This document shows positions 1 to 64,000 of a stretch of 64,000 nt of DNA, piece after piece. The notes under the pieces are model-generated. The model searched no databases and had not been told where the DNA came from. It saw only the letters and a program-made list of their open reading frames with translations. This stretch comes from an uncultured bacterium (GTDB lineage: Bacteria > Omnitrophota > Omnitrophia > Omnitrophales > Aquincolibacteriaceae), in assembly GCA_964511315.1 (NCBI GenBank), contig CAZEFF010000005.1, positions 159 through 64,158 of the forward strand, in the 5' to 3' direction. Positions within the stretch are counted from its first letter, which is position 1. Each line of letters starts with the position of its first letter. The position numbers were made by a program, and so were the translations under genes.

Positions 1-424
1 CGATCATGTGACGGCCGATCACCCGTGAAATCACAATGACGCGTTTCCCCCAGCCCATAATTTGACTTAAAGGATGATTAGAATAATAGCCATGACAAGT
101 TGTCACAAACGGTACAAGGGCCTTGCGCGCGGCAAACCAGCCGATCCACGCCGGAACACGGCTCCGGGCATGGACAATGTCGACACGTTCACGTTCAATA
201 ATTTGCGCGAGTTGCGAAACCAAGGACAATGAGAAAAGAGATTTTTTATGGACCGGAAGCAGATAATGCGTCACATTCATTTTTTGAAGTTCGGAGACAA
301 GCTCTCCCCCGGATGAGACCACCACGGTATCATGCCCCCGCTTTTTAAGCGCGCGGGCAAGATCGATAACACCCCGCTCGACGCCGCCGACATCCAAGGA
401 AGGAATAAGCTGTAATATTTTCAT
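1..424 (-). CDS. Glycosyltransferase family 1/4 (GT-B fold), N-terminal part only; the gene continues past the window start. Probably LPS core/lipid A glycosylation given its operon.
   Basis: Minus-strand ORF with ATG at 424-422 overlapping the upstream stop (ATGA). My translation begins MKILQLIPSLDVGGVERGVIDLARALKKRGHDTVVVSSGGEL, a typical GT4 N-terminal domain. It is last in the waaA-lpxK-lpxL operon. Confidence 0.7.
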   Translation of the reverse strand, partial: MKILQLIPSLDVGGVERGVIDLARALKKRGHDTVVVSSGGELVSELQKMNVTHYLLPVHKKSLFSLSLVSQLAQIIERERVDIVHARSRVPAWIGWFAARKALVPFVTTCHGYYSNHPLSQIMGWGKRVIVISRVIGRHMI

Positions 425-2376
425 AGAATTTCCTGAAGTCTTGTTCTTAAAGCAATCGTTTCGCGGTGGAGCCGTGATTGCCCTGCTGAAGAATCATTTA
501 AAGCCGCCAGCGTTTTTTCCTGAAAATCATTCAGCCCCGCGGTTCGGATAGCCGATTCCCGGGCAAGAATTTCTTTGAAGCGGCGGTGTTTTTTAGGAAG
601 TGCGGCGGAACCCAGCTCAAGAACAACGACCTTCTTACCGGAATTAACCGCCTCTGAAATCATCGAGACGCTGTCTTCCGTCACAATCAAAACATCCGCT
701 AAAGCCATCATTCCGCCCACTACTTCAGGCCGGCTGTCTTCTTTAGCAATGACAACCATTTGACATGCGGGATCCTGCGCGACGATTTCTTTTAAATACT
801 TTGAGATTTTATCCGGGGTCCGGCGTGAAGTGGTAATCACAAAGTCGCCGGCTGCAGGCGACAAGTTTTTTAGTGACGCGACAATACTTTTAACATCCTC
901 AAGGTCCATTTGAAATCTGCGGGTCGGCCCGCCTAAAAAAACCGCGAATTTCACGCGCTTAATATTTCTCATCCGTCCTTTTAATTTTTCAGCGTCTTCT
1001 TCAAGACTATTCTCTTCAACAAGACTCGGAGTTAGGATAGTGCGGAAAGCTTTATCCGGCATTAAGCCCTCATCATGCGCGGGAACAACCGCTAAATCAT
1101 AACGGAAAAAATTGAAAGGAAAACTGGGCTTCATCAAAACAATGCTTTTGGCGCGGCTGTCTTTGGCGATCATAAGATTAATCGGAACCAAACTGGACCC
1201 GGCAGAAATAACAAAATCCGTACTGCTTTCGGCAATTTTTTGCGCGCATTCAGGTTTTAGGAAAAAATGAAGCGTCCAAAGCCTCCCCTGCGCCCAAGGG
1301 AGCAAAAAAAGCGAAATTATTCCAAATAGAGCTCGGTGAAAACCGGATTTAAATTTCACCTCGATGGATTGAGTCAAGTATTCCATGCCCGGCCGGCCGT
1401 ACTGAGAATCAATCTGATGAATTTGCCCCGCCACAGCCTGTGATTGCTTCACATGGCCCGGTTTTCCATCCGAAAGTATCAAAATGCGTTTCGACCAGGA
1501 ATACTTCCAGCGTTTTGTTTCCCAAAGATATTGTTCAGGGTGTTTGCGGATAAACTTTTCAAGATTTCCCATGAACGAGCGCGCGGCTAATTCCAAATCC
1601 TGCTGTTCTTGATTCATTTTTGAAATTTCGATGGGCTCCCCAACATAAATATCATGGTGAATATCTCCGCGCCGGACAATAAAGCAAGGCAGGACAGGCG
1701 CGCCTGTTCGAAGAGCTAAATCAAACGCTCCGGTCGGCACCGTGGTTTTCCGCCCCAGAAATGGGATGATAACTCCGCCTTGTTTACCGGCATCCTGATC
1801 CGCGACAAGCCCAACAAGTTCTTTGCGGCGAAGACCTCTGAGCATATCCCGAATGCCCATTCCCCGGCGGATGGCCATCGATCCGTGACTTTCGCGCAGA
1901 CTGTTTAGAAAATCATTCAAGCGTGAATGTTTATGTCCGCGCGCGAGAACATGAATGGGCTTGCCTAAAATCCCTGAAACGATTTGAAGAAGCTCCCAAT
2001 TCCCAAAGTGTCCTGTAAGCAGGATCAATCCTTTGTCCCGGGCGATCGCCGAATAAAAACGGTCGATATTGTGGATATGAATCGTCCGTTCAATCGTTTC
2101 TTTATCGAGTACGGGAAACCGAAGCGTCTCGATAAACATCTGCCCCATATGCTCATAGTGATCACGGACGAGACGCTTGATTTTGACTTCAGAAAATCCG
2201 GCTCCAAGCGCGGCTTTCATGTCTGAATAGGCTACACGCCGGCGGTTTGAAAACAGCATCGCCGCGCGGCCCAGGAAACGCCCGATCAGCAAAGCGCGTT
2301 CCAGCGGGAGATCTCTGACAAAATCAGAGAAATTCTTTATCAGCAAAAAGCCGATAGAATCCACAAGGGATTTCAC
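421..2376 (-). CDS. Lipid A late acyltransferase (LpxL/HtrB-type lysophospholipid acyltransferase domain, about 300 aa) fused to a C-terminal ELM1/DUF1022-like domain (about 330 aa).
   Basis: 651 aa ORF. The N-terminal half has LPLAT features (LTGHFGNWE, acyltransferase box, DQD). The C-terminal half begins RILILSDGKPGHVKQSQAVAG, resembling bacterial ELM1/DUF1022 proteins. Start overlaps the lpxK stop; the downstream GT overlaps by ATGA. Confidence 0.75.
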   Translation of the reverse strand: MKSLVDSIGFLLIKNFSDFVRDLPLERALLIGRFLGRAAMLFSNRRRVAYSDMKAALGAGFSEVKIKRLVRDHYEHMGQMFIETLRFPVLDKETIERTIHIHNIDRFYSAIARDKGLILLTGHFGNWELLQIVSGILGKPIHVLARGHKHSRLNDFLNSLRESHGSMAIRRGMGIRDMLRGLRRKELVGLVADQDAGKQGGVIIPFLGRKTTVPTGAFDLALRTGAPVLPCFIVRRGDIHHDIYVGEPIEISKMNQEQQDLELAARSFMGNLEKFIRKHPEQYLWETKRWKYSWSKRILILSDGKPGHVKQSQAVAGQIHQIDSQYGRPGMEYLTQSIEVKFKSGFHRALFGIISLFLLPWAQGRLWTLHFFLKPECAQKIAESSTDFVISAGSSLVPINLMIAKDSRAKSIVLMKPSFPFNFFRYDLAVVPAHDEGLMPDKAFRTILTPSLVEENSLEEDAEKLKGRMRNIKRVKFAVFLGGPTRRFQMDLEDVKSIVASLKNLSPAAGDFVITTSRRTPDKISKYLKEIVAQDPACQMVVIAKEDSRPEVVGGMMALADVLIVTEDSVSMISEAVNSGKKVVVLELGSAALPKKHRRFKEILARESAIRTAGLNDFQEKTLAALNDSSAGQSRLHRETIALRTRLQEIL

Positions 2377-3428
2377 GAACCTGCCACCCCCAATAAATGA
2401 TGCAGCTTCTCAAGTAAAAACTCTTCGCCGGAAGAAATACGCAGACGCGTGGCAAGCACCAGAGGGTTCACTGAATTCGCGATGGCGTCAGGCGCGCGGT
2501 AATAATCTTTTTCCGTCGTAATAATTTCGTCCGCGGAAGCGGAGTGACTGACATTCTTGATTTCTTCGAGCTCTTTGCCGCTGAACACATGATGGTCCGT
2601 GAACTCAAAGTTCCGGATCGGCCGGATCTGTAAACGCGTCAGAAGCAGCTGGAAGGAACGCGGAGCGCCCACCGCTGAAAATGTGGTTACTTTTTGACGC
2701 TGCAGCCGTTCAATGGGAACACGCGCCCGCTTTTTCGCGCGGTAAAAAAACAGCGGCTCGAGATAAGAATCCAGCAGAAGCACATCCGGGGAAAATTGTC
2801 TTATCTTGGTTTTTAAGTCATTCAGCTCTTTAGGCGAAACTAAATTCGCGTGTGTAATAACAACCGCATGGGCGCGCTTTAACGCCGCCGGAGACTCCCT
2901 TAAAATTCCGCGCGGAATGATATTCCCGTTTCCAAACGGATTTAAAGCGTTCACCATCACAATCTCAAAATCACGCTGAACCGGCCAATGCTGAAACCCA
3001 TCATCTAAGATCGCGGCATCCACTTTTTGTTTACTCGCGATCTCACGCGCGACACCCGCCCGGTTTTTCCCAACTCCGATAATGGCTCTCGGCAGATGAT
3101 GCTTAAACTGTTCCACTTCATCATGATTATACCCGCGGGTTAAAACAAGCGGCGTACGCTGACGGTCGGAAATTCTTCGGGCGAGATACTCCACAAAAGG
3201 CGTCTTTCCGGTTCCGCCCCAGGTTAAATTTCCAACGCTAATAACGGGAAAAGGCAGTTTTTCAGATTTTAAAATCTTTCCTTCATAAAGCGCACGCGTA
3301 GTTCCGCTGACCGCAGAATAAACACCGCTCGCGATCCCTAGTAAAGGCTTCCAAATTTTAGTGGCAGGGCCGTCTTCAAAACCTTCCGCCAATCTGCGGA
3401 AATAACTTCTTGTCGATACCATTTTCAA
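2373..3428 (-). CDS. lpxK: Tetraacyldisaccharide 4'-kinase LpxK
   Basis: 351 aa with P-loop GNLTWGGTGKTP and LpxK-like architecture. Lies between waaA and lpxL. Start position somewhat uncertain (overlaps waaA 3' end by about 50 nt). Confidence 0.85.
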   Translation of the reverse strand: MKMVSTRSYFRRLAEGFEDGPATKIWKPLLGIASGVYSAVSGTTRALYEGKILKSEKLPFPVISVGNLTWGGTGKTPFVEYLARRISDRQRTPLVLTRGYNHDEVEQFKHHLPRAIIGVGKNRAGVAREIASKQKVDAAILDDGFQHWPVQRDFEIVMVNALNPFGNGNIIPRGILRESPAALKRAHAVVITHANLVSPKELNDLKTKIRQFSPDVLLLDSYLEPLFFYRAKKRARVPIERLQRQKVTTFSAVGAPRSFQLLLTRLQIRPIRNFEFTDHHVFSGKELEEIKNVSHSASADEIITTEKDYYRAPDAIANSVNPLVLATRLRISSGEEFLLEKLHHLLGVAGS

Positions 3429-4731
3429 TCCTTTCCTGTTTGAGCGGGTTCAAAAAATGATGAACCCATTGCAAGTGGCGGTCCGTCGCTCCCTGAGCTT
3501 CCCGCACAAGTTCCCAGGCCCTTTGGGCCATTTCAGAACTTTTTCGATCGTCTCCAAGGAGTTGACCCAGCTTCAGCGCAAGTTCTTCTTCATGCTGCAC
3601 AAGAACCGCGGCTTCCGCCCGGTCAAAACCGCCATAGATTTGTTTAAAATTAAACACGTAAGGGCCATGAAAAACAGGGCATCGGCAAGCCGCCGGCTCG
3701 ATAGGGTTTTGTCCCCCATGCGGAACCAAACTCCCGCCCACAAATGCCGCATCGGTCATGGCGTAAAGGTGTTTTAAGACACCCAGTTGATCTAAAATCA
3801 AAACGTCAAACTCGTCCCTTGCTTCTCTTTTACTTGCCTGTACAGCTTTCAAATTTTGCTTACCGCACAAAGTTAAAATGGCCCCAGACCTTTCAATATG
3901 CCTGGGAGCTAAAATCAACTTTAGATTCGCGGTCTTTTTTTTCAGCCGGCTAAAAACATTCAGCAGAATTTCTTCTTCGCCGGGATGCGTACTTCCTCCG
4001 ATGATAATTTTATCTTGAGCGGCAAAGCCCCATTCTTTCCTTAAGCGAAGAATCCCTTCGGGATCACGTTCCGTCATTTTGACATTATCAAACTTCATAT
4101 TTCCCATCACAGCAACTTTCCCGGCAGGAACCCCTAAACTTGAAAAGCGCGCGGCGTCGTCTTTACTTTGAGTCAGAACGAAAGCGATTTTACTGAATAA
4201 CGGATCAAAGATATTTTTAAACTTAGCATAACGCCCCGCGGATTTTTCTGAAAGGCGCCCATTTAAAAGCCCAACCGGAACATTTCTTCTCGAAGCCTCC
4301 TGAAGCAGATTCGGCCAAATTTCTGTCTCCATCAAAAAAAGACATACCGGCCGAATTTTTTCAAAGAAACTGCTTACAGCCGCCGTTACGTCAAAAGGGA
4401 AATAACATACCGTCACCTTTTCAGATTCAAGACTTTTGGCGATTTTTTGCCCGGTCGGAGTTACTGTCGTCAGCACGATATGAAAACCAGGCTGATCCGC
4501 CAGCAGACCCTCAATAAATTTTTTCGCGGCCATGACCTCCCCCACGCTGACCGCGTGCACCCAAAGATTCCCATTTCTTTTAAAGGCCGATAACTTTTGC
4601 GGTGAAAACCTTCCGCATCTCTCCCTCAGAAGAACCCATGGATTTTCCGCCTGAGATATTTTTACCGCGAAAATCGGCAGATAAAAAATGCCGAATAAAA
4701 TAAATGAGATGTTGTAAATAAAGCTCATCAT
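3376..4731 (-). CDS. waaA: 3-deoxy-D-manno-octulosonic acid (Kdo) transferase WaaA/KdtA
   Basis: 451 aa; N-terminal TM segment; WVHAVSVGE motif and GT30 family architecture; first gene of the lipid A late-step operon. Confidence 0.9.
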   Translation of the reverse strand: MMSFIYNISFILFGIFYLPIFAVKISQAENPWVLLRERCGRFSPQKLSAFKRNGNLWVHAVSVGEVMAAKKFIEGLLADQPGFHIVLTTVTPTGQKIAKSLESEKVTVCYFPFDVTAAVSSFFEKIRPVCLFLMETEIWPNLLQEASRRNVPVGLLNGRLSEKSAGRYAKFKNIFDPLFSKIAFVLTQSKDDAARFSSLGVPAGKVAVMGNMKFDNVKMTERDPEGILRLRKEWGFAAQDKIIIGGSTHPGEEEILLNVFSRLKKKTANLKLILAPRHIERSGAILTLCGKQNLKAVQASKREARDEFDVLILDQLGVLKHLYAMTDAAFVGGSLVPHGGQNPIEPAACRCPVFHGPYVFNFKQIYGGFDRAEAAVLVQHEEELALKLGQLLGDDRKSSEMAQRAWELVREAQGATDRHLQWVHHFLNPLKQERIENGIDKKLFPQIGGRF

Positions 4732-4745
4732 CAGTTTAATTACTG

Positions 4746-5624
4746 CTATGCATGCGGATGAGCGGAATCGTAGACTTCTTTAAGCCGCTTTGTCGTCACA
4801 TGGGTATAAATTTGTGTGGTCGATAAATTTTCGTGACCTAATAACTCCTGCACACTTCTAAGATCAGCGCCGCGGTCAAGCATATGGGTCGCAAAGGAAT
4901 GCCTCAGCATATGCGGAGAAACTTCCTTACGCAAAGCAATGCGGCGCGCGTACTTTAAAATCATTCTCCGGACACTCCGGTCTGTTAACCGTCCGCCTGA
5001 ACGGTTCATATAAAGGGCCCGTTTACCGCCGCCGTCATTTTCTCTGGGCGCTTTCATTGCCATGTATTCCTGAATCGCTTTGGCGGCGATAGCACCGACC
5101 GGAACGATTCTTTCTTTCTTACCTTTTCCCCGAACCCGAACAAGCCCTGAAAAAAAATCAACATCGTCGTGGTTGAGTCCAACTAGCTCGCTGACGCGAA
5201 GCCCGGAACTGTAAAGCGTTTCTAAAATCGCGCGGTCTCTTTTTTCTTCCCAGGTATTTTTAGAAGGGGCCTCAAGCAAATTGGTGATTTCAGTAGGTTC
5301 CAAAAATTTGGGGAGTCTTTTTTCTCTTTTAGGTGTCGCGATCGTCGCGGCGGGGTTTGTCTGCAGCACTTGCTCCCTGACAAGGTATTTAAAAAATGAG
5401 CGCAGGCAGGCTAATTTCCGGGCAATTGTGCTCTTAGAATAAGACCGGTTTTTCAAAACCGCTAAAAAAGAACGGATATCGAGGTAGGTGATATTTGAAA
5501 CGGGTTTCTTTTCTAACGTCCCGGTAAATTCACGGAGATCGATCAAATAATTTTTGACCGTATGGTCAGAAGCATTTTTTTCGTTGGAGAGAAACTGGAG
5601 AAAGCTTTGAGCGTGATTATCCAT
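4746..5624 (-). CDS. Tyrosine site-specific recombinase, XerC/XerD family
   Basis: 292 aa; catalytic-region motifs HMLRHSFATHMLDRGADLRSVQELLGHENLSTTQIYTHV with the terminal Tyr; N-terminal SAM-like domain. Stop overlaps the topA stop region (co-directional). Confidence 0.85.
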   Translation of the reverse strand: MDNHAQSFLQFLSNEKNASDHTVKNYLIDLREFTGTLEKKPVSNITYLDIRSFLAVLKNRSYSKSTIARKLACLRSFFKYLVREQVLQTNPAATIATPKREKRLPKFLEPTEITNLLEAPSKNTWEEKRDRAILETLYSSGLRVSELVGLNHDDVDFFSGLVRVRGKGKKERIVPVGAIAAKAIQEYMAMKAPRENDGGGKRALYMNRSGGRLTDRSVRRMILKYARRIALRKEVSPHMLRHSFATHMLDRGADLRSVQELLGHENLSTTQIYTHVTTKRLKEVYDSAHPHA

Positions 5625-8119
5625 TAGGGACCGAGAACTTCACGGTCCTCTTCCGAAATCTCATCATCTTTGCCCATGCCGCCCGATTCTTGATCCTTGC
5701 TCGGCAGTTTATTGGCAATAAAATCACATTTCGGATAATTTGAGCAGCCGTAAAATGTCCGCCTCTTTTTTGACATGCGTTTGACCAGATCCCCATCGCA
5801 TCCTTCTTTGGAGCACTTTACTCCCGTGGGGATTGAGCGGGTTGTCTTACATTCAGGGAAACCTGAGCAGGCCATAAATTTTCCAAAACGGCCCATTTTA
5901 ATAACCATTTGTTTGCCGCAGGCAGTGCAATTATATTCAGTCGGAATCGCTTCCTGCCGGACATTTTTCATTTCTTCGCGGGCGACTTTAACATTTTCTT
6001 CAAACGGCCCATAAAAATCTTTCAGAACACGGACCCACTGCATTTCTCCGTCTTCGATTTTATCAAGTTCATCTTCCATCAAGGCTGTGAACTGGATATC
6101 GAGAACTTTCGGAAAATGCTGCACGAGAAGATTAACCACTGTTTCCCCCAGCTCGGTCGGCATTAAAGCGCCGCCTTTGCGGGTCACATAATCGCGGTAA
6201 AGAAGCGTATAAATGGTCGGCGCGTAGGTGCTCGGGCGGCCAATCCCCTTTTCTTCAAGGATTTTAACGAGACTGGCATCATTAAAACGCGCGGGCGGCT
6301 TCGTAAAATGCTGATATCCAAAAAGCTCATTAAGCTTCAAAATTTCTCCGGGCGTGAGCTGAGGCAGTTCGCTTTCTTCGCTTTCATCTTCTTCGTCTTT
6401 TCCGTCTTTTTCTTCTTTTGGCGCTTTCGAATCTTTCGCTTCACCAAAAACAATGCCAAATCCGGGAAACAAATTACGCCGGCCGGTCGTTTTGAAAAAA
6501 TATTTTGTTCCCGCAACAATGGAAACAGAAACTTGTTCGTCAATCGCAGGCATCATCTGCGAACCTAAGAATTTACGCCAAATTAAGTCATAGAGCCTAA
6601 ATTCATCTTCATCAAGATAACTTTTAATCGATTCGGGAGTCCTTTTAACCGAGCTCGGGCGAATCGCTTCATGCGCTTCCTGCGCGCCTTTTTTAGATTT
6701 GTAAACAGGCGGTTCTTTAGGCAAATAGTTATCACCGTATTTTTGACGGATATAATCAATTGCTTCGGCCTGCGCCGTAACAGAAATATTCACGGAATCG
6801 GTTCTCATATAGGTAATCAAACCGACACTGCCTTCTTCACCGAGCTCAACACCTTCATATAATTTCTGAGCCACGCGCATTGTTTTCGCGGCGGGAAACC
6901 CGAGACGGTTATACGCCTCCTGCTGAATTTTGCTGGTTGTGTACGGAGCCTGCGGTCTGCGAGAACGCTCTTTCTTATCAACCTTGTCGACTTTAAACGG
7001 TAAGGTCAAAATTTCATCGCGGATTTTTTGAGTTTGCTCGCGGTTTTTAAGCTCTACTTTCTCTTCACCAATTCTTTCAAATTTCGCCAGGAAAATTTTT
7101 CCGGCATTCTGCGGTTTTTCGGATAACAGCTTCGCTTCTAAGGACCAGTATTCCTGCGGAACAAAGGCCCGAATTTCTAGTTCGCGGTCCACAATGAAAC
7201 GCAAAGCGACTGACTGCACGCGCCCGGCACTTAAACCCCGTCCGACTTTCCGCCAAAGTAAGGGGCTTAGTTCATAGCCAACAATACGGTCAAGAATCCG
7301 GCGCGCTTGCTGGGCATTAACAAGGTTCATTTCAATTTCACGGGGATGTTCAAACGCCCCTTTTACCGCTTCTTTGGTAATTTCATTAAATACTACGCGG
7401 GAAATTTCAGTTTCGGGATTATCTTCTCTAAAAATATGCGAGAGATGCCAGCTGATCGCTTCCCCTTCACGGTCAGGATCAGGCGCTAAATAAATGCGGG
7501 TTTTTCCTTTGGCTTGTTTGCGCAAATGCTTAACTGTTTTCGAAGCCTTGCGCATCACAATATATTGCGGTTCGAAATCTTTTTCGATTTCGACACCCAT
7601 TTTACTTCTGGGCAAATCGCGGACATGGCCCATAGAAGCTTCGACAAGATAATCGGGGCCTAAAAATTTATTAATGGTTTTAGCTTTCGCGGGAGATTCA
7701 ACAATCACCAGATTGCTCGGACCTTTAACAGAAGATTCTGAATCTGATTTTTTAGCTTTTTTAGCGCGCGGTTTTTTCGGCGCAGCTTCATCTGAAGATT
7801 CGGCTTTGGCTTTTGGCTTGCGGGCACGCGCTTTTTTCGGCGCTTCAGGCTTGGGTTCATCAGCCGGGAGGACTGCGGGCGCTTCTTCTTCCCCGCTTCC
7901 TCCGCCGACAAAATGAAGGACTTCAATGCGGTCGCCATCTTCAATCAAAACATCTTTGAAGGTTTCCCGGGAGATCACTTGTTCGTTATGTTCAACAACA
8001 ACCGTATTGGGATTGATGGAAAAATGGCTAAGAAGCTCAGAAAGAGAGGCTGCAGAGCCCAAGCTCTTTTCTTGCCCATTGAGATAGATCATGATCTGTT
8101 TTTCGTCAGTAGTCTTCAT
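5624..8119 (-). CDS. topA: DNA topoisomerase I (TopA) with an in-frame N-terminal ThiS-like beta-grasp domain plus a Lys/Ala/Pro-rich linker
   Basis: 831 aa ORF containing TOPRIM (LVIVESPAKAKTINKFLG), topo IA core and three C-terminal Zn-ribbon C4 motifs. The N-terminal about 70 aa (MIYLNGQEKSL...DGDRIEVLHFVGGG) closely resembles ThiS (B. subtilis ThiS ends IEIVHFVGGG), followed by about 60 aa of KAP-rich low complexity. An alternative internal GTG start at 7718 would give a conventional TopA. Confidence 0.85.
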   Translation of the reverse strand: MKTTDEKQIMIYLNGQEKSLGSAASLSELLSHFSINPNTVVVEHNEQVISRETFKDVLIEDGDRIEVLHFVGGGSGEEEAPAVLPADEPKPEAPKKARARKPKAKAESSDEAAPKKPRAKKAKKSDSESSVKGPSNLVIVESPAKAKTINKFLGPDYLVEASMGHVRDLPRSKMGVEIEKDFEPQYIVMRKASKTVKHLRKQAKGKTRIYLAPDPDREGEAISWHLSHIFREDNPETEISRVVFNEITKEAVKGAFEHPREIEMNLVNAQQARRILDRIVGYELSPLLWRKVGRGLSAGRVQSVALRFIVDRELEIRAFVPQEYWSLEAKLLSEKPQNAGKIFLAKFERIGEEKVELKNREQTQKIRDEILTLPFKVDKVDKKERSRRPQAPYTTSKIQQEAYNRLGFPAAKTMRVAQKLYEGVELGEEGSVGLITYMRTDSVNISVTAQAEAIDYIRQKYGDNYLPKEPPVYKSKKGAQEAHEAIRPSSVKRTPESIKSYLDEDEFRLYDLIWRKFLGSQMMPAIDEQVSVSIVAGTKYFFKTTGRRNLFPGFGIVFGEAKDSKAPKEEKDGKDEEDESEESELPQLTPGEILKLNELFGYQHFTKPPARFNDASLVKILEEKGIGRPSTYAPTIYTLLYRDYVTRKGGALMPTELGETVVNLLVQHFPKVLDIQFTALMEDELDKIEDGEMQWVRVLKDFYGPFEENVKVAREEMKNVRQEAIPTEYNCTACGKQMVIKMGRFGKFMACSGFPECKTTRSIPTGVKCSKEGCDGDLVKRMSKKRRTFYGCSNYPKCDFIANKLPSKDQESGGMGKDDEISEEDREVLGP

Positions 8120-8249
8120 ATTATAAGGGGGTTACAGAGCCTATCTTGCCCTATGAAGTTCGAGATTCTAATAGAAAATCGAGCCCTTGTAAAACACTAT
8201 GTTTATCGGACGTTAATTGGAGAGGCTTAACTTGTTTAATATCAACCAG

Positions 8250-8642
8250 TTAAGAAATTTGATCCCACGGGTCGTTTTTAGAGGAGGATGAGGAGGGAGG
8301 CTGGCCCTTCTTATCTTTGGCAGGCATTTGGTAAAGCGACTCCAGATGCATGATTTGGGAATCCCGGATGGCTTCTTTCTCTATCCGCTTAATCAGGCGC
8401 TTCAAAACCCCAATGCGCATTCCAAACTTCTCTACACAAAGGGTCGTGAGCAAGCGGGTTAGCAAATTAATGTGAATCTCAGCATCCTGCATTCGGTCTT
8501 CGAGGCCTTGGACAGACTGCAGAAGTTTACTCACCTTTTCTTTAAGATTTTGAACTTCCGTATGAAGGGAAAGTGATTCCGCTGCCTGGTTGAGGCGGAT
8601 TAACGGGGTCACTTTGCGTTTAGTTTTTCTTTTTTTCATCAT
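8250..8642 (-). CDS. Hypothetical small basic coiled-coil protein
   Basis: 130 aa ORF with basic N-terminus (MMKKRKTKRK), predicted coiled coil, Ser-rich C-terminus. AAGGGA RBS and TATAAT-like -10 element upstream. No family recognised. Confidence 0.5.
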   Translation of the reverse strand: MMKKRKTKRKVTPLIRLNQAAESLSLHTEVQNLKEKVSKLLQSVQGLEDRMQDAEIHINLLTRLLTTLCVEKFGMRIGVLKRLIKRIEKEAIRDSQIMHLESLYQMPAKDKKGQPPSSSSSKNDPWDQIS

Positions 8643-8732
8643 TTTTCCCTTTCTAGAAGGGTACCATTTTCAATCACTGCCTGCAAATAGGCTTTGTAAG
8701 AGCTCATAACCTATTATAAATAATAGAGTTAT

Positions 8733-8769
8733 AAAAAAAGCCCCTCCCCGCGATGATACGGGAAGGGGC
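8733..8769 (-). terminator. Rho-independent terminator downstream of the RDD-family gene
   Basis: GC-rich hairpin GCCCCTCCCCG-cgatgata-CGGGAAGGGGC (one G-U) followed on the minus strand by a U7 run. It lies 16 nt after the 8786 stop. Confidence 0.6.
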
Positions 8770-8785
8770 TTCAAAATATGGTTTT

Positions 8786-9208
8786 TTAGACAGCAACAAC
8801 TTTTGTTTTCGCGATTTTATCTCCGATTCTTTCTCCCTTGATAATGACATGGATAAGTTCGGCGATATATCCCACGATGAGAACAAAAGGAATGATCAAA
8901 AGAATATTGCGCAGAAAAGCCTGCACAATCGTAACTTTTTCTCCCGTTTGGCTCACAAGTTTAAGATCCGTCATGTAGCGGGCAGGTGAGAAAACCAGGT
9001 CTCTGAAAACAAGCCAGAGAATATTCACCACAACCAAAATCACATTACGGGCACCTTCCGGAGCACGAAAAAGAACAAGTCCCATCAGCACACCCAATAA
9101 AATCGGCATATCAATAAGATCAATAATGCCTGAGGCAATACGCCGTCTTAACGGGGCTGAAGAACCACCACCACTCATAAATTCTGACATAACGTTAACT
9201 CCTTTCAC
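8786..9208 (-). CDS. RDD-family membrane protein
   Basis: 140 aa with three predicted TM segments and the R-D-D pattern (RRRIASGIIDLID ... FRDLVF) typical of PF06271. Confidence 0.6.
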   Translation of the reverse strand: MKGVNVMSEFMSGGGSSAPLRRRIASGIIDLIDMPILLGVLMGLVLFRAPEGARNVILVVVNILWLVFRDLVFSPARYMTDLKLVSQTGEKVTIVQAFLRNILLIIPFVLIVGYIAELIHVIIKGERIGDKIAKTKVVAV

Positions 9209-9266
9209 GATATACAGATATCAACTTAATCAATTATGCCCTGTTTCGGCTGCTCTCGCAAGTACT

Positions 9267-10373
9267 TTAGAGACGGCTTTTGACTGCTGAATACATTCCT
9301 GCCGAGGTCCGGACAATCCGCCCCTGAATTTCGAGCGTAATCACCCTTTGCGAAAGCATGGAAACGGACCATTGGGACTGTTTTAGTAAATCTTCAAAGC
9401 GCTTGGGCCCTTCCGCCAATATCCCAAGCAGCTCATCCTGATCTAAATGAGCATTTTCTCCGGCCATCAACTCGCTTTTGCTTTCACGGCCCATCAAGGG
9501 CCAAAGGTTCGGCGCGAGTGTTTCAAAAATTTCTTCCGGGGTTTCGACAAGCGCGGCACCTTCTTTAATTAGACCATTTGTTCCGCGCGAAGTAATTTGA
9601 TCAATGGGCCCGGGAATCGCGAAGACTTCTTTCCCTTGCTCCATCGCTTGGTTCGCGGTAATGAGTGAACCGCTTCGTGAATGCGCTTCCACCACCAAAA
9701 CTCCGAGCGATAATCCGGCGATAATCCTGTTGCGCGCGGGAAAATGATAAGCTAAAGGCTCAGCGCCAAAAGCATATTCACTTAGAATCACTCCGCGCTC
9801 AGCAATCGCGTCATAAAGCTTTTGGCTGGATTTTGGATAAACAACATCGATTCCGCATCCGAGTACCGCGATCGTTCGGCCGAAAGAAACTTCAAGCGAA
9901 GCATGATGAGCGACCTGATCAATTCCTTGCGCAAGACCTGAAACAATCGTGATTCCCTTCGCGGCAAGTTCCCGCGAAAACCGTCCGGCTTGCGCGCGCC
10001 CATAAAAACTCGGATGCCTCGTCCCGACAATGGCAAGACTCGCCTCATCGGTTTCAGAAAAACTCCCCTTAGCATAAAGCATCAGCGGCGGATCAATTAA
10101 ATGGGTAAGAGCCTGCGGATAATCCGCGGAAAACAAGGTGAGAAGTTTTACGTCTTTTCTTTCGGCGTTTTCAATTTCGCGGTCCGCGCTAAACTCCACG
10201 GAAAGCTGCGCGTCATTTTCCGCTTTGCCTAAATAATTTTCTATCCTAATTTTTTCCAGCAATTCTAAAGGAGAATGTCCATCTTTTAGAAACTCTACCG
10301 CCTGACGGCTTCTGCCCGCGAACAAACGGTTTAATTGGACTAAGGCTTTTAACTCTTCGTAAGAAAGCCCCAT
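9267..10373 (-). CDS. dprA: DNA processing protein DprA (Smf)
   Basis: 368 aa; Rossmann-like DprA core motifs (AIVGTRHPSFYG, GLAQGIDQVAHHASL, VLGCGIDVVYP) and a C-terminal winged-helix region. Confidence 0.9.
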   Translation of the reverse strand: MGLSYEELKALVQLNRLFAGRSRQAVEFLKDGHSPLELLEKIRIENYLGKAENDAQLSVEFSADREIENAERKDVKLLTLFSADYPQALTHLIDPPLMLYAKGSFSETDEASLAIVGTRHPSFYGRAQAGRFSRELAAKGITIVSGLAQGIDQVAHHASLEVSFGRTIAVLGCGIDVVYPKSSQKLYDAIAERGVILSEYAFGAEPLAYHFPARNRIIAGLSLGVLVVEAHSRSGSLITANQAMEQGKEVFAIPGPIDQITSRGTNGLIKEGAALVETPEEIFETLAPNLWPLMGRESKSELMAGENAHLDQDELLGILAEGPKRFEDLLKQSQWSVSMLSQRVITLEIQGRIVRTSAGMYSAVKSRL

Positions 10374-10377
10374 AAAT

Positions 10378-10488
10378 CACCTATACATGAGGGCCCATAA
10401 ATAATTTTGGTTTAAGTAAGAAGCCCCCTGCACCAAACAATAACCGATCAATATCCCAGCGATCACCATCACAATATCTTTTTTCATG
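10378..10488 (-). CDS. Candidate 36-aa single-TM small membrane protein (unannotated sORF)
   Basis: ATG at 10488 immediately after the aroB stop; TGA at 10380-10378, 4 nt before the dprA ATG. My translation is MKKDIVMVIAGILIGYCLVQGASYLNQNYLWALMYR (hydrophobic helix). Not in the >=60 aa ORF track; weak SD. Confidence 0.3.
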
Positions 10489-11586
10489 TTACTTTGCGCC
10501 TACCTCGTATAAAATTTCCCGAACTTTTGAGGCCGGGATATCCTCACAAACACAAACACTTCCGATTTTTTTCGGAAGAACAAACCGAAGCCTGCCCGCG
10601 TGCTTTTTCTTATCACGCTGCATGGCTTCCAAAATTTCATCCGCGGACAGCCCAAAAGAAGCTATGGATACCGGCAGATGAAAATCTTTTAAAAGACGAG
10701 TGATCCGCTGTTCCACAATGGGCTTAGCGTATTCAAGCTGAACCGCGAGCTTTGCGGCGCAAACCATTCCGACAGCAACCGCCTCGCCATGCATTAATTT
10801 TTTATAATCGAGCGCTTTTTCAAAAGCGTGGCCGAACGTATGCCCAAAATTAAGGATTGCCCGTTCGCCCTTGGTTTCAAACTCATCGCGCGTAACCACA
10901 CCCGCTTTGATCTTTGAAGATGATTCCACGATTTTTGAAAGAAGCGTTTTATTTTTCGCTAAAATTTTATAAGAATTCTTTTCAAGCAAAGAAAAAAGCG
11001 ATGGGTCACTGATCACGCCATATTTCACAACTTCTGCCAGCGAGGCTTCCAGTTCACGTTCCGGCAATGTCCTAAGCACACCCGCGTCAGAAAGAACCGC
11101 GCGCGGCGGATTAAACGCGCCGACCAGATTTTTTCCTTCTGCCAAATTGATACCCGTCTTTCCGCCGATGGAACTATCTACTTGCGCGAGAAGGGTCGTT
11201 CCCGCGTTTACAAATGGAATCCCGCGAAGGTATGAAGCGGCCGCGAAACCCGTTAAATCACCCACGACTCCGCCGCCAAGGGCAAAAAGCCCGTCTTTTC
11301 TTTCAAAATCCTGATCGATCAGCGCGTGATAAAGACGGAAAAGTTCTTTTTCCGACTTTGCTTCCTCTCCCTGAGGGAGCAGGTGCAGAGACACAGAAAA
11401 GCCGCTCTTCTTAAGGGATCTCCTAAGGGATTCGAAATAAATGGCGGCAATATTTTCCTGCGAGATCACCATCACCTTACCTTTAAATCCCAGCCGCTTA
11501 AGAAAAGATCCGGACTTCGCAAGAAGTCCCTGGCCGACAAGAATGTCATAATTGCCTCGTATGCTTTTTACAGAAATTTTTTTCAA
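10489..11586 (-). CDS. aroB: 3-dehydroquinate synthase AroB
   Basis: 365 aa; GGGVVGDLTGFAAASYLRGIPFVN NAD-binding motif and metal-binding His residues (HTFGHAFE). Confidence 0.92.
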   Translation of the reverse strand: MKKISVKSIRGNYDILVGQGLLAKSGSFLKRLGFKGKVMVISQENIAAIYFESLRRSLKKSGFSVSLHLLPQGEEAKSEKELFRLYHALIDQDFERKDGLFALGGGVVGDLTGFAAASYLRGIPFVNAGTTLLAQVDSSIGGKTGINLAEGKNLVGAFNPPRAVLSDAGVLRTLPERELEASLAEVVKYGVISDPSLFSLLEKNSYKILAKNKTLLSKIVESSSKIKAGVVTRDEFETKGERAILNFGHTFGHAFEKALDYKKLMHGEAVAVGMVCAAKLAVQLEYAKPIVEQRITRLLKDFHLPVSIASFGLSADEILEAMQRDKKKHAGRLRFVLPKKIGSVCVCEDIPASKVREILYEVGAK

Positions 11587-12095
11587 CTTTTCTTCTCCAG
11601 CAAAAAATAGATTTTCTCGGCGACAGCTTCGGCGGTTTGGCCGTCCGTACTGACCGTTAAATTGGATTCGCGCTCATAAATCGCCCGGCGGCTGTCTAAA
11701 AGTTTGGCTAATGTCTCTTTTGGATTTTGAGTTTTTAAAAGCGGTCTTTCATCCCGCCCTTTAACTCTTTGCCAAAGCGTTTCAAGTGAAGTCTCAAGAT
11801 AAATAATTTTTCCTGTTTCACGCATGCACTGGATATTTTCCGCTTTAAGAACAGCACCGCCGCCAGTTGCAATCACCTGGGGAACGGAACCAGATACTGC
11901 CCTAAGCGCTTCGGTTTCTTGAGCTCTAAAAAAAGGCTCGCCTTCTTTAGAAAAAATATCCGCGATGGTCCGGCGCAATTTTCCCTGGAGATAATCATCC
12001 AGATCAACAAACGGATAATTAAGCATTTGAGCGAGCTTCTGGCCGGTAACGCTTTTACCGGATCCCATCATCCCAACCAAATACAGATTACCCAT
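11583..12095 (-). CDS. aroK: Shikimate kinase AroK
   Basis: 170 aa; Walker A GMMGSGKSVTG; shikimate kinase length and context (between aroC and aroB, overlapping both). Confidence 0.9.
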   Translation of the reverse strand: MGNLYLVGMMGSGKSVTGQKLAQMLNYPFVDLDDYLQGKLRRTIADIFSKEGEPFFRAQETEALRAVSGSVPQVIATGGGAVLKAENIQCMRETGKIIYLETSLETLWQRVKGRDERPLLKTQNPKETLAKLLDSRRAIYERESNLTVSTDGQTAEAVAEKIYFLLEKKS

Positions 12096-13218
12096 TTTTG
12101 ATTTGTTTTAAATAACCTTCATGATTCCGCTTTGTTTCAGTCAAAGAATCACCGCCGAATTTTTCAAGAAAAGCTTGGGCAATCACATAAGCCACCAGCG
12201 ATTCGCCGATAACGCTTCCGGCCGGCACCGCACAAATATCCGAACGCTCAAAATCCGCTTTCTCGGCCTGTTTGCTTTTCATATTGACGGACGCGAGCGG
12301 CTGCCCCAAAGTAGATATGGGCTTCATAGTCGCGCGGATCACAATATCTTCCCCATTCGACATACCGCCTTCAATTCCTCCCGCCCGGTTCGTTTTATGG
12401 TAGTAACCGCGCTTTGCGTCATAAAAAATTTCGTCATGCGCTTCCGAACCAAAAACTTCGGCTTCATGCACACCGGCTCCAGCTTCAACCGCTTTTACCG
12501 ACTGCATACCCATCAATATCGCGGCAATACGTCCATCCAGTTTGCGTTCAAAATGAACATAAGAACCGATTCCTATTGGTAGGCCGCTGATACGAACTTC
12601 AAATTGACCGCCTGCCGTATCTTTCCGGCGGCGCGCTTCATCAATCACCGCAATCATTTCTTTCTCAGCGTTTTTATCCGCGCAATAAACTTCGGAAGCT
12701 GCTGTTTTTTCACGAAGCTGCGCGATCGTCAAATTTGTTTGCGGTTTTGCGGCCGCTTTTCCGATCCGCACCACATGACTCGCGATTTCAACACCGAATT
12801 GCTTTAAAAATAATTTACAAAGAGATCCCACAGCTACCCGCATGACGGTTTCACGCGCGCTCGCGCGCTCTAAAACCGCGCGGATATTTTGATGATACTT
12901 CAGCGATCCGGCTAAATCCGCGTGTCCGGGCCTTGGGCGCATCAATTCAGGCATTTGCTCAATTTTGAAATCAGCATTTGTCAGAAGAAATCCAATCGGA
13001 GCTCCTGTGCTGACCCCCTTAATGACACCGCCTAAAATTTCCACGGTATCGGTTTCGATTTTTTGGCGTCCGCCGCGTCCGTAACCGCCCTGCCTTCGGC
13101 GAAGATCTTCATGGATGTATTTCAGATCCACATTAAGACCGCTCGGCATGCCTTCTAAAATCGCCGCCATGTGTTTACCGTGAGACTCGCCTGTCGTAAT
13201 GTACTTAAGCATGATCAC
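12088..13218 (-). CDS. aroC: Chorismate synthase AroC
   Basis: 376 aa; N-terminus LKYITTGESHGKHMAAILEGMPSGL and conserved chorismate synthase signatures. Confidence 0.92.
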   Translation of the reverse strand: MIMLKYITTGESHGKHMAAILEGMPSGLNVDLKYIHEDLRRRQGGYGRGGRQKIETDTVEILGGVIKGVSTGAPIGFLLTNADFKIEQMPELMRPRPGHADLAGSLKYHQNIRAVLERASARETVMRVAVGSLCKLFLKQFGVEIASHVVRIGKAAAKPQTNLTIAQLREKTAASEVYCADKNAEKEMIAVIDEARRRKDTAGGQFEVRISGLPIGIGSYVHFERKLDGRIAAILMGMQSVKAVEAGAGVHEAEVFGSEAHDEIFYDAKRGYYHKTNRAGGIEGGMSNGEDIVIRATMKPISTLGQPLASVNMKSKQAEKADFERSDICAVPAGSVIGESLVAYVIAQAFLEKFGGDSLTETKRNHEGYLKQIKNG

Positions 13219-13994
13219 ACTCCATTTGCTGGAAAAATAAATTTAATTAAAACTTCGCCATAAATAAAAAATACCGCGCCCGCTACCGCGAGAAACGGTC
13301 CGTACGGAAACGTTTCCGCTTTTTTGACAACCTTCAAATAAAGCGCGAATGGCAGCGCTAAAAACGGAGAGAACAAAAAAGCAACGCACGCTTTTTGAAA
13401 TCCCAAAAAACTTCCGATCATCGCTAATAATTTGATATCACCGCCGCCCATACTTTCCTTGCGGAAAATGAGATCGCCCAGCAATGCTGTTGCATATAAA
13501 ATGCCGCCAGCGCCAAGCAGTCCGAGCATTGAAAATCCAGCTCCTTGGTACCAAAGAGTTTTATGCATAAGCTCCGGCCAGATCATCGATGCGGCCAGCC
13601 CCATAATCATTCCCGGAATCGACAGCATGTCCGGGATTAACCCTGTCTCGAAATCAGTCACAGTCACCGCGAGCAGCAATGAGAAAAATATTGCCCCCAC
13701 GTAAAACGGCGCGTTAAAACCAAATCTCAGAAAGAGCAAAACCCAAAAAATACCATTCGCAAGCTCTACCGCGAAATAACGGAACGAAATTCTAATTTTA
13801 CAATTCCGGCATTTTCCGCCGAGCACCAAAAAACTTAAAAGCGGAATATTGTCATACCAGACTATGCTTTTTTTACATCCCGGACACCGCGACGGCGGAT
13901 GGATAATCGATTCACCGTGAGGCATCCGCGCAATACAAACATTCAAAAAACTTCCGATAATAATTCCGAATAAAAAAACAAAAATTTCGATCAT
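13215..13994 (-). CDS. Prepilin (type IV leader) peptidase, A24 family (PilD-like)
   Basis: 259 aa polytopic membrane protein. N-terminal Zn-binding CxxC...CxxC (CPGCKK...CRNCK), FLNV, and GGGDIKLL aspartyl-protease motif. 4-nt overlaps with aroE and aroC. Confidence 0.85.
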   Translation of the reverse strand: MIEIFVFLFGIIIGSFLNVCIARMPHGESIIHPPSRCPGCKKSIVWYDNIPLLSFLVLGGKCRNCKIRISFRYFAVELANGIFWVLLFLRFGFNAPFYVGAIFFSLLLAVTVTDFETGLIPDMLSIPGMIMGLAASMIWPELMHKTLWYQGAGFSMLGLLGAGGILYATALLGDLIFRKESMGGGDIKLLAMIGSFLGFQKACVAFLFSPFLALPFALYLKVVKKAETFPYGPFLAVAGAVFFIYGEVLIKFIFPANGV

Positions 13995-14869
13995 TTCTGA
14001 CCCAGCGCGCTGCTAAGCGCTTTACGCATCACAAGAATCGGCGCCTTCTTGCCTGTCCAATATTCAAATGCTTTAGCGCCCTGATAAAGAAGCATTCCGA
14101 GTCCATTCAATGTTTTATGACCTTTTAATCGCGCCTGTTTTAAAAAACGGGTCTCTGCAGGCTTGTAAATCAAATCCACATAACATTGTTTTTTGCCATC
14201 TCGGGCTAAAGGAATCTGCCCCGCTGTAACCACCGCTCCATCACCCGCTTTAAGGCCGAGCGAAGTGCAGTTCACAATCAAATCCGCTTTCTTCAGCATA
14301 GCCAGCAGCAGCTGATCTTTAAGCGAAATTGTCTGCCACTCAACTTTCTTAAATTGGCGTTTAAAATCACGCGCCAGTATTTGGGCCCGGGATAAATGCC
14401 GGTTCACTATCGTAATTTCTTTAACGCCTTCTGAGGCAAGTCCATAAGCCGCTGCCCGCGCGCTTCCGCCGGCGCCAAAAATCAAAACGGATTTTCCTTT
14501 GGCTTTAAATTTGGCATCAAGCCGAAGGGATGTTATAAACCCATAAACATCCGTGTTCGTTCCCGACCATTGACCTTTTTTTCTGAAAACGGTATTTACG
14601 GCGCCAACCGCCCGCGCTTCAGGCGTCAACGATTTAAGACCCCGCTTCACCGCCTCTTTATAAGGAACCGTCACATTAAAACCGTCCAAAGGAAGGCGGT
14701 GAAGCGACTTCATCGTTTTCGAGAAATACCGGGGATGAATCTCGCACACAATGTAATAGGCCTTCAGGCCTGCGGCGCAAAACGCCGCTTCCTGCATTGC
14801 CGGAGAAAGCGTGTGGGAAAGCGGATACCCCAAAATCCCAAAAAGCTTAAATGGCGCCTTCAAGGTCAC
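13991..14869 (-). CDS. aroE: Shikimate dehydrogenase AroE
   Basis: 292 aa; LFGILGYPLSHTLSP substrate motif and GAGGSARAAAYGL NADP Rossmann motif. Confidence 0.9.
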   Translation of the reverse strand: MTLKAPFKLFGILGYPLSHTLSPAMQEAAFCAAGLKAYYIVCEIHPRYFSKTMKSLHRLPLDGFNVTVPYKEAVKRGLKSLTPEARAVGAVNTVFRKKGQWSGTNTDVYGFITSLRLDAKFKAKGKSVLIFGAGGSARAAAYGLASEGVKEITIVNRHLSRAQILARDFKRQFKKVEWQTISLKDQLLLAMLKKADLIVNCTSLGLKAGDGAVVTAGQIPLARDGKKQCYVDLIYKPAETRFLKQARLKGHKTLNGLGMLLYQGAKAFEYWTGKKAPILVMRKALSSALGQK

Positions 14870-16416
14870 AAAGGTGAATGCTGTGAAATTTCCCGGGCAA
14901 ATTTGCTGGATAATTTATTCAGCGCGAAAAGATAGGCCTTCACGCTGGCTTCAATAATATCCGTGCTCATGCCGCGGCCGGTGACTTCTTGGTGATTATT
15001 GGCAAGTTTTACAGCCACTTCACCCTGCGCGTCCATACCGCTCGTAATGGCCTGAATTCCATAATGCGTTACGCGAGCTCCTGATTTGACAATTTCTTCG
15101 ATCGCTTTGTAACAGGCATCTACTGGGCCGTCGCCATAGGCTTCAGCTTCTTTGCTTGCGCCTTTGTAACTTAGGCGGATCTTTGCCATGTTTTTTTTGC
15201 CGGTCTCACAAGAAACTTTTAAAAATTCCAACTTCCAGGTTTCCGCGACTTGCCCGACCTGATCATCAATCAGGGCTTCGATATCCTGATCAAACACATA
15301 TTTTTTCTTATCCGCCAATTGCTTGAAACGGCTAAAGGCTTTATCCATATCCGCATCAGAAAGTTTATAGCCGAGTTTTTCCGCGCGTTCTTTAAACGCG
15401 TGACGGCCCGACAATTTCCCGAGCAATAATTGATTTCCGGAGAGTCCGATTTTTTTAGGGTCCATAATCTCATAGGTCTGGCGTTTTTTAAGAACACCGT
15501 CCTGATGAATGCCGGACTCATGAGAAAACGCGTTGCGCCCCACAATCGCTTTATTCGGCTGCACTACCATACCGGTTAAATGCGAAACCAAACGCGAAGC
15601 CTTTGTGATTTCTGACATCTTAATATCCGTATAGCAATTCATGAAATCTTTACGGGTATCAATAGCCATCACAATTTCTTCAAGCGCCGCGTTGCCGGCG
15701 CGCTCACCGATTCCATTGACTGTGCATTCCACCTGATTGGCACCGGCCAAAACAGCCGCCAAAGAGTTGGCCACTGCCAGGCCCAAGTCATTGTGGCAAT
15801 GGACTGAAAGAAATACGGATTTCCCAAGCTCCGGATTTTTTTTAATCAAAAACCGGATCACGTCTTCAAATTCCTGCGGCACGGTATATCCCACCGTATC
15901 CGGCACATTGATAGACTTCGCTCCGGAATCAATCGCGGCCCGAACGACTTGCGCCAAAAAAACAGGCTCAGTGCGCGCCGCATCTTCGGGCGAAAATTCA
16001 ATTTCTTTAAATTCCCTGCTGGCCGCTTTAATGTTCTCGCGGACCATGGCTAAAATCTCTTTTTTATCTTTTTTCAGTTTGTACTGAAGATGAATCTGCG
16101 AAGTGGCCAAGAAAACATGAAGCCGCTTCCGGCGCGCGTTTTCTAAGGCCTTTTTGCAGGCTTCAATGTCGCGGGGCAGCATACGCGAAAGTCCGCAAAT
16201 CACAGGTTTACGGATTTCTTTTGCGATCATGCTGACAGCCTGCATTTCGCCGGGCGAAGAAGCAGGAAAACCTGCTTCAATCACATCAACGTTTAAACGC
16301 TCAAGCTGCTTGGCGACTTTCAGTTTTTCATCGGGGGTAAGAGACGCGCCGGGAGATTGTTCGCCGTCACGCAAGGTGGTGTCAAAAATATAGATTTTTC
16401 TTTTCGATTCTTTCAT
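14866..16416 (-). CDS. leuA: 2-isopropylmalate synthase LeuA (long form with C-terminal regulatory domain)
   Basis: 516 aa; IFDTTLRDGEQSPGASLT, HCHNDLGLAVANSLAAV, C-terminal LeuA dimerisation/regulatory domain. Confidence 0.9.
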   Translation of the reverse strand: MKESKRKIYIFDTTLRDGEQSPGASLTPDEKLKVAKQLERLNVDVIEAGFPASSPGEMQAVSMIAKEIRKPVICGLSRMLPRDIEACKKALENARRKRLHVFLATSQIHLQYKLKKDKKEILAMVRENIKAASREFKEIEFSPEDAARTEPVFLAQVVRAAIDSGAKSINVPDTVGYTVPQEFEDVIRFLIKKNPELGKSVFLSVHCHNDLGLAVANSLAAVLAGANQVECTVNGIGERAGNAALEEIVMAIDTRKDFMNCYTDIKMSEITKASRLVSHLTGMVVQPNKAIVGRNAFSHESGIHQDGVLKKRQTYEIMDPKKIGLSGNQLLLGKLSGRHAFKERAEKLGYKLSDADMDKAFSRFKQLADKKKYVFDQDIEALIDDQVGQVAETWKLEFLKVSCETGKKNMAKIRLSYKGASKEAEAYGDGPVDACYKAIEEIVKSGARVTHYGIQAITSGMDAQGEVAVKLANNHQEVTGRGMSTDIIEASVKAYLFALNKLSSKFAREISQHSPL

Positions 16417-16465
16417 GAGTTATTCAGCAGCCAGTAACCGGGTTACTGGCTACTGACTACTCTCC

Positions 16466-17515
16466 TTAAACTTTGGCTTTGACCTTTTTAGCTGCAGATT
16501 TTTTCGCGGCCGGCTTTCCAGCGGGCTGCTGAATCCAGTGCATCATGCTGCGAAGCTGAGTACCAACGCCTTCAATAGGATGGCTGTCGCTTTCTTTGCG
16601 CATCTTATCGTAATTACGGCGTCCCGTTTTATTCTCATTGATCCATTCACGGGCAAAATCACCGGACTGAATTTCTCTGAGAATTTTTTTCATTTCCTTG
16701 CGCGTTTCCTGCGTAATGATGCGCTTGCCGCGGCTGTAATCACCGTATTCGGCCGTATCGGAAACCCGGCGGTGCATTCCGCTGATTCCATGAGCGAAAA
16801 TAGCATCCACAATCAGCTTCACTTCATGCTGACATTCAAAATACGCCATTTCCGGCTGATACCCCGCTTCAATGAGCGTATCGTAACCAGCCCGAATGAG
16901 TTCGCTTAAGCCGCCGCATAAAACGGCCTGTTCACCGAAAAGGTCGGTTTCTGTTTCTTCTTTAAAGTTAGTTTCAATGACTCCCGCGCGGGTTCCTCCG
17001 ATAGCTTTGGCGTGTGCCAAAGCGAGCTTGAGCGCGTTTCCGCTGGCGTTTTGGTAAATCGCCACGAGACACGGAACTCCCCCGCCTTCTAAAAATTGAG
17101 TGCGGACCAGCGCGCCCGGACCCTTCGGCGCAACCATGAATACGTCCACATTTTTGGGCGGTTTGATATAACCAAAATGAATGTTGAATCCGTGCGAAAA
17201 CAAAAGAGATTTGCCGGGCTTCATATAAGGGGCAACGCTATTATTGTAAATCTCGCCCTGCAAATGATCTTGCGCAAGAATCTGAATAATATCCGCCTTT
17301 TGCGCGGCTTCTTCCGCCGTCACCGGCTTGAATCCGTCTTTAACTGCGATATCGTAATTCGGCCCGCCTTTGCGCTGCGCAATAATGACGTCTACGCCTG
17401 AATCGCGCAAATTAAGTCCCTGTCCGCGGCCTTGAATACCGTAACCAACGATGGCGACTTTCTTGCCTTTTAAAAATTTCAAATCCGCGTCTTTGTCGTA
17501 ATAAATTTTTGCCAT
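16466..17515 (-). CDS. ilvC: Ketol-acid reductoisomerase IlvC (class I) with Lys/Ala-rich C-terminal tail
   Basis: 349 aa; VAIVGYGIQGRGQGLNLRDSG Rossmann motif and KARI core. The last about 20 aa (PAGKPAAKKSAAKKVKAKV) are an atypical low-complexity basic tail. Confidence 0.92.
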   Translation of the reverse strand: MAKIYYDKDADLKFLKGKKVAIVGYGIQGRGQGLNLRDSGVDVIIAQRKGGPNYDIAVKDGFKPVTAEEAAQKADIIQILAQDHLQGEIYNNSVAPYMKPGKSLLFSHGFNIHFGYIKPPKNVDVFMVAPKGPGALVRTQFLEGGGVPCLVAIYQNASGNALKLALAHAKAIGGTRAGVIETNFKEETETDLFGEQAVLCGGLSELIRAGYDTLIEAGYQPEMAYFECQHEVKLIVDAIFAHGISGMHRRVSDTAEYGDYSRGKRIITQETRKEMKKILREIQSGDFAREWINENKTGRRNYDKMRKESDSHPIEGVGTQLRSMMHWIQQPAGKPAAKKSAAKKVKAKV

Positions 17516-17587
17516 AAAGATTCCTCTCGTTCATTTCACCCGAAGGGTGAATGAATTTTCACCTTTCTTTAGATGATGGGGTTATTT

Positions 17588-18160
17588 TTACTTTGCGACT
17601 TTTGCGCTTTTTTTGGTACCGCGTTTTACAATCGGCGCGGGCGAAGATTTTGGAGTCGCGTCTTCTTTCGGAGTCACGGAAACCGTGTCTCGGCGTGAAA
17701 GCGCAATGACACCCGTACGGGCCATTTCAACAATTCCAAAAGGACCGAGGAGCTCAACCATCGCGTCAACCTTGCTCTCTCCGCCGGTTACTTCAATGGT
17801 CAGAAAGTCAGTGTTCACATCCACAATCTTGGCGCGGAACGTGTTTACAATTTGAATAATCTCATTCCGGCTCGCGGCATCGGCTCTTACTTTCATCAAA
17901 ACCAGTTCGCGGTCAAGCATTTCACCTGAACTCAAATCCACAACCTTGATCACGTCGACAAGTTTATTGAGCTGCTTAATAATCTGATCCACAATCCGGT
18001 CATCGCCATGAACCACAAGCGTAATACGTGAAACGCTGGCGTCTTCGGTTTCTCCGACCGCTAGACTATCGATATTAAAACCGCGCGCGGAAAAAAGTCC
18101 GGCCACACGGGCCAGCACGCCGAATTGATTCTCAACTAAAACTGAAATAGTGTGCTTCAT
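17588..18160 (-). CDS. ilvN: Acetolactate synthase small (regulatory) subunit with Lys-rich C-terminal tail
   Basis: 190 aa; ACT domain HTISVLVENQFGVLARVAGLFSARGFNIDSLAV; basic tail TPKSSPAPIVKRGTKKSAKVAK. Confidence 0.9.
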   Translation of the reverse strand: MKHTISVLVENQFGVLARVAGLFSARGFNIDSLAVGETEDASVSRITLVVHGDDRIVDQIIKQLNKLVDVIKVVDLSSGEMLDRELVLMKVRADAASRNEIIQIVNTFRAKIVDVNTDFLTIEVTGGESKVDAMVELLGPFGIVEMARTGVIALSRRDTVSVTPKEDATPKSSPAPIVKRGTKKSAKVAK

Positions 18161-18169
18161 AAATTCTCC

Positions 18170-19867
18170 TTAAGCCATATCCATGACCTGATCCAGGGCG
18201 TGCCCGGCAGGAACCATGGGATAAACGTTGTCAGATTTTGCCACGATGATATGAACCATTACAGGGCCGTTATACGCGAGCGCTTCTTTAATTGCCGGCA
18301 CCACCTGTTTCTTCTCTGTGACGCGGATCGCTTTCACGTGAGCGGCTTCAGCCATTTTCGCGAAATCAGGATTGGAAGGCCCTAAAATCGAGGCGGAAAA
18401 ACGCTTATTATAAAAAAGCTCCTGCCACTGGCGGACCATTCCATGATGAGAATTGTCCATCAAGAACAATTTCACGGGAACTTTGTAATGCGCCGCTGTA
18501 ACAAGTTCGCACATGGTCATTTGGAAAGATCCGTCTCCGTCAAAACAAACGATCGTATCATTTGGGCGTCCCAAAGCCGCGCCGATCGCGGAAGGAAATC
18601 CAAAACCCATGGTACCTAAACCGCCGGAAGTAATCATTCCGCGCGGATGAGCGAAACCGTACCACTGCGCAGCCCACATTTGATGCTGACCCACACCCGT
18701 CGTTACGACCGCGTTATGATTTGTCAATTCACCCACTTTATCGATAACATATTCTTGGCGAATGACATTATCTGACTGGTCATATTTCATGGGATGTTTT
18801 TTCTTCCACGCTTCAATTTGCGCGAGCCATTCTTTCATCTGCGGCCGGACATCCTTGACCAGCTTATTTAATTCTTTCATGAGCGGCTTAATATCGCCAA
18901 CCACCGGGAAATCTACTTTCACAACTTTCGCGATGGAAGCCGGATCAATATCCAAGTGCACAATTTTCGCGTGAGGCGCGAACTTATCAATTTTACCGGT
19001 TACACGGTCATCGAAACGCGCACCGACCGCGATTAGCACATCTGAATTTTGAACGGAATAATTAGCGTAATGCGTGCCATGCATTCCGAGCATACGCAGC
19101 GAAGACGGATGCGTTTCCGGAAAAATCCCAAGCCCCAAAACGGTTGTGGTGATAGGAATTCCAGTTTTATCCACGAACTCCACAATTTCTTTATCCGCGC
19201 CGGAAACAACCGCGCCGCCGCCGACATAAAGCACCGGCCGCTTCGCGGAATTAATCGCTTCCGCGGCTTTTTTAATTTGTTCTTTCTGGACCGCCGCGTT
19301 GTACTCAATCGGCTGAGGATGATAACTGCGCATCGTCACTGTTTCAGGCCATTCAAACTCGGTTTGCGCGCGGCTGACGTCCACGGGAAAATCAATCAAA
19401 ACGGGTCCCGGACGGCCGGTTGACGCGATGTAAAAAGCTTCGCGGACAATGCGCGCGATATCCTTTACATCTTTAACAAGATAATTATGTTTTGTGACAG
19501 GACGCGTAATTCCGCAGACATCGGCTTCCTGGAAAGCATCCGAACCAATCGCGTGCGTCGCGACTTGCCCGGTAATGCAAACGATAGGAACCGAATCCAT
19601 GTAAGCGGTCGCGAGTCCCGTGACCGTATTCGTCGCGCCGGGGCCGGAAGTCACAAGGCAAACGCCTGGACGGCCGGTCGCGCGGGCATAACCATCGGCC
19701 ATATGCGTCGCGCCCTGCTCGTGACGGACGAGAACAAATTTTAATTGTTTTGAATCATAAATCGCGTCGAACGTTGGTAAAATCGCTCCGCCGGGAAGGC
19801 CAAAAACATAGTCCACGCCTTCCAATTCAAGAGCTTTGATCATAATTTGTGCGCCAGTAAGTTTCAT
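18170..19867 (-). CDS. ilvB: Acetolactate synthase large subunit (biosynthetic type)
   Basis: 565 aa; ThDP-enzyme three-domain layout; GDGSFQM ThDP motif; FAD-binding middle domain. Confidence 0.92.
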   Translation of the reverse strand: MKLTGAQIMIKALELEGVDYVFGLPGGAILPTFDAIYDSKQLKFVLVRHEQGATHMADGYARATGRPGVCLVTSGPGATNTVTGLATAYMDSVPIVCITGQVATHAIGSDAFQEADVCGITRPVTKHNYLVKDVKDIARIVREAFYIASTGRPGPVLIDFPVDVSRAQTEFEWPETVTMRSYHPQPIEYNAAVQKEQIKKAAEAINSAKRPVLYVGGGAVVSGADKEIVEFVDKTGIPITTTVLGLGIFPETHPSSLRMLGMHGTHYANYSVQNSDVLIAVGARFDDRVTGKIDKFAPHAKIVHLDIDPASIAKVVKVDFPVVGDIKPLMKELNKLVKDVRPQMKEWLAQIEAWKKKHPMKYDQSDNVIRQEYVIDKVGELTNHNAVVTTGVGQHQMWAAQWYGFAHPRGMITSGGLGTMGFGFPSAIGAALGRPNDTIVCFDGDGSFQMTMCELVTAAHYKVPVKLFLMDNSHHGMVRQWQELFYNKRFSASILGPSNPDFAKMAEAAHVKAIRVTEKKQVVPAIKEALAYNGPVMVHIIVAKSDNVYPMVPAGHALDQVMDMA

Positions 19868-19891
19868 AAATAAGACCTCAGGGGTTTAAGA

Positions 19892-20719
19892 TTATTTAAC
19901 GCTTGTAAAATCCTTGTACCAGGATTTAAATTTTTCTTTCATGTTCTTTTTACTTTCCCGCACAAGCCTGTGCCAACTTTCACTTTTTTCGTCCAGCCAA
20001 GTCAGCATGCGTTTCCGAAAGTCCATCAAAGTGTGATCGGTTTTCGCGTCCACTTTCTCAAAATACACCGGATATCCCTTTTGGGACATCCAAGCAGCCT
20101 TATCTTCAGCCGCTTTCATTGACTGCTCATCGGCAGACTGATGCATCGAGACGAAAAAAGGAATTTGATGGTTGGGAGAATTGTTTGTACGCAGGGCCTT
20201 TTCGAGGGGCCCTACCCACGAACCGTCAAGCAGTGCTACCCCCGAAAACTGATCGGGGTAATTCACTCCCAAATAAGCCGCGTAATGAGCGCCTTCTCTA
20301 TTACCAACAAGATAAATCCTGTCAGAGGCAACACGGTAACGCTTTAAAACCTCTTCCTTAACCCGAATCAGAAATTGATCCGCATTAAGGGGCACTTCCC
20401 GAACCGATGAAACATCAAGCTCAGTCGCCAGCAAAATCAAACTTTTCCTTTTCGCAAAGTTTGTCCATTCTTCCACGGACTTCTGGGCCGTTGCGGTTCC
20501 CCCAAGCAAAATCAGCATGGGATAATTCTGGGATGGCTGATACCCTTCCGGCACATACATAAAAACCGGATATTTAAAGGAGTTGATTTCCAAAAACCCT
20601 GTTGGGATCTGCGTTGGGTCCACAACCGTCACGGCGCGGGCAACGCCGATAAAAGCGAACCCTGCCAAGACCAAGGCAGCAATCATTTTTGAACTTTTCT
20701 TTATTAAATGTATTTTCAT
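19892..20719 (-). CDS. Secreted alpha/beta-hydrolase-fold (esterase/PHB-depolymerase-like) protein, possibly non-catalytic
   Basis: 275 aa; signal peptide (MIAALVLAGFAFIGVARA). Esterase-like fold, but the nucleophile-elbow position reads GNREG rather than GxSxG in my reading. Consensus sigma-70 promoter upstream; first gene ahead of ilvB (24-nt gap). Confidence 0.55.
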   Translation of the reverse strand: MKIHLIKKSSKMIAALVLAGFAFIGVARAVTVVDPTQIPTGFLEINSFKYPVFMYVPEGYQPSQNYPMLILLGGTATAQKSVEEWTNFAKRKSLILLATELDVSSVREVPLNADQFLIRVKEEVLKRYRVASDRIYLVGNREGAHYAAYLGVNYPDQFSGVALLDGSWVGPLEKALRTNNSPNHQIPFFVSMHQSADEQSMKAAEDKAAWMSQKGYPVYFEKVDAKTDHTLMDFRKRMLTWLDEKSESWHRLVRESKKNMKEKFKSWYKDFTSVK

Positions 20720-20817
20720 AGGATTAAAACGGTAAAAAAATTAGACAAAAACCCCTTTCGCACCGCAAAAAGTGATTTATGGGAATTGTCGTAAGTTACT
20801 GTAAAGACAAAGGTTAT

Positions 20818-20845
20818 ATTATAGCCACCCTCTTCGGGATGTCAA
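20818..20845 (-). promoter_or_regulatory. Near-consensus sigma-70 promoter (TTGACA-16 nt-TATAAT) for the esterase-like/ilv-leu transcription unit
   Basis: On the minus strand: TTGACA (20845-20840), 16-nt spacer, TATAAT (20823-20818). About 90-nt leader to the ATG at 20719. Confidence 0.6.
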
Positions 20846-20902
20846 CGAGTAGCTCTAACCTATTACTGCAATTGAAGATAGACAATTATTTGAAGGGGGG
20901 TT

Positions 20903-22915
20903 TTATTTGGATTTCTTACGCACGGGGATCTTTAAAATACTTTCTTTAAGGCCTTCTTTGTCTTCTATTTTGCGGATTTCATCACGATACCTGGCGGCTT
21001 TATCAAATTCGAGCGCGTAAGCGGCCTGCTCCATCCTCTTTTTCAGAAAAGTCAGGTAACTTTTAGTCTCGTATTCTTTTTGAGACTCCCCAACCACCTC
21101 CGATACAAATTCTTCGGCAGCCCGGTATTTTTCAATCCCTTCTTTAATTTCTTTTTCGATCGAGGCGGGTTTTATACCGTGCTCCTGATTGTAGGCCAGC
21201 TGGATTTTACGGCGGCGCAATGTTTCATTGATCGCCTTTTTCATCGAATCTGTCATCTTATCGGCATACATAATGACTTTTCCGTTGATATTGCGCGCGG
21301 CACGACCCGCGATTTGAATCAGCGAAACATCGCTTCGGAGAAAACCTTCCTTGTCCGCGTCAAGAATCGCGATGAGAGACACCTCGGGCAAATCAAGGCC
21401 TTCACGCAATAAATTCACACCGATCAGACAGTCATATTTCGCGAGACGAAGATCACGCAGGATTTCGACACGTTCAAAAGCGTCAAACTCGGAATGCAAA
21501 TAATGCACTTTGATTCCAACTTCTTTTAAATAACGGCTGAGGTCTTCCGACATTTTTTTTGTAAGCGCGGTAATCAGCACCCGCTCCTTTTTTTTTGCGC
21601 GGATTTTTATTTCAGAAATCAAATCGTCAATTTGATATTTCGTTTTACGAACTTCAATCTCCGGGTCAATCAATCCTGTCGGACGGATAATCTGTTCGGC
21701 CACCGCTTCCGCGCGGGCCATTTCATAAGGACCGGGCGTCGCTGAAACATAAAGCATCTGCTTCACCTTGCTTTCAAATTCGGGAAATTTCAAAGGCCGG
21801 TTATCCATCGCCGAGGGAAGGCGGAATCCATAATCGACTAAAACTTTTTTCCGCGACTGATCGCCGTTATACATTCCGCGTATCTGAGGAACGCTTTGGT
21901 GTGACTCGTCAATAATCGTAATAAAATCATTTTGAAAATAATCAAGAAGCGTGTAAGGCGTTGAACCCGGCTCCCGTCCAGCCAAATGACGCGAATAATT
22001 TTCAACCCCCGAACAGAACCCTACCTCTTTAAGCATTTCTAAATCGTAACGCGTCCGTGATTCGAGTCTTTTCGCTTCTAAATCTTTTCCGTCACGGATG
22101 AGTTCCCTTACCCGCTCCGTGAGTTCTTTTTGAATTCCTTCGATCGCGCCTTTCATCCGGTCGGTGGGCGTCACAAAATGTTTGGCGGGATAAAGCACAA
22201 GCTGATCAAGTTCTTTAAGCGGCTGGAACTGAATGCGGTCAAGAAAACTGATGCGCGCAATAACCTCATCGCCAAATTCAATCCGGTGAGGATTTTCTCC
22301 GTAAGAGGGAAACACATCCACAAATTGTCCGCGTACGCGGAATGTTCCGCGCTTTAGCTCAACATCATTACGCGCATATTGAATGGCGACAAGTTCAGAA
22401 ATAAATTGATCGCGGTCAGCCGCCTGGCCTTTCGCGGCGCGCACAACCATGCCCTGCCAATCTTCCGGCGCGCCCAAACCATAAATGCAGGAAACGCTAG
22501 AAACAATAATGCAGTCTCGACGGGACAAAACAGAACTTGTCGCGGAAAGTCTCAAGCGGTCCAAATCATCATTGATCGACGCGTCTTTTTCTATATAGGT
22601 ATCAGAATGCGCGATATACGCTTCGGGCTGGTAATAATCATAATAAGAAACGAAATATTCCACAGCATTTTCAGGAAAAAATTCTTTAAACTCTGAATAA
22701 AGCTGAGCCGCCAAAGTTTTATTATGAGAAATAATCAGCGCGGGCTTTTCAAGCTGCGCGATCACATGCGCCATCGTAAAGGTTTTTCCGGAACCCGTGA
22801 CGCCAAGCAAAACCTGTTCTCGCTTTCCCGAACGGAAACCGTCGACAAGTTTAGCAATCGCCTGGGGCTGATCACCTTTGGGCTTAAGCCTTGGACTTAA
22901 TTGATAGAGGCTCAT
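20903..22915 (-). CDS. uvrB: Excinuclease ABC subunit B UvrB
   Basis: 670 aa; helicase motifs (GVTGSGKTF), beta-hairpin, C-terminal UVR domain; start overlaps the nadC stop (ATGA). Confidence 0.95.
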
Positions 22916-23736
22916 TTCGAGTTTTGAATAAGAAGAGAAAAATCAACCGAGCGGACTGAATGCGTTAAGCTGCCAATAGAGACTTGGTCTATTCCCGAGC
23001 GCGCGTACGCCCTGACATTTGAAAGGCTAATTCCCCCGGAAGCTTCAAGCAGTGCCCTTGTCTTTTTTTTGCGGGCATGCCGAATGAGCGGCTTTAACCG
23101 CCCGGGTGTAAAATTATCAAAAAGAATCACGCGCGGATTCAGCGCAATTGCCTGATCAAGCTCTCTTTGGTTGCGCACTTCGATCACGAAACGTCCCGCG
23201 TATTTTTTAAGCGCGGATAATCTTCCGTAAATTCTATGATTTTCTTTCACGAAGATTTCATCCCATAGGCCCATTCGATGACTCGACCCGCCGCCCATTT
23301 TGACCGCGTACTTTTCAAGCTCCCGCATTCCAGGAGTTGTTTTACGCGTATCTAAAATTTTAATTTGCTTCCCCGTTTTCTTAACAAAAGAAGCCGTGAG
23401 TGTTGAAATTCCGGAAAGATGCCCAAGAAAATTCAGCAGGGTCCGCTCTGCCGCGAGAATCGCGCGGATAGACCCTTTCAGCATCAAAATTTTCTGATTC
23501 CGCCTAAATACCTGGCCGTCTTTTAAAAGAACTTTGATTTTTAGCGCAGGCTTAAAATGAGCGGCTATTTTCTTGGCCGCCGGACTTCCGCAAAAAACAC
23601 CCGCTTCGCGCGCGATAATCACCGCGGAACCTTTTGCTGTATTCGGGACAAGCCGATTGGAAGTAATATCGCCTTTACCGATATCTTCATTTAAAGCGAG
23701 ACGAATCAGTTGATTTGACGCTGAAGATAATTTCAA
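22912..23736 (-). CDS. nadC: Nicotinate-nucleotide pyrophosphorylase (quinolinate phosphoribosyltransferase) NadC
   Basis: [12 protein letters not shown] motif and QPRTase fold. The longest ORF starts at 23814 but would overlap the upstream gene by 77 nt, so the more likely start is TTG at 23736 just after the upstream TAA (MKLSSASNQ...). Confidence 0.8.
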
Positions 23737-23737
23737 T

Positions 23738-24088
23738 TTAAAGGATTTCCTTAATGCGCTCAGCCGGCCGGGCCAAAATGGCTTTTTCGCCCTTTTCAAC
23801 AATCGGACGCTCAATTAAATCAGGATGTTTTGCCATGAGTTCAATCAGTTTTTCTTCCGGCAGTTCCTTTTTATTCAGCTCAAGCTCTTTATAAATTTCT
23901 TCTTTTTTTCTCAAAAGCTGGGCCGCGGAAATTCCCATCTTTTTAAGGAGTTCTCTGAGTTTTGTTTTTGAAATCGGGTCCACGTAATAATTGACCGAAT
24001 CAAAATCAACGCCCTTTTCCTTTAGGACCGAATAAACCTGGCGGCAGGTGGTACAGGTAGGTTTCTGATAAATCGTAATTTTAGCCAT
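23738..24088 (-). CDS. ArsC/Spx/YffB-family thioredoxin-fold protein (CxxC)
   Basis: 116 aa; N-terminal ITIYQKPTCTTCRQ with a CTTC redox motif, typical of the ArsC/Spx family. Confidence 0.7.
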   Translation of the reverse strand: MAKITIYQKPTCTTCRQVYSVLKEKGVDFDSVNYYVDPISKTKLRELLKKMGISAAQLLRKKEEIYKELELNKKELPEEKLIELMAKHPDLIERPIVEKGEKAILARPAERIKEIL

Positions 24089-24199
24089 ATTTCTCCTCCA
24101 TCAAGAGGCCCATCTTATCAGAAAGCCGAAGGTGTTTCCAATCCCTCCCCAAGCTCTCAATAGGATTGAATACCGTCCCTCCACGCACGTCTTAAAGCT

Positions 24200-25114
24200 A
24201 TGTTTACCCAAGCCTTGAGATTGCCAATTCAGGAGTTTCAGCTTAAGATGGATTTTCATATGAAAGCCCTCAAGACCTTACTGATTCTAACTATTGTGCT
24301 CATACTTCTTTTTTTGGGGGCACTTCTTCTGCGTCAAACCGAATACCATCAAGCCGTTTTTCAGCGTTTAACCATCTCTGCGGTAAATCAAAATACTCAA
24401 AAACTTTTCTCAGGCTCCGCGCGCATCGACCGCATTTGGATGAGCCGGGATCTTAGAATTCATGGAATGGGATTTCACGCGCTGCTCAATTCGGACCAAG
24501 GCCCTGTCGCGATTGAAGTAGGATCTTTTGAATCCACGGCTCCCTTTTACCATTATTTTTTGCAACAAGGCCTGGAATTCACTTTTAACGGAGCCAAACC
24601 AAGCGCCTCGGAGGGGTTGGGATTTACAGGCACTCTCCGCGCGGGAAACCGCCCAAAACCCTTCCTCCATTTAAAAACTCATTTGGAGGGAGTTGATTTT
24701 AAAGATGTGACTTGGGTAAATGCCGATAATTTGTCAGGAGCCACCGGTCAGCTCAAAGGAGAAATTGAATACCGGGTGGATGATAACCGGCCTTTCTTTA
24801 AAGGGACCTTGAATGTTGCCGAACCCGGCGGAAAAATCCAGGCCCGTTTTTTTGATCTCTTCACACCTTATCTGCCGAAGTCTCAAGTAAAAAGCGCCGT
24901 CAAAAAAATTGCCGCGGAAAAGGGCCTGGTTACCTATCAAACGGCCTCCGCCGAGGTGAGCCTGCTCACCCCGACCGAATTAAAAGTACTTCTGCATATA
25001 CTGATTCCGGTTTATAATTTGGCTCTCAATTTAAACATAACCATCCGGCTTGATGACGAAAATGCATTTGCAAAAATCGCACAAATTGCTGGAGTGATTA
25101 AGGTTACAGCATGA
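24200..25114 (+). CDS. YdbH-domain (AsmA-like C-terminal domain) membrane-anchored protein. The true start is probably ATG at 24248 or 24260.
   Basis: N-terminal TM anchor (MKALKTLLILTIVLILLFLGALLL) then a about 270 aa periplasmic domain. Assigned by synteny with ynbE and ydbL homologues immediately downstream (E. coli ydbH-ynbE-ydbL). Confidence 0.55.
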   Translation: MFTQALRLPIQEFQLKMDFHMKALKTLLILTIVLILLFLGALLLRQTEYHQAVFQRLTISAVNQNTQKLFSGSARIDRIWMSRDLRIHGMGFHALLNSDQGPVAIEVGSFESTAPFYHYFLQQGLEFTFNGAKPSASEGLGFTGTLRAGNRPKPFLHLKTHLEGVDFKDVTWVNADNLSGATGQLKGEIEYRVDDNRPFFKGTLNVAEPGGKIQARFFDLFTPYLPKSQVKSAVKKIAAEKGLVTYQTASAEVSLLTPTELKVLLHILIPVYNLALNLNITIRLDDENAFAKIAQIAGVIKVTA

Positions 25115-25293
25115 ACGGCATTAAAACTTTTTCCGGACTCATTCTTTCTTTGATTATTTTGGCCGGCTGCACCGTCAAAGCTGTAGGCGATCCTAACCGT
25201 CCTATTACCATTAATGCCAATGTCGTGGTGGATGTCCGAGGGTTAAAGAACACCGCCAATTCGATTGAAGATATGGTCGCTAAAGGAGCTTAA
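25111..25293 (+). CDS. YnbE-family small lipoprotein
   Basis: 60 aa; lipobox LAGC; RPITINANVVVDVRGL resembles E. coli YnbE (PITINMNVKIEHEI); start overlaps the upstream stop (ATGA). Confidence 0.7.
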   Translation: MNGIKTFSGLILSLIILAGCTVKAVGDPNRPITINANVVVDVRGLKNTANSIEDMVAKGA

Positions 25294-25294
25294 T

Positions 25295-25702
25295 ATGAAG
25301 AAAATCGCTTTTATCCTAGCCGCTTTCTTAGTCCTTGGGAGCTCATCTTTTCTTTTTGCCGCGCAAAATTATGACATCAAAGAAATGACCCCGGAAATTA
25401 AACAAGCTTTTGCGGGCCGCCAAAACCGCTACAGAGAACTGCAGGCGCTCAAAAGTGCGGGCTCTGTCGGAGAAGATAACCAAGGCGATGTAAAAGCCTT
25501 GAAAAATTCTCCTGACATTGCCGATATTGTTTCTCAAGAAAATAATGATCGGCTTATTATTTATCAGGCAATCGTCAATCAACATCAGCTAGGCCCGTCT
25601 GGAATGACCCAAGTCCGGGCGGCATTCGCTGAAATTCAGCGGAGCCGGGCAAAACCGAACGATCCCATTCAGGATAATTCGGGTCAATGGGTCAAAAAAT
25701 AA
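25295..25702 (+). CDS. YdbL-family (DUF1318) periplasmic protein
   Basis: ATG 1 nt after the ynbE TAA with an AAAGGAG RBS; signal peptide MKKIAFILAAFLVLGSSSFLFA; size and position match YdbL. The ORF-track start at 25265 is probably too far upstream. Confidence 0.6.
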   Translation: MKKIAFILAAFLVLGSSSFLFAAQNYDIKEMTPEIKQAFAGRQNRYRELQALKSAGSVGEDNQGDVKALKNSPDIADIVSQENNDRLIIYQAIVNQHQLGPSGMTQVRAAFAEIQRSRAKPNDPIQDNSGQWVKK

Positions 25703-25716
25703 AACTCGGAGGAAAC

Positions 25717-26376
25717 ATGAAAAAAAGTAACTGGTTTGTTTTTTTAATTCTTAGCTGCCTTGCAGTGCTTCCGGCGGGCAAAACGGCTTTTGCCTTTTCC
25801 GCTAAATTTGATCAGCACGTGAGCATCGGCGAAGAAGAAGTCGCGAAATTCGGCGTTTCTGTGAAAGATAAGAAAGTCCGCGCCGAATCAAATTTCGGCA
25901 ATATCACCGCGCTTATGATCCGTAACGATAAAGGCGCTTTCAGCTATATCCCCGCTCAAAAAACAGCCACCAAAATTCCTTCGCAGCTTCAGCAGCGCAA
26001 TGTGACGGATGATTTGCCCGATTTCAAAGGCTTTTTGGAATCCAGCAACGGGAAAAAAGTCGGCTCAGAAACTTTTGCGGGTGATCCTTGCGATATCTAT
26101 GAATTTAAAGACCCTGTGAACAAGGAAAATTCCAAAGCATGGCTTTCCACAAAGAAAAATTTTCCCTTAAAAATTGAGATTAAAACACCCCAGGGAATTA
26201 CCAAAATCGAATTCAAGAACATTGAAGTGGGAATTAATCTTGAAGACAGTCTCTTTGAAATTCCAGCCGATGTAAAAATTATTGATCTTGGGGCTCCCGG
26301 AACAAAGCCTCCGGTCGTTGAAGATTCAGTCCCTCAAGACATGCCTAAAAAAGAGGCGGCAGGGCAGAAGAAGTAA
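25717..26376 (+). CDS. Hypothetical secreted protein (signal peptide; possibly LolA-like/DUF4412 beta-fold)
   Basis: GGAGG RBS then ATG at 25717 (MKKSNWFVFLILSCLAVLPAGKTAFA); Lys-rich soluble domain; last gene of the plus-strand module. Confidence 0.55.
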   Translation: MKKSNWFVFLILSCLAVLPAGKTAFAFSAKFDQHVSIGEEEVAKFGVSVKDKKVRAESNFGNITALMIRNDKGAFSYIPAQKTATKIPSQLQQRNVTDDLPDFKGFLESSNGKKVGSETFAGDPCDIYEFKDPVNKENSKAWLSTKKNFPLKIEIKTPQGITKIEFKNIEVGINLEDSLFEIPADVKIIDLGAPGTKPPVVEDSVPQDMPKKEAAGQKK

Positions 26377-26380
26377 GCAG

Positions 26381-26581
26381 TTATCCGCGGGGCGAAGGAA
26401 CTTTCCCGCTCAAATCAAACCCCATCCGTTTGACGGCTTTAACCATACGGTTAAACGCCTCAACGGGTGTGCGGCCTTCCGTAAGATTATTCAGACAAAG
26501 CGCGGCATATCCCCGGCGGTTTTTAATTTTGAAGATTAAAGCTTTTTTTGCGGGCAGTTTGCGCAGCGGTTTCTTAGCCAT
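26381..26581 (-). CDS. Hypothetical small basic protein (66 aa)
   Basis: Perfect AGGAGG SD 5 nt upstream of the ATG at 26581, directly after the receiver-domain gene stop. Sequence MAKKPLRKLPAKKALIFKIKNRRG...; no family recognised. Confidence 0.5.
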   Translation of the reverse strand: MAKKPLRKLPAKKALIFKIKNRRGYAALCLNNLTEGRTPVEAFNRMVKAVKRMGFDLSGKVPSPRG

Positions 26582-26598
26582 AAATCCCTCCTAATCAG

Positions 26599-26991
26599 TT
26601 AAAAGCGGCCTTCACTAATTGCTAGTGTTTTTTCGACTTCATTGAGAAGTTTCTTAAGATCATAAGGCTTGGTGATGTACTTGTCGGCAAAATGGCTGAT
26701 CCCCTCTTCGATGTCTTTTTCATCTGATTTCGCGGTAACCATAATGACGGGAATATACATCGTCAGCTTTTCTTTTTTGAGTTTCTCAAGAGCTTGAAAC
26801 CCATTCATCCTTGGCATCATGACATCCATGAGAATGAGATTCGGAATACTTTTTTTAGCAGCTTCAAGAGCCATCTTGCCGTCATTGGCGATTAAGGTCT
26901 GATAACCTTCCTGTTTTAACAGAGTCGAAAGCACATCGCATAAATCCGGCTCATCATCCACAATCAGAATTTTTTTGGCAGACTTATCCAT
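26599..26991 (-). CDS. Single-domain response regulator (CheY-like receiver, no output domain)
   Basis: KKILIVDDEPDL...LILMDVMMPRMNGF...VIMVTAKSD: phospho-acceptor Asp, T and K residues present. Likely start MDKSAKK at 26991 (the longer ORF to 27060 would overlap the SDR gene). Confidence 0.8.
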   Translation of the reverse strand: MDKSAKKILIVDDEPDLCDVLSTLLKQEGYQTLIANDGKMALEAAKKSIPNLILMDVMMPRMNGFQALEKLKKEKLTMYIPVIMVTAKSDEKDIEEGISHFADKYITKPYDLKKLLNEVEKTLAISEGRF

Positions 26992-27011
26992 AAGAACTCC
27001 CTCAGTTAAAA

Positions 27012-27809
27012 TTATTTTTTCGCCTTTTGAAGCAAGCGCACAATCTTTACAGTAACCCAAGCAGGTGAAATTTTAGCGCCCCAAACCATCATCAGGTTCA
27101 ACCAGCCCGGAACAACCACCGCGCGGCCGCGCATAAGCCCTTCGTAACCTTTTCGAGCGACAAAATCCGCGGCTGTCACCAGCCCGCCAAAATTAAAAAG
27201 AGGAATTTTCCCGATATCAGCCCGTTTTTGAAAACCGGACGCTGTCGGGCCCGGACAAAGAACCGTAACAGAAATCCCCGTTCCGCTCAGTTCTTCTCTG
27301 AGCGCTCTTGAGAAAGATAGCACATACGCCTTCGTTGCATAATATACGGCCATAATCGGGCCCGGCTGAAATGCCGCAGTCGAGGCAACATTGAGAACCC
27401 TGCCTTTTTTCCGTCCAGCCATATCTTTTAGAAATAGCTTGGTCAAATGGGTCAAGGCCGCCGCATTCACCTGGATCATTTCAAGCTCATGATCTAAGTC
27501 CGTTTCGGTAAACTTTCCGTAACTTCCAAAGCCCGCGTTGTTGACCAGGATTTCAACCGGGGTCTGACGGTCTTTAAGTTCACGGTATATTTCTTCCGGC
27601 GAAAGCGGATGAGAGAGGTCTTTTGTAATGACTTCGACCGGCACATTGTATTTTTTTTCAAATTCGCGGCGGATGGATTCCAACTGATCATGACTTCGCG
27701 CGGTTAAAACCAGCGGGTGGCCATGCTCGGCAAAAACCCTGGCGAGTTCATAGCCAATACCATAGCTTGCTCCGGTAATCAGAACTGTCTCAGGAAGTGA
27801 ATTATTCAT
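27012..27809 (-). CDS. Short-chain dehydrogenase/reductase (SDR) family oxidoreductase
   Basis: 265 aa; TGASYGIGYELA cofactor motif, NNAG, and YxxxK catalytic motif (YYATKAYV). Confidence 0.85.
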   Translation of the reverse strand: MNNSLPETVLITGASYGIGYELARVFAEHGHPLVLTARSHDQLESIRREFEKKYNVPVEVITKDLSHPLSPEEIYRELKDRQTPVEILVNNAGFGSYGKFTETDLDHELEMIQVNAAALTHLTKLFLKDMAGRKKGRVLNVASTAAFQPGPIMAVYYATKAYVLSFSRALREELSGTGISVTVLCPGPTASGFQKRADIGKIPLFNFGGLVTAADFVARKGYEGLMRGRAVVVPGWLNLMMVWGAKISPAWVTVKIVRLLQKAKK

Positions 27810-27859
27810 AAATGCCTTTTAAGTAAGGACCTCGCCGTTTATCGGCATAAATGTGTTTC

Positions 27860-28243
27860 TTATTCAGGAATGGTTGCGTCTGTATCTCCGTACTCATATT
27901 CCTTGGGATGTTCTTGCGCATAAGCCTCTTCAAAGGCGGAAAGCGCTGTTTCTTTTTCTTTATCCTCAATGCGCCAGCAGGAGTCCGTCCCTTCGTGAAT
28001 CCGGTTTAAAGTAAAGGCTCCGGCATCTAATTCGTAGGCCCGGTAAAAATAACCGCACGCTTCGCGGTAATACGGAAGACGCTTTTCGTAGGCCACCTTT
28101 TTAAACTTAAGCGAATAAGCTTTCGCGTAAGCATTTTCGGCTTTAAACATGGAGATTCTCGCCATCATAAAATTTTTTACACCGGGTGTGCATCCGCTGA
28201 GAAATAGCACGCTAAAAAGAAGATAGAAATACTTTTTTGCCAT
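27860..28243 (-). CDS. Hypothetical lipoprotein
   Basis: 127 aa; lipobox LLFSVLFLSGCTPG; Tyr/Glu-rich; 3-nt gap to the upstream flavoprotein gene. Confidence 0.55.
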   Translation of the reverse strand: MAKKYFYLLFSVLFLSGCTPGVKNFMMARISMFKAENAYAKAYSLKFKKVAYEKRLPYYREACGYFYRAYELDAGAFTLNRIHEGTDSCWRIEDKEKETALSAFEEAYAQEHPKEYEYGDTDATIPE

Positions 28244-28246
28244 AAC

Positions 28247-29479
28247 TTATCCTATTTTTTTCTTAACCGCGCAGGCCGCCGCGTATCCGCTCGCCCAAGC
28301 CCACTGAAAATTAAATCCGCCGATCCGCCCGTCAACATCCAAGATTTCACCGGCAAAGAAGAGCCCGTCCGCTTTCTTTGACTCAAGGGTTTTGGGATCG
28401 ACTTCCGCTAAATCCACTCCCCCGGCCGTGACTTCAGCTTTGGCGTAACCGAGTGACCCGCTGACAGGAAGCGGAAAATGCAGCAATGTCTGAATAACTT
28501 TTTCCCGTTCCTCCCGGCGCAAATCATTAAGAGGAATCTGCGGATCAATATTCAGTTTATATAAGAACAGACTGACAAATCGGGCCGGAAGCGCCTGGGA
28601 TAAAAACTTTCCAAGAAATTTCGACTCCTGTCCGTATTGAGCTTCTTCAATAAACAGCTCCCGCAATTCTTCGTCAGAATGCCCGGGGAAAAAGTTAACA
28701 AAAATGCGCGCGCGGGCTTTATCGGCCGCACGAATCCAATGACGGCTGATATCCAGCACCACCGGCCCGCTGAAACCAAAATGGGTAAATAGAAAAGATC
28801 CTTCATAAGACGCGGTTTCTTCCGGGGATTGAAAGATGAGCTTTACCGGAAGAGAAATTCCCGTTATTTTTTTAAAATCCCGGTCATTCGTTTCAAGCGG
28901 CGTTAAGGACGGTGATGTTTCCACCAGCGAATGGCCGAAGGAGCGCGCGATTTCATAACCGCTTCCGTCGCTTCCTGTCGCGGGAAATGACAAGCCGCCG
29001 GTTGTGAGCACCGCGGTTTTCGCGTAAAAGTTCTGCCCATTTCCGGAGATTTTAAAATAACCGTTTTCTTTTGCAATGCCCGCGACTTTTACCGGAACCT
29101 TCAAATCCACTTGAAGCTTTTCAATTTCCCGGACAAAAGATTCCAGCACTGTTTTACCTGAATGCGTACTCGGGAAATACTTTCCGCCCGCTTCTTCGAC
29201 GACTTCAATACCAATCTCATTAAAAAAAGCCACCGCTTTTACAGGAGGAAGGGCCGCGAGAATATTCCGGACCACCCGAGGGCTATTAGACTTAAAATCC
29301 TTCTCGGAAACTTGACGGTTCGTGATATTGCAGCGGGTTCCGCCTGAAATGAGAATCTTGGCTCCGAATTTCTCGCGGCCGTCCAGCAAAAGCACTTTTA
29401 ACCCGAGACGCCCGCACCAAACCGCTGCCATCAGCCCAGCCGCGCCCGCGCCAACCACCGCAACGTCATATTTAGTCAT
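28247..29479 (-). CDS. HI0933/YhiN-family FAD-dependent flavoprotein (aminoacetone-oxidase-like)
   Basis: KYDVAVVGAGAAGLMAA Rossmann motif near the N-terminus; HI0933-like length. Start uncertain (in-frame ATGs at 29536, 29503, 29491, 29479). Confidence 0.8.
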   Translation of the reverse strand: MTKYDVAVVGAGAAGLMAAVWCGRLGLKVLLLDGREKFGAKILISGGTRCNITNRQVSEKDFKSNSPRVVRNILAALPPVKAVAFFNEIGIEVVEEAGGKYFPSTHSGKTVLESFVREIEKLQVDLKVPVKVAGIAKENGYFKISGNGQNFYAKTAVLTTGGLSFPATGSDGSGYEIARSFGHSLVETSPSLTPLETNDRDFKKITGISLPVKLIFQSPEETASYEGSFLFTHFGFSGPVVLDISRHWIRAADKARARIFVNFFPGHSDEELRELFIEEAQYGQESKFLGKFLSQALPARFVSLFLYKLNIDPQIPLNDLRREEREKVIQTLLHFPLPVSGSLGYAKAEVTAGGVDLAEVDPKTLESKKADGLFFAGEILDVDGRIGGFNFQWAWASGYAAACAVKKKIG

Positions 29480-29584
29480 AGATTCAGTCATGGCGAGTAT
29501 CATATCCAAAAGATTCGCTACCCCCAAGACAAACATTTTGATACATTAGAAGCCGGCATTCATTCAACCCTAAGGAGTTCTCAA

Positions 29585-30121
29585 ATGAAAAAAATGACCC
29601 TTTCAGGCTTATCCGCTTTTCTTATTTCTTTTCTATCTCTGACCGGCTGTTCTTACGCGGCAAACACAGCCGCGACTGCGGTCATTCAGCCGACAAGTGA
29701 CGCCTCAAAAGTTCAAGGCAAAGCAGACTTGGAAACAACGGAGCAGGGCATTCACGTAGTAGCCGAGCTTTCAAATTTGACTCCTGGTTTACACGGATTT
29801 CATATTCATGAAAAAGGCGACTGCGGGGACACCGGGAAAGCCGCCGGACCTCATTTTAATCCCGACGCGGCGCCTCACGGTTACCTTGCTAAAGACGGCT
29901 TCACGCACGCGCACGCCGGAGATTTCGGAAACATTGAAGCGGATCAAGACGGAAATGCCCGCTTCGAAGGAATGATCCCCAGCCTTAACTTAATCGAAGG
30001 AGATAAATATTCGGTTTTAGGGCGCGCGTTTATTGTTCACGAAAAAGCGGATGATTTCAGCCAGCCGGCCGGAAATGCCGGAGGCCGCGTTGCTTGCGGA
30101 ATTATCGAAGCGAAGAAATAA
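29585..30121 (+). CDS. sodC: Periplasmic Cu/Zn superoxide dismutase SodC (lipoprotein signal)
   Basis: 178 aa; lipobox LTGCSYA. Metal ligands HGFHIHEKGDCG, GPHFNP, HAGDFGNIEAD, FIVHEKADD; GGRVACGII C-terminus. Confidence 0.92.
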   Translation: MKKMTLSGLSAFLISFLSLTGCSYAANTAATAVIQPTSDASKVQGKADLETTEQGIHVVAELSNLTPGLHGFHIHEKGDCGDTGKAAGPHFNPDAAPHGYLAKDGFTHAHAGDFGNIEADQDGNARFEGMIPSLNLIEGDKYSVLGRAFIVHEKADDFSQPAGNAGGRVACGIIEAKK

Positions 30122-30126
30122 AGTTT

Positions 30127-30699
30127 CTAGCTTTCAATTTTTTTCAGAAGTTTGCCGAGCAGTTCTTTAGGAAGTCCGATCACATTCGTGCGGGACCCTG
30201 TGATTTTCTGAACAATCTTAAACCCTTCCTGAATCGCGTAAGCCCCTGCTTTATCTAATGGGTTTACCTGTCCAAAATACTTTTCCATTTTTTTAGACGT
30301 CAGCTTTTTCATCCGCACTTTCGTGCAGGCAAAATCAGCCGTGATTTCCCCAGTCGCAAGGTTTTTTAAAGCAACGCCGGTGTAAACCCGGTGCTCCCTG
30401 CCGGAGAGTTTCGAAAGGGTTTTAAACGCGCCGCTTATTCCCTTCGGCTTACTGTAGATGACGCCGTCCAGCCACACAATCGTATCCGCGCCGAGCAAAA
30501 CACCTTTACGGCCGGAAACTTTGGCTTTTTTTATTTTTCCAAGCGCGTGGCGAATGACCAGTTTTTCGGGGTGCGCGGAAGAATGATTTTTTTCTTCGTA
30601 AGAGGATGGAACAATTTTGAATTTAAAACCAAGGTTTTTTAAAATATCGCGCCGGCGGGGCGATTGGGACGCGAGAAAGATGAAAGGCTTCTTGCTCAT
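30127..30699 (-). CDS. maf: Maf-like nucleoside triphosphate pyrophosphatase (septum formation protein Maf)
   Basis: 190 aa; IFLASQSPRRRDIL N-terminal motif and Maf/Ham1 fold; 4-nt overlap with the valS stop. Confidence 0.85.
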   Translation of the reverse strand: MSKKPFIFLASQSPRRRDILKNLGFKFKIVPSSYEEKNHSSAHPEKLVIRHALGKIKKAKVSGRKGVLLGADTIVWLDGVIYSKPKGISGAFKTLSKLSGREHRVYTGVALKNLATGEITADFACTKVRMKKLTSKKMEKYFGQVNPLDKAGAYAIQEGFKIVQKITGSRTNVIGLPKELLGKLLKKIES

Positions 30700-33410
30700 T
30701 GAAAAATAGCGAGGAGTTCCTGATTAGCTTTGAGAACTTTTTCGGCGTCCGCGAGCTTGTCGCGTTCTGACTGCACCACGTCCACGGGGGCGTTCTTCAC
30801 AAAATTATCATTTGAGAGTTTTGTCTTTTGAGTCTGCACGTAACGCAGAGTCTCCTGAATTTTCTTCTCGATTCTTCCCCGTTCTTTGTCAAAATCGACA
30901 ACCCCTTCGAGATAAACATAAACTTCAAAATCCGGGAAGGAATTACCGGCGACGGTTTTGCTTTTCTGAAAATCTGAGCGGATCTCAACCGTCTCTAGCC
31001 GCCCAAGCTTCATCATTTCTCTTTCAAATTCTTTCATAATACCAATGAGCTTTGAACTCTTCGAGTGAATGACCGCTTTGAGAGCCTGAGAGGGCGGAAT
31101 ATTGAGGCGCGTTCTAAGATCACGAATACCCGCCACGGCTTTCTGGACCTGGTCCAAAGCGTATTCCGCTTCAGCGTCACGGAGCTTGGCGTGGGCTTCT
31201 GGCCAAGCGGCAAGCATAATCGAGTCGGCCCAATTGGCCCCCCTGGGGGCCAATTCACGAAGTTTTTGCCAAATTTCTTCTGTCACAAATGGCATAAAAG
31301 GCTGAAGAAGCCGGAGGATTTTTTCTAAAACAAAGAATAAGACTTTCTGGGTATTTTCTTTCTGCGCGGCGTCGCTGCCGGTCATTGTCGGCTTGGCGAG
31401 TTCAATGTACCAGTCGCAAAAATCATTCCAGACAAAGTGATAAATATCGGTAGCCGCCTGAGAGAAACCAAAACTGCCGAGCTGCTCATTCATGGTTTGA
31501 ATAATAGATTGAAGACGCGACAAAATCCATCGGTTCGCGAGCGGAAGCGATTTGAAATCAAATTCCGCTTCGGCGCTGCCTTTCGTGAACCCGTCAAGAT
31601 TCATCAGCGCGAACCGCGAGGCGTTCCAGATTTTATTCGTAAAATTCCGGCCGACTTCAAATTTTTCGCGCGAAAGAAAAACGTCCTGCGCGGAAAGCAT
31701 AATCATGCTATGACGAAGCGCGTCCGCGCCCATTTCGTCAATCACTTCAAGCGGATCGATTGAATTGCCCAGAGACTTGGACATTTTCTTTCCGTCCGCG
31801 GCGCGCACGGTTCCGTGAATATAAATCCGGCTGAACGGAACTTCGCCAAGAAACTCCAGGCCGGCCATAATCATCCGCGAGACCCAAAAGAAAATAATTT
31901 CAGGCGCGGTGATTAAGTCAGAGGTCGGATAAAAATATTTGAGGTCTTCCGTTTTTTCGGGCCAGCCGAGCGTCGAGAAAGGCCAAAGCCAGGAAGAAAA
32001 CCACGTGTCGAGCACGTCAGGATCCTGCCGCAGAGAAACTTTTTTGCCGTGTTTTATTTCAGCCGCGGCAAGCGCTTCCTGCTCGGTCCGCGCGACAAAA
32101 ACTCCGCCCTGCTCGTCATACCAAACTGGGATTTGATGCCCCCACCAAATTTGGCGGGAAATGCACCAGTCGCGGATGCCTTCGAGCCAATTGGTATAAA
32201 CCTTAGTCCAGCGGTCGGGAGTAAAAACAGTTTTACCTTCACGGTGCGCCTTAAGCGCCTTGTCCGCGAGCGGTTTCATTTTCACAAACCATTGCTTCGA
32301 CAGGTACGGCTCAACCACCGTGTCGCAGCGGTAGCAATGCCCCACCGCGTGCATATGCGTGTCGCGCTTTACAAATAATCCCTGAGCTTCGAGATCGGCA
32401 ATCACTTTCTTGCGCGCGGCAAAGCGGTCCATGCCTTTGTAAGCGCCGCCGTTTTCATTAATTTTGCCGTCGGGATGCATGACATTGATTTGAGCGAGAT
32501 TGTGCCGCTTGCCCATTTCAAAATCGTTCGGGTCATGCGCGGGCGTTACTTTGACAAAACCGGTTCCAAATTCACGGTCCACAAATTCATCGCCAATAAT
32601 TGGAATTTCACGCTCGATCAATGGCAGGATCACTTTTGTTCCGATCAGATGTTTGTAGCGCTCATCTTCAGGATTCACAGCTACCGCCACGTCGCCAAGC
32701 ATGGTTTCAGGCCGCGTCGTCGCGACAACGATATGATCAACGCCAATTTGCTCAGCTTGTTTTCCTTTGCCGGCAATGGGATATTTCAAATGATAAAGTC
32801 CGCCTGAGACATCTTTATGCGCAGACTCTTCGTCTGAGAGTGCTGTCTGGCAGCGCGGGCACCAGTTAATAATATAGTTGCCTTGATAAATCAGTCCCCG
32901 CTCGTGAAGCGTGACAAAGGCTTCGCGGACCGCTTTGGAGAGTCCTTCGTCCATGGTGAAACGTTCACGGGTCCAGTCGCAGGAAGCCCCGAGACGTCTC
33001 AGCTGATTCGTAATGGTATTGCCATGATCTTCTTTCCACTTCCAGACTTCTTCGAGAAATTTTTCGCGGCCAAGGTCGTGGCGGGTCTTTTTTTCTTTGG
33101 CGAGTTTTTTTTCAACGACGTTTTGCGTGGCAATGCCCGCGTGGTCAACTCCGGGAATCCAAAGCGAGTCATTCCCTTTCATTCGGTTCCAGCGCGTGAG
33201 CACATCCTGAATCGTATTGTTCAGCGCGTGGCCCATATGAAGAATACCGGTAACATTTGGCGGCGGAATCACAACCACGTAGCGGGTGTCGCGGAATTTT
33301 TTCCCGGCCTTGTCGCTTTTAGGACGGAAGTATCCCTTGGACTCCCACTTAGGGTAGAGGCGTGTATCAATCGACTTGGGTTCGTAACGGGACGGGAGAG
33401 GCTCGGACAT
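30696..33410 (-). CDS. valS: Valine--tRNA ligase ValS
   Basis: 904 aa; class I HIGH (PPPNVTGILHMGHA) and KMSKS motifs, editing domain, C-terminal coiled coil. Confidence 0.95.
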   Translation of the reverse strand: MSEPLPSRYEPKSIDTRLYPKWESKGYFRPKSDKAGKKFRDTRYVVVIPPPNVTGILHMGHALNNTIQDVLTRWNRMKGNDSLWIPGVDHAGIATQNVVEKKLAKEKKTRHDLGREKFLEEVWKWKEDHGNTITNQLRRLGASCDWTRERFTMDEGLSKAVREAFVTLHERGLIYQGNYIINWCPRCQTALSDEESAHKDVSGGLYHLKYPIAGKGKQAEQIGVDHIVVATTRPETMLGDVAVAVNPEDERYKHLIGTKVILPLIEREIPIIGDEFVDREFGTGFVKVTPAHDPNDFEMGKRHNLAQINVMHPDGKINENGGAYKGMDRFAARKKVIADLEAQGLFVKRDTHMHAVGHCYRCDTVVEPYLSKQWFVKMKPLADKALKAHREGKTVFTPDRWTKVYTNWLEGIRDWCISRQIWWGHQIPVWYDEQGGVFVARTEQEALAAAEIKHGKKVSLRQDPDVLDTWFSSWLWPFSTLGWPEKTEDLKYFYPTSDLITAPEIIFFWVSRMIMAGLEFLGEVPFSRIYIHGTVRAADGKKMSKSLGNSIDPLEVIDEMGADALRHSMIMLSAQDVFLSREKFEVGRNFTNKIWNASRFALMNLDGFTKGSAEAEFDFKSLPLANRWILSRLQSIIQTMNEQLGSFGFSQAATDIYHFVWNDFCDWYIELAKPTMTGSDAAQKENTQKVLFFVLEKILRLLQPFMPFVTEEIWQKLRELAPRGANWADSIMLAAWPEAHAKLRDAEAEYALDQVQKAVAGIRDLRTRLNIPPSQALKAVIHSKSSKLIGIMKEFEREMMKLGRLETVEIRSDFQKSKTVAGNSFPDFEVYVYLEGVVDFDKERGRIEKKIQETLRYVQTQKTKLSNDNFVKNAPVDVVQSERDKLADAEKVLKANQELLAIFQ

Positions 33411-34970
33411 TTATCCCTTCAGCAGTTTATACGCGATCGCTTCGACGAGGGCTTTCCAGCTGGCTTCCACGATATTTTCGTTCACGCCGACCGTGGTCCA
33501 AGTTTTCTTTGTGTCCTGAAATTCAATGAAGACGCGGACTTTCGCGGCAGTGCCCGCTTCAGAATTCACCACGCGCACTTTATAGTCGGTCAAACGGATT
33601 TCGTTGACGATTGGATAAAAAGTGACAAGCGCGTCACGCAGAGCGCGGAAAAGCGCGTCCACAGGACCGTGCCCGGAAGCTTTTTTTGTTTGCGTGGATT
33701 TTTTGACCATGACTGTCACGCGCGCCTGAACTGTGGGATTCTGCTCTCCAATTTTCTCAGAAGAAACTTCCACGTCCTGCGTTTCGAAAAATTTCTTTTC
33801 GCGGCCGGTTAACCGATGCACCAAAAGTTCAAAGCTCGCTTCCGCGGCTTCAAATTGATAGCCTTCGCTTTCAAGACGCTGAATTTCGGTCAAAATCTTC
33901 CGCGTTTCGGGGGATTCTTTCTGCAGATCAAGTTCGAGTTCTTTGGCCTTCAGCATGATATTGGTTTTTCCGCCAAGCTCTGAAATTAAATAGCGGCGGT
34001 GATTCCCAATGAGCTTGGGGTCCATATGTTCATAAGTTTTCTGGTTTTTCATCATCGCGTTAATATGCACGCCGCCCTTGTGCGCGAAGGCCGAACGGCC
34101 GCTGAAAGGCTGATTGGTCATCAGCGGCATATTGCAGATTTCAGCCACGTAGTGAGAAACTGCCGTAAGTTCCTGCATTTTTTTAGGAGGCAGGCATTGA
34201 CGGTTCATTTTAAATTGAAGATTCGGGATGATGCTGACAAGGTTCGCGTTGCCGCAGCGTTCGCCGATGCCATTGATCGTCCCCTGCACAAGCACCACGC
34301 CTTCTCCGACAGCCTGCAGAGAATTAGCAACGCCCAGCTCACCGTCATTATGAACGTGAATGCCAAGCGGTGTTTTCACCGAACGCTTCACGCGCAAAAT
34401 GGCGTGGCGGATTTCATGAGGCAAACGCCCGCCGTTAGTTTCACATAGCGAAAGATTGTCGGCACCGGCTTTGGCCGCGGCCTGAAGCGTTTTGATCGCG
34501 TATTCAGGATTGGCCCGGAACCCGTCAAAAAAATGTTCCGCATCGTAAATCACTTCTTTTTTCTTGGATTTTAAATAATGCACAGAATCTTCGATCATCT
34601 GAAGATTTTCTTTTAAGGAAATTTTAAAAACATCCGTGACATGAAGATCCCAGGATTTTCCAAAAATCGTAACCACCTTAGTTTCAGCTTCGAGCAAAGC
34701 CTTGATTTGAGGATCTTCAGAAACCTTAACATGCGCGCGACGGGTGGAACCGAATGCCGCGATTTTTGACGTACGGATCCCCGCTTTTTTGATGTCCTTA
34801 AAGAAAGCCATATCCTTGGGGTTGGAGCCCGGCCAGCCGCCTTCAATGTAATGAACGCCGAACTGATCGAGACGCTTAGCGATAAGGATTTTGTCATGAA
34901 CAGACAGACTGATGCCTTCGCATTGAGTACCGTCACGTAAGGTTGTATCGTATAAGAGTACTTTTTTCAT
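33411..34970 (-). CDS. cimA: (R)-citramalate synthase CimA (LeuA-family, short regulatory-domain type)
   Basis: 519 aa; LYDTTLRDGTQCEGISLS, YIEGGWPGSNPKD (citramalate-synthase-type motif), HNDGELGVANSL; separate from the canonical leuA at 14866. Confidence 0.8.
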   Translation of the reverse strand: MKKVLLYDTTLRDGTQCEGISLSVHDKILIAKRLDQFGVHYIEGGWPGSNPKDMAFFKDIKKAGIRTSKIAAFGSTRRAHVKVSEDPQIKALLEAETKVVTIFGKSWDLHVTDVFKISLKENLQMIEDSVHYLKSKKKEVIYDAEHFFDGFRANPEYAIKTLQAAAKAGADNLSLCETNGGRLPHEIRHAILRVKRSVKTPLGIHVHNDGELGVANSLQAVGEGVVLVQGTINGIGERCGNANLVSIIPNLQFKMNRQCLPPKKMQELTAVSHYVAEICNMPLMTNQPFSGRSAFAHKGGVHINAMMKNQKTYEHMDPKLIGNHRRYLISELGGKTNIMLKAKELELDLQKESPETRKILTEIQRLESEGYQFEAAEASFELLVHRLTGREKKFFETQDVEVSSEKIGEQNPTVQARVTVMVKKSTQTKKASGHGPVDALFRALRDALVTFYPIVNEIRLTDYKVRVVNSEAGTAAKVRVFIEFQDTKKTWTTVGVNENIVEASWKALVEAIAYKLLKG

Positions 34971-35052
34971 ATTTTTAGCGCTAAGCGTAAAGAGGTAAGC
35001 GTTAAGGGATAGATTAATTCTTATTACTTAACGCTTATCGCTTACAACTGAA

Positions 35053-36318
35053 TCAAATGGCGACCTTGGATTTTTTTCCGCTAATTCGTGATTCTTTGGC
35101 GGGACCCTTGCTAAGTTCAAATTCTTCATGAACCGCCCGGAGCGCTTCCTTGCCTTTGCCGCCCTCAACCACACAGGAAATTTTGATTTCCGAAGTAGAG
35201 ATCATTTCGATATTAATCTTTTTCTTGGCAAGCGCCGCGAACATACGCGAGGCAATACCCGAGTGAGCTTTCATTCCGACACCCACAACGCTGACTTTCG
35301 CGATGTTTTCATCACATGTCACCTGTTTGGCGCCAAGTTCTGCAGCCGCCTCTTTGACCTGAGGCAAAGCGCGCGATAATTCATTTTTAAACACCGTAAA
35401 TGAAATATCAGTAGCATTCGTCTGTGTTTTATTTTGAATAATCATATCAATATTGATATTCGCCTTGGCCAGCTTCGCGAAAAGTTTGGCGGCCATTCCC
35501 GGAACGTCAGGAACTTGAAAAAGAGTAACCTTCGCTTCATCATCCGCTAGAGCCACACCGCTTACTAAAATATCTTCCATTTCTTTTGTCTCCTTTGTAA
35601 TCAAAGTACCTTTGCTTTCGTGCTGCGAATGGCGAACATAAATCGGAACTCCGTATTTTTTCCCAACTTCAACCGAACGCGAATGCATGACCTTAGCGCC
35701 AAGCGCCGCGAGCTCAAGAATTTCATCGTAGCTGATCACATCGATTTTCCGGGCGTCCGGAACCACACGCGGATCCGCGGTGTAAATGCCGTCCACATCA
35801 GTAAAAATTTCACAGTATTTCGCTTTGAGCGCGCGGGCAAGCGCTACCGCCGTTAAGTCAGACCCTCCGCGGCCGAGGGTGGTGATTTCTCCAGCCGGCG
35901 TTTGCCCCTGAAAACCCGCGACCACAACGATATTTCCATCACGCAAAGCCTTATGAATACGGTTTCCGTCAATATCAACAATCCGCGCCTTTGAGTGGAA
36001 TTGATCGGTAATAATTCCGACCTGCGGCCCTGTAAACGAAACCGCTTTTTCTCCCAATTCATGAATCGCGAGCGCGAGCAGCGCGACCGAAACTTGCTCT
36101 CCGGTTGAAAGAAGCATGTCCATTTCACGCGTGCTCGGATTTTTGGAGATTTTTTCAGCAAGCTGAATCAAATCATCGGTCGTATCCCCCAACGCGGAAA
36201 CGACCACAACTACTTGGTTGCCCTGTTTTTTTGTTTTTACGACCCGGCGCGCGACGTTTTGAATTTTCTCAACATTCGCGACCGAAGAACCGCCGAATTT
36301 TTGAACCACTAAACTCAT
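35053..36318 (-). CDS. lysC: Aspartate kinase LysC (monofunctional, two ACT domains)
   Basis: 421 aa; [15 protein letters not shown] kinase motif; C-terminal tandem ACT domains. Confidence 0.92.
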
Positions 36319-36349
36319 TTTATAAAATCCTTTTTAAATTTCAGGGGCT

Positions 36350-37546
36350 TTATTTCGCCAGAAAGAAGGGCAAAAGATCCGCCCCCTTTCCCATTTTTAA
36401 TTCCGATGTCTTTGCGGCGACTTCTGAAAATTTTTCGATATCGTCGGGCATAATATTTTTTCCGGAAATTAGAAACGGAACCGTTTCGCGGACATGCCTG
36501 CCGGATTTCCAAGGAGCCACATGACACGGCGTTACAATTAGCCGGATTTCCTTGTGCTGTTCAACATATTCTTTGATTCGCGACATCAAAAAGTAGTCAA
36601 TCGCTTCAATCGCGGAAACTTTCGCTTTCAAATCGCCTAGGCGCGAGGCTTCATCGCAGGCTTCAAGATGAAGACAGACAAAGTCTTTTTCATTCAGCGC
36701 CTCAAAAACGGCTTTGGCGCGGCGGTCATAATCAAGCTCCGGATTATCCGGAACACTTTCCACTTCACGCACGGTCAACCCCGCGAGGCGGCCGACTCCT
36801 TTAGCGTATTCAAGATTCGCGACCAGCGCGCCGGAAACTCCGTTTCGGTCAAAAAATTTTTCGAAAACGGGTTTTCGCCCCTGGCCCCAAAGCCAAATCA
36901 TATTGGCCGGGTTCTCGCCCAAATCCACGCGCACTTGATTGATTTCATGATCCTGAAGAAGCAGCCGGGCATCAAACATCAGTTTTTTCAGCAATTCTTC
37001 GCCGGGGCCTTTCGGGAAATTAGATTCCAATTTTTCTCCAACAACAAATTCAGGATTCACCGTGCGGGCTGACAGCGCTTCAAACCCGTGTGAGTCCTTT
37101 AAGACAGCGATATGTTTGTAAAATGTCCCTGGGAAAAATCGGACAAAATCACTCGCGACTTTTTTGTTCAAAAAATTGATGAGCGCCTTAGCTTCTTTCG
37201 TCGTCAAATTTCCGCCGGTTTCATCGGCGAGCAGTCCTTCCGCTTCGGTAATAAAATTCATGCGGAATGCGATCTCATTGTCTTCGAGCTTCAATTCAAG
37301 GTTCGCCGCTTCCAAAGGACCAAGACCGGTGTAAACCTTGTCCGCGTCGTAACCGAGAGCGCTTAAAAATGTCACATCCGAAGAAGGCTCAAAGCGGTCA
37401 GAATAAAGCTTCGCCTGCCCCACCTTGCCATTTTTAGCAAAGCTGTTCAGATTTGGAATTTTGGCAACTTCAAGCGGTGTCTTTTCTCCTAGTTCTTCAC
37501 AAGGCTGATCCGCGGCGCCGGACATTGTTATCAATAAATATTTCAT
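36350..37546 (-). CDS. Cofactor-independent phosphoglycerate mutase family (archaeal ApgM-type) protein in the thrB position; proposed non-orthologous homoserine kinase
   Basis: 398 aa; ApgM-like N-terminus (GKTPLEVAKIPNLNSFAKNGKVG ... SSDVTFLSALGYD ... YTGLGPLEAANLE). Lies between lysC and thrC, which it overlaps. No GHMP-type thrB in the cluster. Confidence 0.75.
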   Translation of the reverse strand: MKYLLITMSGAADQPCEELGEKTPLEVAKIPNLNSFAKNGKVGQAKLYSDRFEPSSDVTFLSALGYDADKVYTGLGPLEAANLELKLEDNEIAFRMNFITEAEGLLADETGGNLTTKEAKALINFLNKKVASDFVRFFPGTFYKHIAVLKDSHGFEALSARTVNPEFVVGEKLESNFPKGPGEELLKKLMFDARLLLQDHEINQVRVDLGENPANMIWLWGQGRKPVFEKFFDRNGVSGALVANLEYAKGVGRLAGLTVREVESVPDNPELDYDRRAKAVFEALNEKDFVCLHLEACDEASRLGDLKAKVSAIEAIDYFLMSRIKEYVEQHKEIRLIVTPCHVAPWKSGRHVRETVPFLISGKNIMPDDIEKFSEVAAKTSELKMGKGADLLPFFLAK

Positions 37547-38637
37547 AACTTCACAACCTTTCGAACCGCTTCAATCGTGGGTTCCACGGTTTCAATTTTA
37601 TCGTCAAAACTCAAAGCATAATCAGGATCTTTCAAACCTGACCCGGTCAAAGTGATTACAATCCTTGTACCTTCTTCAAAATAATTCCGCGCGGCCAATT
37701 TGCGGACACCCGCCACAGCCGCAGCCGAAGCAGGCTCAGCGAAAACGCCTTCGCGCTCTGCGATAAAACGGTAAGCCCAGCCGATTTCTTCATCCGTCAC
37801 AGATTCGATTAAACCGCCGGACTCATCTCGAGCCGCCAGCGCGCCCTGCCAGCTGGCTGGATTTCCAATGCGGATCGCTGTCGCCACTGTTTCAGGGTGA
37901 TCCACTTTCTTACCCAGCACAATCGGAGCGGAACCCGCGGCTTGAAAACCAAGCATCTTCGGAAGGCTTTCGGATTTTCCTGCTCGCTTATATTCGTTAT
38001 AGCCTTTCCAATACGCGGTAATATTGCCCGCATTCCCCACAGGAATCGCGTGATATTCCGGCGCGTCACCCAAGTCGTCTACAATTTCAAAGGCCGCGCT
38101 CTTTTGTCCTTCAATGCGGTAAGGATTAATGGAATTTACCAAAGTAATTTTTCCGTCTTTGGTCATGAGCTTCACCACTTCAAGCGCTTGGTCAAAATTG
38201 CCTTTGATCATGATGGTTTGCGCGCCGTAGCGGTAAGCCTGCATCAATTTACCCTTCGCGATCTTACCTTCAGGGATAAGCACAAAACATTTAAGACCGC
38301 AGCGGGACGCGTACGCGGCGGCAGAAGCCGAAGTATTTCCGGTCGACGCACACATCACCGCTTTCGCGCCGTCTTCCACCGCTTTTGAAATCGCCATCGT
38401 CATTCCGCGGTCTTTAAATGAACCGGTCGGATTCAAACCTTCAAACTTATAATAAACACGGACATTCTTGAGTTTCAGCTCTTTCGGAAGAGCCTCCGCC
38501 AAAATAAGCGGCGTATTGCCTTCATTCAGCGAAATAATCGGCGTGCGGTCGGTGACCGGCATGAATTCCTGGTACCGTTCAATCACTCCGATTTTTTTGA
38601 CCGCGTATTTTTTGGTAACCATATTAATTCCCTTCAA
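37543..38637 (-). CDS. thrC: Threonine synthase ThrC
   Basis: 364 aa; PLP-lysine motif SFKDRGMT and MCASTGNTSASAAAYA. Confidence 0.92.
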   Translation of the reverse strand: MKGINMVTKKYAVKKIGVIERYQEFMPVTDRTPIISLNEGNTPLILAEALPKELKLKNVRVYYKFEGLNPTGSFKDRGMTMAISKAVEDGAKAVMCASTGNTSASAAAYASRCGLKCFVLIPEGKIAKGKLMQAYRYGAQTIMIKGNFDQALEVVKLMTKDGKITLVNSINPYRIEGQKSAAFEIVDDLGDAPEYHAIPVGNAGNITAYWKGYNEYKRAGKSESLPKMLGFQAAGSAPIVLGKKVDHPETVATAIRIGNPASWQGALAARDESGGLIESVTDEEIGWAYRFIAEREGVFAEPASAAAVAGVRKLAARNYFEEGTRIVITLTGSGLKDPDYALSFDDKIETVEPTIEAVRKVVKL

Positions 38638-39919
38638 TCCGCAAAACTTGCGGCACGCCTTTCACAACATTTAATTTGCTGATCGCTTTGATCGCCGTCC
38701 GCACATCTTTCTCATGAGCGTCATGCGTTAAAATAATCAAAGGCACCACTCCGCCGGCGCTGCGCTCCCGCTGAATCATGTCAGAAATGCTGATATCATG
38801 CTTCCCTAAAACATCGGAAAGCTTCGCCAAAACACCCGGGCGGTCTGCCACATGAAACCGCAAATAATAGCGGGACAAAATAGATGAAATGTTTTTTATT
38901 TTCAGTGTACGGCTAATCGCGCGCAAAGGAATCGCGGCTTCCTCAAAACGGTCATCCCGGCGTTTTGCGATATCGATCAAGTCACTAAGAACCGCACTCG
39001 CTGTCGGCCGCGAGCCCGCGCCGCGCCCGTAAAGAAGCACATCGCCTACTTCACTGCCATGCAGCAAAATCGCGTTAAATGAACCATTCACGCTGGCAAG
39101 AATATGAGTCCTCGGCAGCAAGGTTGGCTGCACACGGGCTTCAATGCCGTCCTGCTGAACCTTCGCAATGGCTAAAAGTTTAATTTTGTATCCAAATTCT
39201 TCAGCAAACGCGATATCTTCACTCCGAATCGTTGTGATCCCCTCGCAGTGAATATCTTTAAACTTCACTTTTCCGCCAAACGCGAACCGCGCGAGCACCG
39301 CGAGTTTATGCGCGGCGTCTACGCCTTCAATGTCCAGCGTAGGATCTGCTTCGGCATAACCTTTTTGCTGAGCCTCTTTAAGCGCTTCCTTAAAATCCGT
39401 TTTCGCTTCACTCATGCGCGTCAAAATATAATTCGTTGTTCCGTTGATAATTCCGTGGATAGCGTCAATTTTATTAGCCACCAAACCTTCACGAATCGCT
39501 TTAATCACCGGAATTCCACCGCCGACGGAAGCTTCGAAAAATACCCAGCGGCGTTCCCGGTTTGCAAGTTCTAGAATTTGGTCACCCTGTTCCGCAAGCA
39601 GCGCTTTATTGGCTGTCACGACATGCTTGCCGTGCAAAATAGCTTCCTTAACCAGCTTGGAGGCTTCTTTTGTTCCACCGATCAATTCCACAACCACATC
39701 AATTGACGGATCCCGGACAATCGAATAAGGGTTTTTAGTTAAAAGATTTTTGGGCACGCGGATGGAGCGCTTTTTCCCGGGGTTTTTGACCGCGATTTTT
39801 TTAATTTCGAGGCGCACACCAATTTCCCGAGCGAAAAAGTTTTTCTTTTCGCTGAGCGCGGCAAAAACTCCGCCGCCAACTTGGCCAAGCCCCAATAATC
39901 CAATGCGTAATGTCTTCAT
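38624..39919 (-). CDS. hom: Homoserine dehydrogenase Hom (with C-terminal ACT domain)
   Basis: Start taken at MKTLRIGLLGLGQVGGGV (NAD Rossmann) at 39919; the ORF track extends to 40021 through an implausible N-extension. Catalytic domain then a C-terminal ACT domain. Confidence 0.88.
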   Translation of the reverse strand: MKTLRIGLLGLGQVGGGVFAALSEKKNFFAREIGVRLEIKKIAVKNPGKKRSIRVPKNLLTKNPYSIVRDPSIDVVVELIGGTKEASKLVKEAILHGKHVVTANKALLAEQGDQILELANRERRWVFFEASVGGGIPVIKAIREGLVANKIDAIHGIINGTTNYILTRMSEAKTDFKEALKEAQQKGYAEADPTLDIEGVDAAHKLAVLARFAFGGKVKFKDIHCEGITTIRSEDIAFAEEFGYKIKLLAIAKVQQDGIEARVQPTLLPRTHILASVNGSFNAILLHGSEVGDVLLYGRGAGSRPTASAVLSDLIDIAKRRDDRFEEAAIPLRAISRTLKIKNISSILSRYYLRFHVADRPGVLAKLSDVLGKHDISISDMIQRERSAGGVVPLIILTHDAHEKDVRTAIKAISKLNVVKGVPQVLRIEGN

Positions 39920-40122
39920 AAAAAGAATGTAACTCGTGTTTTGAAGCGAGTTTAAGAGTAAAAAAGGCGTGTTAGTATATCGCAGGAAGGTCCAAAAAGC
40001 AATTACGGCAAAAATCGGCATTCTCCTATAGGAAGGCCTTTGAGATTAAAGGATAGGTTTGCGGGAGATGGGATCTTTAGAGTATACTACGGGCGTCTTT
40101 TTAACCCTTTCGGAGGCAATTG

Positions 40123-40554
40123 GTGAAAACAAAATCTGCTCTTATCATTATCGCTTTAACCCTGACGGCCATTTCCAACCTTGGCATGGGACGAAATCCC
40201 GAAGATTACGATGAGGAAGCTCTTCAAGCCGAACGCCTTGAAAGAGAACAGCAAAAAGCACAAAAAGAAGGCCGCTCGAACAGCATGGCATCAAATTTTG
40301 TGGGCGGCATCAAACAGGCCACTGTCGATAATACCAAAGATGTGATTCAAGACACGGCCGATGGCACACGCAATGACGCTCCAGTTGTTGGAACTCTGGA
40401 AGGCGCGCGCCAAAGTACGGGAAAAGTTTTGGACAATACGGTGAAAGGCGCTGCGAAAATCGCAACCCTTGGGTACGTAGAGAATCCCCGTTACGAAGTT
40501 GAAGATCCTGAAAAAGGATCTGAAGAGCCTACCAAAATTAAATTTAAATTCTGA
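40123..40554 (+). CDS. Hypothetical secreted protein
   Basis: GGAGG RBS 6 nt before GTG at 40123 (TTG at 40120 alternative). Signal peptide KTKSALIIIALTLTAISNLG; acidic soluble domain ending KIKFKF. Confidence 0.5.
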   Translation: MKTKSALIIIALTLTAISNLGMGRNPEDYDEEALQAERLEREQQKAQKEGRSNSMASNFVGGIKQATVDNTKDVIQDTADGTRNDAPVVGTLEGARQSTGKVLDNTVKGAAKIATLGYVENPRYEVEDPEKGSEEPTKIKFKF

Positions 40555-42348
40555 TCAGACGTTGAATTGTAAGTCGTAGAGTTTTTTGTAGATTCCGCTT
40601 TCGCGGAGCAGTTCCTGGCTGTTTCCCTGCTGAATAATTTTTCCGCTATCCATCACAATGATCCGATCCGCGTTTTGAATCGTCGACAGTCTGTGCGCAA
40701 TCACAAAAACCGTGCGGCCTTTCATCGCGTTTTCTAAAGCCTTCTGTACTTCCCGTTCGCTTTCAGTATCTAAATGAGAAGTCGCTTCATCAAAAACAAG
40801 GATCTCGGGATCTTTTAAAAGCGCGCGGGCGATTGCGATTCGCTGACGCTGTCCGCCAGAGAGACGCAATCCCCTCTCTCCAAGATTCGTATCATATTTA
40901 TTCGGAAGCGCTTCGATAAATTGATCGGCGTAAGCAATCGCCGCTGCCGCGCGGACTTGCTCAAGACTTGCCTCAGGATTTCCATAAGCAATATTTTCGC
41001 GGATAGTCGCGTTAAAAAGAATGGTTTCCTGGGTAACGATACCGATTTTTTCCCGTAGTGACCAGACCTTAAAGCCTCGGATATCCTGCCCATTTATTTT
41101 AATGGCTCCTGAGGTCGGATCATAAAATCGCAGAATAAGATTCATGAGCGTTGTTTTGCCGGAACCGCTGGAACCCACGATTGCCAAGACCTCGCCGCGT
41201 TTAACTGTGAACGTAACTCCGTTTAAGACCTTTTTGCCTGTTTCGTAAGCGAATTCCACATCCTGATAAGTCACATCGGTGACGGGCTCTTCAAAGCTGA
41301 TCGATTCAGGCCGGTCTTGAATCGTCGGCACAGAATCAAGAATTTCAAAAATACGCGTCCCCGCGGCGATCGATTGCTGAATTGTACTGTTCACCTTGCT
41401 GATTTTTTTAAGGGGCTCATAAAAAATAAAAAGGGAGCCGACAAAAGCCACAAAACGGTCCGGCGGTAAATGTTTCAGCCCAAACCACACCGCGATCGCG
41501 GCGCCGCCCGCGCCCATCACCTCAATCAAAGGCCGCTGAACAAGCGTGATTCTTACTGTTTTCGCGAAGAAATCAAAAACATTTTTATTGATCGCTTTAA
41601 ACTTTTTGATTTCGCTGTCTTCCTGATTGAAGGCGCGCACCACATTGATGCCCGAAAGCGTTTCACCGATAAAAGCGGTAATATCCGCGGCGCGTTCCTG
41701 CATTTTTTTTGTCGTGCGACGCAAATTTTTTCCGAGCAGAACGATAGGAACCGCGACTAACGGAAAAATAATCATCGCGTAAAACGCGTAGCTCCCGCCC
41801 CAAATAAAAACCATGGGAATATTAAAAAGAATCACGAGCGGCTGTTTGACGATATCCACAACAACATCCGTGATCGCGCCTTGAATGGATCCAACGTCAT
41901 TCATGATGCGGCTTAAAAAATCACCCGTCCGGCCCCGAGAATAAAAATCATTAGAAAGATAAACTAAGTGCTGGTACAGATCGTCCCGGACTTTACGGAT
42001 TGACCGGATGCCGACACTTGCCATTTGATAATTCGAAATGTAATCAAACAGCCCGCGAAGTAAAAAGACGGTGACCATAAAAACAGGAACCCAAAAAACA
42101 GGGAAGCTGAGAGACTTTAGAAAAGGAACGGCGGGAATATTGAAAACCACCTTATCCTTATTATAGAGGCCATTAATAACCACGTAGCCGATGCCCGAAA
42201 CCAGAGAGTTGGCTATGGAATACCCAAACATACAGGCCACGGCCATCATAAGACGGCCGCGGTGAGGCTTAATGTATTCTAGTAGTCGCTTGTAGATTTC
42301 CATGGAGTTGGACACTGTAACATATCCGTTGACACCCCTCAAGGTCAT
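40555..42348 (-). CDS. ABC exporter, fused permease/ATPase, MsbA-like (lipid A/LPS flippase family)
   Basis: 597 aa; six-TM type I exporter domain plus NBD with Walker A GSSGSGKTT, signature LSGGQRQRIAIARA, Walker B ILVFDEATSHLD. Confidence 0.85.
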   Translation of the reverse strand: MTLRGVNGYVTVSNSMEIYKRLLEYIKPHRGRLMMAVACMFGYSIANSLVSGIGYVVINGLYNKDKVVFNIPAVPFLKSLSFPVFWVPVFMVTVFLLRGLFDYISNYQMASVGIRSIRKVRDDLYQHLVYLSNDFYSRGRTGDFLSRIMNDVGSIQGAITDVVVDIVKQPLVILFNIPMVFIWGGSYAFYAMIIFPLVAVPIVLLGKNLRRTTKKMQERAADITAFIGETLSGINVVRAFNQEDSEIKKFKAINKNVFDFFAKTVRITLVQRPLIEVMGAGGAAIAVWFGLKHLPPDRFVAFVGSLFIFYEPLKKISKVNSTIQQSIAAGTRIFEILDSVPTIQDRPESISFEEPVTDVTYQDVEFAYETGKKVLNGVTFTVKRGEVLAIVGSSGSGKTTLMNLILRFYDPTSGAIKINGQDIRGFKVWSLREKIGIVTQETILFNATIRENIAYGNPEASLEQVRAAAAIAYADQFIEALPNKYDTNLGERGLRLSGGQRQRIAIARALLKDPEILVFDEATSHLDTESEREVQKALENAMKGRTVFVIAHRLSTIQNADRIIVMDSGKIIQQGNSQELLRESGIYKKLYDLQFNV

Positions 42349-42404
42349 TTGCTAGGATTTCCGCATCAATTTGCTTCTAACCTTTTTTCTGATAAAGAGT
42401 TACG

Positions 42405-43367
42405 ATGACTAAACCTCTACGAGTTGGCGTGATTGGGATCGGGCACCTGGGAAAAGAGCATGCCCGGATCTACCGCGACCTGCCCGAAACCTCCTTGATT
42501 GGAATTTGTGACACGGACCCTTCAAAGAAGGAAAAGGCTGCTTCTTTAGGCATCCCCTTTTTCGAACGCTTTCAGGATATGATTGGGCAAGTGGACGCCG
42601 TCAGCATCGCGACTCCCACATCCACGCATCATAAAGTCGCAAAAGAATTTCTGAACGCGGGCATTCACACTTTGATTGAAAAACCCATTACCCTGAGGCT
42701 TGAAGAAGCGGATGAGCTGATCGCCCTTGCCAAGAAAAAAAATTGCGCGCTTCAAGTCGGACATATCGAACGGCACAACCCCGGTTTCAAACGGATTGAA
42801 GAAATCGCCAAGAATGTGGGCTTTCTTGAAATTCACCGGCTCGGTCCTTTCACAGGCCGCATTAATGACTGCGGTGTCGTTCTTGATCTCATGATTCATG
42901 ATCTGGATATTGTGCTCGGACTTTTAAAATCCCCTGTCGCCTCGGTTGACGCGGTCGGCATAAGCGTTCTCACTCCTTATGAAGACATCGCGAATGTGCG
43001 TCTGCGTTTTCAAAACGGCGCAGTGGCAAACATTACAGCGTCACGGTTAACGCCCGAGAAGCAAAGAAAAATCCGGATTTTTCAGGAAGACGCTTATATT
43101 TCATTAGACTACGAAGCTCAAAGCGCAAAAATCTTCCGCAAAGAGGGCTCTCAAATTCATCAGGAAGTCATCGAAATCCAAAAATCGGAACCCTTAAAAG
43201 AAGAACTTAAATTTTTTGTCTCAGGCATTCAATCCGGCGCGAGCATCGGTAAACCTGATGAAGCGGCCCGCAACGCGCTTAAAATCGCCCTCCAAATCGT
43301 TGAATCGATCCAATCTCAAAAAACGCCGAACCTGTCGGGATCGGACGTTGGGAAATTCTCTTCTTAA
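42405..43367 (+). CDS. Gfo/Idh/MocA-family NAD(P)-dependent oxidoreductase, translationally coupled to lpxB
   Basis: 320 aa; LRVGVIGIGHLGKEHA Rossmann motif and the EKP motif; its stop overlaps the lpxB ATG by 1 nt (TAATG). Confidence 0.85.
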   Translation: MTKPLRVGVIGIGHLGKEHARIYRDLPETSLIGICDTDPSKKEKAASLGIPFFERFQDMIGQVDAVSIATPTSTHHKVAKEFLNAGIHTLIEKPITLRLEEADELIALAKKKNCALQVGHIERHNPGFKRIEEIAKNVGFLEIHRLGPFTGRINDCGVVLDLMIHDLDIVLGLLKSPVASVDAVGISVLTPYEDIANVRLRFQNGAVANITASRLTPEKQRKIRIFQEDAYISLDYEAQSAKIFRKEGSQIHQEVIEIQKSEPLKEELKFFVSGIQSGASIGKPDEAARNALKIALQIVESIQSQKTPNLSGSDVGKFSS

Positions 43368-44500
43368 TGAAATTTTTCATTATTGCCTGCGAACCCTCTG
43401 GGGATTTGCATGGCGCGCACCTGATCGAAGAAATTAAAAGGCGCTCTCCAGGTTCAGAGTTCCGAGGGCTCGGCGGACCCGCGATGGCCGCGCGGAACGT
43501 TCATCTCTTGGAAGATATGACTAAGTTCTCCGCGCTTGGTCTAGGAGATGTCCTTCGGCAGTATTTAAAATACAGAGAAATCTTTTACCGCGCGTTAAAC
43601 GATGTAGAGACTTGGAAGCCTGATGCCTTAATCCTTATTGATTCGCCCGCATTCAATCTGCGCTTTGCCAAAAAAATCAAAAAACGTTTTCCCGTAATTT
43701 ATTATATTTCCCCGCAGATCTGGGCATGGGGCAGCCGAAGAATTCACACCATCAAGAAAACAGTTTCAAAAATGATTACGATTCTTCCTTTTGAAGTAGA
43801 GGTCTATAAAAAAGTTGATCTGCCGTGTGAGTTTGTCGGGCATCCGCTTCTTGATGAGATCCATTTTACGGAAACCCGGGCGACTTTGCGCGGAAAGCTT
43901 TCTTTAAAGACGGAAGAAACCGCGGTAGGGATTCTTTCGGGATCAAGAGCCAAAGAAGTAAAGCGTATTTTGCCGGACATGCTGGAATCCGCGAGACAGT
44001 TAAAGAAGTTAAAGCCCTCGTGCCGTTTCTTTTTAAGCAGGTCCGCTAATGTTCCTTCAGAAATTTATGACGGCATTCTCGCGCGTTATAAAGATTTACA
44101 GATCGAAACTCCGCAGCTAAGGATGCATGATCTGCTGCTGGCCCTCGACTTTGCTTTCATTACTTCTGGAACCGCGACTCTCGAAGCCACATTAATCGGA
44201 ACTCCCTTCTTTCTTTTTTACCGGGCCAGCTGGTCCACTTACGTTCTCGGGAAAATGCTGATTGAAGTAAAATTTCTTGGTCTTGTGAATCTTCTCGCTT
44301 CAAAAAGTGTTGTTCCGGAATTTATTCAGAATGAAATCCACCCCGAAACCATCGCCCACGAATCAAAAATCCTCCTGGAAACTCCCGCGCTTTATCAGCA
44401 AATGAAAAGTGAATTCGCGGCCGTCAAAATGAAGCTGGGTCAAAGCGGTGCAAGTCAGCGCGCGGCAGCGGCTGTGCTTAATTTCATTGAGAGAAAATAA
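43367..44500 (+). CDS. lpxB: Lipid-A-disaccharide synthase LpxB
   Basis: 377 aa; N-terminus FFIIACEPSGDLHGAHLIEEI and GT19 family architecture. Confidence 0.92.
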   Translation: MKFFIIACEPSGDLHGAHLIEEIKRRSPGSEFRGLGGPAMAARNVHLLEDMTKFSALGLGDVLRQYLKYREIFYRALNDVETWKPDALILIDSPAFNLRFAKKIKKRFPVIYYISPQIWAWGSRRIHTIKKTVSKMITILPFEVEVYKKVDLPCEFVGHPLLDEIHFTETRATLRGKLSLKTEETAVGILSGSRAKEVKRILPDMLESARQLKKLKPSCRFFLSRSANVPSEIYDGILARYKDLQIETPQLRMHDLLLALDFAFITSGTATLEATLIGTPFFLFYRASWSTYVLGKMLIEVKFLGLVNLLASKSVVPEFIQNEIHPETIAHESKILLETPALYQQMKSEFAAVKMKLGQSGASQRAAAAVLNFIERK

Positions 44501-44512
44501 ACCGGAAATCGG

Positions 44513-44896
44513 TTAAGGTTTTTTTGGTGCGGAAGAAGCGTAAGCTTCACCGGGCTGAAGACGGTCCCACGGAAGGCCAGGCTCCACTAGCGATTCGTAG
44601 TTTTGCGGTATAGGCACAGGAAAAGTCAGAATATCATAAACACCCGACAAAGCCCTCCCTACAGCATAGAAGGAGCCCCGCAAAATCCCTGTTCCCCAAG
44701 AAGGAACGGCACTATCCACTTTCTTTTCTTTATGCAGCTCCGCAGAAACTTCTACAGGCGAGAGCGCGATATTTACAAATCCGCGCTGAAGTTTATGCAT
44801 GGGTGTATTTTTTTCAGCCATCTCGGCCGCATAAGAAAAGGGAGAAAAAATAATGAGCGATAAAACTAAGATAGAAACTGCGGATTTGGGGGACAT
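44513..44896 (-). CDS. Hypothetical small secreted protein. Tentatively resembles the exosortase-system-associated TIGR04073-type family, from memory only.
   Basis: 127 aa; signal peptide (ILVLSLIIFSPFSYA). LQRGFVNIALSPVE ... GTGILRGSFYAVGRALSGVYDILTFPVPIP resembles, as I recall it, a small exosortase-associated protein family. Cannot verify without a search. Confidence 0.45.
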   Translation of the reverse strand: MSPKSAVSILVLSLIIFSPFSYAAEMAEKNTPMHKLQRGFVNIALSPVEVSAELHKEKKVDSAVPSWGTGILRGSFYAVGRALSGVYDILTFPVPIPQNYESLVEPGLPWDRLQPGEAYASSAPKKP

Positions 44897-44943
44897 TGTG
44901 CAAATACTCTAACACAAATTAAAACCTGAAACAATCCCCTCCT

Positions 44944-44976
44944 AAAAACACGAAAGGCGGGGCTAATAGCCCCGCC
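44944..44976 (-). terminator. Rho-independent terminator downstream of glnN
   Basis: GC stem GGCGGGGC-taata-GCCCCGCC (44956-44976) followed on the minus strand by UUUCGUGUUUUU. Confidence 0.6.
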
Positions 44977-45007
44977 TTAGCATGCAAATCTGTGCTATTT
45001 AAGAATC

Positions 45008-47107
45008 TTACAGCTTAAAAAGCATATCCGCGTAGCTTGGAACCGGCCATTTATTGGCAGGAATCAGGCTTTCAAGCGCGTCAATATCCGAACGAAGGTC
45101 AGCCTGTGCCGTGAAAACCTTATCCCGGAACGCTTCGGCTTTTTCTTTCGCATCGCTGACCGCTGACGCTTTTTTCTGCGCGGCTTCAAGGGTTGCGAGC
45201 TTCTTGCTGGCAGATTCTAAAAGGTCGCTGATTTTTCCAAGCAATGCCTTTTGGACCGCCGAAGATGCTCCCGCAGTTTTAAGTTTGTTCACGGTTTCAG
45301 CCAATTTCTCCGTGTAGCAAACGACTGCAGGAATATATTGTTTCTTAACCATATCAATAGAAGCAAGGGCTTCGATATTGATTGTCTTAACATAGTACTC
45401 AAGATAAATCTCATACCGTGAGTGAAGCTCTTCTTTTGTCAAAACATGGTATTTTGAAAAAAGCTTTTCAGCATCCGCGTTCGCCATAAAAGCAAGCGCA
45501 TCAACAGTAGAACGGATATTGGGAAGACCGCGCTTCTTGGCTTCTTTCACCCATTCTTCGCTGTAACCGTTGCCATTAAAAATAATGCGGCTGTGCTTAC
45601 TCGCGATTTCACGCGCGATCGCATTGCATTCTTTGTTAATGTCTTTGGCTTTTTCAAGACGTGTCGCGATTTCATCCAGGGCTTCAGCAACGATCGTATT
45701 TAAAACTACGTTCGGGCCGGAAATCGAAGCGGAGGAAGGAACCATGCGGAACTCAAACTTATTTCCGGTAAATGCAAACGGAGATGTGCGGTTGCGGTCC
45801 GTGTTGTCTTTAGGAAGTGAAGGAAGCGTATCCACGCCGATATTGAGGAAGTGCTCGCCTTTGCTGCCGCCCTTCTTGCCTTTTGCTAGAAGTTCTACAA
45901 TCCCGGTTAATTCTTCACCGAGGAAAATAGAGATAATCGCCGGAGGGGCTTCATTAGCACCCAAGCGAAGATCATTTCCGGGATTCGCCGCACCCGCGCG
46001 TAATTTGTCAGAGTGGCGGTCAACCGCTTTGATCACAGCGCAAAGGAACATTAAAAATTGCTCGTTATCATGAGGGGTATGACCCGGTTCTAAAAGGTTA
46101 AGGCCGTCATCGGTCGAAAGAGACCAGTTATTATGCTTACCCGAACCATTCACGCCGGCAAAAGGCTTTTCATGCAGCAGGCAGACAAGCCCGTTACGAA
46201 GAGCGACCTTGCGCATCGTCTCCATCACCAACTGATTGTGGTCAGTCGCGATATTGACCATTGAGAAGATAGGTGCCATTTCAAACTGCGCAGGCGCCAC
46301 TTCATTGTGTTTGGTTTTGGCGGAAACACCCATTTTCCAAAGCTCAATATCTAAATCTTTCATGAACTTGGAAATGCGGTCTTTAATCGCGCCGAAATAT
46401 TGATCTTCAAGTTCCTGTCCTTTAGGAGCAGGCGCGCCGAAAAGCGTACGCCCGGCGACCATGAGGTCAATGCGCTGATCAAAATAGACTTTATCGATCA
46501 GGAAATATTCCTGCTCGGGGCCCATCGTCGGATAAACGCGTGTGGAGGTTTTATTGCCAAGAGCTTTCAAAACGCGCATCGCGTGTTTTGAAACCGCGGC
46601 CATCGAACGAAGAAGAGGGGTTTTCTTATCGAGAGCTTCACCCGTGTACGAGCAAAACGCTGTCGGGATGCAAAGCGTTAAATCGCCGGCTTCATCGGTT
46701 TTCAAAAATGCCGGGGATGTGCAATCCCACGCAGTGTAACCGCGGGCTTCAAACGTTGCACGCAATCCGCCGCTCGGGAAAGAAGAAGCATCCGGCTCAC
46801 CTTGAATCAATTGCTTGCCCGAAAACTCCATAACCGCGCTGCCGTCGGCCATTGGAGCGATAAAAGAATCGTGTTTTTCAGCTGTGGTTCCGGTAAGAGG
46901 TTGGAACCAGTGCGTATAATGTGTAGCGCCTTTTTCAATGGCCCAATCTTTCATCGCGTTGGCCACGACATTAGCGACTTCAAGTGTTAAAGGAGCGCCT
47001 TGATCGATCGTTTTTTTCAAGGCTTTGAAAGTATCCTTGGGCAAACGTTCTTTCATGACCTTCATGTTAAATACGTTACTTCCGAAAACTTCTGTGATGT
47101 CTGCCAT
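45008..47107 (-). CDS. glnN: Glutamine synthetase type III (GlnN)
   Basis: About 700 aa GS-III architecture; N-terminus [13 protein letters not shown]...; conserved GS catalytic-region signatures. Start taken at 47107 (AGGAGA RBS); the ORF-track start at 47176 is less likely. Confidence 0.9.
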
Positions 47108-47200
47108 TTTAAAATCTCCTAATTCTATTGAATTTGGTACTTCTGATTTGAAACTCGACAACAATGGGTACTGCAAAAAGCCGGACTAGCGAGGTGAATA

Positions 47201-47229
47201 AGTCTATTCCTCCCCTTTGGTAAAGTCAA
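47201..47229 (-). promoter_or_regulatory. Candidate sigma-70 promoter inside the glnB-glnN spacer (TTGACT-17 nt-TAGACT)
   Basis: Minus strand: TTGACT (47229-47224), 17-nt spacer, TAGACT (47206-47201). Leaves a about 90-nt leader before glnN. Confidence 0.3.
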
Positions 47230-47365
47230 CGCCCTTTTACCGAAAAAGCAGCCTTTTTAGCCCGGCTAAAACACGCCAAAACCCCATATAAATCAAGGGA
47301 AAATGGCCAAGGCCAATTCTTGATCTTTTGGGGGAAACATCAAAAATGGGGGAAAAATCAGAGAC

Positions 47366-47707
47366 TCAGACGAGTGCCTGTTCTCCCCTCTCACGGGTCC
47401 TAATTCTGATGACTTCAGCGATATCCGAAATAAAAATTTTACCGTCCCCCACCCCGCCTGTAAACGCGGCTTGGAGGATGGCTTGAATAATATTCTCCGC
47501 ATCTTCATCAACGGTAACGATTTCGATCTTTACCTTCGGCATAAACTCTACGCGGTATTGTTCTCCACGCCACTGCTGATAAGCCCCCTTTTGCATACCA
47601 TGGCCTTCAGCCTCAGAAATGGTTATTCCAGGATACCCGGACTCATCCAGGCATTGGCGGACAGATTCAAGCTTTTCGGGTCTAATGATCGCTTCTATTT
47701 TTTTCAT
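47366..47707 (-). CDS. glnB: Nitrogen regulatory protein P-II (GlnB/GlnK family)
   Basis: 113 aa; MKKIEAIIRPEKL, T-loop RGEQYRVEF with conserved Tyr51 equivalent, C-terminal GDGKIFISDIAEVIRIRT. Confidence 0.92.
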   Translation of the reverse strand: MKKIEAIIRPEKLESVRQCLDESGYPGITISEAEGHGMQKGAYQQWRGEQYRVEFMPKVKIEIVTVDEDAENIIQAILQAAFTGGVGDGKIFISDIAEVIRIRTRERGEQALV

Positions 47708-47727
47708 AAATTGGCTCCAGCATAAGT

Positions 47728-47744
47728 ATGCAAAGACTATGCCA
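47728..47744 (-). promoter_or_regulatory. Sigma-54 (-24/-12) promoter upstream of glnB
   Basis: Minus strand reads TGGCAT-agtct-TTGCAT with exact GG-to-GC spacing of the RpoN consensus (TGGCACG-N4-TTGC). It lies about 20 nt upstream of the glnB ATG, with GGAG as SD. A sigma-54 activator gene is immediately upstream. Confidence 0.65.
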
Positions 47745-47844
47745 AAGGGTAAGTCTATAGGGACGCGGAGCCTAAAATGCTAGGGGAAAATATCGGAAGA
47801 AAACAAAAATGTAGCTTAGGAAAAACGAGGTTAATTTAGGCAGT

Positions 47845-49443
47845 TTAACTGGCGATACGGTATTTCTTGAGCTTATACCCCAATATCCGTTCCGTAATTC
47901 CTAGGGACTTTGAAGCTTTTCTCTGATTATTACTGGCTTGCCGCATGGCTTCTTCTATCATCTGTTTTTCGAGCGCCTCAACCGCATCCGGCAATTGCGC
48001 AGCGGCGGGAATAGAGGCCGACATGGCTTCAGGCTTTTCGGCAGCAACGACTTTGTTATTCTTTTTAACACCCGGGATTGGAAAAAGATCGGGGGTTAAA
48101 ATATCCGTCTTACAAAGCACAACTGCCCGCTCAATCGCGTTTTCGAGTTCCCGCACATTGCCCGGCCAGGAATAATTAAGAAGATACTGAATGGCTTCGT
48201 CTGAAAAGTATTTTACATTTTTCTTATTCGCGTTCGCGGCCTTCTGCAGAAAGTGATTGGCCAACGTCGGGATATCTTCATACCGCTCTTTAAGCGGCGG
48301 AAGAAATATGGGAATCACATTAAGGCGGTAATAAAGATCTTCCCGGAAATTCCCGGATTGAATCTCCGTTTCCAAATCCCGATTCGTCGCGGTAATTAAA
48401 CGGATATCCACGCGGATCGTCTGAGTTCCGCCAAGCCTTTCGAATTCTTTTTCCTGAAGCACACGCAGCAATTTCACCTGTGTACTGGCTGGAATGTCCC
48501 CGATTTCATCGAGAAAAAGGGTTCCGCCATGGGCCATTTCAAAACGCCCAATTTTAGTCGTGGCGGCTCCTGTAAAGGCTCCCTTCTCGTAACCAAAAAG
48601 CTCGCTTTCAAGAAGCGTATCTGGAAGGGCAGCGCAGGATACTTTAATGAAAGGCTTGTCCGCGCGGTCACTGGAGTAATGAATCGCGTGAGCCACCATT
48701 TCCTTTCCCGTCCCGCTTTCCCCGCGTAAAATAACCGTCGCGCTGGTTTTACTAATTTGTTCAATCGCGTCGTATACCTCAATAATACGTTTTGATTCGC
48801 CGATCATGTTCGCGGGATGAAATTTTTTCTTAAGCTCCTGTTTTAACAGGATATTTTCATTCTGAAGTTTTTCCTTCTCTTTTTCATAAAGCATATGAAT
48901 TCTGACTGTTTGAGCGACCATGGAACTGATGATCGTCAAAAGACGGATGTCTTCTTCGAACGAAATACTTTCGGAAAAAAGCCGATCGACGCTTAATGCG
49001 CCAATTGTTTTCTGGTCCAGTTTAATTGGAACGCAAATAAAAGATATATTTCCGCGCTTAATGTCTCCCCGCGCGCGCGTCCGGTTCAAAAAGAGCGGCT
49101 CGGTACCGACATTCGGCACAACAATCGGCTCTCCGGCAGCCACCACTTTGCCGGTGATTCCTTCTCCGACTCGGTAGCGCCCGCGCTCAATCTCAGACTT
49201 CGCGAGACCACGGGCCACTTCGATTTCTAATTGATTGGTTGTGCGGTCAAGCAGCGTAAGCGTCCCGCGCTCCATTCCCATCCGCTTATGAAGAATCTCC
49301 ATAATTTGAGACATCACGTATTCAAGATCGGTCGAAGAATTCATCGCTTTTGAAATTTCATAAAGCGTGGTCAGCTCATCAATTTTTCTTTGTGAGTTAG
49401 CAAGCGACTGTTGATTTGAATCTGAATTTTTCTTTAAGGTCAT
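47845..49443 (-). CDS. Sigma-54-dependent transcriptional activator with N-terminal GAF domain and C-terminal Fis-type HTH (NifA/NtrC-family enhancer-binding protein)
   Basis: 532 aa; GAF domain; AAA+ sigma-54 interaction domain with Walker A GESGTGKE and GAFTGA motif; C-terminal HTH ([19 protein letters not shown]). Confidence 0.88.
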
Positions 49444-50267
49444 AAAGACTGTCCATCCGCGACGCCGAATAAAGCGATTCCTTTGGCGTTGGCTTTGCTG
49501 ATAAATTCCTCCTGATCAATAAATAATGTTTTTCCAGCTTCAAACGCGAAGGCTTCGGCTTTCGCGTCAATCAGCTCTTTAAGCGTATTCAGTCCCACAG
49601 CGGGAACATCAAAACGCATATCTTGATTCGGCTTTGCGACCTTTACGACCGTAACTTTATTATTGCCCAAATATGCCCCGCGGCGGATTGCGTGATCGGT
49701 TCCTTCAATCGCCTCAACCGCAAGAATAGCTTTTTTCTTTACGACAACGGTTTGACCAATATCCAGACCCGCGATGGATTTTGCCATTTTAAAACCAAAA
49801 CGGATCTCCTCCATAATTTCTTTTGAGGGCTTTTTTTTGCCGAGCACGCCCGGCCCAGGGAGCGCATATTTCATTAAAAAGGTGGAGTCAAGAAGATCGA
49901 TTCCTTCGCCGTGCAAATAAGAAGCAATGCCGGCCAGCAAGGAATCATCTTTAAAATCCCTTGTCTTCATAATCACTTTTACCATTTCAAAATCAGGGCG
50001 GACGTTTTCCTGAAAAAGTCTGACTTTTTCGATCTTGCCCGCCATAATTGCTTCGTGGACACCCTCAGACTTAAAAAATTTTACCAGCTTTTTAAGCTCT
50101 CCGATTTTCGTCCATCGGAAGGAATCAGCCATTTTCTCAAGCGCCGGCTCAGCCTCTTGCTCAATTCCGCATACAGCGATCCTGTACCCCTGAGCGCGGG
50201 CTTCTTTGGCCGCGAGCACGGGAAAACGTCCGTTGCCGGCAATAATTCCGATTGTTTTATTCATCAT
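49440..50267 (-). CDS. lpxI: UDP-2,3-diacylglucosamine pyrophosphatase LpxI (DUF1009 family)
   Basis: 275 aa; N-terminus TIGIIAGNGRFPVLAAKEARAQG typical of LpxI; located directly after lpxA, as in lpxI-containing organisms; overlaps the next gene by 4 nt. Confidence 0.8.
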   Translation of the reverse strand: MMNKTIGIIAGNGRFPVLAAKEARAQGYRIAVCGIEQEAEPALEKMADSFRWTKIGELKKLVKFFKSEGVHEAIMAGKIEKVRLFQENVRPDFEMVKVIMKTRDFKDDSLLAGIASYLHGEGIDLLDSTFLMKYALPGPGVLGKKKPSKEIMEEIRFGFKMAKSIAGLDIGQTVVVKKKAILAVEAIEGTDHAIRRGAYLGNNKVTVVKVAKPNQDMRFDVPAVGLNTLKELIDAKAEAFAFEAGKTLFIDQEEFISKANAKGIALFGVADGQSL

Positions 50268-50295
50268 ATTTAAGCGAACTTTTAAAATTGAATTT

Positions 50296-51063
50296 TTAGC
50301 CGCAGATACCGCGCGGAGATTCCTGCAAAAAATTAACCAGGATATCTAAAGCCGGCGTTTTGGGGAGCTCCGCTTGAATTTGAGCGATCGCGCTTTTGAG
50401 CGAAAGTCCCGAGCGGAAAATAATCTTGAATGCTTTCTTTAGCGCGGCTTTTTCTTCTTTAGAAACGCCCGCGCGGTTTAATCCAACCGAGTTCAGGCCA
50501 AATGCTTCGGCCGGATGACCATCGACCATCATGTACGGCGGAACATCCTGAACAACTTTAGAGCAGCCTCCGATAATCGCCAGATGTCCAATATGCACAA
50601 ATTGATGAACACCTGTGAGTCCGCCAATAATTGCGGCGTCGTCCACCACAACATGCCCAGCAAGAGTGGCTGAATTCGCCAGAACAGTGTTGTTTTTAAC
50701 AATGCAGTCGTGTGCCACATGGCAGTAAGCCATCAGCAAATTATCATTCCCAATTACAGTTTCTGTCCCCGGCTTGGTACCGGGATTAATCGTGACATAT
50801 TCACGAATTTTATTCCGGCTGCCGATTTTAAGATAACTAATCCCCCCTTCAAATTTTTTGTCTTGGGTACGGCTCCCAATCACAGCACCGGTAAAAATTT
50901 CATTTTCCGCACCAATAATGGTATTACCTTCAATGGTCGCGCGGGGTCCTACAATAGTCCCGGGACCGATTTTTACCGGTCCGGAGATAATCGCGTAGGG
51001 CCCCACCTGAACATCTTCAGCCAGTTCAGCGATCGGATCAACAATCGCTGTCGGATGGATCAT
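50296..51063 (-). CDS. lpxA: UDP-N-acetylglucosamine O-acyltransferase LpxA
   Basis: Start MIHPTAIVDP at 51063 (TGATG overlap with the lpxC/fabZ stop); left-handed beta-helix hexapeptide repeats; C-terminal helical domain. Confidence 0.9.
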   Translation of the reverse strand: MIHPTAIVDPIAELAEDVQVGPYAIISGPVKIGPGTIVGPRATIEGNTIIGAENEIFTGAVIGSRTQDKKFEGGISYLKIGSRNKIREYVTINPGTKPGTETVIGNDNLLMAYCHVAHDCIVKNNTVLANSATLAGHVVVDDAAIIGGLTGVHQFVHIGHLAIIGGCSKVVQDVPPYMMVDGHPAEAFGLNSVGLNRAGVSKEEKAALKKAFKIIFRSGLSLKSAIAQIQAELPKTPALDILVNFLQESPRGICG

Positions 51064-52352
51064 CAACGATCCACGACTGCGAACTTCACTTCCGCTTCGC
51101 ATACAAGCTTTTCTCCCACATAAGCGCGTCCCGAACATTGTCCGGTTTTCGCGCGGATTTTCGTGACCTCGACTTCCATGCGGAGCTCGTCGCCGGGAAG
51201 TACGGGTTGACGGAATTTCGCGAAATCAATGCTCATAAAATAAGCGATTTTGTTCCGATTTTCAGGCTTGCTGAGCATAATCACACCGCCGACTTGCGCC
51301 ATGGCCTCAATAATCAGAACCCCAGGCATCACCGGATGTCCGGGAAAGTGGCCTTGAAAAAAGTAATCATTCATAGTCACTTGTTTGAATCCGACAGCTT
51401 TGACGCCGGGTTCAAAATTCTCAATCCGGTCCACAAATAAAAATGGATAACGGTGCGGAATAATTTTTTGAATAATTTCCGCATTTAAAACAGCCGGCAG
51501 CGGAGAAGGCAGAAGATCATCTTGTTGTTGGCTCATGGCTAGTTTCCTCACAAATTCAAGATTTAAGGCATGCCCGCTTCGCGTAGCGATCACATGCCCT
51601 TTGATAAAACCGCCGACCAAAAACAGATCCCCGAGGAGATCGAGAATTTTATGGCGGCAGGCCTCATCCTCAAAACGAAGCTTGTTTTGGATAGGTTCAT
51701 TTTTTTCAAAAACGAGAGTGTTGGAAAGATTCGCGCCTTGTCCAAAACCCTGGGCTAAAAGAGCCTCGGCTTCCTGCTTCAAGCAAAAAGTCCTAGCCGG
51801 GGCCAGATCCCGTTCGAAAATTTCAGGCAGGATCGTCATGGTCAAAAACTGATCCTTCAAATCTTCATGCCGATAACTGAGCATGTAGGAAATCATCAGA
51901 TTCGGCGCGGGAAGAATGATCAAAGACTGATCACCGCGGTCAATAAAAACAGGCTTCTCCACGGTCAAATAACGCCGTACGGCTTCCTGCTCGAGCAATC
52001 CTACTTTTAAAATTGCTTCAACATACCCCGCCGAGCTTCCATCCATACCCGGAAGCTCCTCGCCGTCAACTTCCACATAAACATTATCAACACCAAGGCC
52101 GTGAAAAACGGCCATCAAGTGTTCGATCGTGCGGATTCGGCCGGCCCCAACTTTAAGGGCCGTCTGGCGCATTTCATCAGATGAAACCTGATCGGAAGCT
52201 GCTTTAACCTTAATCGAAGGGTCAAGATCTACCCTCGAAAAAACAATTCCGGCATTTGGTTCGGCGGGACAAATACGAAGCTTGGCTAGACGCCCCGTGT
52301 GAAGGCCTTGCCCTTCAAACGAAATTGGTTCGCGAAGCGTTCTTTGCTTCAT
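51063..52352 (-). CDS. Bifunctional LpxC-FabZ fusion (UDP-3-O-acyl-GlcNAc deacetylase plus 3-hydroxyacyl-ACP dehydratase)
   Basis: 429 aa; N-terminal LpxC (ISFEGQGLHTGRLAKLRICPAEPNAGIVF, HxxxD Zn site); C-terminal FabZ hot-dog (PHRYPFLFVDRI...HFPGHPVMPGVLIIEAMAQ). Confidence 0.9.
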   Translation of the reverse strand: MKQRTLREPISFEGQGLHTGRLAKLRICPAEPNAGIVFSRVDLDPSIKVKAASDQVSSDEMRQTALKVGAGRIRTIEHLMAVFHGLGVDNVYVEVDGEELPGMDGSSAGYVEAILKVGLLEQEAVRRYLTVEKPVFIDRGDQSLIILPAPNLMISYMLSYRHEDLKDQFLTMTILPEIFERDLAPARTFCLKQEAEALLAQGFGQGANLSNTLVFEKNEPIQNKLRFEDEACRHKILDLLGDLFLVGGFIKGHVIATRSGHALNLEFVRKLAMSQQQDDLLPSPLPAVLNAEIIQKIIPHRYPFLFVDRIENFEPGVKAVGFKQVTMNDYFFQGHFPGHPVMPGVLIIEAMAQVGGVIMLSKPENRNKIAYFMSIDFAKFRQPVLPGDELRMEVEVTKIRAKTGQCSGRAYVGEKLVCEAEVKFAVVDR

Positions 52353-52879
52353 TATTTCTTTTTAGCCGCGTAACTCTTATTGATTTCCGCGAGGATTTCA
52401 TTGGTTACGTCATATTGATTTTTATGAAATACGAAAGACCGTTCATTGAAGATGTAGTCATAACCTTTCGCGGTTCCAAACTTCTGGACTTCATCATCAA
52501 TATCTTTAAAAATTTCACGTACTACTTTATTGCGGGCTTCACCCAAGGTTTGCTTGGCGCCTTGATCAAATTGAGCAAGCTGACGGAGCTTACCTTCCAA
52601 AACTTCCTGTTTTTTAGCGCGCGCGTCTTCTTTCAAAAGCGCGAGTTCGTCTTTCATTTGGCGGATTTCGTGAACCATTGAATCCCGCTCACCTTCTTTT
52701 TTCTTTCCCGCTTCCTGAAGAACGCGGTCATTGTCTTTGGTTTTTTGATATCCGTCAAAAATCTTAGCGACATCGACATAAGCGACCTTTAATGGCTCAC
52801 CCTGCGCCATAAGCCCAGGAACCCCGATTAAAGATAATACCGCGGTAAACACAGCAATACTTTTTAAAAAATGCTTCAT
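52352..52879 (-). CDS. skp: Periplasmic chaperone Skp (OmpH)
   Basis: 175 aa; signal peptide, KVAYVD...IF N-terminal motif, long Lys/Glu-rich coiled-coil tentacle; immediately downstream of bamA. Confidence 0.85.
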   Translation of the reverse strand: MKHFLKSIAVFTAVLSLIGVPGLMAQGEPLKVAYVDVAKIFDGYQKTKDNDRVLQEAGKKKEGERDSMVHEIRQMKDELALLKEDARAKKQEVLEGKLRQLAQFDQGAKQTLGEARNKVVREIFKDIDDEVQKFGTAKGYDYIFNERSFVFHKNQYDVTNEILAEINKSYAAKKK

Positions 52880-52929
52880 TTTATTTTTTTCTCCTCTTCT
52901 GTTTTTGAAATAAGATTAATCAGTCTCGA

Positions 52930-55287
52930 TTAGAACCCACGGCTCAAACTAAACTCAAATCTTCCGTTCTTGTCTTCTGTGTCTTTATTGGCAATTGGGT
53001 ATCCATAATAGAATGCGAGCGGACCCAGCGGGGTTTTGATTTTCATACCCGGACCAACACTTGTGGCAAATTTTCCAAAATCAATATTGTAGGAATCACT
53101 ATTCACATGTCCAGTATCAATGAAGACCGCGCCGCGAAATGCGTCAAGTTTCCAAATGGGAAATGTATATTCAAGGTTTGCAACAGCGATGGTTTGACCG
53201 CCGACCGAGTTACCCGCTTCAATCGGGCTAACACGGTAATAGTTGTAACCGCGCACGGAACCCAATCCGCCGGCATAGAACCGGTCAAAGACAGGAACTT
53301 CATCGCTATCACCTAATTCATTCGATGCGCCTAATTTCAGCTGAAGCTCAAGCAAATGCTTTTTGAAGAAGGTCCAATATTGGGATCCGGTTGTTTGTAA
53401 GATATAGTAATCCTGCTCACCGCCTAAAAATGTTCCTATCAATTCTCCGCTGGCAGTAACCAAGTGTCCTTTTCCGGGATTAAATACATTGTCACGAGTA
53501 TCCCAGCTGGTAAATGTTTTAAGCCTAGAAAGCCAGTTTGCGCCGTCGAACTTCCGCACTGTTTCCGGTGCGTCATCGGATATTTCATCCAGCTTAACAC
53601 GCTCTAATGTGTAACCTGATCCGACACGGAAGACATCACGGAATAATTTCGAAACGGTGTTACTCACGCCAAGCCGGTTTTGGTTATAGTCGACAGCTTT
53701 AATATCGCGGTAATTATTGTAAAGATCGAGCCCATAAGTCACAGGTTTATTGAAAACATAAGGCTCCACAAAACTGAAATTAAAATCCCGGCTGATTGAT
53801 CCAATGCGGGCCCGCAAAGATACGGATTGGCCGCCGCCGGTAAAACGCGGCCAATTTGTAATATCAAAATTTTTCTGGGCAAGTTCACCGAAAGCAAGGA
53901 ACCGATCAATTGAACTGACGCCGCCGCCGAATGAAAGTTCACCGGTACGTTTTTCTTTGACGCGGAAAATAAGATCGCGGCGATTCGAAGCGGAGGCAGG
54001 CTCTGTATCATAAGTAATATCTTCAAAGTAGCCGAGATTCTCCAAACGCTGTTTGGATTTATCGATTTTTTCACCGTCGAATTTTTCGCCTGGACGGATG
54101 CGCAGCTCGCGGCGGATCACGATATCTTTTGTTTTGGTGTTCCCGCGGATAATAACCTTCTCAACAAAATACAAATCACCTTCCTGGATTTGGTACGTGA
54201 TATCCACCTTGCCGTTTTCTTTATTTAACCGGATATCAGGAATAATACGGGCATCCATGTAGCCGCGGTGATGATAATATGTCCGTATTTTCTCAACATC
54301 TTTTGAAAGGTAGTATTGGGAATAGGTCTGACCGGGAAGCATTTCAAGCTCTTGCCAAACTTCAGATTCTGGAAATAATTTATTCCCTTCAATTTTAATG
54401 TCTCCGGCAATATAGTGCTTCCCCTCTTCAATCAGTACCGTGATAAAAATCCAACGGCCTTCTTTATCATATTCAAATTCAGGGGCAACTTTCACATCTA
54501 AATAACCTTCCTGCTGATAGAAAAGCTGTACCTTTTCGAGATCTTTTTGAAACAGATCTTCTTTAAAAACACCCGAGTGGAAAGGAAATCCCTTTTTACG
54601 CGTCCGCATCAGGCGGATTAACTTTTTAGAGGCGAAGGCCTTGTTTCCGTCAAAGCGCACATCTTTAATCTTGTATTTAACACCCTCATTAATTTCAACT
54701 GTAACAGCAGCTTCCTTTGTTTGATGGTTAATATCCATTTTGGAATCAACACTGACGAAGCGGTAGCCTTTGCCGTTATACAGCTTGCGGATCGCTTCAA
54801 TCCCCTGCTTAATAGCTTTTTCATCGAGGATCTGTCCTTCGAGAACCTTAAATTCTTTACGGAGTTTCTCCTCTTTAAAAACGCTGAAACCTGTAAATAT
54901 AATTTCATGAACAACGGGCTTCTCAACCACTTCAACAACGAGCTTATAGCCCTCTTTAACCTCTTCAAGTTCCATGCGGATATCTTCGAAATAATTGGTG
55001 GCATAGAGACGCTTCAAATCATCATTTACCGTTTCCTGTACAAGATTAATGCCTTCGCGGGTTCTCAGCTTACTTAAAATCGTATTGGTGCTGACAATTT
55101 GATTGCCGCGGATTTCGACTTCAGCGATTTTATTTGGATGCGCCGGAGAAGACGGTTGAGGAGCGGGAACTGGCGCGGCGGCTTCTTCTTTTACGGGCTG
55201 TTCGGATTTCTGATCTTCTGAAAATGCGGGTACGGCAAATAGCACAACCGCGAAGGCAGCCCAGAGAAAAATCAAACGCTTTTTCAT
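52930..55287 (-). CDS. bamA: Outer membrane protein assembly factor BamA
   Basis: 785 aa; signal peptide, five POTRA repeats, C-terminal 16-strand beta-barrel ending in an aromatic residue. Confidence 0.9.
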   Translation of the reverse strand: MKKRLIFLWAAFAVVLFAVPAFSEDQKSEQPVKEEAAAPVPAPQPSSPAHPNKIAEVEIRGNQIVSTNTILSKLRTREGINLVQETVNDDLKRLYATNYFEDIRMELEEVKEGYKLVVEVVEKPVVHEIIFTGFSVFKEEKLRKEFKVLEGQILDEKAIKQGIEAIRKLYNGKGYRFVSVDSKMDINHQTKEAAVTVEINEGVKYKIKDVRFDGNKAFASKKLIRLMRTRKKGFPFHSGVFKEDLFQKDLEKVQLFYQQEGYLDVKVAPEFEYDKEGRWIFITVLIEEGKHYIAGDIKIEGNKLFPESEVWQELEMLPGQTYSQYYLSKDVEKIRTYYHHRGYMDARIIPDIRLNKENGKVDITYQIQEGDLYFVEKVIIRGNTKTKDIVIRRELRIRPGEKFDGEKIDKSKQRLENLGYFEDITYDTEPASASNRRDLIFRVKEKRTGELSFGGGVSSIDRFLAFGELAQKNFDITNWPRFTGGGQSVSLRARIGSISRDFNFSFVEPYVFNKPVTYGLDLYNNYRDIKAVDYNQNRLGVSNTVSKLFRDVFRVGSGYTLERVKLDEISDDAPETVRKFDGANWLSRLKTFTSWDTRDNVFNPGKGHLVTASGELIGTFLGGEQDYYILQTTGSQYWTFFKKHLLELQLKLGASNELGDSDEVPVFDRFYAGGLGSVRGYNYYRVSPIEAGNSVGGQTIAVANLEYTFPIWKLDAFRGAVFIDTGHVNSDSYNIDFGKFATSVGPGMKIKTPLGPLAFYYGYPIANKDTEDKNGRFEFSLSRGF

Positions 55288-56651
55288 GCAGCTTCTCCTT
55301 CAGGGTGATGCCCCTCAGGATTTTCGAAACGCGTCCAGTCTTTAAGGAAAAGAAGCTCGACCGATCCAATAGGACCATTACGCTGTTTCGCGATGATCGC
55401 TTCAGCTTTGTTCCGGTTTTCTTCCGTAGGATTGTAATATTCTTCTCTAAAGAGGAAGACAACAACGTCGGCATCCTGTTCAATCGCTCCCGATTCACGT
55501 AAATCTGAAAGCTGAGGCCGATTTCCCGTACGGCTTTCAACCGCGCGGGAGAGCTGACTGACGGCGATCACAGGAACGCGAAGTTCGCGCGCAAGAGCTT
55601 TAAGCGAACGCGAAATTTCAGATATTTCTTGCTGACGGCTTTCGGCGCGGCCGACGCCCTGCATCAGCTGCATATAGTCAACCACAACAAGCTTGATATC
55701 ATGCTGCATTTTTAAGCGGCGCGCTTTCGCCCGGACTTCAAGAACCGTTTGCCCCGGCGTATCGTCAATAAAAATAGAAGACTCTGAAAGTTTGCCGGCA
55801 GCGCTCGTAAGTTTCGGCCAATCTTGATGCGACAGATAACCTGTTCTCACTTTTTGCGCGTCTACCCGCGCAAGTGAGCACAGCATACGCTGCGTCAGCT
55901 GTTCTTTACTCATTTCGAGTGAGAAAAACGCGACTCCCTGTTTATTCGTAACCCCCACACTTTCGCAAAGTGCGCCAACAAAAGCTGATTTTCCCATTGA
56001 GGGGCGCCCGGCCACGATAATTAAATCAGACGGCTGAAGTCCCGCGGTTTTTGTATCAAAATCATAAAACCCAGTGGAAAGCCCCGTGACATGCTGTTTA
56101 CGCTGATACAGCTGATCGATGGTTTCCATGCTGTCATGAATAATTTCCTTCATGGAAAAAAACTTGCCCTCAATCCGGTGCTGACTAAGATCGAAAATCA
56201 TTTTTTCGGCTTCGTCGAGAACCCCCTGCACTTCACCCGTTGCTTCAAAACAGCGCTGAACAATATGCGTGGAATTTTGGATAAGGCCGCGCAGCAGGGC
56301 TTTTTCTTTGACAATATGCGCGTAATGCTCGACGTGTGCCGCGGTAGGCACTGCGGCCGTAAGCTGAGTGATATAGCTGACCCCGCCGACTTCTTCAAGC
56401 TGTTTGCGGGTTTTTAACTCTTCAGAAACAGTGACAAGATCAATTGGCTTGTTCTTTTCAAACAATCCAACGACAGCGGAAAAGATTTTGCGGTGGTTAT
56501 CATCATAGAAAAATTCAGGACGGAGAATTTCAACCGCACGGATGAGGGCGTTTTCTTCAAACAGCATCGCCCCTAAAACGCTCATTTCAGCATCGCGGCT
56601 TTGGGGAGGAATCTTTTCGAGAAGATTGATTGAGCTGTCGGAACCAGGCAC
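55284..56651 (-). CDS. dnaB: Replicative DNA helicase DnaB
   Basis: 455 aa; N-terminal primase-interaction domain, RecA-like domain with Walker A GRPSMGKSAF; stop overlaps the bamA start (4 nt). Confidence 0.92.
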   Translation of the reverse strand: MPGSDSSINLLEKIPPQSRDAEMSVLGAMLFEENALIRAVEILRPEFFYDDNHRKIFSAVVGLFEKNKPIDLVTVSEELKTRKQLEEVGGVSYITQLTAAVPTAAHVEHYAHIVKEKALLRGLIQNSTHIVQRCFEATGEVQGVLDEAEKMIFDLSQHRIEGKFFSMKEIIHDSMETIDQLYQRKQHVTGLSTGFYDFDTKTAGLQPSDLIIVAGRPSMGKSAFVGALCESVGVTNKQGVAFFSLEMSKEQLTQRMLCSLARVDAQKVRTGYLSHQDWPKLTSAAGKLSESSIFIDDTPGQTVLEVRAKARRLKMQHDIKLVVVDYMQLMQGVGRAESRQQEISEISRSLKALARELRVPVIAVSQLSRAVESRTGNRPQLSDLRESGAIEQDADVVVFLFREEYYNPTEENRNKAEAIIAKQRNGPIGSVELLFLKDWTRFENPEGHHPEGEAA

Positions 56652-56677
56652 AGATTTTTCCCGATTAAAAAACGGAT

Positions 56678-57124
56678 TTAATTTTTACGGACAACATCAA
56701 CCGTGACAGTCGCTTTAACTTGCGAAAAAATTTCAACCGTCACAGGGTAGGAACCTAACGAGCGAATGGACTCTTTCAAATGCACGTGCTTCTTATCAAA
56801 CGCGTGTCCCTTTTGGGCAAGCGCCTGGGCAATGTCTTCCGCTGTAACAGAACCAAACAGCTTATCCTGCTCACCCGCCTGCGCTTCGATTTTCAGTTTC
56901 AGGCTATTCAGCTTTTCAGCCACTTTCTCAGCCTGAGCCACTTCTTTTTCATGGCGCTTGGTAGAACGAATTTTTTGTTCAGCCACAAACTCCTGATTCG
57001 CCCGGGTACTGGGAATCGCGGAATTTTGAGGGATTAAAAAATTGCGGGCAAAACCATCACGGACTTTTACCACGTCCCCTTTGCGCCCAACATGAATGAC
57101 ATCTTTAGTTAAAATAATTTCCAT
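56678..57124 (-). CDS. rplI: 50S ribosomal protein L9
   Basis: Start MEIILTKDV at 57124 with AGGAGA RBS (the ORF-track extension to 57217 is spurious); L9 N- and C-domains. Confidence 0.9.
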   Translation of the reverse strand: MEIILTKDVIHVGRKGDVVKVRDGFARNFLIPQNSAIPSTRANQEFVAEQKIRSTKRHEKEVAQAEKVAEKLNSLKLKIEAQAGEQDKLFGSVTAEDIAQALAQKGHAFDKKHVHLKESIRSLGSYPVTVEIFSQVKATVTVDVVRKN

Positions 57125-57135
57125 GGAAATTCTCC

Positions 57136-57459
57136 TTAATCGATCTGGAAAGCCACCAGCGCGGCATGACGTGCTTTTTTTACCGCACGCGTTAATTTGC
57201 GCTGACACTTGGCACAATTGCCGGTAATCCGGCGAGGAATAATTTTGCCTTTTTCGGTAAGAAACCGTTTAATTTTTTCAATATCGCGGTAATCCACATC
57301 GACCGCTTTTTCAGTGCAAAAACGGCAGACTTTTTTTTGGAAGAATCGTCCGCCGCGTTCACCGCCGCCGAACTTTCCTTCACGGCGCTTATCGCCGAAT
57401 TTTCCGGCAGGTTTTCTTCCGCCGCCGCCATATTTTCTTTCGCCTTGTGGCTTCATCAT
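57136..57459 (-). CDS. rpsR: 30S ribosomal protein S18 with about 37-aa Gly/Arg/Lys-rich N-terminal extension
   Basis: Core FFQKKVCRFCTEK...ITGNCAKCQRKLTRAVKKAR matches S18. Preceded in frame by MMKPQGERKYGGGGRKPAGKFGDKRREGKFGGGERGG; AAGGAG RBS before the ATG at 57459. Confidence 0.88.
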   Translation of the reverse strand: MMKPQGERKYGGGGRKPAGKFGDKRREGKFGGGERGGRFFQKKVCRFCTEKAVDVDYRDIEKIKRFLTEKGKIIPRRITGNCAKCQRKLTRAVKKARHAALVAFQID

Positions 57460-57490
57460 AAATTCCTAAACTCCTTCTTGCTTGATTAGA

Positions 57491-57940
57491 TTAGAACGGA
57501 ACTTCGTCTTCGCCCGAACTTTGATGCGCGGCGCCCTTTGCAGGAGGCATTTCAGAACCTTCATCTCCCATATCGGGTTCCATCATTGCGGCTTCTTCTC
57601 CGCGGGGCGCTCGAGATAAAAATTGTACGTTTTGAGCTATCACTTCAATGGTAGAACGCTTACTTCCATCTTGCGCTTCCCAACTGCGGCTCTGCAGGCG
57701 CCCTTCCACAAAAACCGGGCTGCCCTTTTTCAAGTATTCGTTGCAAACTTCAGCGCGCTTGGCCCAAACCACAACACGGATAAAAGCGACTTCTTCTTTC
57801 TTTTCACCGCTCTGAGACATATAGGTGCGGTTTACTGCGACTGAAAAACTGCACACCGCCTGCCCGGAAGGAATATAACGCAATTCGGGATCACGCGTTA
57901 AATTTCCCATCAATAAAACTTTATTGAAGCTGGCTGCCAT
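57491..57940 (-). CDS. ssb: Single-stranded DNA-binding protein SSB
   Basis: 149 aa; OB-fold N-terminus (NKVLLMGNLTRDPELRY), Gly/Pro-rich linker, acidic C-terminal tip DEVPF. Confidence 0.92.
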   Translation of the reverse strand: MAASFNKVLLMGNLTRDPELRYIPSGQAVCSFSVAVNRTYMSQSGEKKEEVAFIRVVVWAKRAEVCNEYLKKGSPVFVEGRLQSRSWEAQDGSKRSTIEVIAQNVQFLSRAPRGEEAAMMEPDMGDEGSEMPPAKGAAHQSSGEDEVPF

Positions 57941-57952
57941 AAATTCCTTCGA

Positions 57953-58315
57953 TTAATGAGCTGCTGCGGGCTGGGCTTTGGACTGAACAGCAGGTTTGGG
58001 CGCGGAAACTTTTTTCACTTTTACCGGGCGCACATCTTTAACCGTGATCATATACTTCAGCAAATCTTCCTGAAGTTCCAGGGCTTTTCGTAATTCGTTG
58101 GCTTTAATGCTATCAAGCTGAAAGTTAACTCCCCATAAAGCGCCTTCACGGAATTTCTTTAAGGGATAGCCAAGAGGCTTGCGGCCAAGCTCAAGCTTCT
58201 CGGTAACAACACCGCCAAATTTTTTTACACATTCCTCTACACGGTCCACTTGAGTTTTTTGGACCTCAGGCGTCGCATCCGGCGATAAAATAAATAAACC
58301 TTCGTATAATTTCAC
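57953..58315 (-). CDS. rpsF: 30S ribosomal protein S6
   Basis: 120 aa; MKLYEGLFILSPD N-terminus characteristic of S6; heads the rpsF-ssb-rpsR-rplI cluster. Confidence 0.9.
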   Translation of the reverse strand: MKLYEGLFILSPDATPEVQKTQVDRVEECVKKFGGVVTEKLELGRKPLGYPLKKFREGALWGVNFQLDSIKANELRKALELQEDLLKYMITVKDVRPVKVKKVSAPKPAVQSKAQPAAAH

Positions 58316-58408
58316 TGAAATTCTCCTTGTCTACAAATTTGAGGGAATCAATGTAACATAAAAGCGTTTAGCAAGCAAGGAATGTTTTTGAATGTAAATC
58401 ATTATATA

Positions 58409-58999
58409 TCAATGATTTACGATATTCATTACCTCGCCGATTGGGCGCGTAATCCACCGCCGGCAAGCCTCCGCCGCTTCACTTAAAAAATCAGGAAGCT
58501 CTTTACGCTCAGCCGAGCTGAAACGTTTGAGCACAAATGCCTCAAGAGGCATATCTCCTTGAGGGCGTCCGGTATTTTTGGAATCTTCAGGTCCGATCCC
58601 AACGCGCAGCCTGGCATAGCCTGAAGTCTGAAGATTAGCCTCAACAGATTTGAGCCCATTGTGCCCGCCGGCACTTCCTTTCGCGCGCAGCCTTAAACTT
58701 TTATAAGGAAGCGCGACTTCATCCACAACAAGAAGCAGCTCGTTCTCCGGTTTAACCGAAAAATGTTTTACCAGCAGCGCAACGGTTTCACCGGAAAGAT
58801 TCATAAAAACTTCCGGATACGCCAAAATCACTTCTTGCCCTTCAATATTTGCTTTAACCAGAGAGGCTTTTAATTTGCCTTTGTGAGAAAAACGGAGAGA
58901 ATTTTCGCGGGCAATTTGCTCAACCACTAAGCGGCCGGCATTATGCCGGGTCTCGGAATATTCCAATCCAGGATTTCCGAGCCCGACAATAAGCCGCAT
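58409..58999 (-). CDS. pth: Peptidyl-tRNA hydrolase Pth
   Basis: 196 aa; MRLIVGLGNPGLEYSETRHNAG with catalytic His; Pth fold. Confidence 0.92.
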   Translation of the reverse strand: MRLIVGLGNPGLEYSETRHNAGRLVVEQIARENSLRFSHKGKLKASLVKANIEGQEVILAYPEVFMNLSGETVALLVKHFSVKPENELLLVVDEVALPYKSLRLRAKGSAGGHNGLKSVEANLQTSGYARLRVGIGPEDSKNTGRPQGDMPLEAFVLKRFSSAERKELPDFLSEAAEACRRWITRPIGEVMNIVNH

Positions 59000-59011
59000 A
59001 CAAATACCGTG

Positions 59012-59722
59012 TTATTTCTTTTCAGGAGCAGCCGGGGCTTTCTTTTCAGCGGCCGGTGCAGCAGCACCTTCTTCACCTTCAGCAGGTTTTTTGCCTTTTT
59101 CAATAACTTCAGGCTGAGTCGCTTCCCCTTCAGCCGCGGCAGGTTCTTCTTCCTTCGCAGGCGGATGGATCGCAACAACCACTTCATCAGGAGATAATTT
59201 CACCGAAATCCCTTGCGCCAACACAAGATCTTTCACATGAATCGCGTCATTGATCTTCATGTCTTTCACATTGACTTCGATTTTATCGGGAATCTGCGTC
59301 GGCAGACATTCAATTTCAATTTCATGATGAACAATGTCAAGCACTCCGCCTTCCTTGATGCCTGCAGCTTCTTCAGCGTGCGAGACGGTCAAGTGAACCT
59401 TAACTGTGATCTTTTCGGTCAGCGAAATGACCGTAAAATCCACGTGTTCTACCTTGTCGGAAACAGGATGATGCTGCATTTCCTTAATCAGACAGGTCGA
59501 CTCTTTAAGTTTCACGCCTTCAACGTCTAAGTTAATCAGCACGTTTTCTCCGGCTTTTGTATGAAGCGCGGACAGAAAATCGCGGTAATTAACTTCAACC
59601 GCGAGGGGTTTCATGCCGTGCCCGTACAAAATCGCCGGAAGCGCGCCGCGGCGGCGGGAATCTTTCGATCCCTGTTTTCCGAGTTTAGTTCTTGGTTTTG
59701 CTTGAAGTTTCATTGTTTCCAT
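59012..59722 (-). CDS. rplY: 50S ribosomal protein L25/general stress protein Ctc (long form with acidic/Ala/Pro/Lys-rich tail)
   Basis: 236 aa; L25 beta-barrel N-terminus (KLQAKPRTKLGKQGSKDSRRRGALPAILYG), Ctc-type C-domain, low-complexity tail AAAPAAEKKAPAAPEKK. Confidence 0.88.
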   Translation of the reverse strand: METMKLQAKPRTKLGKQGSKDSRRRGALPAILYGHGMKPLAVEVNYRDFLSALHTKAGENVLINLDVEGVKLKESTCLIKEMQHHPVSDKVEHVDFTVISLTEKITVKVHLTVSHAEEAAGIKEGGVLDIVHHEIEIECLPTQIPDKIEVNVKDMKINDAIHVKDLVLAQGISVKLSPDEVVVAIHPPAKEEEPAAAEGEATQPEVIEKGKKPAEGEEGAAAPAAEKKAPAAPEKK

Positions 59723-59763
59723 TTTATTTCTCCTCTTTCGATGAATTACGCTCTTCGCGTATC

Positions 59764-60732
59764 TTAGGCTTCAACGCCAACTTGTGAAAATAAAGCGCTT
59801 ACGGATTCATTGCGGTGAATGCGCGTAATCGCGTCTGCTAATAAATGCGCTACGGAAATCTGATGAATTTTTTCAATCTGTTTTTCAGGAGCCATCGGAA
59901 TTGAATTTGTCACAATCAATTCTCTGATCACTGATTTTGCAACACGTTCAATCGCGGCGCCGGCCAAAACAGGGTGAACTACCGCGGCATAAATATCAAG
60001 CGCGCCCGCGTCTTTTAAAGCGCTAGCGGCTTCAACAAGGGATCCGGCCGTGGAGGAAAGATCATCCACAATCACAACATTCTTACCGTCAACTTCCCCG
60101 ATAATATTCATGACATGTGTTTTATTGGCATCTTCACGGCGTTTGTCTACCACGGCAAAGGATGACTCTAATAATTTTGAGTACGCGCGCGCCATGCGGA
60201 TTCCGCCGACATCCGGTGAAACAACAACCAGGTTCTTAAGTTTCTTTTTCTTTAAATAATCCGCCACTGTATTAATTGAATAAAGATGATCCACAGGAAT
60301 ATCAAAAAATCCCTGAATTTGGCCCGCGTGGAGGTCCATCGTAAGCACGCGGTCAGCGCCGGCTTTTGTGATCAAATTCGCGACCAGTTTTGCCGTAATC
60401 GGAACACGCGGCTTATCTTTACGGTCCTGACGCGCGTAGCCGAAAAAGGGAAGAACAGCCGTAATCCGCTTCGCGGAAGCGCGGCGGGCCGCATCAATCA
60501 AAATTAAAAGCTCCATCAAATTATCATTCGGCGGTGTGCATGTGGACTGAATAATAAAGACATCTTTGCCGCGGATATTTTCGCGGATCTGCACTTGAAT
60601 TTCACCTTCTGGGAAACGCGCGCAAAGAACGTCCGCGGGCGCTGTTCCAAGGTGTTCAGCGATTTCGCGTACCAACTCAGGATTTGAATTTCCGCCCAGC
60701 ACTACCAGCGTCGGGCTTACTTCAATCTTCAT
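59764..60732 (-). CDS. prs: Ribose-phosphate pyrophosphokinase (PRPP synthetase) Prs
   Basis: 322 aa; PRPP-binding loop VVSPDVGGIRMARA and DDLSSTAGSL (type I PRTase motif). Confidence 0.92.
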   Translation of the reverse strand: MKIEVSPTLVVLGGNSNPELVREIAEHLGTAPADVLCARFPEGEIQVQIRENIRGKDVFIIQSTCTPPNDNLMELLILIDAARRASAKRITAVLPFFGYARQDRKDKPRVPITAKLVANLITKAGADRVLTMDLHAGQIQGFFDIPVDHLYSINTVADYLKKKKLKNLVVVSPDVGGIRMARAYSKLLESSFAVVDKRREDANKTHVMNIIGEVDGKNVVIVDDLSSTAGSLVEAASALKDAGALDIYAAVVHPVLAGAAIERVAKSVIRELIVTNSIPMAPEKQIEKIHQISVAHLLADAITRIHRNESVSALFSQVGVEA

Positions 60733-60756
60733 AAATACTCCTCACCTTACGGCGGT

Positions 60757-62004
60757 TTACTTTTTTAAAGACTTGGCGGGCACTCCGGCCACCACGTCCC
60801 CTTTTTTAACTTTTGTTCCCGCAATTACGACACTGCCCGCGCCTGTTCTCGCATTATCTCCAACTGAAACCGGCGCCACAAAAACAGTATTAGAACCCAC
60901 CAAAACTTTTTTCCCGATGCGGGTTTGATGTTTATGCTTCCCATCATAATTAGCGGTAATGGTTCCAGCCCCAATATTACTTCCATCACCAACCACCGCA
61001 TCGCCTAAGTAAGCCAAATGTTTGGCTAAAACTTTTTTCCCCACTTTTGAACGGGACACTTCCACAAAACTGCCGATCACCGACTCATTACCGATATCGG
61101 CACCCTTGCGGAGTTTTGCGAAAGGTCCAATCTCGCACTTAGATCCAATCCGCACACCTGATTCGATGTAGGTGCAGGGATAAATCACGGTATCCTGCCC
61201 GATTTTTACTCCGGGCGCGATAAACGTTGTTTCCGGAGAAACAACGGTCACTCCGTTTTCCTGGTGAAACACAATTTCGCGTTTATTCATCACTTGAATT
61301 CCTGAGGCTAAATCAACACGGGAATTAATCCCCTGGCCCTCTTCCGCGGAAGCAAACGGAAAAGCTTCTATTTTATCTCCTTGCCCCGCCAAGACCTCAA
61401 TCGCATCAGTTAAATAAAATTCCTGCTTCGCGTTCGCTGGCTTTATTTTTTTTAACGCGGCAAAAAGCGCCTTGCAGTCAAAAAGATAAATGCCGGTATT
61501 CACTTCTTGAATGCGGCGTTCTTGTTCCGACGCGTCCAGTTCTTCACGAATCGCGTAAAACTTTCCGCCGGCCCGAAGAATTCTGCCGTAACTTTTCGGC
61601 TCAGGCCGCAGCGCGGAAAGAACACTGGCTTTGGCATTTGATTTTTCATGCGCTTCGATAAACGCCTGTAACGTTTCGCGCCTCACAAGCGGCATATCTC
61701 CCGGCCAAATCAAAAGCATTCCGGAACGGTTTTTATAAAGAGGCGCGGCCATCATCACCGCGTGCCCCGTTCCTTTTTGCTGCTTTTGCAGAACGCAGGA
61801 AAAATGTTTACCGCGTTTTTCTAAGAAAGATCGAACCTGCTCCGCGCCGGCACCAATAACCACCGCCGGACGTTTAACTTTTACCGATTCCAAAGTATCC
61901 AGGACATGAGCAAGCATGGGCTGACCCAATAACTCATGCAGAACCTTCGGGATTTCAGAACGCATGCGCGTTCCCTTGCCCGCGGCAAGGACAAGCGCTT
62001 CCAT
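60757..62004 (-). CDS. glmU: Bifunctional GlmU-like UDP-N-acetylglucosamine pyrophosphorylase/GlcN-1-P N-acetyltransferase (short form)
   Basis: 415 aa; N-terminal nucleotidyltransferase LAAGKGTRMRS; C-terminal left-handed beta-helix hexapeptide repeats; upstream of prs as in the gcaD/glmU-prs-ctc-pth arrangement. Confidence 0.8.
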   Translation of the reverse strand: MEALVLAAGKGTRMRSEIPKVLHELLGQPMLAHVLDTLESVKVKRPAVVIGAGAEQVRSFLEKRGKHFSCVLQKQQKGTGHAVMMAAPLYKNRSGMLLIWPGDMPLVRRETLQAFIEAHEKSNAKASVLSALRPEPKSYGRILRAGGKFYAIREELDASEQERRIQEVNTGIYLFDCKALFAALKKIKPANAKQEFYLTDAIEVLAGQGDKIEAFPFASAEEGQGINSRVDLASGIQVMNKREIVFHQENGVTVVSPETTFIAPGVKIGQDTVIYPCTYIESGVRIGSKCEIGPFAKLRKGADIGNESVIGSFVEVSRSKVGKKVLAKHLAYLGDAVVGDGSNIGAGTITANYDGKHKHQTRIGKKVLVGSNTVFVAPVSVGDNARTGAGSVVIAGTKVKKGDVVAGVPAKSLKK

Positions 62005-62006
62005 AT

Positions 62007-62888
62007 TTATCCTTTAATGCCCGCCAGCTTGATTCCTTCAACAAAGAACCGCTGGTTAAAAATAAATACTATCAGAATCGGAAGCATCATCAGCACCGAC
62101 GCAGCCATTAAGAGCGTCCAATCCGTATGATGCAGGCTCTGAAAATATGCGAGCCCAACCGGCAAAGTATATTTTTCGTGAGTGTTAATCACGATCAAAG
62201 GCCACATAAAATTGACCCAGGATCCCATAAATGTAAACGTTGTCAGAGTCGCGAGCGCGGGCTTTGACAAAGGCAGAATAATCCGCCAGAAAATTCCAAT
62301 ATAATTGCAGCCGTCAATTTTCGCGGCATCTTCGAGCTCTTTCGGCAGCGTGAGGAAAAACTGCCTTAACATAAATGTTCCGTACGCGGTAAAAATACCC
62401 GGAAGGATCATCGCTTTGTAGGTATCTACCCATCCGAGATACCGAAGCAGGATAAAAACCGGAATCATTGTTACAGCTCCCGGAATCATCATAGTCGCTA
62501 AATATCCAAAAAATAGTTTATCACGTCCGGGAAACTGCAGCCGCGCAAACGCGTAAGCCGCCATAGCGCTTGTCGCCACTTGCCCAAAAGTCACGCAAAC
62601 CGTCACAAAAATCGTATTTAAATAAAACTTCCCGAACGGAACCACCTGCCAAACCTTAACGTAATTCTGCCAAACAAATTTTGTCGGAATCCAGGCTTCC
62701 CACCACTGCTGATGGGCGCTAAAAACATCCCCTGGATTTTTAAGCGACGTGGCCACCATCCAAAGAAACGGAGCAATCATCGTAATCGCGCCGATACTCA
62801 AAACTACATAGGAAAGAAAGCTCCAGAAAGCGTTTTTTATCCGCTGCTGTCTTTTCATTTTTTCAATGGCGGTCTTGCTGTCTGACAC
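62007..62888 (-). CDS. Carbohydrate ABC transporter permease (MalG/UgpE-like)
   Basis: 293 aa; six TM; EAA loop motif ELEDAAKIDGC...ILP. Confidence 0.85.
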   Translation of the reverse strand: MSDSKTAIEKMKRQQRIKNAFWSFLSYVVLSIGAITMIAPFLWMVATSLKNPGDVFSAHQQWWEAWIPTKFVWQNYVKVWQVVPFGKFYLNTIFVTVCVTFGQVATSAMAAYAFARLQFPGRDKLFFGYLATMMIPGAVTMIPVFILLRYLGWVDTYKAMILPGIFTAYGTFMLRQFFLTLPKELEDAAKIDGCNYIGIFWRIILPLSKPALATLTTFTFMGSWVNFMWPLIVINTHEKYTLPVGLAYFQSLHHTDWTLLMAASVLMMLPILIVFIFNQRFFVEGIKLAGIKG

Positions 62889-62901
62889 GGTCTAGCTCCT
62901 A

Positions 62902-63813
62902 TTAATGGTAATGCACTTGTTTGCCGAACACGCGCCACTGTCCGAGCGTGAATACGAACACAACGATAAAAAGAACCCAAGCAATCGACGCAGCATAACC
63001 CATTTTGTACCACTGAAACGCGTTGTTATACAGATAGTAAATAATCGTGGTGGTTGAACCGTTCGGTCCGCCGCCGGTCATAATATACGCGGGATCAAAC
63101 CCGGCTTGAAATCCGCCGATGATACTCATGATCGCGATAAAAAATGTTGTCGGAGAAATCTGCGGCCATGTGACTGCCCAAAATTTCTGCCAGGGATTTG
63201 CTCCATCCACTTCCGCCGCGTCATAAAGATCGCGAGGGACACCCTGCAAAGCCGCGAGATAAAGAATCATATTAGCTCCGCCGACTTGCTGCCATACGCC
63301 CATAATAATCAAGGCGGGCTTGGCCCAAACTTCATCCGTAAGCCAATTGGGCCCCTTCAGCGGGACATGAATAATGTCGCCAAACTTCGCGATCATGGCG
63401 TTAAAAAGTCCGAACTCCGGATTATAAATCAACCGCCACAGCATAAAGATCGCAACGCCGGAACAAAGTGTGGGTAAAAAATAAACGGTTCGAAAAAAAA
63501 TAATCCCTTTGAGCTTTTGGTTCATCGCCAGCGCTAGAATCAAAGACCCCGCCATACTAATCGGAATGGCGAGCATTAAATAAACCGTGTTCCAGCAATA
63601 TTTCCAAAAATACGGATCCGTGAGCAGATCCGTAAAATTTGACAAACCCGCAAATTTCGGCGGCCAGGAGAGCAAATCCCAGCGCACAAAGCTTAGAGCA
63701 AGCGACGCTAATACAGGCAGTGATGTAAAAATCAAAAAGCCCAACAAGTTGGGCAGCAAAAACCCGTATCCCGCGATCGTATCGGTTAATTCAGTTTTTG
63801 TTAATTTTCTCAT
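62902..63813 (-). CDS. Carbohydrate ABC transporter permease (MalF/UgpA-like)
   Basis: Six TM; EAA-type motif DAAEVDGANPWQKFW. Start taken as ATG at 63813 (ATGA overlap with the clpX stop); GTG at 63828 is an alternative. Confidence 0.8.
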   Translation of the reverse strand: MRKLTKTELTDTIAGYGFLLPNLLGFLIFTSLPVLASLALSFVRWDLLSWPPKFAGLSNFTDLLTDPYFWKYCWNTVYLMLAIPISMAGSLILALAMNQKLKGIIFFRTVYFLPTLCSGVAIFMLWRLIYNPEFGLFNAMIAKFGDIIHVPLKGPNWLTDEVWAKPALIIMGVWQQVGGANMILYLAALQGVPRDLYDAAEVDGANPWQKFWAVTWPQISPTTFFIAIMSIIGGFQAGFDPAYIMTGGGPNGSTTTIIYYLYNNAFQWYKMGYAASIAWVLFIVVFVFTLGQWRVFGKQVHYH

Positions 63814-64000
63814 GCCGATTTTTCCCACTCATTGCTTCGAATCAGGGCCGGTGCTTCTTTCCCCTCGACCACTTCGCGCGTAATGAGGCATTCGACGACA
63901 TTCGTTTCAGAGGGCACTTCGTACATCACATCCAGCATAATGGTTTCTAAAATCGAGCGGAGCGCGCGGGCTCCTGTGCCTTTACGGACGGCGCGGTGCG
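63810..64000 (-). CDS. clpX: ATP-dependent Clp protease ATP-binding subunit ClpX, C-terminal fragment (gene continues beyond window end)
   Basis: My translation of the minus strand gives ...TGARALRSILETIMLDVMYEVPSETNVVECLITREVVEGKEAPALIRSNEWEKSA*, matching the conserved ClpX C-terminus (GARGLRSI..LLD.MY.LPS). Confidence 0.75.
   Translation of the reverse strand, partial: HRAVRKGTGARALRSILETIMLDVMYEVPSETNVVECLITREVVEGKEAPALIRSNEWEKSA

Follow-up and report, generated by a model that had tools for sequence, protein, structure and literature searches.

The closest described relative of the glycosyltransferase domain considered here is the ELM1-like protein 2903/GtrOC1 (A1S_2903) of A. baumannii, now identified as KdoT, a GT-B CMP-Kdo transferase that transfers KdoIII onto Kdo2-lipid IVA, with the GT4 enzyme GnaT/LpsB acting next (PMC10936431; PMC12856342). 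KdoT links KdoIII alpha-2,5 to KdoI, does not accept lipid IVA and is catalytically active alone in vitro (PMC12856342). The SRRT motif is invariant across the KdoT family and its second arginine, R180, was shown by mutagenesis to be needed for KdoT activity, while single alanine mutants of D8, H13, H109 and D110 remain active (PMC12856342), and these four residues are therefore markers of the family rather than proven catalytic residues. A kdoT mutant is complemented by a Rickettsia homologue, and KdoT and GnaT are co-dependent in vivo, the cause being unexplained (PMC12856342; PMC10936431). This biochemical definition is recent (2024-2025), with a homologue survey limited to Acinetobacter and Rickettsia (PMC10936431; PMC12856342). 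Furthermore, the outer-core loci of A. baumannii hold the PF06258 paralogues GtrOC14, GtrOC19 and GtrOC22, which presumably form other linkages (PMC4172580, PMC10327509). Since PF06258 is not mono-specific, family membership alone fixes neither donor nor acceptor.

We examined a 64,000-nucleotide stretch of DNA from an Omnitrophota bacterium, referred to as the window, and found in it the gene order waaA-lpxK-[lpxL::ELM1]-GT4, with all four genes on the same strand (Table 1). The PF04413, PF02606 and GT4 neighbours bear out the waaA-lpxK-lpxL-GT4 operon context described in an earlier note on this DNA. That note had also proposed that one product joins an LpxL-type LPLAT domain to an ELM1/DUF1022 domain, and we observe exactly this, with matches to PF03279 and PF06258 within a single 651-aa ORF, no stop codon between the halves and a C-terminal half that belongs to PF06258, the profile against which the note had suggested searching it. 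The junction is essentially linker-less, the conserved LpxL C-terminal W..KRWKYSW being followed directly by strand 1 of the ELM1 domain, which starts as KRILILSDGKPGH at aa 296. The full-length AF2 model of the fusion protein has a pLDDT of 90.2 and a pTM of 0.85.

Table 1. Features of the fusion gene and its neighbours in the window
Feature	Position	Strand	Details
waaA/kdtA, Kdo transferase, GT30	3376..4731	(-)	PF04413 4.5e-62; NCBIfam PRK05749 models 1.6e-112
lpxK, tetraacyldisaccharide 4'-kinase	2373..3422 (ATG) or ..3428 (TTG)	(-)	PF02606 1.7e-66; TIGR00682 above cut-off
lpxL::ELM1 fusion gene	421..2376	(-)	651 aa; GTG start 2376..2374; TGA stop 423..421; from ORF list
LpxL/HtrB-type late acyltransferase domain, N-terminal, aa 1-295	1492..2376	(-)	PF03279
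HX4E catalytic dyad, H123 FGNW E128	1993..2010	(-)	Conserved H and E
ELM1/GtrOC1/KdoT-like GT-B glycosyltransferase domain, C-terminal, aa 296-651	424..1491	(-)	
D303-G-K-P-G-H308 loop after strand 1, GT-B N-domain	1453..1470	(-)	Equivalent to KdoT D8..H13 (alignment)
H434-D435	1072..1077	(-)	Equivalent to KdoT H109-D110 (BLASTP)
SRRT motif, S517 R518 R519 T520	817..828	(-)	Aligns with KdoT S178-R179-R180-T181
GT4 gene, 5' part	1..424	(-)	ATG 424..422, rest beyond window edge; Pfam GT4 N-domain families

For the acyltransferase half, PF03279 (Lip_A_acyltrans) gives an E-value of 1.5e-49 over aa 18-291, its 169.2 bits being far above the 22.3 required, and the match runs from position 24 to position 294 of the 295-position profile. 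H123 and E128 are invariant in the homologue alignment, and 71/71 of the fused homologues that can be aligned here keep both. The two residues fall on the H..E dyad of A. baumannii LpxM 5KN7, which is also the closest solved structure to this half in a PDB sequence search (5e-23). By its sequence, this half is a late acyltransferase of the LpxL type. With LpxL/LpxM/LpxP (HtrB/MsbB) it has in common the Pfam family, the HX4E dyad, a domain of about 290 aa and a gene position after waaA and lpxK, but it differs from them in bearing a 356-aa C-terminal glycosyltransferase and in having a weakly hydrophobic N-terminal helix. When compared with the NCBIfam equivalogs for LpxL, LpxM and LpxP, all 17 matching models scored below cut-off, the best being PRK08419 with 148.5 bits against 248, and the acyl chain and its position are thus not assignable. 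A hydropathy scan of the fusion protein found no transmembrane-grade segment, the maximum 19-residue Kyte-Doolittle mean being 1.46, and the protein is probably peripheral to the membrane.

Next, we considered the C-terminal half, which matches PF06258 (Mito_fiss_Elm1) at aa 306-628 (2.5e-51; 175.1 bits, where 27 would suffice) and covers profile positions 1-292 of 304; for comparison, KdoT of A. baumannii itself scores 203.5 bits. The predicted fold of this domain is GT-B, with a pLDDT of 94, in agreement with the GT-B-like fold predicted in the earlier note, whose description of the family as being of unknown function is out of date now that KdoT has been characterised (PMC10936431; PMC12856342). 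No solved structure was returned for this half by the PDB sequence search, and no NCBIfam model matches it. In a comparison with KdoT itself, which is encoded at L087:5827-6717 on a piece of A. baumannii chromosome by the OCL gene that comes first after ilvE, pairwise BLASTP gave 31% identity over 210 aa in the C-terminal two thirds of the domain (E 2e-19), and alignment over the whole domain gave 25% identity. This similarity shows homology with KdoT, at a distance too great to prove identical specificity. Upon closer examination of the alignment, every residue studied in KdoT is kept in the fusion domain, with D8, H13, H109, D110, R179 and R180 corresponding to D303, H308, H434, D435, R518 and R519. 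Among the fused homologues, the S and both arginines of SRRT are present in 72/72, with T in 69/72 and S in the remaining 3; D303 and H434 are likewise found in 72/72, and H308 and D435 in 71/72 each. Additionally, about 20 polar residues at GT-B cleft positions, comprising SRRT, the S..SE nucleotide-binding helix, HD and D..GH..Q, are invariant across homologues of 30-58% identity, a pattern that is typical of an enzyme.

The fusion domain resembles KdoT in its Pfam family, its GT-B fold, its SRRT motif and the equivalents of D8/H13/H109/D110, and also in that both proteins lack a signal peptide and a strongly hydrophobic transmembrane segment, and in that a GT4 enzyme comes next, functionally for KdoT and genetically for the fusion gene. 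By analogy it would act at the Kdo2-lipid IVA stage, and the Kdo2-lipid IVA form used by KdoT is exactly the substrate of LpxL. Unlike KdoT, which is a free 296-aa protein, the domain forms the C-terminal half of an LpxL protein or, in a sister lineage, that of LpxK, and in Omnitrophota it carries near its N-terminus an insertion of 30-45 aa with a hydrophobic helix. Furthermore, whereas gnaT/lpsB is unlinked to kdoT in A. baumannii, the partner GT4 gene here is adjacent and itself fused to GT9. WaaA/KdtA (GT30), the multifunctional Kdo transferases, belong to a different Pfam family and are unrelated to the domain at the sequence level, and KdoT-type enzymes do not begin Kdo addition on lipid IVA; a bona fide waaA lies two genes upstream of the fusion gene.

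A protein database search with an E<=1e-5 threshold matched 317 proteins to the fusion, of which the best 120 are without exception two-domain proteins of about 650 aa with 43-58% identity. The same continuous fused ORF is present in >120 protein clusters and in 72 species-level genomes, almost all of them Candidatus Omnitrophota. In 7 genomes the ELM1 domain is fused to LpxK instead of LpxL, CP070837.1 being an example, and in a non-Omnitrophota MAG the ELM1 gene is free-standing, with GT4::GT9 directly next and a 4-nt overlap. The order waaA-lpxK-[lpxL::ELM1]-[GT4::GT9]-GT4/GT9... is kept in about 75 Omnitrophota genomes. In the relatives L001 and L003 the downstream gene encodes a GT4::GT9 fusion of 698-705 aa, and the GT9 half in relatives scores above the NCBIfam heptosyltransferase II cut-off. 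Additionally, kdsB (CMP-Kdo synthetase) lies inside the same cluster in several relatives. PF06258 genes that stand alone also occur in genomes of 4-6 Mb (L085, L086); their neighbours are not LPS genes and the HD pair is missing, so that they say nothing on function. A PF06258 homologue on S. meliloti pSymB is flanked by genes for a glycosyltransferase of GT92/GT2 type and for PMT_2 (GT-C), a neighbourhood that suggests glycan synthesis and is uninformative on Kdo.

The gene junctions required some revision. The earlier note had described overlaps of 1-4 nt throughout, with ATGA at both ends of the fusion gene; the fusion/GT4 junction at 421-424 is indeed ATGA, an arrangement shared by many relatives, whereas the lpxK/fusion junction at 2373-2376 reads GTGA, a 4-nt overlap in which the fusion gene begins with GTG and lpxK ends with TGA, and the waaA/lpxK overlap measures about 47 nt if lpxK starts with the ATG at 3422, or 53 nt if it starts with the TTG at 3428. 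The lpxK ATG at 3422 is preceded by GGAAAGGA. The note's stoichiometric co-expression holds for the two fused domains only, and for the other genes the overlaps hint at translational coupling, not at fixed ratios.

We consider it probable that the fusion gene encodes a bifunctional late acyltransferase and KdoT-like inner-core glycosyltransferase whose halves both act on Kdo2-lipid IVA. Such an enzyme of LPS biosynthesis would be associated with the inner membrane of the Omnitrophota bacterium, its N-terminal half placing a secondary acyl chain onto Kdo2-lipid IVA and its C-terminal half most likely using CMP-Kdo as donor to add a third Kdo to the WaaA-made Kdo2 on the same lipid, by analogy with KdoT. 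The product of the next gene, GT4::GT9, in which the GT9 part is heptosyltransferase-like, would then extend the third Kdo, as GnaT/LpsB does after KdoT. The earlier note had placed the ELM1 domain on the same Kdo2-lipid A intermediate as LpxL, and this placement is supported by three independent lines, namely KdoT biochemistry, the conserved KdoT motifs and comparative genomics, in which the domain is fused to LpxL or LpxK and a GT4 gene always comes next. The ORF, its two domains, the GT-B fold, the kept active-site residues of both halves, the homology to KdoT and the conserved gene order are established by the present analysis, whereas the CMP-Kdo donor, the site of attachment on the acceptor, whether acylation precedes glycosylation, and any substrate channelling are inferred. 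The modest identity to KdoT and the lineage-specific insertion count against this reading, as do the mixed specificities within PF06258 and the non-LPS surroundings of some free-standing members.

These same observations favour the main competing explanation, that the domain is an active PF06258 GT-B transferase of the lipid A-core with a specificity other than that of KdoT, taking a hexose, hexuronic acid, heptose or other ulosonic acid as donor, or using another acceptor position. The insertion lies in the acceptor-side N-domain, each A. baumannii OC locus holds several PF06258 paralogues with presumably different linkages, and PF06258 genes occur in other glycan or non-LPS contexts, as on S. 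meliloti pSymB and in other genomes. However, all residues examined in KdoT are kept, including the SRRT arginines that have been modelled against the Kdo carboxylate, the LpxL and LpxK partners and the place just after waaA indicate the earliest inner-core step, a GT4 gene follows as in the KdoT-GnaT order, and the cluster of several relatives includes kdsB. We regard an altered specificity as a possibility to be taken seriously, albeit on balance an unlikely one.

A very improbable alternative is that the ELM1 domain is inert and serves as a scaffold or adaptor through which GT4::GT9 and further core enzymes would dock to LpxL or LpxK. Plant ELM1, the namesake of PF06258 and a member of the same Pfam family, recruits dynamin-related proteins to mitochondria and is an adaptor with no known enzymatic role, whereas the context here is LPS synthesis. 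An 'assistive' role was a formal possibility in VanOtterloo et al. 2024 (PMC10936431), and the mutual dependence of KdoT and GnaT in vivo would fit it, but KdoT is active by itself in vitro (PMC12856342) and the invariant polar cleft residues form an enzyme-like pattern.

Two further explanations have a negligible probability. A replacement of LpxB (lipid A disaccharide synthase) by the ELM1 domain might be considered, as LpxB is, like the ELM1 domain, a GT-B enzyme of lipid A synthesis and LpxK, to which ELM1 is fused in some genomes, is the next enzyme, but this is ruled out by a canonical lpxB in the window (43367..44500; PF02684, 1.7e-92) and by the lack of a PF02684 match in the fusion protein; LpxI, LpxA and LpxC::FabZ are likewise encoded in the window. 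A frameshift or mis-assembly that merged two genes, for which nothing speaks except that such errors can occur in any metagenome-assembled genome, is ruled out by the number of independent clusters and species-level genomes from many studies, none with a linker or stop, and the AF2 packing of both domains also argues against it.

Returning to the bifunctional acyltransferase and KdoT-like enzyme, this is a case of two known enzymes newly arranged and not of an unknown function; what is new are the LpxL::ELM1 fusion, the sister LpxK::ELM1 fusion and the conserved pair of ELM1 followed by GT4::GT9. The KdoT family is a fixed element of the lipid A/inner-core operon across the uncultured phylum Omnitrophota, in which evolution joined a KdoT-like domain to LpxL or LpxK. 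Furthermore, the KdoT-like and GT4 genes recur as a translationally coupled pair even without lpx genes, which mirrors the co-dependence of KdoT and GnaT. More tentatively, and with a low probability in our estimate, the LpxL::KdoT fusion, rigid and without a linker, could form a physical assembly line together with LpxK::KdoT and the coupled GT4::GT9, in which secondary acylation of Kdo2-lipid IVA and addition of the third Kdo are mechanistically coupled, whether the two steps follow a set order or the substrate is channelled from one membrane-facing active site to the other. If true, the co-dependence that KdoT-type enzymes and their GT4 partners show in vivo would gain a structural explanation, and a WaaA-independent 'split Kdo pathway' would be ancestral and widespread well beyond Proteobacteria. 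The fusion also provides a naturally tethered construct for structural study of both enzymes. Finally, the names 'mitochondrial fission ELM1 family protein' and plain 'lauroyltransferase' are misleading for these 650-aa proteins and can be improved.

We found that a single 651-aa ORF carries PF03279 (bacterial lipid A biosynthesis acyltransferase; residues 18-291, 1.5e-49) and PF06258 (Mito_fiss_Elm1; residues 306-628, profile positions 1-292 of 304, 2.5e-51), which bears out the fusion of an LpxL-type acyltransferase with an ELM1-like domain proposed in an earlier note. No linker separates the domains, with the conserved LpxL C-terminal W..KRWKYSW running directly into ILILSDG, the first strand of the second domain, and the AlphaFold2 model of the whole protein has a pLDDT of 90.2 and a pTM of 0.85. 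On the same strand, lpxK (PF02606) and waaA (PF04413) lie upstream by Pfam. The fusion gene stop and the GT4 gene start share an ATGA at 421-424, as had been read from the sequence, whereas the second supposed ATGA, at 2373-2376, is a GTGA joining the lpxK stop to the fusion gene start. The waaA/lpxK overlap, put at 1-4 nt, is instead about 47 nt with the lpxK ATG at 3422, or 53 nt with a TTG at 3428; the ATG is preceded by GGAAAGGA and agrees with the N-termini of relatives.

Features in the window and in relatives' loci (L numbers); '::' marks domains fused in one protein
Feature	Location	Strand	Remarks
Fusion gene (LpxL::ELM1)	421..2376	-	651 aa, GTG start; ORF list
GT4 glycosyltransferase gene (GT4::GT9 in relatives)	1..424	-	downstream of fusion gene; starts at 424, continues past window edge
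GT4::GT9 gene	L001 11953..14070
GT4::GT9 gene	L003 11947..14043
GT4::GT9 gene	L084 9065..11119
LpxK::ELM1 carriers	L017, L020, L021, L022, L023, L025, L056		L021 is complete chromosome CP070837.1
Free-standing PF06258 clade	L085 8001..9056; L086 8001..9056		351 aa; 4-6.8 Mb genomes
PF06258 gene, S. meliloti 1021 pSymB	L088 6806..7777		586-587 kb; 3.6e-76
Topoisomerase I	5624..8119	-	N-terminal ThiS/ubiquitin-like domain, then Lys/Ala/Pro-rich low-complexity stretch
MsbA-like ABC transporter	40555..42348	-	divergent from oxidoreductase-lpxB pair
Gfo/Idh/MocA-family oxidoreductase	42405..43367	+	ends on lpxB first base, 1-nt overlap
Canonical lpxB	43367..44500	+	PF02684, 1.7e-92
LpxI	49440..50267		after lpxA
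lpxA	50296..51138		start overlapped by LpxC::FabZ gene
LpxC::FabZ fusion	51063..52352	-	429 aa; PF03331 + PF07977

The fused gene is genuine and occurs across the phylum. At E<=1e-5, 317 relatives were recovered from 5.8 billion proteins; each of the top 120 is about 650 aa long, matches both Pfam families and shows 43-58% identity, and those with a named source belong to Candidatus Omnitrophota/Omnitrophica MAGs. An HMMER query with only the C-terminal domain against 1.84 billion cluster representatives gave 190 matches below 1e-30, and the majority of the top 150 are proteins of 620-700 aa with the domain at about 295-650. Scanning one genome per species, we observed a relative in at least 588 genomes and annotated the best 80 loci with our own phmmer seeds. 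Nearly all of these 80 have the order topA-xerC-waaA-lpxK-[LpxL::ELM1]-[GT4::GT9]-GT4-GT9-GT9, and precomputed Pfam labels of three relatives agree with it; in many of them kdsB and a PfkB-type sugar kinase gene follow at a greater distance. Among the loci retrieved, 72 have the LpxL::ELM1 form, the window included, and these 72 sequences were aligned. Public databases name such proteins generically or misleadingly ('mitochondrial fission ELM1 family protein', 'ELM1/GtrOC1 family putative glycosyltransferase', 'KDO2-lipid IV(A) lauroyltransferase').

Each half has the look of a working enzyme. The N-terminal one resembles Acinetobacter baumannii LpxM (5KN7, 5e-23) and mycobacterial PatA, and all 71 alignable fused homologues retain its HX4E dyad (H123, E128); it scores below every NCBIfam equivalog cut-off, so we assign neither acyl chain nor position. 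The model of the ELM1-like domain has a GT-B fold; structure and sequence searches with this domain returned no close solved relative, PimA and MurG being named in this connection. The second-ranked Foldseek PDB match of its model is 8b6f_A0 (E 1.5e-7, 12% identity, TM 0.35), chain A0 of 503 aa, an accessory subunit of Tetrahymena mitochondrial complex I. A plant mitochondrial protein is the namesake of the ELM1 family and plants have kept a mitochondrial lipid A pathway, which makes the match curious, though a shared GT-B fold may be all there is to it.

The earlier note called the family one of unknown function, which held until recently: in papers on the outer-core locus of A. baumannii (PMC4172580, PMC10327509), the PF06258 proteins GtrOC1, 14, 19 and 22 are said to have 'no known function in bacteria'. 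VanOtterloo et al. (mBio 2024) subsequently examined two genes, the ELM1-like A1S_2903 and lpsB, which encodes a GT4 enzyme. Deletion of either gives a Kdo2-lipid A chemotype, while their co-expression adds KdoIII and GlcNAcA, also in E. coli WBB06 (PMC10936431). The products were renamed KdoT and GnaT (JBC 2025); KdoT prefers tetra-acylated over hexa-acylated substrate and does not use lipid IVA, GnaT adds GlcNAcA after KdoT, a Rickettsia homologue complements a kdoT mutant, and the SRRT motif is invariant across the KdoT family, with R180 necessary for activity (PMC12856342).

We took the KdoT sequence, the first OC-locus gene after ilvE, from a chromosome fragment filed among plasmids; it has 296 aa, matches PF06258 at 5.5e-60, and its numbering fits the published D8, H13, H109, D110, R179 and R180. 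KdoT and the ELM1-like domain share 31% identity over 210 aa (BLASTP, E 2e-19), and in the multiple alignment those residues correspond to D303, H308, H434, D435, R518 and R519. Among the 72 fused homologues, S517-R518-R519, D303 and H434 are found in all, and H308 and D435 in 71. About 20 polar residues of the domain are invariant. Unlike KdoT, the domain in Omnitrophota is extended close to its N-terminus by 30-45 aa that include a hydrophobic helix (FHRALFGIISLFLLPW). A full-length hydropathy scan gave no transmembrane-grade segment, and the sequence fits a peripheral membrane enzyme meeting a lipid acceptor. In the pathway we propose, WaaA would make Kdo2-lipid IVA, the LpxL domain would add a secondary acyl chain, the KdoT-like domain of the same polypeptide would add a further Kdo from CMP-Kdo, and extension of the core would then fall to the GT4::GT9 protein, which is coupled in translation, and to the heptosyltransferase-like enzymes encoded after it. 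Our analysis establishes the domains, the fold, the conserved motifs, the homology to KdoT and the gene order; the linkage, the order of acylation versus Kdo transfer and any channelling are, like the donor, presumptive.

In seven Omnitrophota genomes, LpxK::ELM1 (about 710 aa, range 681-739 aa) takes this position and no LpxL domain is found there, so the ELM1-like domain is constant and its lipid A partner changeable. Pfam assigns PF02606 and PF06258 to the L021 protein, in which the GGTGKTP P-loop is intact and TTSRRT is present. In one MAG, labelled Deltaproteobacteria, the ELM1-like gene stands by itself (355 aa), with no lpx gene within its 17-kb locus, and is followed after a 4-nt overlap by GT4::GT9, then by a GT4 and three GT9 genes; as the gene still precedes GT4::GT9, the recurrent unit is a KdoT-like gene then a GT4 gene, paralleling KdoT and GnaT. 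Other free-standing PF06258 members, in larger genomes, are surrounded by unrelated genes and do not have the HD pair, hence the family is not functionally uniform. The serious alternative to the KdoT-like reading is another donor or acceptor within the same family, which is compatible with the sequence data. A non-catalytic scaffold is unlikely, given that KdoT is active in vitro and the cleft residues are invariant. A substitute for LpxB, an idea suggested by the LpxK fusion, is excluded by the canonical LpxB of the same window.

One free-standing clade (L085, L086) lies among PhyH, STAS and HpcH genes rather than LPS genes and shows PRMY where other members have P-x-H-D, while keeping TTSRRT; it probably has a different function. 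The strong PF06258 gene of Sinorhizobium meliloti pSymB occurs in 61 plasmid records, has no annotation in the table used, and adjoins a GT92/GT2-type glycosyltransferase gene and a PMT_2 (ArnT-like GT-C) gene.

The gene after the fusion gene encodes, in relatives, a conserved two-domain GT4::GT9 protein of about 700 aa, whose GT9 domains exceed the NCBIfam heptosyltransferase II cut-off. LPS-core enzymes are unusually often fused in Omnitrophota; GT9::GT9 fusions of about 680 aa occur in several relatives. The window also encodes Skp and BamA, and no LpxD was seen among its ORFs scanned. A GnnA-like UDP-GlcNAc 3-oxidase is one possible identity for the oxidoreductase before lpxB; the lipid A backbone would in that case be of the GlcN3N type.

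In the literature searched, ELM1 and LpxL appear together only in the JBC paper (PMC12856342), without the word 'fusion'; apparently, therefore, neither architecture (LpxL::KdoT or LpxK::KdoT) has been described, nor has the conserved association with GT4::GT9. Both enzyme families were already known and the system does not represent a new kind; the findings corroborate and extend the very recent KdoT discovery, and the LpxL::KdoT fusion is a good construct for structural work.

We also observe that topA-xerC lies directly upstream of waaA throughout Omnitrophota; the topoisomerase I ThiS domain is Pfam-labelled in the L001 orthologue and absent from that of L003. Among A. baumannii 'plasmid' records, CP040041.1 (561 kb, 'plasmid unnamed1') holds the chromosomal ilvE-OCL region, and NZ_CP077849.1, NZ_CP064203.1 and NZ_CP104448.1 (3.6-4.1 Mb) are evidently chromosomes.

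Follow-up and report, generated by a model that had tools for sequence, protein, structure and literature searches.

A ThiS sulfur-carrier domain fused in frame to DNA topoisomerase I in Omnitrophota

The fusion gene and its surroundings

DNA topoisomerase I (TopA) is an essential enzyme, and ThiS is a small ubiquitin-shaped sulfur-carrier protein. On the minus strand of the window (the whole stretch of 64,000 nucleotides that was analysed), both are encoded by one uninterrupted frame of 831 codons, which runs from an ATG at 8119 to a stop at 5624. The frame and its surroundings contain the following features.

4746..5624, minus strand: XerC/D-type tyrosine recombinase, downstream neighbour (Pfam); its start overlaps the topA stop
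5624..8119, minus strand: ThiS-linker-TopA fusion protein, single ORF, 831 aa
5684..5938, minus strand: two C-terminal Zn ribbons of TopA, about residues 728-812 (PF01396, cysteine pairs read)
6020..7336, minus strand: type IA topoisomerase core, residues 262-700 (PF01131, E 8e-120)
7379..7711, minus strand: Toprim domain of TopA, residues 137-247, starting LVIVESPAKAK (PF01751, E 1.5e-19; TIGR01051 from residue 137)
7712..7897, minus strand: linker, residues 75-136, ending GPSN (composition, AF2)
7898..7906, minus strand: Gly-Gly-Gly codons of the ThiS domain (residues 72-74)
7898..8092, minus strand: ThiS domain, predicted beta-grasp, residues 10-74, ending HFVGGG (TIGR01683, PF02597, 1tyg_B, AF2)
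8165..8193, minus strand: promoter-like TTTACA-17-TAGAAT upstream of the ThiS start (10/12 matches)
8201..8212, minus strand: conserved motif CGTCCGATAAAC, immediately upstream of the promoter-like element (window and related loci L001, L036 and L045)
8250..8642, minus strand: small coiled-coil protein, upstream neighbour (no Pfam match)
8786..9208, minus strand: RDD protein, upstream neighbour (Pfam)
9267..10373, minus strand: DprA, upstream neighbour (Pfam)

The TopA part was matched by TIGR01051 (topA_bact) over residues 137-763 with 790 bits against a cut-off of 456.4, and its core was also matched by NCBIfam NF004966 (DNA topoisomerase I/SWI domain fusion protein). The VESP and DPDREGE motifs were read in the translation, as was the catalytic-Tyr motif GLITYMRTDS inside the topoisomerase core, and PF01396 was found in two stretches (E 1.8e-24; top-scoring stretch, residues 730-764). 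With its equivalog-level score, this part is a complete bacterial type IA DNA topoisomerase I.

The first-pass annotation had taken the N-terminal module for a bona fide ThiS, and profile search agreed: TIGR01683 (the NCBIfam thiS equivalog) matched residues 11-74 over its full length (model positions 1-64 of 64) with 63.9 bits when the whole protein was searched and 69.6-70.7 bits for the domain alone (cut-off 37.45), and PF02597 (Pfam ThiS) matched with E 4e-10 and 6.8e-12, respectively (40.5-46.2 bits against 22.5). Sequence matches to solved ThiS structures were 1tyg_B, 2k5p, and 1f0z, the top one being B. subtilis ThiS (1tyg_B, E 3.9e-9), aligned through the C-terminal HFVGGG. The AF2 model of residues 9-70 (pLDDT 92-95) has strands at 9-13 and 16-20, a helix at 26-32, and strands at 40-44, 47-49, and 65-69, which is the beta-beta-alpha-beta-beta-beta order of a predicted ubiquitin-like beta-grasp fold. 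The second ATG (Met10, 8092) begins MIYLNG, a typical ThiS N-terminus, and may be the true start of the fusion protein. The only in-frame alternative start near Toprim is the GTG of Val138 in LVIVESP, which lies at 7708..7706 and not at 7718 as annotated earlier.

The frame was also confirmed to run without a stop through the linker into LVIVESPAKAK, so that 757 in-frame residues come after the Gly-Gly-Gly of ThiS. The primary translation product therefore lacks a free C-terminal Gly-Gly and can act as a carrier only after cleavage; the earlier remark was right that a protein whose Gly-Gly is not terminal must be processed before it can bear a thiocarboxylate.

The 62-residue linker (K13, A12, P9, S8, E8) consists of an acidic, Pro-rich segment of about 20 residues (net charge -5) and a basic, Lys/Ala/Pro-rich segment of 42 residues (net charge +10), and it is predicted to be disordered (AF2 pLDDT 51-62, secondary structure absent). 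Among homologues, linkers measure 3-76 aa and the acidic-then-basic layout recurs. A match to the basic part is found at the N-terminus of TopA in unfused relatives; this part is TopA's own N-terminal tail and therefore no ThiS appendage. The acidic Pro-rich segment of long fused linkers is absent from unfused TopA tails. A likeness to histone H1-like DNA-binding tails had been suggested, and the basic, DNA-tail-like composition stands; at best the linker works like such a tail, and membership in an H1-like or HC2-type family is not supported, as it matched no Pfam family (PF07382, HC2-type, included) at E ≤ 0.01.

The upstream trio (coiled-coil protein, RDD protein, and DprA) is syntenic across at least 30 loci, and synteny was also seen for the downstream recombinase. 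The same promoter-like element precedes thiS-topA in loci L001 and L044 (the latter with a close variant, CGTCCTATAAAC, of the upstream motif) and directly precedes topA in L036 and L045, which have no thiS. No comparable site was found between ThiS and Toprim in the window. The absence of thiamine and Moco partner genes noted at first pass was borne out, as no thi, moa, E1-like, or JAMM genes were found in the 64 kb by reading all 56 ORF translations and by crude motif scans. Neither the window nor the regions flanking about 40 related loci contained thiF, thiG, or thiH/thiO, and no JAMM, E1, thiF, thiG, or thiH gene was found in about 350 kb of related loci. The JAMM motif HxHx7SxxD was absent from window ORFs and related loci, apart from a single occurrence by chance in L004, where the ORF is spurious.

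Distribution, conservation, and origin of the fusion

An identical 831-aa protein (P0373) is present in NCBI on a 65,349-bp contig. The 120 best full-length homologues of the window protein were recovered by TopA similarity, and 85 of them carry the same ThiS-TopA fusion; having been found in this way, the set of 85 is unbiased for Gly-Gly. A pattern search for the junction added 24 fused GTDB species representatives, all Omnitrophota-type MAGs. The fusion occurs in NCBI, JGI, ENA, and Logan assemblies, many of them independent, and in lineages whose ThiS domains are as little as 36-55% identical to that of the window. It is real, common, and recurrent. The first-pass annotation had asked whether related topA orthologues carry the extension and had offered a new domain architecture; the fusion stands, and it is shared with these relatives rather than unique to this genome. 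The host group consists of uncultured groundwater bacteria. Public records label the fused proteins "type I DNA topoisomerase" or "hypothetical protein" and leave the fusion unremarked; pathway reconstructions may therefore count such genomes as lacking thiS.

Purifying selection acts on the fused ThiS domain. In the closest fused pair (L003/L007), this domain has dN 0.09, dS 1.11, and omega 0.08, with an omega of 0.05 for Toprim, and over 276 fused pairs its mean pN is 0.33 against a mean pS of 0.77. Residues N14, G15, E43, N45, E66, G73, and G74 are invariant in 85/85 fused homologues. TIGR01683 scores are 69-83 bits for fused domains and 63-84 bits for separate ThiS proteins, all over the full model length, and fusion has not diminished ThiS identity. 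Between GGG and VES, ATG is absent in 25/25 fused loci, and ATG, GTG, and TTG are all absent in 5 of these 25, where TopA can thus be made only as a fusion.

In near relatives with the same gene order, thiS is either missing or a gene of its own, its stop lying next to the start of topA or overlapping it. In split genomes, the junction reads VGGG-stop, with stop and start overlapping as TAATG or TGATG, or carries an in-frame stop (GGGT-stop-AMAKNLIIVESP). Among loci that share one gene order, the fused state is found in the window and in L033 and the split state in L044, whereas thiS is missing from L045 and L036. A comparison of junctions shows that fused linkers correspond to the former TopA N-terminus, and the fusion state changed at least two times in 100/100 bootstrap trees. 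Because relatives show thiS abutting or overlapping topA, the fusion is seen to have arisen from a translationally coupled thiS-topA pair by loss of the thiS stop codon. As fused, split, and absent states alternate in close relatives, TopA needs no ThiS, and ThiS works free in sister lineages. Seven of the 12 separate ThiS proteins extend 1-3 residues past GGG (S, T, A, AR, AL, AA, and SSG), which implies a capacity to trim ThiS C-termini in this lineage; such trimming would make loss of the stop codon harmless.

Processed precursor or stable two-domain enzyme

The preferred reading, with a probability of about 0.55, is that the gene encodes a polyprotein that is cut after Gly-Gly, releasing ThiS and TopA, like MoaX and the ubiquitin fusion genes; cleavage, the protease, and the pathway served by ThiS are the parts of this reading that we infer. 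A thiS directly before topA, translationally coupled to it through an overlap of its stop with the topA start, lost that stop codon, and topoisomerase I is now translated with ThiS as its N-terminus. After translation, the chain would be cut behind the Gly-Gly(-Gly) of ThiS, most likely by a peptidase of JAMM/MPN+ or similar type whose gene lies elsewhere in the genome. One product would be a normal ThiS of 7-8 kDa whose C-terminal glycine is free and open to adenylation and thiocarboxylation by an E1-like enzyme; the other would be a normal TopA keeping the linker as its N-terminal tail, the basic half being its own DNA-binding-type tail. In the AF2 models, ThiS and TopA form two independent domains and pLDDT stays <50 at the VGGG junction even where the linker is only 5 residues long, so that, together with the disordered linker, the Gly-Gly site is predicted to be accessible.

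We take K21029 to be moeB (E1-like) and K21140 to be mec (JAMM). Both are listed for a 93%-complete, thiS-bearing Omnitrophota MAG, GCA_023819315.1 (Seymour 2023 source data). In the two Omnitrophota MAGs whose KO lists were read, thiG and thiF are absent. One of these two lists K22699, presumably a ThiS-independent Thi4-type thiazole synthase, so a role of the fused ThiS in thiamine synthesis is doubtful.

Some observations count against cleavage. JAMM, E1, thiF, thiG, and thiH are absent from the window and the related loci, the thiamine role is doubtful, and the stability of the fusion across a large clade, with its acidic Pro-rich linker segment, fits a permanent tether too. A rather unlikely alternative is a stable two-domain enzyme, in which ThiS would remain uncut at the N-terminus of TopA and serve there, as a ubiquitin-like domain, in a new role. 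ThiS could dock a partner (E1-like, ThiG-like, or other), or could regulate TopA activity or stability, and the acidic-basic linker would be a flexible tether or an auto-inhibitory element. Many proteins use ubiquitin-like domains for permanent interactions, most of the best matches are fused, the fusion is fixed in a large clade, linkers have been elaborated up to their longest form on a recurrent design, and no protease gene was found nearby. Against a permanent domain stand the sister lineages with the same gene order, where TopA has no ThiS or a free one and therefore needs no such domain, and the clade's separate ThiS proteins, which are of the same sequence kind. Docking alone gives no obvious need for an invariant Gly-Gly and an equivalog-level ThiS sequence, and in the AF2 models ThiS is not confidently packed against Toprim (pTM 0.46-0.52, with a junction of low confidence). 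Of the two readings, the evidence leans toward processing.

A bolder form of the processing hypothesis, speculative and improbable as it stands, is that Omnitrophota have a ubiquitin-like processing system and that ThiS-TopA is to them what the ubiquitin fusion genes are to eukaryotes. ThiS might then not serve ThiG-dependent thiamine synthesis at all, and a Gly-Gly-specific peptidase would free it for another sulfur pathway or for protein modification (compare TtuB and the SAMPs); its removal could gate the activity of TopA's basic N-terminal tail.

It is very hard to sustain that ThiS is a decaying or functionless passenger of neutral read-through and that TopA is made from an internal start such as the GTG at 7708. 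An in-frame GTG or TTG does lie inside the LVIVESP strand in 20 of 25 short-linker loci, Gly codons upstream of it often spell GGAGG, and thiS can disappear from the locus. The selection analysis already largely refutes this view, and with it the concern raised at first pass that the upstream frame is open by chance: omega is low, profile scores are undiminished, the fusion is kept in lineages with divergent ThiS domains, five loci have no possible internal start, the window has no promoter-like site between the domains, and a GTG start would truncate the first Toprim strand. An artefact of sequencing, assembly, or binning (a stop lost or a frameshift at the junction, which is G-rich) was rejected as practically inconceivable: the metagenome copies L001 and L002 are frameshifted, yet further downstream in topA and away from the junction, the frameshift or assembly error after VGGG envisaged earlier was not found, and the in-frame fusion recurs in at least 85 protein clusters from the four sources and in the 24 species-representative genomes, with linkers that differ widely in sequence and length.

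If the fusion protein is cleaved, this would be the first bacterial case found of a ubiquitin-fold carrier routinely made on an unrelated essential housekeeping protein, a logic earlier linked with eukaryotic ubiquitin-ribosomal protein genes, and a ThiS-specific C-terminal hydrolase would be predicted in an uncultured phylum. If it is not, a type IA topoisomerase would have gained ThiS as a new accessory domain. The series of absent, separate, 1-3-residue-extended, and fused states in otherwise identical gene order is a clean natural system that bears on the birth of fusions from translationally coupled genes, on their tolerability, and on whether the processing protease comes first.

Comparison with known systems

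The window protein has the layout of a linear Gly-Gly precursor, with an N-terminal ubiquitin-like domain in frame and Gly-Gly followed by the partner polypeptide. In MoaX of M. tuberculosis, cleavage between Gly82 and Ser83 is required for activity (PMC4326299); the JAMM/MPN+ protease of D. radiodurans cuts a linear MoaD-MoaE fusion (DR2607), and HvJAMM1 cuts linear SAMP fusions (PMC8832034). MoaX and DR2607 likewise have a ThiS/MoaD-family carrier in frame at the N-terminus of the partner with an internal Gly-Gly. Their carrier is of MoaD type, its partner is its own catalytic partner MoaE, and cleavage is demonstrated, whereas here the carrier is of ThiS type, the partner is a functionally unrelated essential DNA enzyme, and cleavage is proposed.

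QbsE and HcyS bear short C-terminal extensions that are removed by JAMM proteases, and these parallel the 1-3 residue extensions on the separate ThiS proteins of this clade. ThiS-ThiG and ThiS-ThiF fusions have been listed by Iyer et al. 2006 (PMC1779556). All of these, and CysO, are carriers of the ThiS family in which further residues follow the Gly-Gly in the gene product. They lie within operons of their own pathway, unlike the thiS of the window, which is inside a dprA-topA-xerC housekeeping cluster with pathway genes not nearby.

TopA likewise tolerates added modules and basic low-complexity tails in the chlamydial TopA-SWIB fusion and the Lys-rich tails of actinobacterial TopA, and Lys/Ala/Pro-rich N-terminal TopA tails were found in other bacteria (P0081, with PF07382, and P0289). 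These known additions are DNA- or chromatin-related and mostly C-terminal, whereas for an N-terminal sulfur-carrier domain a role on DNA is not obvious.

In eukaryotes, deubiquitinases free ubiquitin from its fusion partners. ThiS-TopA differs from the ubiquitin fusion genes in its ThiS family, its other partner, its putative processing, and the lack of any sign of ThiS-protein conjugation. Ubiquitin-L40 (UBA52) and ubiquitin-S27a (RPS27A) nevertheless share with it an N-terminal ubiquitin fold on an unrelated essential housekeeping protein and a Gly-Gly followed directly by the partner, and they are the closest analogy in logic.

ThiS-TopA fusion and its distribution

A single minus-strand frame, running from the ATG at 8119 to the stop at 5624, encodes a protein of 831 aa composed of the following parts.

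Residues 11-74 (minus strand): ThiS domain, matched by TIGR01683 from first to last model position and also by Pfam ThiS
62 residues between ThiS and TopA (minus strand): linker, K13 A12 P9 S8 E8
Residues 137-763 (minus strand): complete bacterial-type TopA comprising Toprim, core and two Zn ribbons; TIGR01051 score 790 bits

TIGR01683, the NCBIfam thiS equivalog with a cut-off of 37.45 bits, gave 63.9 bits within the full protein and 69.6-70.7 bits for the domain alone. The closest solved structure was B. subtilis ThiS of the ThiS-ThiG complex (1tyg_B, E 3.9e-9), whose C-terminal HFVGGG pairs with the HFVGGG of the window ThiS domain in the alignment. The in-frame fusion described by the first-pass annotation is borne out by the open frame and by full-length ThiS and TopA profile matches, and its assignment of the N-terminal residues to ThiS holds in both profile models; the internal GTG that it placed at 7718 is at 7708 (Val138). 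In the AF2 model, the beta-grasp fold (pLDDT 92-95) and the Toprim domain are predicted confidently and the linker is predicted to be unstructured (pLDDT 51-62), and the pTM of 0.52 is consistent with two independent domains.

The extension is also present on related topA orthologues, with the same four-domain architecture in 85 of the 120 best full-length homologues of the window protein. These 85 fused homologues, recovered via their TopA part, range from 757 to 840 aa in length with 57-71% identity, and those with names are labelled 'type I DNA topoisomerase' or 'hypothetical protein' from Candidatus Omnitrophica/Omnitrophota. A protein from a 65-kb NCBI contig (P0373) is identical to that of the window. 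The same fusion occurs in NCBI, JGI, ENA and Logan assemblies, so a frameshift or assembly error, named in the first-pass annotation as a finding that would refute the fusion, fails. A junction DNA pattern (FVGGG, 10-40 nt, IVESP, 58 nt, ATGGG) applied to one genome per each of 185,579 species matched 32 loci, all from MAGs labelled Omnitrophota or 'uncultured Planctomycetia/Planctomycetales' save two titled 'uncultured bacterium', and the loci not labelled Omnitrophota group among the Omnitrophota ones in TopA trees and in the gene-order census. Of the 32, 24 are fused in frame, the linkers being 3-13 residues long. The ThiS-TopA fusion is real, common and lineage-restricted. Its apparent rarity in searches with an N-terminal fragment and with 50% representatives, which returned truncated fragments and ~8 clusters, was an undercount relative to the full-length search and was ruled out.

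Several irregular cases were also recorded. In the MAG CAYJSE01, two contigs (L011, L014) each hold a fused thiS-topA gene, and the two genes differ; the bin could be mixed, or the gene could truly be duplicated. In two metagenome copies the fused gene is broken by frameshifts within the TopA core and not at the ThiS junction (L001, 884..887; L002, ~1004..1062); these are probably assembly errors. Two metagenome proteins carry ThiS N-terminally and in frame with another partner. In P0337 a clade-A-like ThiS precedes the C-terminal portion of a family-9 glycosyltransferase (junction GGGSPARALVII), and in P0363 ThiS precedes a glyoxalase/VOC domain, with Met directly after GGG. Each may represent another stop-loss fusion or a chimeric contig.

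Gene order and origin of the fusion

Among the 32 pattern loci, thiS is a separate gene in eight, and it is also separate in L035, L037, L038 and L044. The separate ThiS ends in VGGG or in VGGG plus 1-3 residues, and the thiS stop either overlaps the start of topA or lies right against it (TAATG, TGATG, or GTG 1 nt later). This stop is in frame with topA in both L009 and L013, reading GGGT-stop-AMAKNLIIVESP and GGG-stop-ELAKHLVIVESP, respectively. Short fused linkers (GGG-A..AK-ALVIVESP) correspond to the former TopA N-terminus, MAK(N/K)LVIVESP, minus its Met.

The gene order throughout is ilvC-leuA-aroE-pilD-aroC-aroK-aroB-dprA-(RDD, small coiled-coil protein)-[thiS]topA-xerC-waaA-lpxK-lpxL, and thiS is still beside topA in L035 despite different genes further upstream. 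Neighbouring ORFs without a known family at the related loci proved for the most part to be antisense artefacts. Close relatives sharing the window's gene order fall into all three states, with the window and L033 fused, L044 split (ThiS ending in VGGGS and a stop, 1 nt ahead of the topA ATG), and L036 and L045 without thiS. TopA trees were built by neighbour-joining with bootstrap and state changes were counted by parsimony; at least two changes of fusion state were required in 100 of 100 bootstrap replicates, so that fusion, or its reversal, was repeated.

A TTTACA-17-TAGAAT promoter-like site lies upstream of the ThiS start in the window, and a conserved motif, CGTCCGATAAAC, is found just upstream of the promoter-like TTTACA-N17-TAnAAT. 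The CGTCCGATAAAC...TTTACA element precedes thiS where present and topA where thiS is absent, and the motif may be an operator or UP-like element for topA. Its positions and those of other features of these loci are as follows.

8201..8212 (minus strand), window: CGTCCGATAAAC; also L001 ~191-202, L036 ~1126-1137, L045 ~9875-9886, and a variant in L044 ~9665-9676
8250..8642 (minus strand), window: small 130-aa coiled-coil protein ending ...DPWDQIS, no Pfam match; kept directly ahead of thiS/topA within the sub-clade to which the window belongs (L013, L024, L033, L034, L036, L044, L045)
689..1117 in the topA-oriented copy (reverse complement), ~5666..6094 in stored L004, a split-state MAG: 142-aa ORF with a retropepsin-like DSGAS motif between aroK and dprA; not conserved elsewhere
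421..2376 (minus strand), window: 651-aa lipid A acyltransferase (PF03279) fused to a Mito_fiss_Elm1 domain (PF06258); also in L002, L044 and L045, kept across the clade downstream of lpxK
51063..52352 (minus strand), window: LpxC and a FabZ/FabA-like dehydratase in one 429-aa ORF (PF03331 + PF07977), LpxC-FabZ-type fusions being a bifunctional architecture already known from certain other phyla

Selection on ThiS and composition of the linker

Although the ThiS domains of the 85 fused homologues are overall just 36-55% identical to that of the window, N14, G15, E43, N45, E66, G73 and G74 are invariant in all 85, and 79 carry the VGGG tail. Fused ThiS domains score 69-83 bits against TIGR01683 and separate ThiS 63-84 bits. 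The mean pN and pS of the ThiS domain over 276 fused pairs were 0.33 and 0.77, and omega of the closest fused pair was 0.08 in ThiS vs 0.05 in Toprim. The undiminished profile scores, low omega and invariant residues indicate that the ThiS domain is maintained by selection, diglycine included. The diglycine matters solely for C-terminal chemistry.

Linker length in the fused homologues is continuous from 3 to 76 residues (median 34), and because 31 of the 85 exceed 40 residues, long linkers are not almost unique to the window. The first third of the long linkers is acidic and Pro-rich (mean charge -3.6), and the remainder is basic (+9.3), Lys/Ala/Pro-rich and ends in (K/S)GP(K/R/S)N; in the window the net charge is -5 over the first 20 residues and +10 over the remainder. 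Unfused TopA relatives begin with the same basic tail, e.g. MPKAAKGEKKKKSSGPSN-LVIVESP. A long-gap junction pattern applied to JGI metagenomes gave no in-frame long linker and instead recovered L038 (Ga0209573_1015993), where a split thiS (VGGGAA, then stop) is followed 1 nt on by topA with a Lys/Ala/Pro-rich tail of ~55 residues (MAKTPARKKKTPAVPGAVPAAPKSAAAAKS...). Long basic tails thus occur on unfused TopA too, the basic half of the linker is TopA's own, and the acidic segment is the sole linker part peculiar to fused forms. The likeness to histone H1 tails proposed earlier holds for composition, which resembles H1/HC2-type tails; it did not extend to a family assignment, as no Pfam family matched the window linker. 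Tandem duplication in the linker DNA was ruled out, Tandem Repeats Finder giving just trivial 7-9 bp repeats.

Release of ThiS and comparison with known systems

ThiS/MoaD/ubiquitin-type proteins act via the carboxylate of the last glycine, and the primary translation product has no free C-terminal ThiS glycine carboxylate. The best-supported reading, with a probability of roughly 55%, is that of a polyprotein in which the chain would be cut behind the Gly-Gly(-Gly) of ThiS, yielding free ThiS and a TopA bearing a native-type tail. Cleavage is supported by the invariant Gly-Gly and by the way in which sister lineages alternate between fused and free ThiS. The existence of sister lineages that are split or without thiS and the conserved Gly-Gly are hard to reconcile with the main rival, which we hold to be rather unlikely, that ThiS is a permanently tethered ubiquitin-like domain of TopA with a new role, although such a domain agrees with how long the fusion has persisted and with the evolution of an acidic linker segment. 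Further support for cleavage comes from 7 of the 12 separate ThiS proteins in the clade, whose 1-3 extra C-terminal residues imply a trimming activity prior to fusion, and from the junction, for which flexibility is predicted even where the linker has just 5 residues (VGGG pLDDT < 50 in the model of the homologue P0004). Direct precedents also favour cleavage: MoaX requires cutting at Gly82/Ser83 (PMC4326299), and linear MoaD-MoaE and SAMP fusions are cut by JAMM proteases (PMC8832034).

Separate expression of TopA from an internal promoter or start was ruled out. No promoter-like site comparable to TTTACA-17-TAGAAT was found between the ThiS and TopA domains in the window, ATG is absent from every fused linker, and among 25 short-linker loci, 5 lack any ATG, GTG or TTG in frame from GGG to VES, so that in these five the essential TopA is translatable solely as a fusion. 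The scenario of an upstream frame open by chance, with translation only from the internal GTG, fails on the same five loci. Programmed frameshifting at the G-run to end ThiS was discarded since the alternative frames after GGG remain open.

The polyprotein reading is weakened by the lack of any protease, E1 or thi gene, both in the window, as judged from its 56 ORF translations and crude motif scans, and across ~350 kb of related loci. This agrees with the first-pass annotation, which had noted the lack of thi partner genes in the window. K21029 is taken to be a MoeB-type E1, K21140 a Mec-type JAMM and K22699 a Thi4-type, ThiS-independent thiazole synthase. For GCA_023819315.1, a 93%-complete Omnitrophota MAG, Seymour et al. 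2023 list thiS, K21029 and K21140 in their source data (PMC10066038). The two Omnitrophota genomes with KO lists in those data both have thiE and thiL and lack thiG and thiF, with thiM (K00878) in one and K22699 in the other (PMC10066038). Given these two lists, the Omnitrophota thiazole branch may not be the ThiS/ThiG route, which also counts against the polyprotein reading. The phylum-level claim of common thiamine synthesis rests on a KEGG 'thiamine' module consisting of thiC and thiD alone (PMC10066038, files 3 and 6).

The full-text literature search returned no paper connecting topoisomerase I fusions with a sulfur carrier. Two classic surveys on beta-grasp and ubiquitin-like domains of prokaryotes list ThiS-ThiG, ThiS-ThiF, sulfite reductase-ThiS and MoaD-MoaE fusions and make no mention of a topoisomerase or Toprim partner. 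The fusion would gain in interest were a dedicated peptidase shown to cleave it, or were ThiS shown to act outside thiamine synthesis. The closest known proteins are MoaX and D. radiodurans DR2607 (MoaD-MoaE), which belong to the same superfamily, have an internal Gly-Gly and are proven to be cleaved, but in which the partner, unlike TopA, is the carrier's own enzyme. The closest case in logic is that of the eukaryotic ubiquitin-ribosomal protein fusion genes.

Follow-up and report, generated by a model that had tools for sequence, protein, structure and literature searches.

The closest described relatives of the protein analysed here belong to HomK (ThrB2), an iPGM-like homoserine kinase family found in thr operons and represented by TIGR02535 ('proposed homoserine kinase'). 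The existence of such a family, which the first-pass annotation of this DNA had invoked, is well founded: BT2402 of Bacteroides thetaiotaomicron and DET_RS08350 of Dehalococcoides mccartyi both rescue an E. coli thrB::kan mutant, and the authors of that work call diverged homologues HomK only if they possess the catalytic Ser together with the metal ligands (preprint 10.1101/2024.10.14.618325). HomK has been confirmed as a substitute for ThrB only lately. The second described relative is the archaeal-type phosphoglycerate mutase (PGM) ApgM, represented by PH0037 (PDB 2zkt), the Thermoplasma structures 3kd8/3idd and TIGR00306.

The window analysed here, a 64-kb stretch of DNA from an uncultured bacterium of the Omnitrophota, contains the gene string hom-thrC-X-lysC-cimA-valS, in which hom, thrC and X lie on the same strand and a 31-nt spacer separates X from lysC (Table 1). 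X has the two-domain fold of HomK and ApgM, occupies the same operon place beside hom and thrC as HomK, and carries the specificity Glu of HomK. Its description as an ApgM homologue overlapping thrC was correct, because the ORF has the ApgM/alkaline phosphatase fold and shares an ATGA with the stop of thrC. The first-pass annotation had also read hom-thrC-X-lysC as the full threonine branch apart from a GHMP-type kinase; the gene order stands, but asd is also absent from both the cluster and the window.

Table 1. Features of the hom-thrC-X-lysC locus (positions in the window; residues in X numbering)
Feature	Position	Strand	Remarks
X	36350..37546	-	398 aa, ATG start; HomK-derived ApgM-fold protein, catalytic centre decayed
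thrC stop/X start overlap, ATGA	37543..37546	-	translational coupling
thrC, threonine synthase	37543..38637	-	TIGR00260, 319 bits; Met6 is the probable true start
hom, homoserine dehydrogenase with ACT domain	38624..40021	-	Met35 is the probable true start; Pfam and NCBIfam
lysC, aspartate kinase, monofunctional	35053..36318	-	Pfam and NCBIfam
cimA, citramalate synthase	33411..34970	-	TIGR00977, 757 bits
valS	30696..33410	-	last gene in the string shared by the related loci
Cap (PhosphMutase) domain, residues 81-235	36842..37306	-	mean column entropy in the X clade 0.75 bits, vs 1.45 in the C-terminal core
Ser9 codon	37520..37522	-	at the position of the first Asp among the metal ligands (D9 of BT2402); clade: A, S or P; Asp in 0 of 120 closest homologues
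Ser56 codon	37379..37381	-	phospho-enzyme nucleophile position, kept in X; 121 clade members: S 63, P 28, A 24
Glu295 codon	36662..36664	-	specificity position (HomK Glu, PGM Lys; E299 of BT2402); entropy at 98th percentile in the clade
D298-E-A-S-R302	36641..36655	-	D-x-x-x-H metal motif, His to Arg; clade at 302: R or L, never His
C341-H342	36521..36526	-	DH metal motif, Asp to Cys; clade at 341: C, G or A, never D
His351 codon	36494..36496	-	third His ligand, kept in X; His in 46 of 121 clade members

The same gene string, hom-thrC-X-lysC-cimA-valS, is present wherever the contig permits in all 80 Omnitrophota species-level loci. The HomK signature (DDSDEDHDHH) is perfect in 34 of these 80 loci, which are the deeper-branching ones, and the degenerate and intermediate loci form a single clade in the tree that is nested among the intact-signature loci. 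By this nesting and by synteny, X is a positional and phylogenetic orthologue of HomK. The 4-nt ATGA overlap with thrC occurs at 25 of about 35 loci of the degenerate lineage versus 3 of about 29 intact-signature loci.

Residues of X were mapped by aligning it to 2zkt and 3kd8 with HMMER, and the clade set comprised 121 members (120 closest relatives). Of the BT2402 residues that have been published, D9, S56, E299, D346 and H347 match this alignment at an offset of 4-5, with D274, H278 and H325 unplaced. The metal ligands, in X numbering, are D9, D298, H302, D341, H342 and H351; three of these six side chains, which do not include the nucleophile, are replaced in X (D9S, H302R and D341C). The segment ITMSGAAD of X aligns with ILDGLGD of 2zkt, which puts Ser9 at the first ligand Asp. 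The odd substitutions that had been pointed out near the N-terminal metal-binding DG motif (ITMSGAADQP) are therefore real, but Ser9 is just one among several active-site changes, and the decay is far larger than the N-terminal anomaly suggested. X retains S56, D57, E295, D298, H342 and H351 and is without R75 (Leu in X), H166 and the GATG..T....K motif (T271 and K276). Neither technical explanation held: the HMMER and MAFFT alignments concur and show conserved flanking motifs, excluding an alignment artefact, and the X protein is identical in two independent sequencing runs, excluding an assembly error behind the substitutions.

The decay extends beyond the signature, as revealed by entropy and lost-site tests that used positions outside the residues defining the groups. 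In HomK-signature proteins, R75, H166 and the 264-276 motif lie at the 0-13th entropy percentile, whereas in the X clade H166 lies at the 72nd percentile and the 264-276 motif at the 90th-100th; R75 is retained in approximately 80% of the clade, yet is lost in X itself. At fifteen non-signature positions, conservation is 90% or higher in the Omnitrophota proteins with an intact signature and below 50% in the degenerate ones. The number of conserved positions lost is 18 in X versus none in ThrC, Hom and LysC (0/364, 0/431 and 0/421 in the same comparison; 6/519 in CimA). The motifs SFKDRG, STGNTSAS, NSxNPyRIEGQK and GNAGN of ThrC are identical between the lineages. X nevertheless remains under purifying selection: its dN/dS within the degenerate clade is 0.04-0.12, similar to that of thrC, lysC and hom and to the median of the intact-signature HomK proteins (0.088). 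The AlphaFold2 model of X has a pLDDT of 96.3, and Foldseek aligned it to 2zkt with TM scores of 0.81/0.84 at 27% identity. The decay is thus specific to the X lineage and is accompanied by purifying selection and an intact predicted fold.

We see about an even chance that X is a HomK-derived pseudoenzyme, or otherwise repurposed protein, coupled to ThrC, and that O-phosphohomoserine comes from another enzyme. X is the Omnitrophales orthologue of HomK, the ApgM-like homoserine phosphotransferase that stands in for ThrB in many bacteria. In its lineage the catalytic centre of alkaline phosphatase type, which in HomK combines two metal sites and a nucleophilic Ser with residues for substrate binding and the specificity Glu, has decayed, while the predicted two-domain ApgM fold is retained and X is co-translated with ThrC. 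Because purifying selection acts on X as strongly as on ThrC, Hom and LysC, X should have a useful role, but not one in canonical phosphoryl transfer; most likely it would act as a non-catalytic partner, regulator or ligand-binding subunit working with ThrC, and the constraint on it may now be centred on the cap domain. Pseudoenzymes can persist as partners of active enzymes, as exemplified by the trypanosomatid AdoMetDC prozyme. X resembles such partners in its homology to an active enzyme, the loss of catalytic residues and the maintenance of purifying selection, but, as far as seen, its genome supplies no active paralogue as a counterpart.

Since ThrC is unchanged and needs O-phosphohomoserine, another enzyme outside the window would have to supply this compound. 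No GHMP, APH or HAD-type kinase was detected in the 64-kb window, which represents about one contig of the genome, by phmmer with E. coli ThrB, by screening for a GHMP motif or by Pfam analysis of some 55 ORFs. Likewise, the 10-kb flanks of X in the 80 related genome loci yielded no replacement homoserine kinase, and none appears in the Pfam neighbour lists of four loci (L001-L004). The KO lists of three Omnitrophota genomes contain hom, asd, lysC and thrC and lack K00872 and K02204, and K15635 is listed for two of the three (Seymour et al. 2023). However, two of these genomes (221 and 231; the third is 58) belong to the class Velamenicoccia, and their lists say nothing about the degenerate lineage because the sampled loci of that class have intact signatures. 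Our literature search returned nothing on homoserine kinase in Omnitrophota or on pseudoenzymes of the superfamily of X. Catalytic residues have been lost in at least two lineages, namely the main degenerate clade and P0121, which would call for several independent replacements or for a back-up enzyme that is widespread; this and the lack of a replacement kinase in the regions searched weigh against the pseudoenzyme reading. We infer a loss of activity in X, a non-catalytic role for it and the existence of a replacement kinase.

Another possibility, which we consider unlikely although not negligible, is that X itself makes O-phosphohomoserine by a remodelled centre, with one metal held by Ser56, Cys341 and His342 and with Arg302 in place of the second metal, or by direct transfer without a phospho-enzyme. 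Some members of the alkaline phosphatase superfamily, such as arylsulfatases and phosphonate monoester hydrolases, are one-metal enzymes in which Lys/His side chains replace the second metal, and their nucleophile and ligands are strictly conserved. X has, by analogy, a basic residue (Arg302) at the second-metal position and a possible remaining site at Ser56, Cys341 and His342; it is possible that Cys341 holds a metal and Arg302 a phosphate, and residual or altered catalysis in the subclade of X itself is likewise possible. In that subclade S56, D57, D298, R302, C341, H342 and H351 often occur together, and the change from His to Arg at position 302 recurs in other, separate degenerate lineages. 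The strong purifying selection on X, the clade-wide retention of the thrB slot and of the coupling to thrC, a ThrC that apparently still depends on O-phosphohomoserine, and the lack of any other kinase in the window or in the flanks of related loci would also be in accord with a remodelled catalyst. However, the clade of X, unlike arylsulfatases and their like, does not conserve the nucleophile or the ligands; the analogy is a mechanistic one and serves this explanation only. Ser is retained at the nucleophile position in 52% of the clade, and Pro or Ala is found in 43%, including relatives that are 68-71% identical to X and already have Ala56. Large subclades that share the operon have Gly or Ala at position 341 and Ile, Met or Gln at position 351. 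Furthermore, if the substrates were unchanged, the residues that bind them should have been retained, but the expected ones have been lost in the clade (R95, now Cys, H113, H166, GATG, T271, K276 and E295), which disfavours a remodelled centre.

It is also conceivable, although rather improbable in our judgement, that X has come to serve aspartate-family metabolism in a new way, as a catalyst or a ligand binder, through its highly conserved cap domain and not through the old cleft. In favour of this, the pattern of conservation is inverted: the cap domain is conserved better than the rest of the protein in the X clade, and less well than the rest in HomK-signature proteins. In addition, the degenerate clade has fixed 27 positions, mostly polar and cap-located, that vary among intact-signature Omnitrophota proteins, and the low dN/dS of X (about 0.05-0.1) would also fit. 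On the other hand, these 27 newly fixed positions are not clearly more than those in ThrC (21) or Hom (20), and the increase in conservation of the cap is not clearly above that of ThrC/Hom in the same clade; such counts are expected in a clade that is less diverse, and they carry no weight in our reading. No new motif matching a known family was found either, since Pfam and NCBIfam gave ApgM-type matches only.

The proposal of the first-pass annotation that X fits the pattern of a kinase encoded in a thr operon stood in part: the thrB slot, the ApgM fold and the perfect HomK signature of Omnitrophota proteins from the same operon all agree with it, but X itself does not look like a HomK enzyme. 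X matches PF10143 (PhosphMutase, 2.3e-34) and PF01676 (Metalloenzyme, 3.8e-27), and its sequence match to ApgM is 9.5e-43. Its score of 360.3 bits against TIGR02535, the model of the proposed iPGM-type kinase family, is 86 bits below the cutoff of 446.3, and that against NF003242 (373.6 bits) is below the cutoff of 426, whereas TIGR00306 (apgM) is passed with 372.2 bits against a cutoff of 320. All five intact-signature relatives scanned pass TIGR02535 (490-514 bits), and degenerate relatives fail it (284-431 bits). That X is an ordinary HomK in which the substitutions are tolerated is accordingly very improbable, even though its operon position, the presence of E295 and S56 and the HomK-type Glu, not PGM-type Lys, of its nearest canonical-signature relatives would suit such an enzyme. 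The residues that are replaced (S9, R302 and C341) or absent (R75, H166, GATG, T271 and K276) in X are all kept by 34 of 34 intact-signature orthologues and by 68 of 150 family representatives, and for this reason we regard them as required. X would also fail the HomK authors' check for the catalytic Ser and metal ligands, and neither the nucleophile nor the specificity Glu (13 different residues occur at this position) is conserved in its clade, the same being true of R75/R95, H166 and GATG..T....K. Finally, that X is a glycolytic cofactor-independent PGM or a decaying, functionless relic is hardly credible despite the TIGR00306 match and the public naming of its homologues as 2,3-bisphosphoglycerate-independent PGM, because PGM identity is disfavoured by the residues (Glu instead of the Lys found in 2zkt and 3kd8, ADETGGN instead of the DRRAGR substrate motif, and lost metal ligands) and by a context of threonine synthesis, not glycolysis, with gpmA (K01834) also present in genomes of Aquincolibacteriaceae, a family of Omnitrophales with the degenerate protein, and a relic is ruled out by the dN/dS values and by intact X ORFs in 45 species genomes.

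Public records label X-type proteins phosphoglycerate mutase, and glycolysis modules compiled for Omnitrophota include them as K15635. Both this label and the HomK label that context-based tools would give are probably wrong for the clade of X. Within a single conserved operon, the orthologues grade from a perfect catalytic signature by way of intermediates into complete decay; this natural series shows which residues are needed for activity and supplies ready-made negative controls. The case for X as a ThrC-coupled pseudoenzyme raises the questions of where uncultured, very small bacteria obtain O-phosphohomoserine and of what job a conserved dead enzyme performs beside threonine synthase. 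Tentatively, we suggest that in a large clade of Omnitrophales the sole enzyme known to phosphorylate homoserine may have become a non-catalytic protein coupled to ThrC, while ThrC itself continued to depend on O-phosphohomoserine. If this is true, there would be either a further, undescribed kind of homoserine kinase or an alkaline phosphatase fold capable of phosphate transfer in the absence of its nucleophile and metals.

The gene in the thrB slot of the threonine operon (X in the following) encodes a 398-aa protein that matches Pfam PF10143 and PF01676 as well as the solved ApgM structures 2zkt, 3kd8 and 3idd (E 1e-42 to 1e-38). Its AlphaFold2 model is confident (pLDDT 96.3, pTM 0.92), with 2zkt as the top structural match (TM 0.81-0.84), and the protein is identical in two independent sequencing runs. 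ATGA is common to the thrC stop codon and the X start codon, the gap between X and lysC is 31 nt, and no convincing promoter or terminator was found within the hom-thrC-X-lysC-cimA-valS string. The ORF overlap, the family and structure matches and the agreement of the two runs thus confirm the first-pass annotation of an ApgM homologue whose frame overlaps thrC in this operon. Other features of the window are also listed in the table, including two HMGL/LeuA_dimer paralogues and several domain combinations; many lipid A genes (lpxA-like, lpxB, lpxI, lpxK and kdtA) are present. The ThiS-family match in the topoisomerase I ORF represents either an unusual fusion or a small upstream gene read through.

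Coordinates of the threonine operon and of other features in the window
Feature	Position	Strand	Remarks
hom	38624-40021	-	mechanical call, probably over-long; family-model alignment starts at residue 35 (MKTLRIGLLG)
thrC	37543-38637	-	mechanical call, probably over-long; start probably Met6, not listed TTG
X	36350-37546	-	
X codon 302	36641-36643		His -> Arg at metal-ligand position
lysC	35053-36318	-	
cimA	33411-34970	-	citramalate synthase (TIGR00977, 757 bits); HMGL/LeuA_dimer
valS	30696-33410	-	
leuA-like	14866-16416	-	HMGL/LeuA_dimer; adjoins ilvC, ilvN, ilvB
topoisomerase I	5624-8119	-	in-frame ThiS-family match (PF02597, residues 13-74, E 4e-10) before Toprim domain
651-aa single ORF	421-2376	-	lipid A acyltransferase domain (PF03279) and Mito_fiss_Elm1 domain (PF06258)
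LpxC	51063-52352	-	joined to FabA/FabZ-like dehydratase domain

The family TIGR02535 was put forward as a ThrB replacement by the TIGRFAMs curators and was named ThrB2 by Ashniev et al. (PMC9026213). In the first attempt of Price et al., its member BT2402 did not complement an E. coli thrB mutant (PMC7311316); complementation by BT2402 and the diverged DET_RS08350 was reported later, the family was renamed HomK, and a phosphate donor other than ATP was proposed (10.1101/2024.10.14.618325). That preprint, which mentions neither Omnitrophota nor inactive homologues, names Ser56 as the catalytic residue and E299 as the specificity residue (Lys in phosphoglycerate mutases, PGMs), together with the metal ligands, and accepts diverged homologues as HomK only if these residues are present. 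A full HMMER scan covered 1.84 billion representatives, among which X and its close relatives fall into one 50%-identity cluster, and the next full-length relative shows only 43% identity. The exact HomK signature, DDSDEDHDHH, is found in 68 of the best 150 representatives, and roughly twelve others deviate from it slightly; two solved PGMs depart from it only by Lys at position 295. All five tested representatives of this type pass the TIGR02535 cutoff. At least two of seven core residues are changed in 40 representatives, and the tested ones fail the cutoff. The model search with X itself gave 360.3 bits, below the TIGR02535 cutoff of 446.3, while the broad apgM subfamily model gave 372.2 bits, above its cutoff of 320. 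A number of HomK-type proteins, among them P0148, P0152, P0153, P0156, P0170, P0208 and P0232, reach about 1000-1100 aa; their first 400 residues carry the full catalytic signature, and the C-terminal extension of 600-700 aa had no Pfam match in the four scanned (P0148, P0152, P0170 and P0232).

Using one genome per GTDB species, we found at least 590 loci with homologues of X. The best 80, which were analysed, derive for the most part from genomes whose titles read Omnitrophota or Omnitrophica, the rest being labelled only 'uncultured bacterium' or Planctomycetia, and all 80 show the hom-thrC-X-lysC-cimA-valS order as far as the contig reaches. Across these loci, the signature class tracks the distance from X: 34 loci with 52% identity or less, including those of Omnitrophus fodinae, 4484_213, 4484_171 and UBA6215, retain the perfect HomK signature; six loci with 52-55% identity are intermediate; and all 37 full-length proteins with at least 55% identity (X included) are degenerate, having lost metal-ligand or catalytic residues. 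The neighbour-joining tree, rooted on the PGMs, is a simple distance-based one that carries no support values; in it, intermediate and degenerate proteins form a single clade nested inside the intact-signature Omnitrophota HomKs, with the intact-signature protein of locus L049 as its sister. P0121, beside O. fodinae, represents a separate loss, and P0201 and P0130 are additional degenerate proteins on long branches whose loci share this synteny. A further degenerate homologue, P0136, has another arrangement (thrC-lepB-purC-X'), indicating that the gene does not occupy this slot in all lineages. Seymour et al. 2023 assign the degenerate RIFOXYB12_FULL_50_7 to the Aquincolibacteriaceae (Omnitrophales), the intermediate 01_FULL_45_10b to a different Omnitrophales family, and the intact-signature O. 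fodinae to the Omnitrophaceae. X is a true HomK orthologue.

The alkaline phosphatase superfamily has a well-known set of metal ligands: in the iPGM of B. stearothermophilus, D12/S62/D444/H445 coordinate one metal and D403/H407/H462 the other. Transferred by alignment with 2zkt (ligand positions 9, 56, 298, 302, 341, 342 and 351; specificity position 295), the corresponding residues of X are S9, S56, E295, D298, R302, C341, H342 and H351, with three ligands replaced. Further canonical residues are missing (R75 -> Leu, H166 -> Glu, GATG -> SVPD, T271 -> Leu and K276 -> Arg), and X has ADETGGN versus DRRAGR in PGMs and D-Y-S-A-G-H in HomK. The 120 closest database proteins (60-100% identity), whose source-named members are all from Omnitrophota MAGs (one labelled Verrucomicrobiae) and named phosphoglycerate mutase, form a clade of 121 with X. 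In this clade, canonical Asp9 is replaced by Ala (49), Ser (39) or Pro (31); the nucleophile Ser56 is kept in 63 members and replaced by Pro in 28 and Ala in 24; position 295 (canonically Glu) shows 13 different residues; His302 is never found (Arg in 92), nor is Asp341 (Cys 49, Gly 44, Ala 14); and His351 remains only in 46. Ala56 is already present in relatives with 68-71% identity to X, and the local alignment contains no alternative Ser near the nucleophile position (EPSSD, PPSPD, EPSAD, EPLPD). The His -> Arg change at position 302 recurs in separate degenerate lineages (P0121, P0136 and P0235). Arg302 may fill the vacant metal site. The main rival to a non-catalytic X is a remodelled catalyst, which could use one metal and Arg302 or dispense with the phospho-enzyme intermediate; with the nucleophile itself so variable, we regard this as rather improbable.

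The decay is concentrated in X. A position was scored as lost if it is conserved to at least 90% in the intact-signature lineage but to less than 50% in the degenerate one: such positions number 18 of 398 in X (15 outside the group-defining residues), 6 of 519 in CimA, and none in ThrC (364), Hom (431) or LysC (421). Both lineages share identical PLP- and phosphate-binding motifs in ThrC, which on this evidence still looks O-phosphohomoserine-dependent in the degenerate lineage. The dN/dS of X in the degenerate clade is 0.04-0.12, in the same range as those of thrC, lysC and hom and similar to that of intact-signature HomK (median 0.088). Of about 35 degenerate loci, 25 have the ATGA overlap with thrC, versus 3 of about 29 loci with the intact signature. 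Conservation has shifted: it peaks in the cap domain within the clade of X, whereas in HomK-signature proteins this domain is the least conserved. A new cap-domain function is a slightly weaker candidate than a remodelled catalyst.

The 64-kb window contains neither a GHMP, APH or HAD candidate nor another ApgM paralogue, and the flanks of the 80 related loci contain no GHMP kinase. The aspartate-semialdehyde dehydrogenase gene (asd) is also absent from the window despite the clustered aspartate kinase, hom and thrC; pathway genes therefore do sit elsewhere, and the lack of thrB in the cluster proves little. As far as the KO lists of Seymour et al. 2023 for genomes 58, 221 and 231 go, all three contain K00003, K00133, K00928 and K01733; K00872 and K02204 are missing from each, and K15635 is listed once each in genomes 58 and 231. 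Genomes 221 and 231 are assigned there to the class Velamenicoccia, whose sampled loci have the intact signature. These data support HomK as the homoserine kinase in Velamenicoccia, a conclusion that applies to that class and not to the lineage of X. In the entries of Table S5 of the same study, K15635 counts in family 01-FULL-45-10b (genomes 146, 149 and 150; intermediate X signatures) are double those of neighbouring families, which hints at a second ApgM/HomK-like gene. The Aquincolibacteriaceae entries show one K15635, and gpmA (K01834) also in two of three genomes, so X is not needed there as a PGM; that X is a PGM, or a relic gene despite its low dN/dS, is very unlikely. The earlier proposal of a HomK-type homoserine kinase is supported for the descent of X but not for X as such an enzyme, with its score under the family cutoff and its replaced ligands; an ordinary HomK is unlikely.

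We found no description of a decayed HomK clade in the searchable literature. X should be labelled neither HomK nor phosphoglycerate mutase. The reading that we favour, at about even confidence and on comparative sequence grounds, is that the lineage of X lost alkaline-phosphatase-type catalysis, and that this HomK-derived protein would have been retained in close coupling with ThrC, serving a role that makes no use of the former active site; some other enzyme would in that case supply O-phosphohomoserine.
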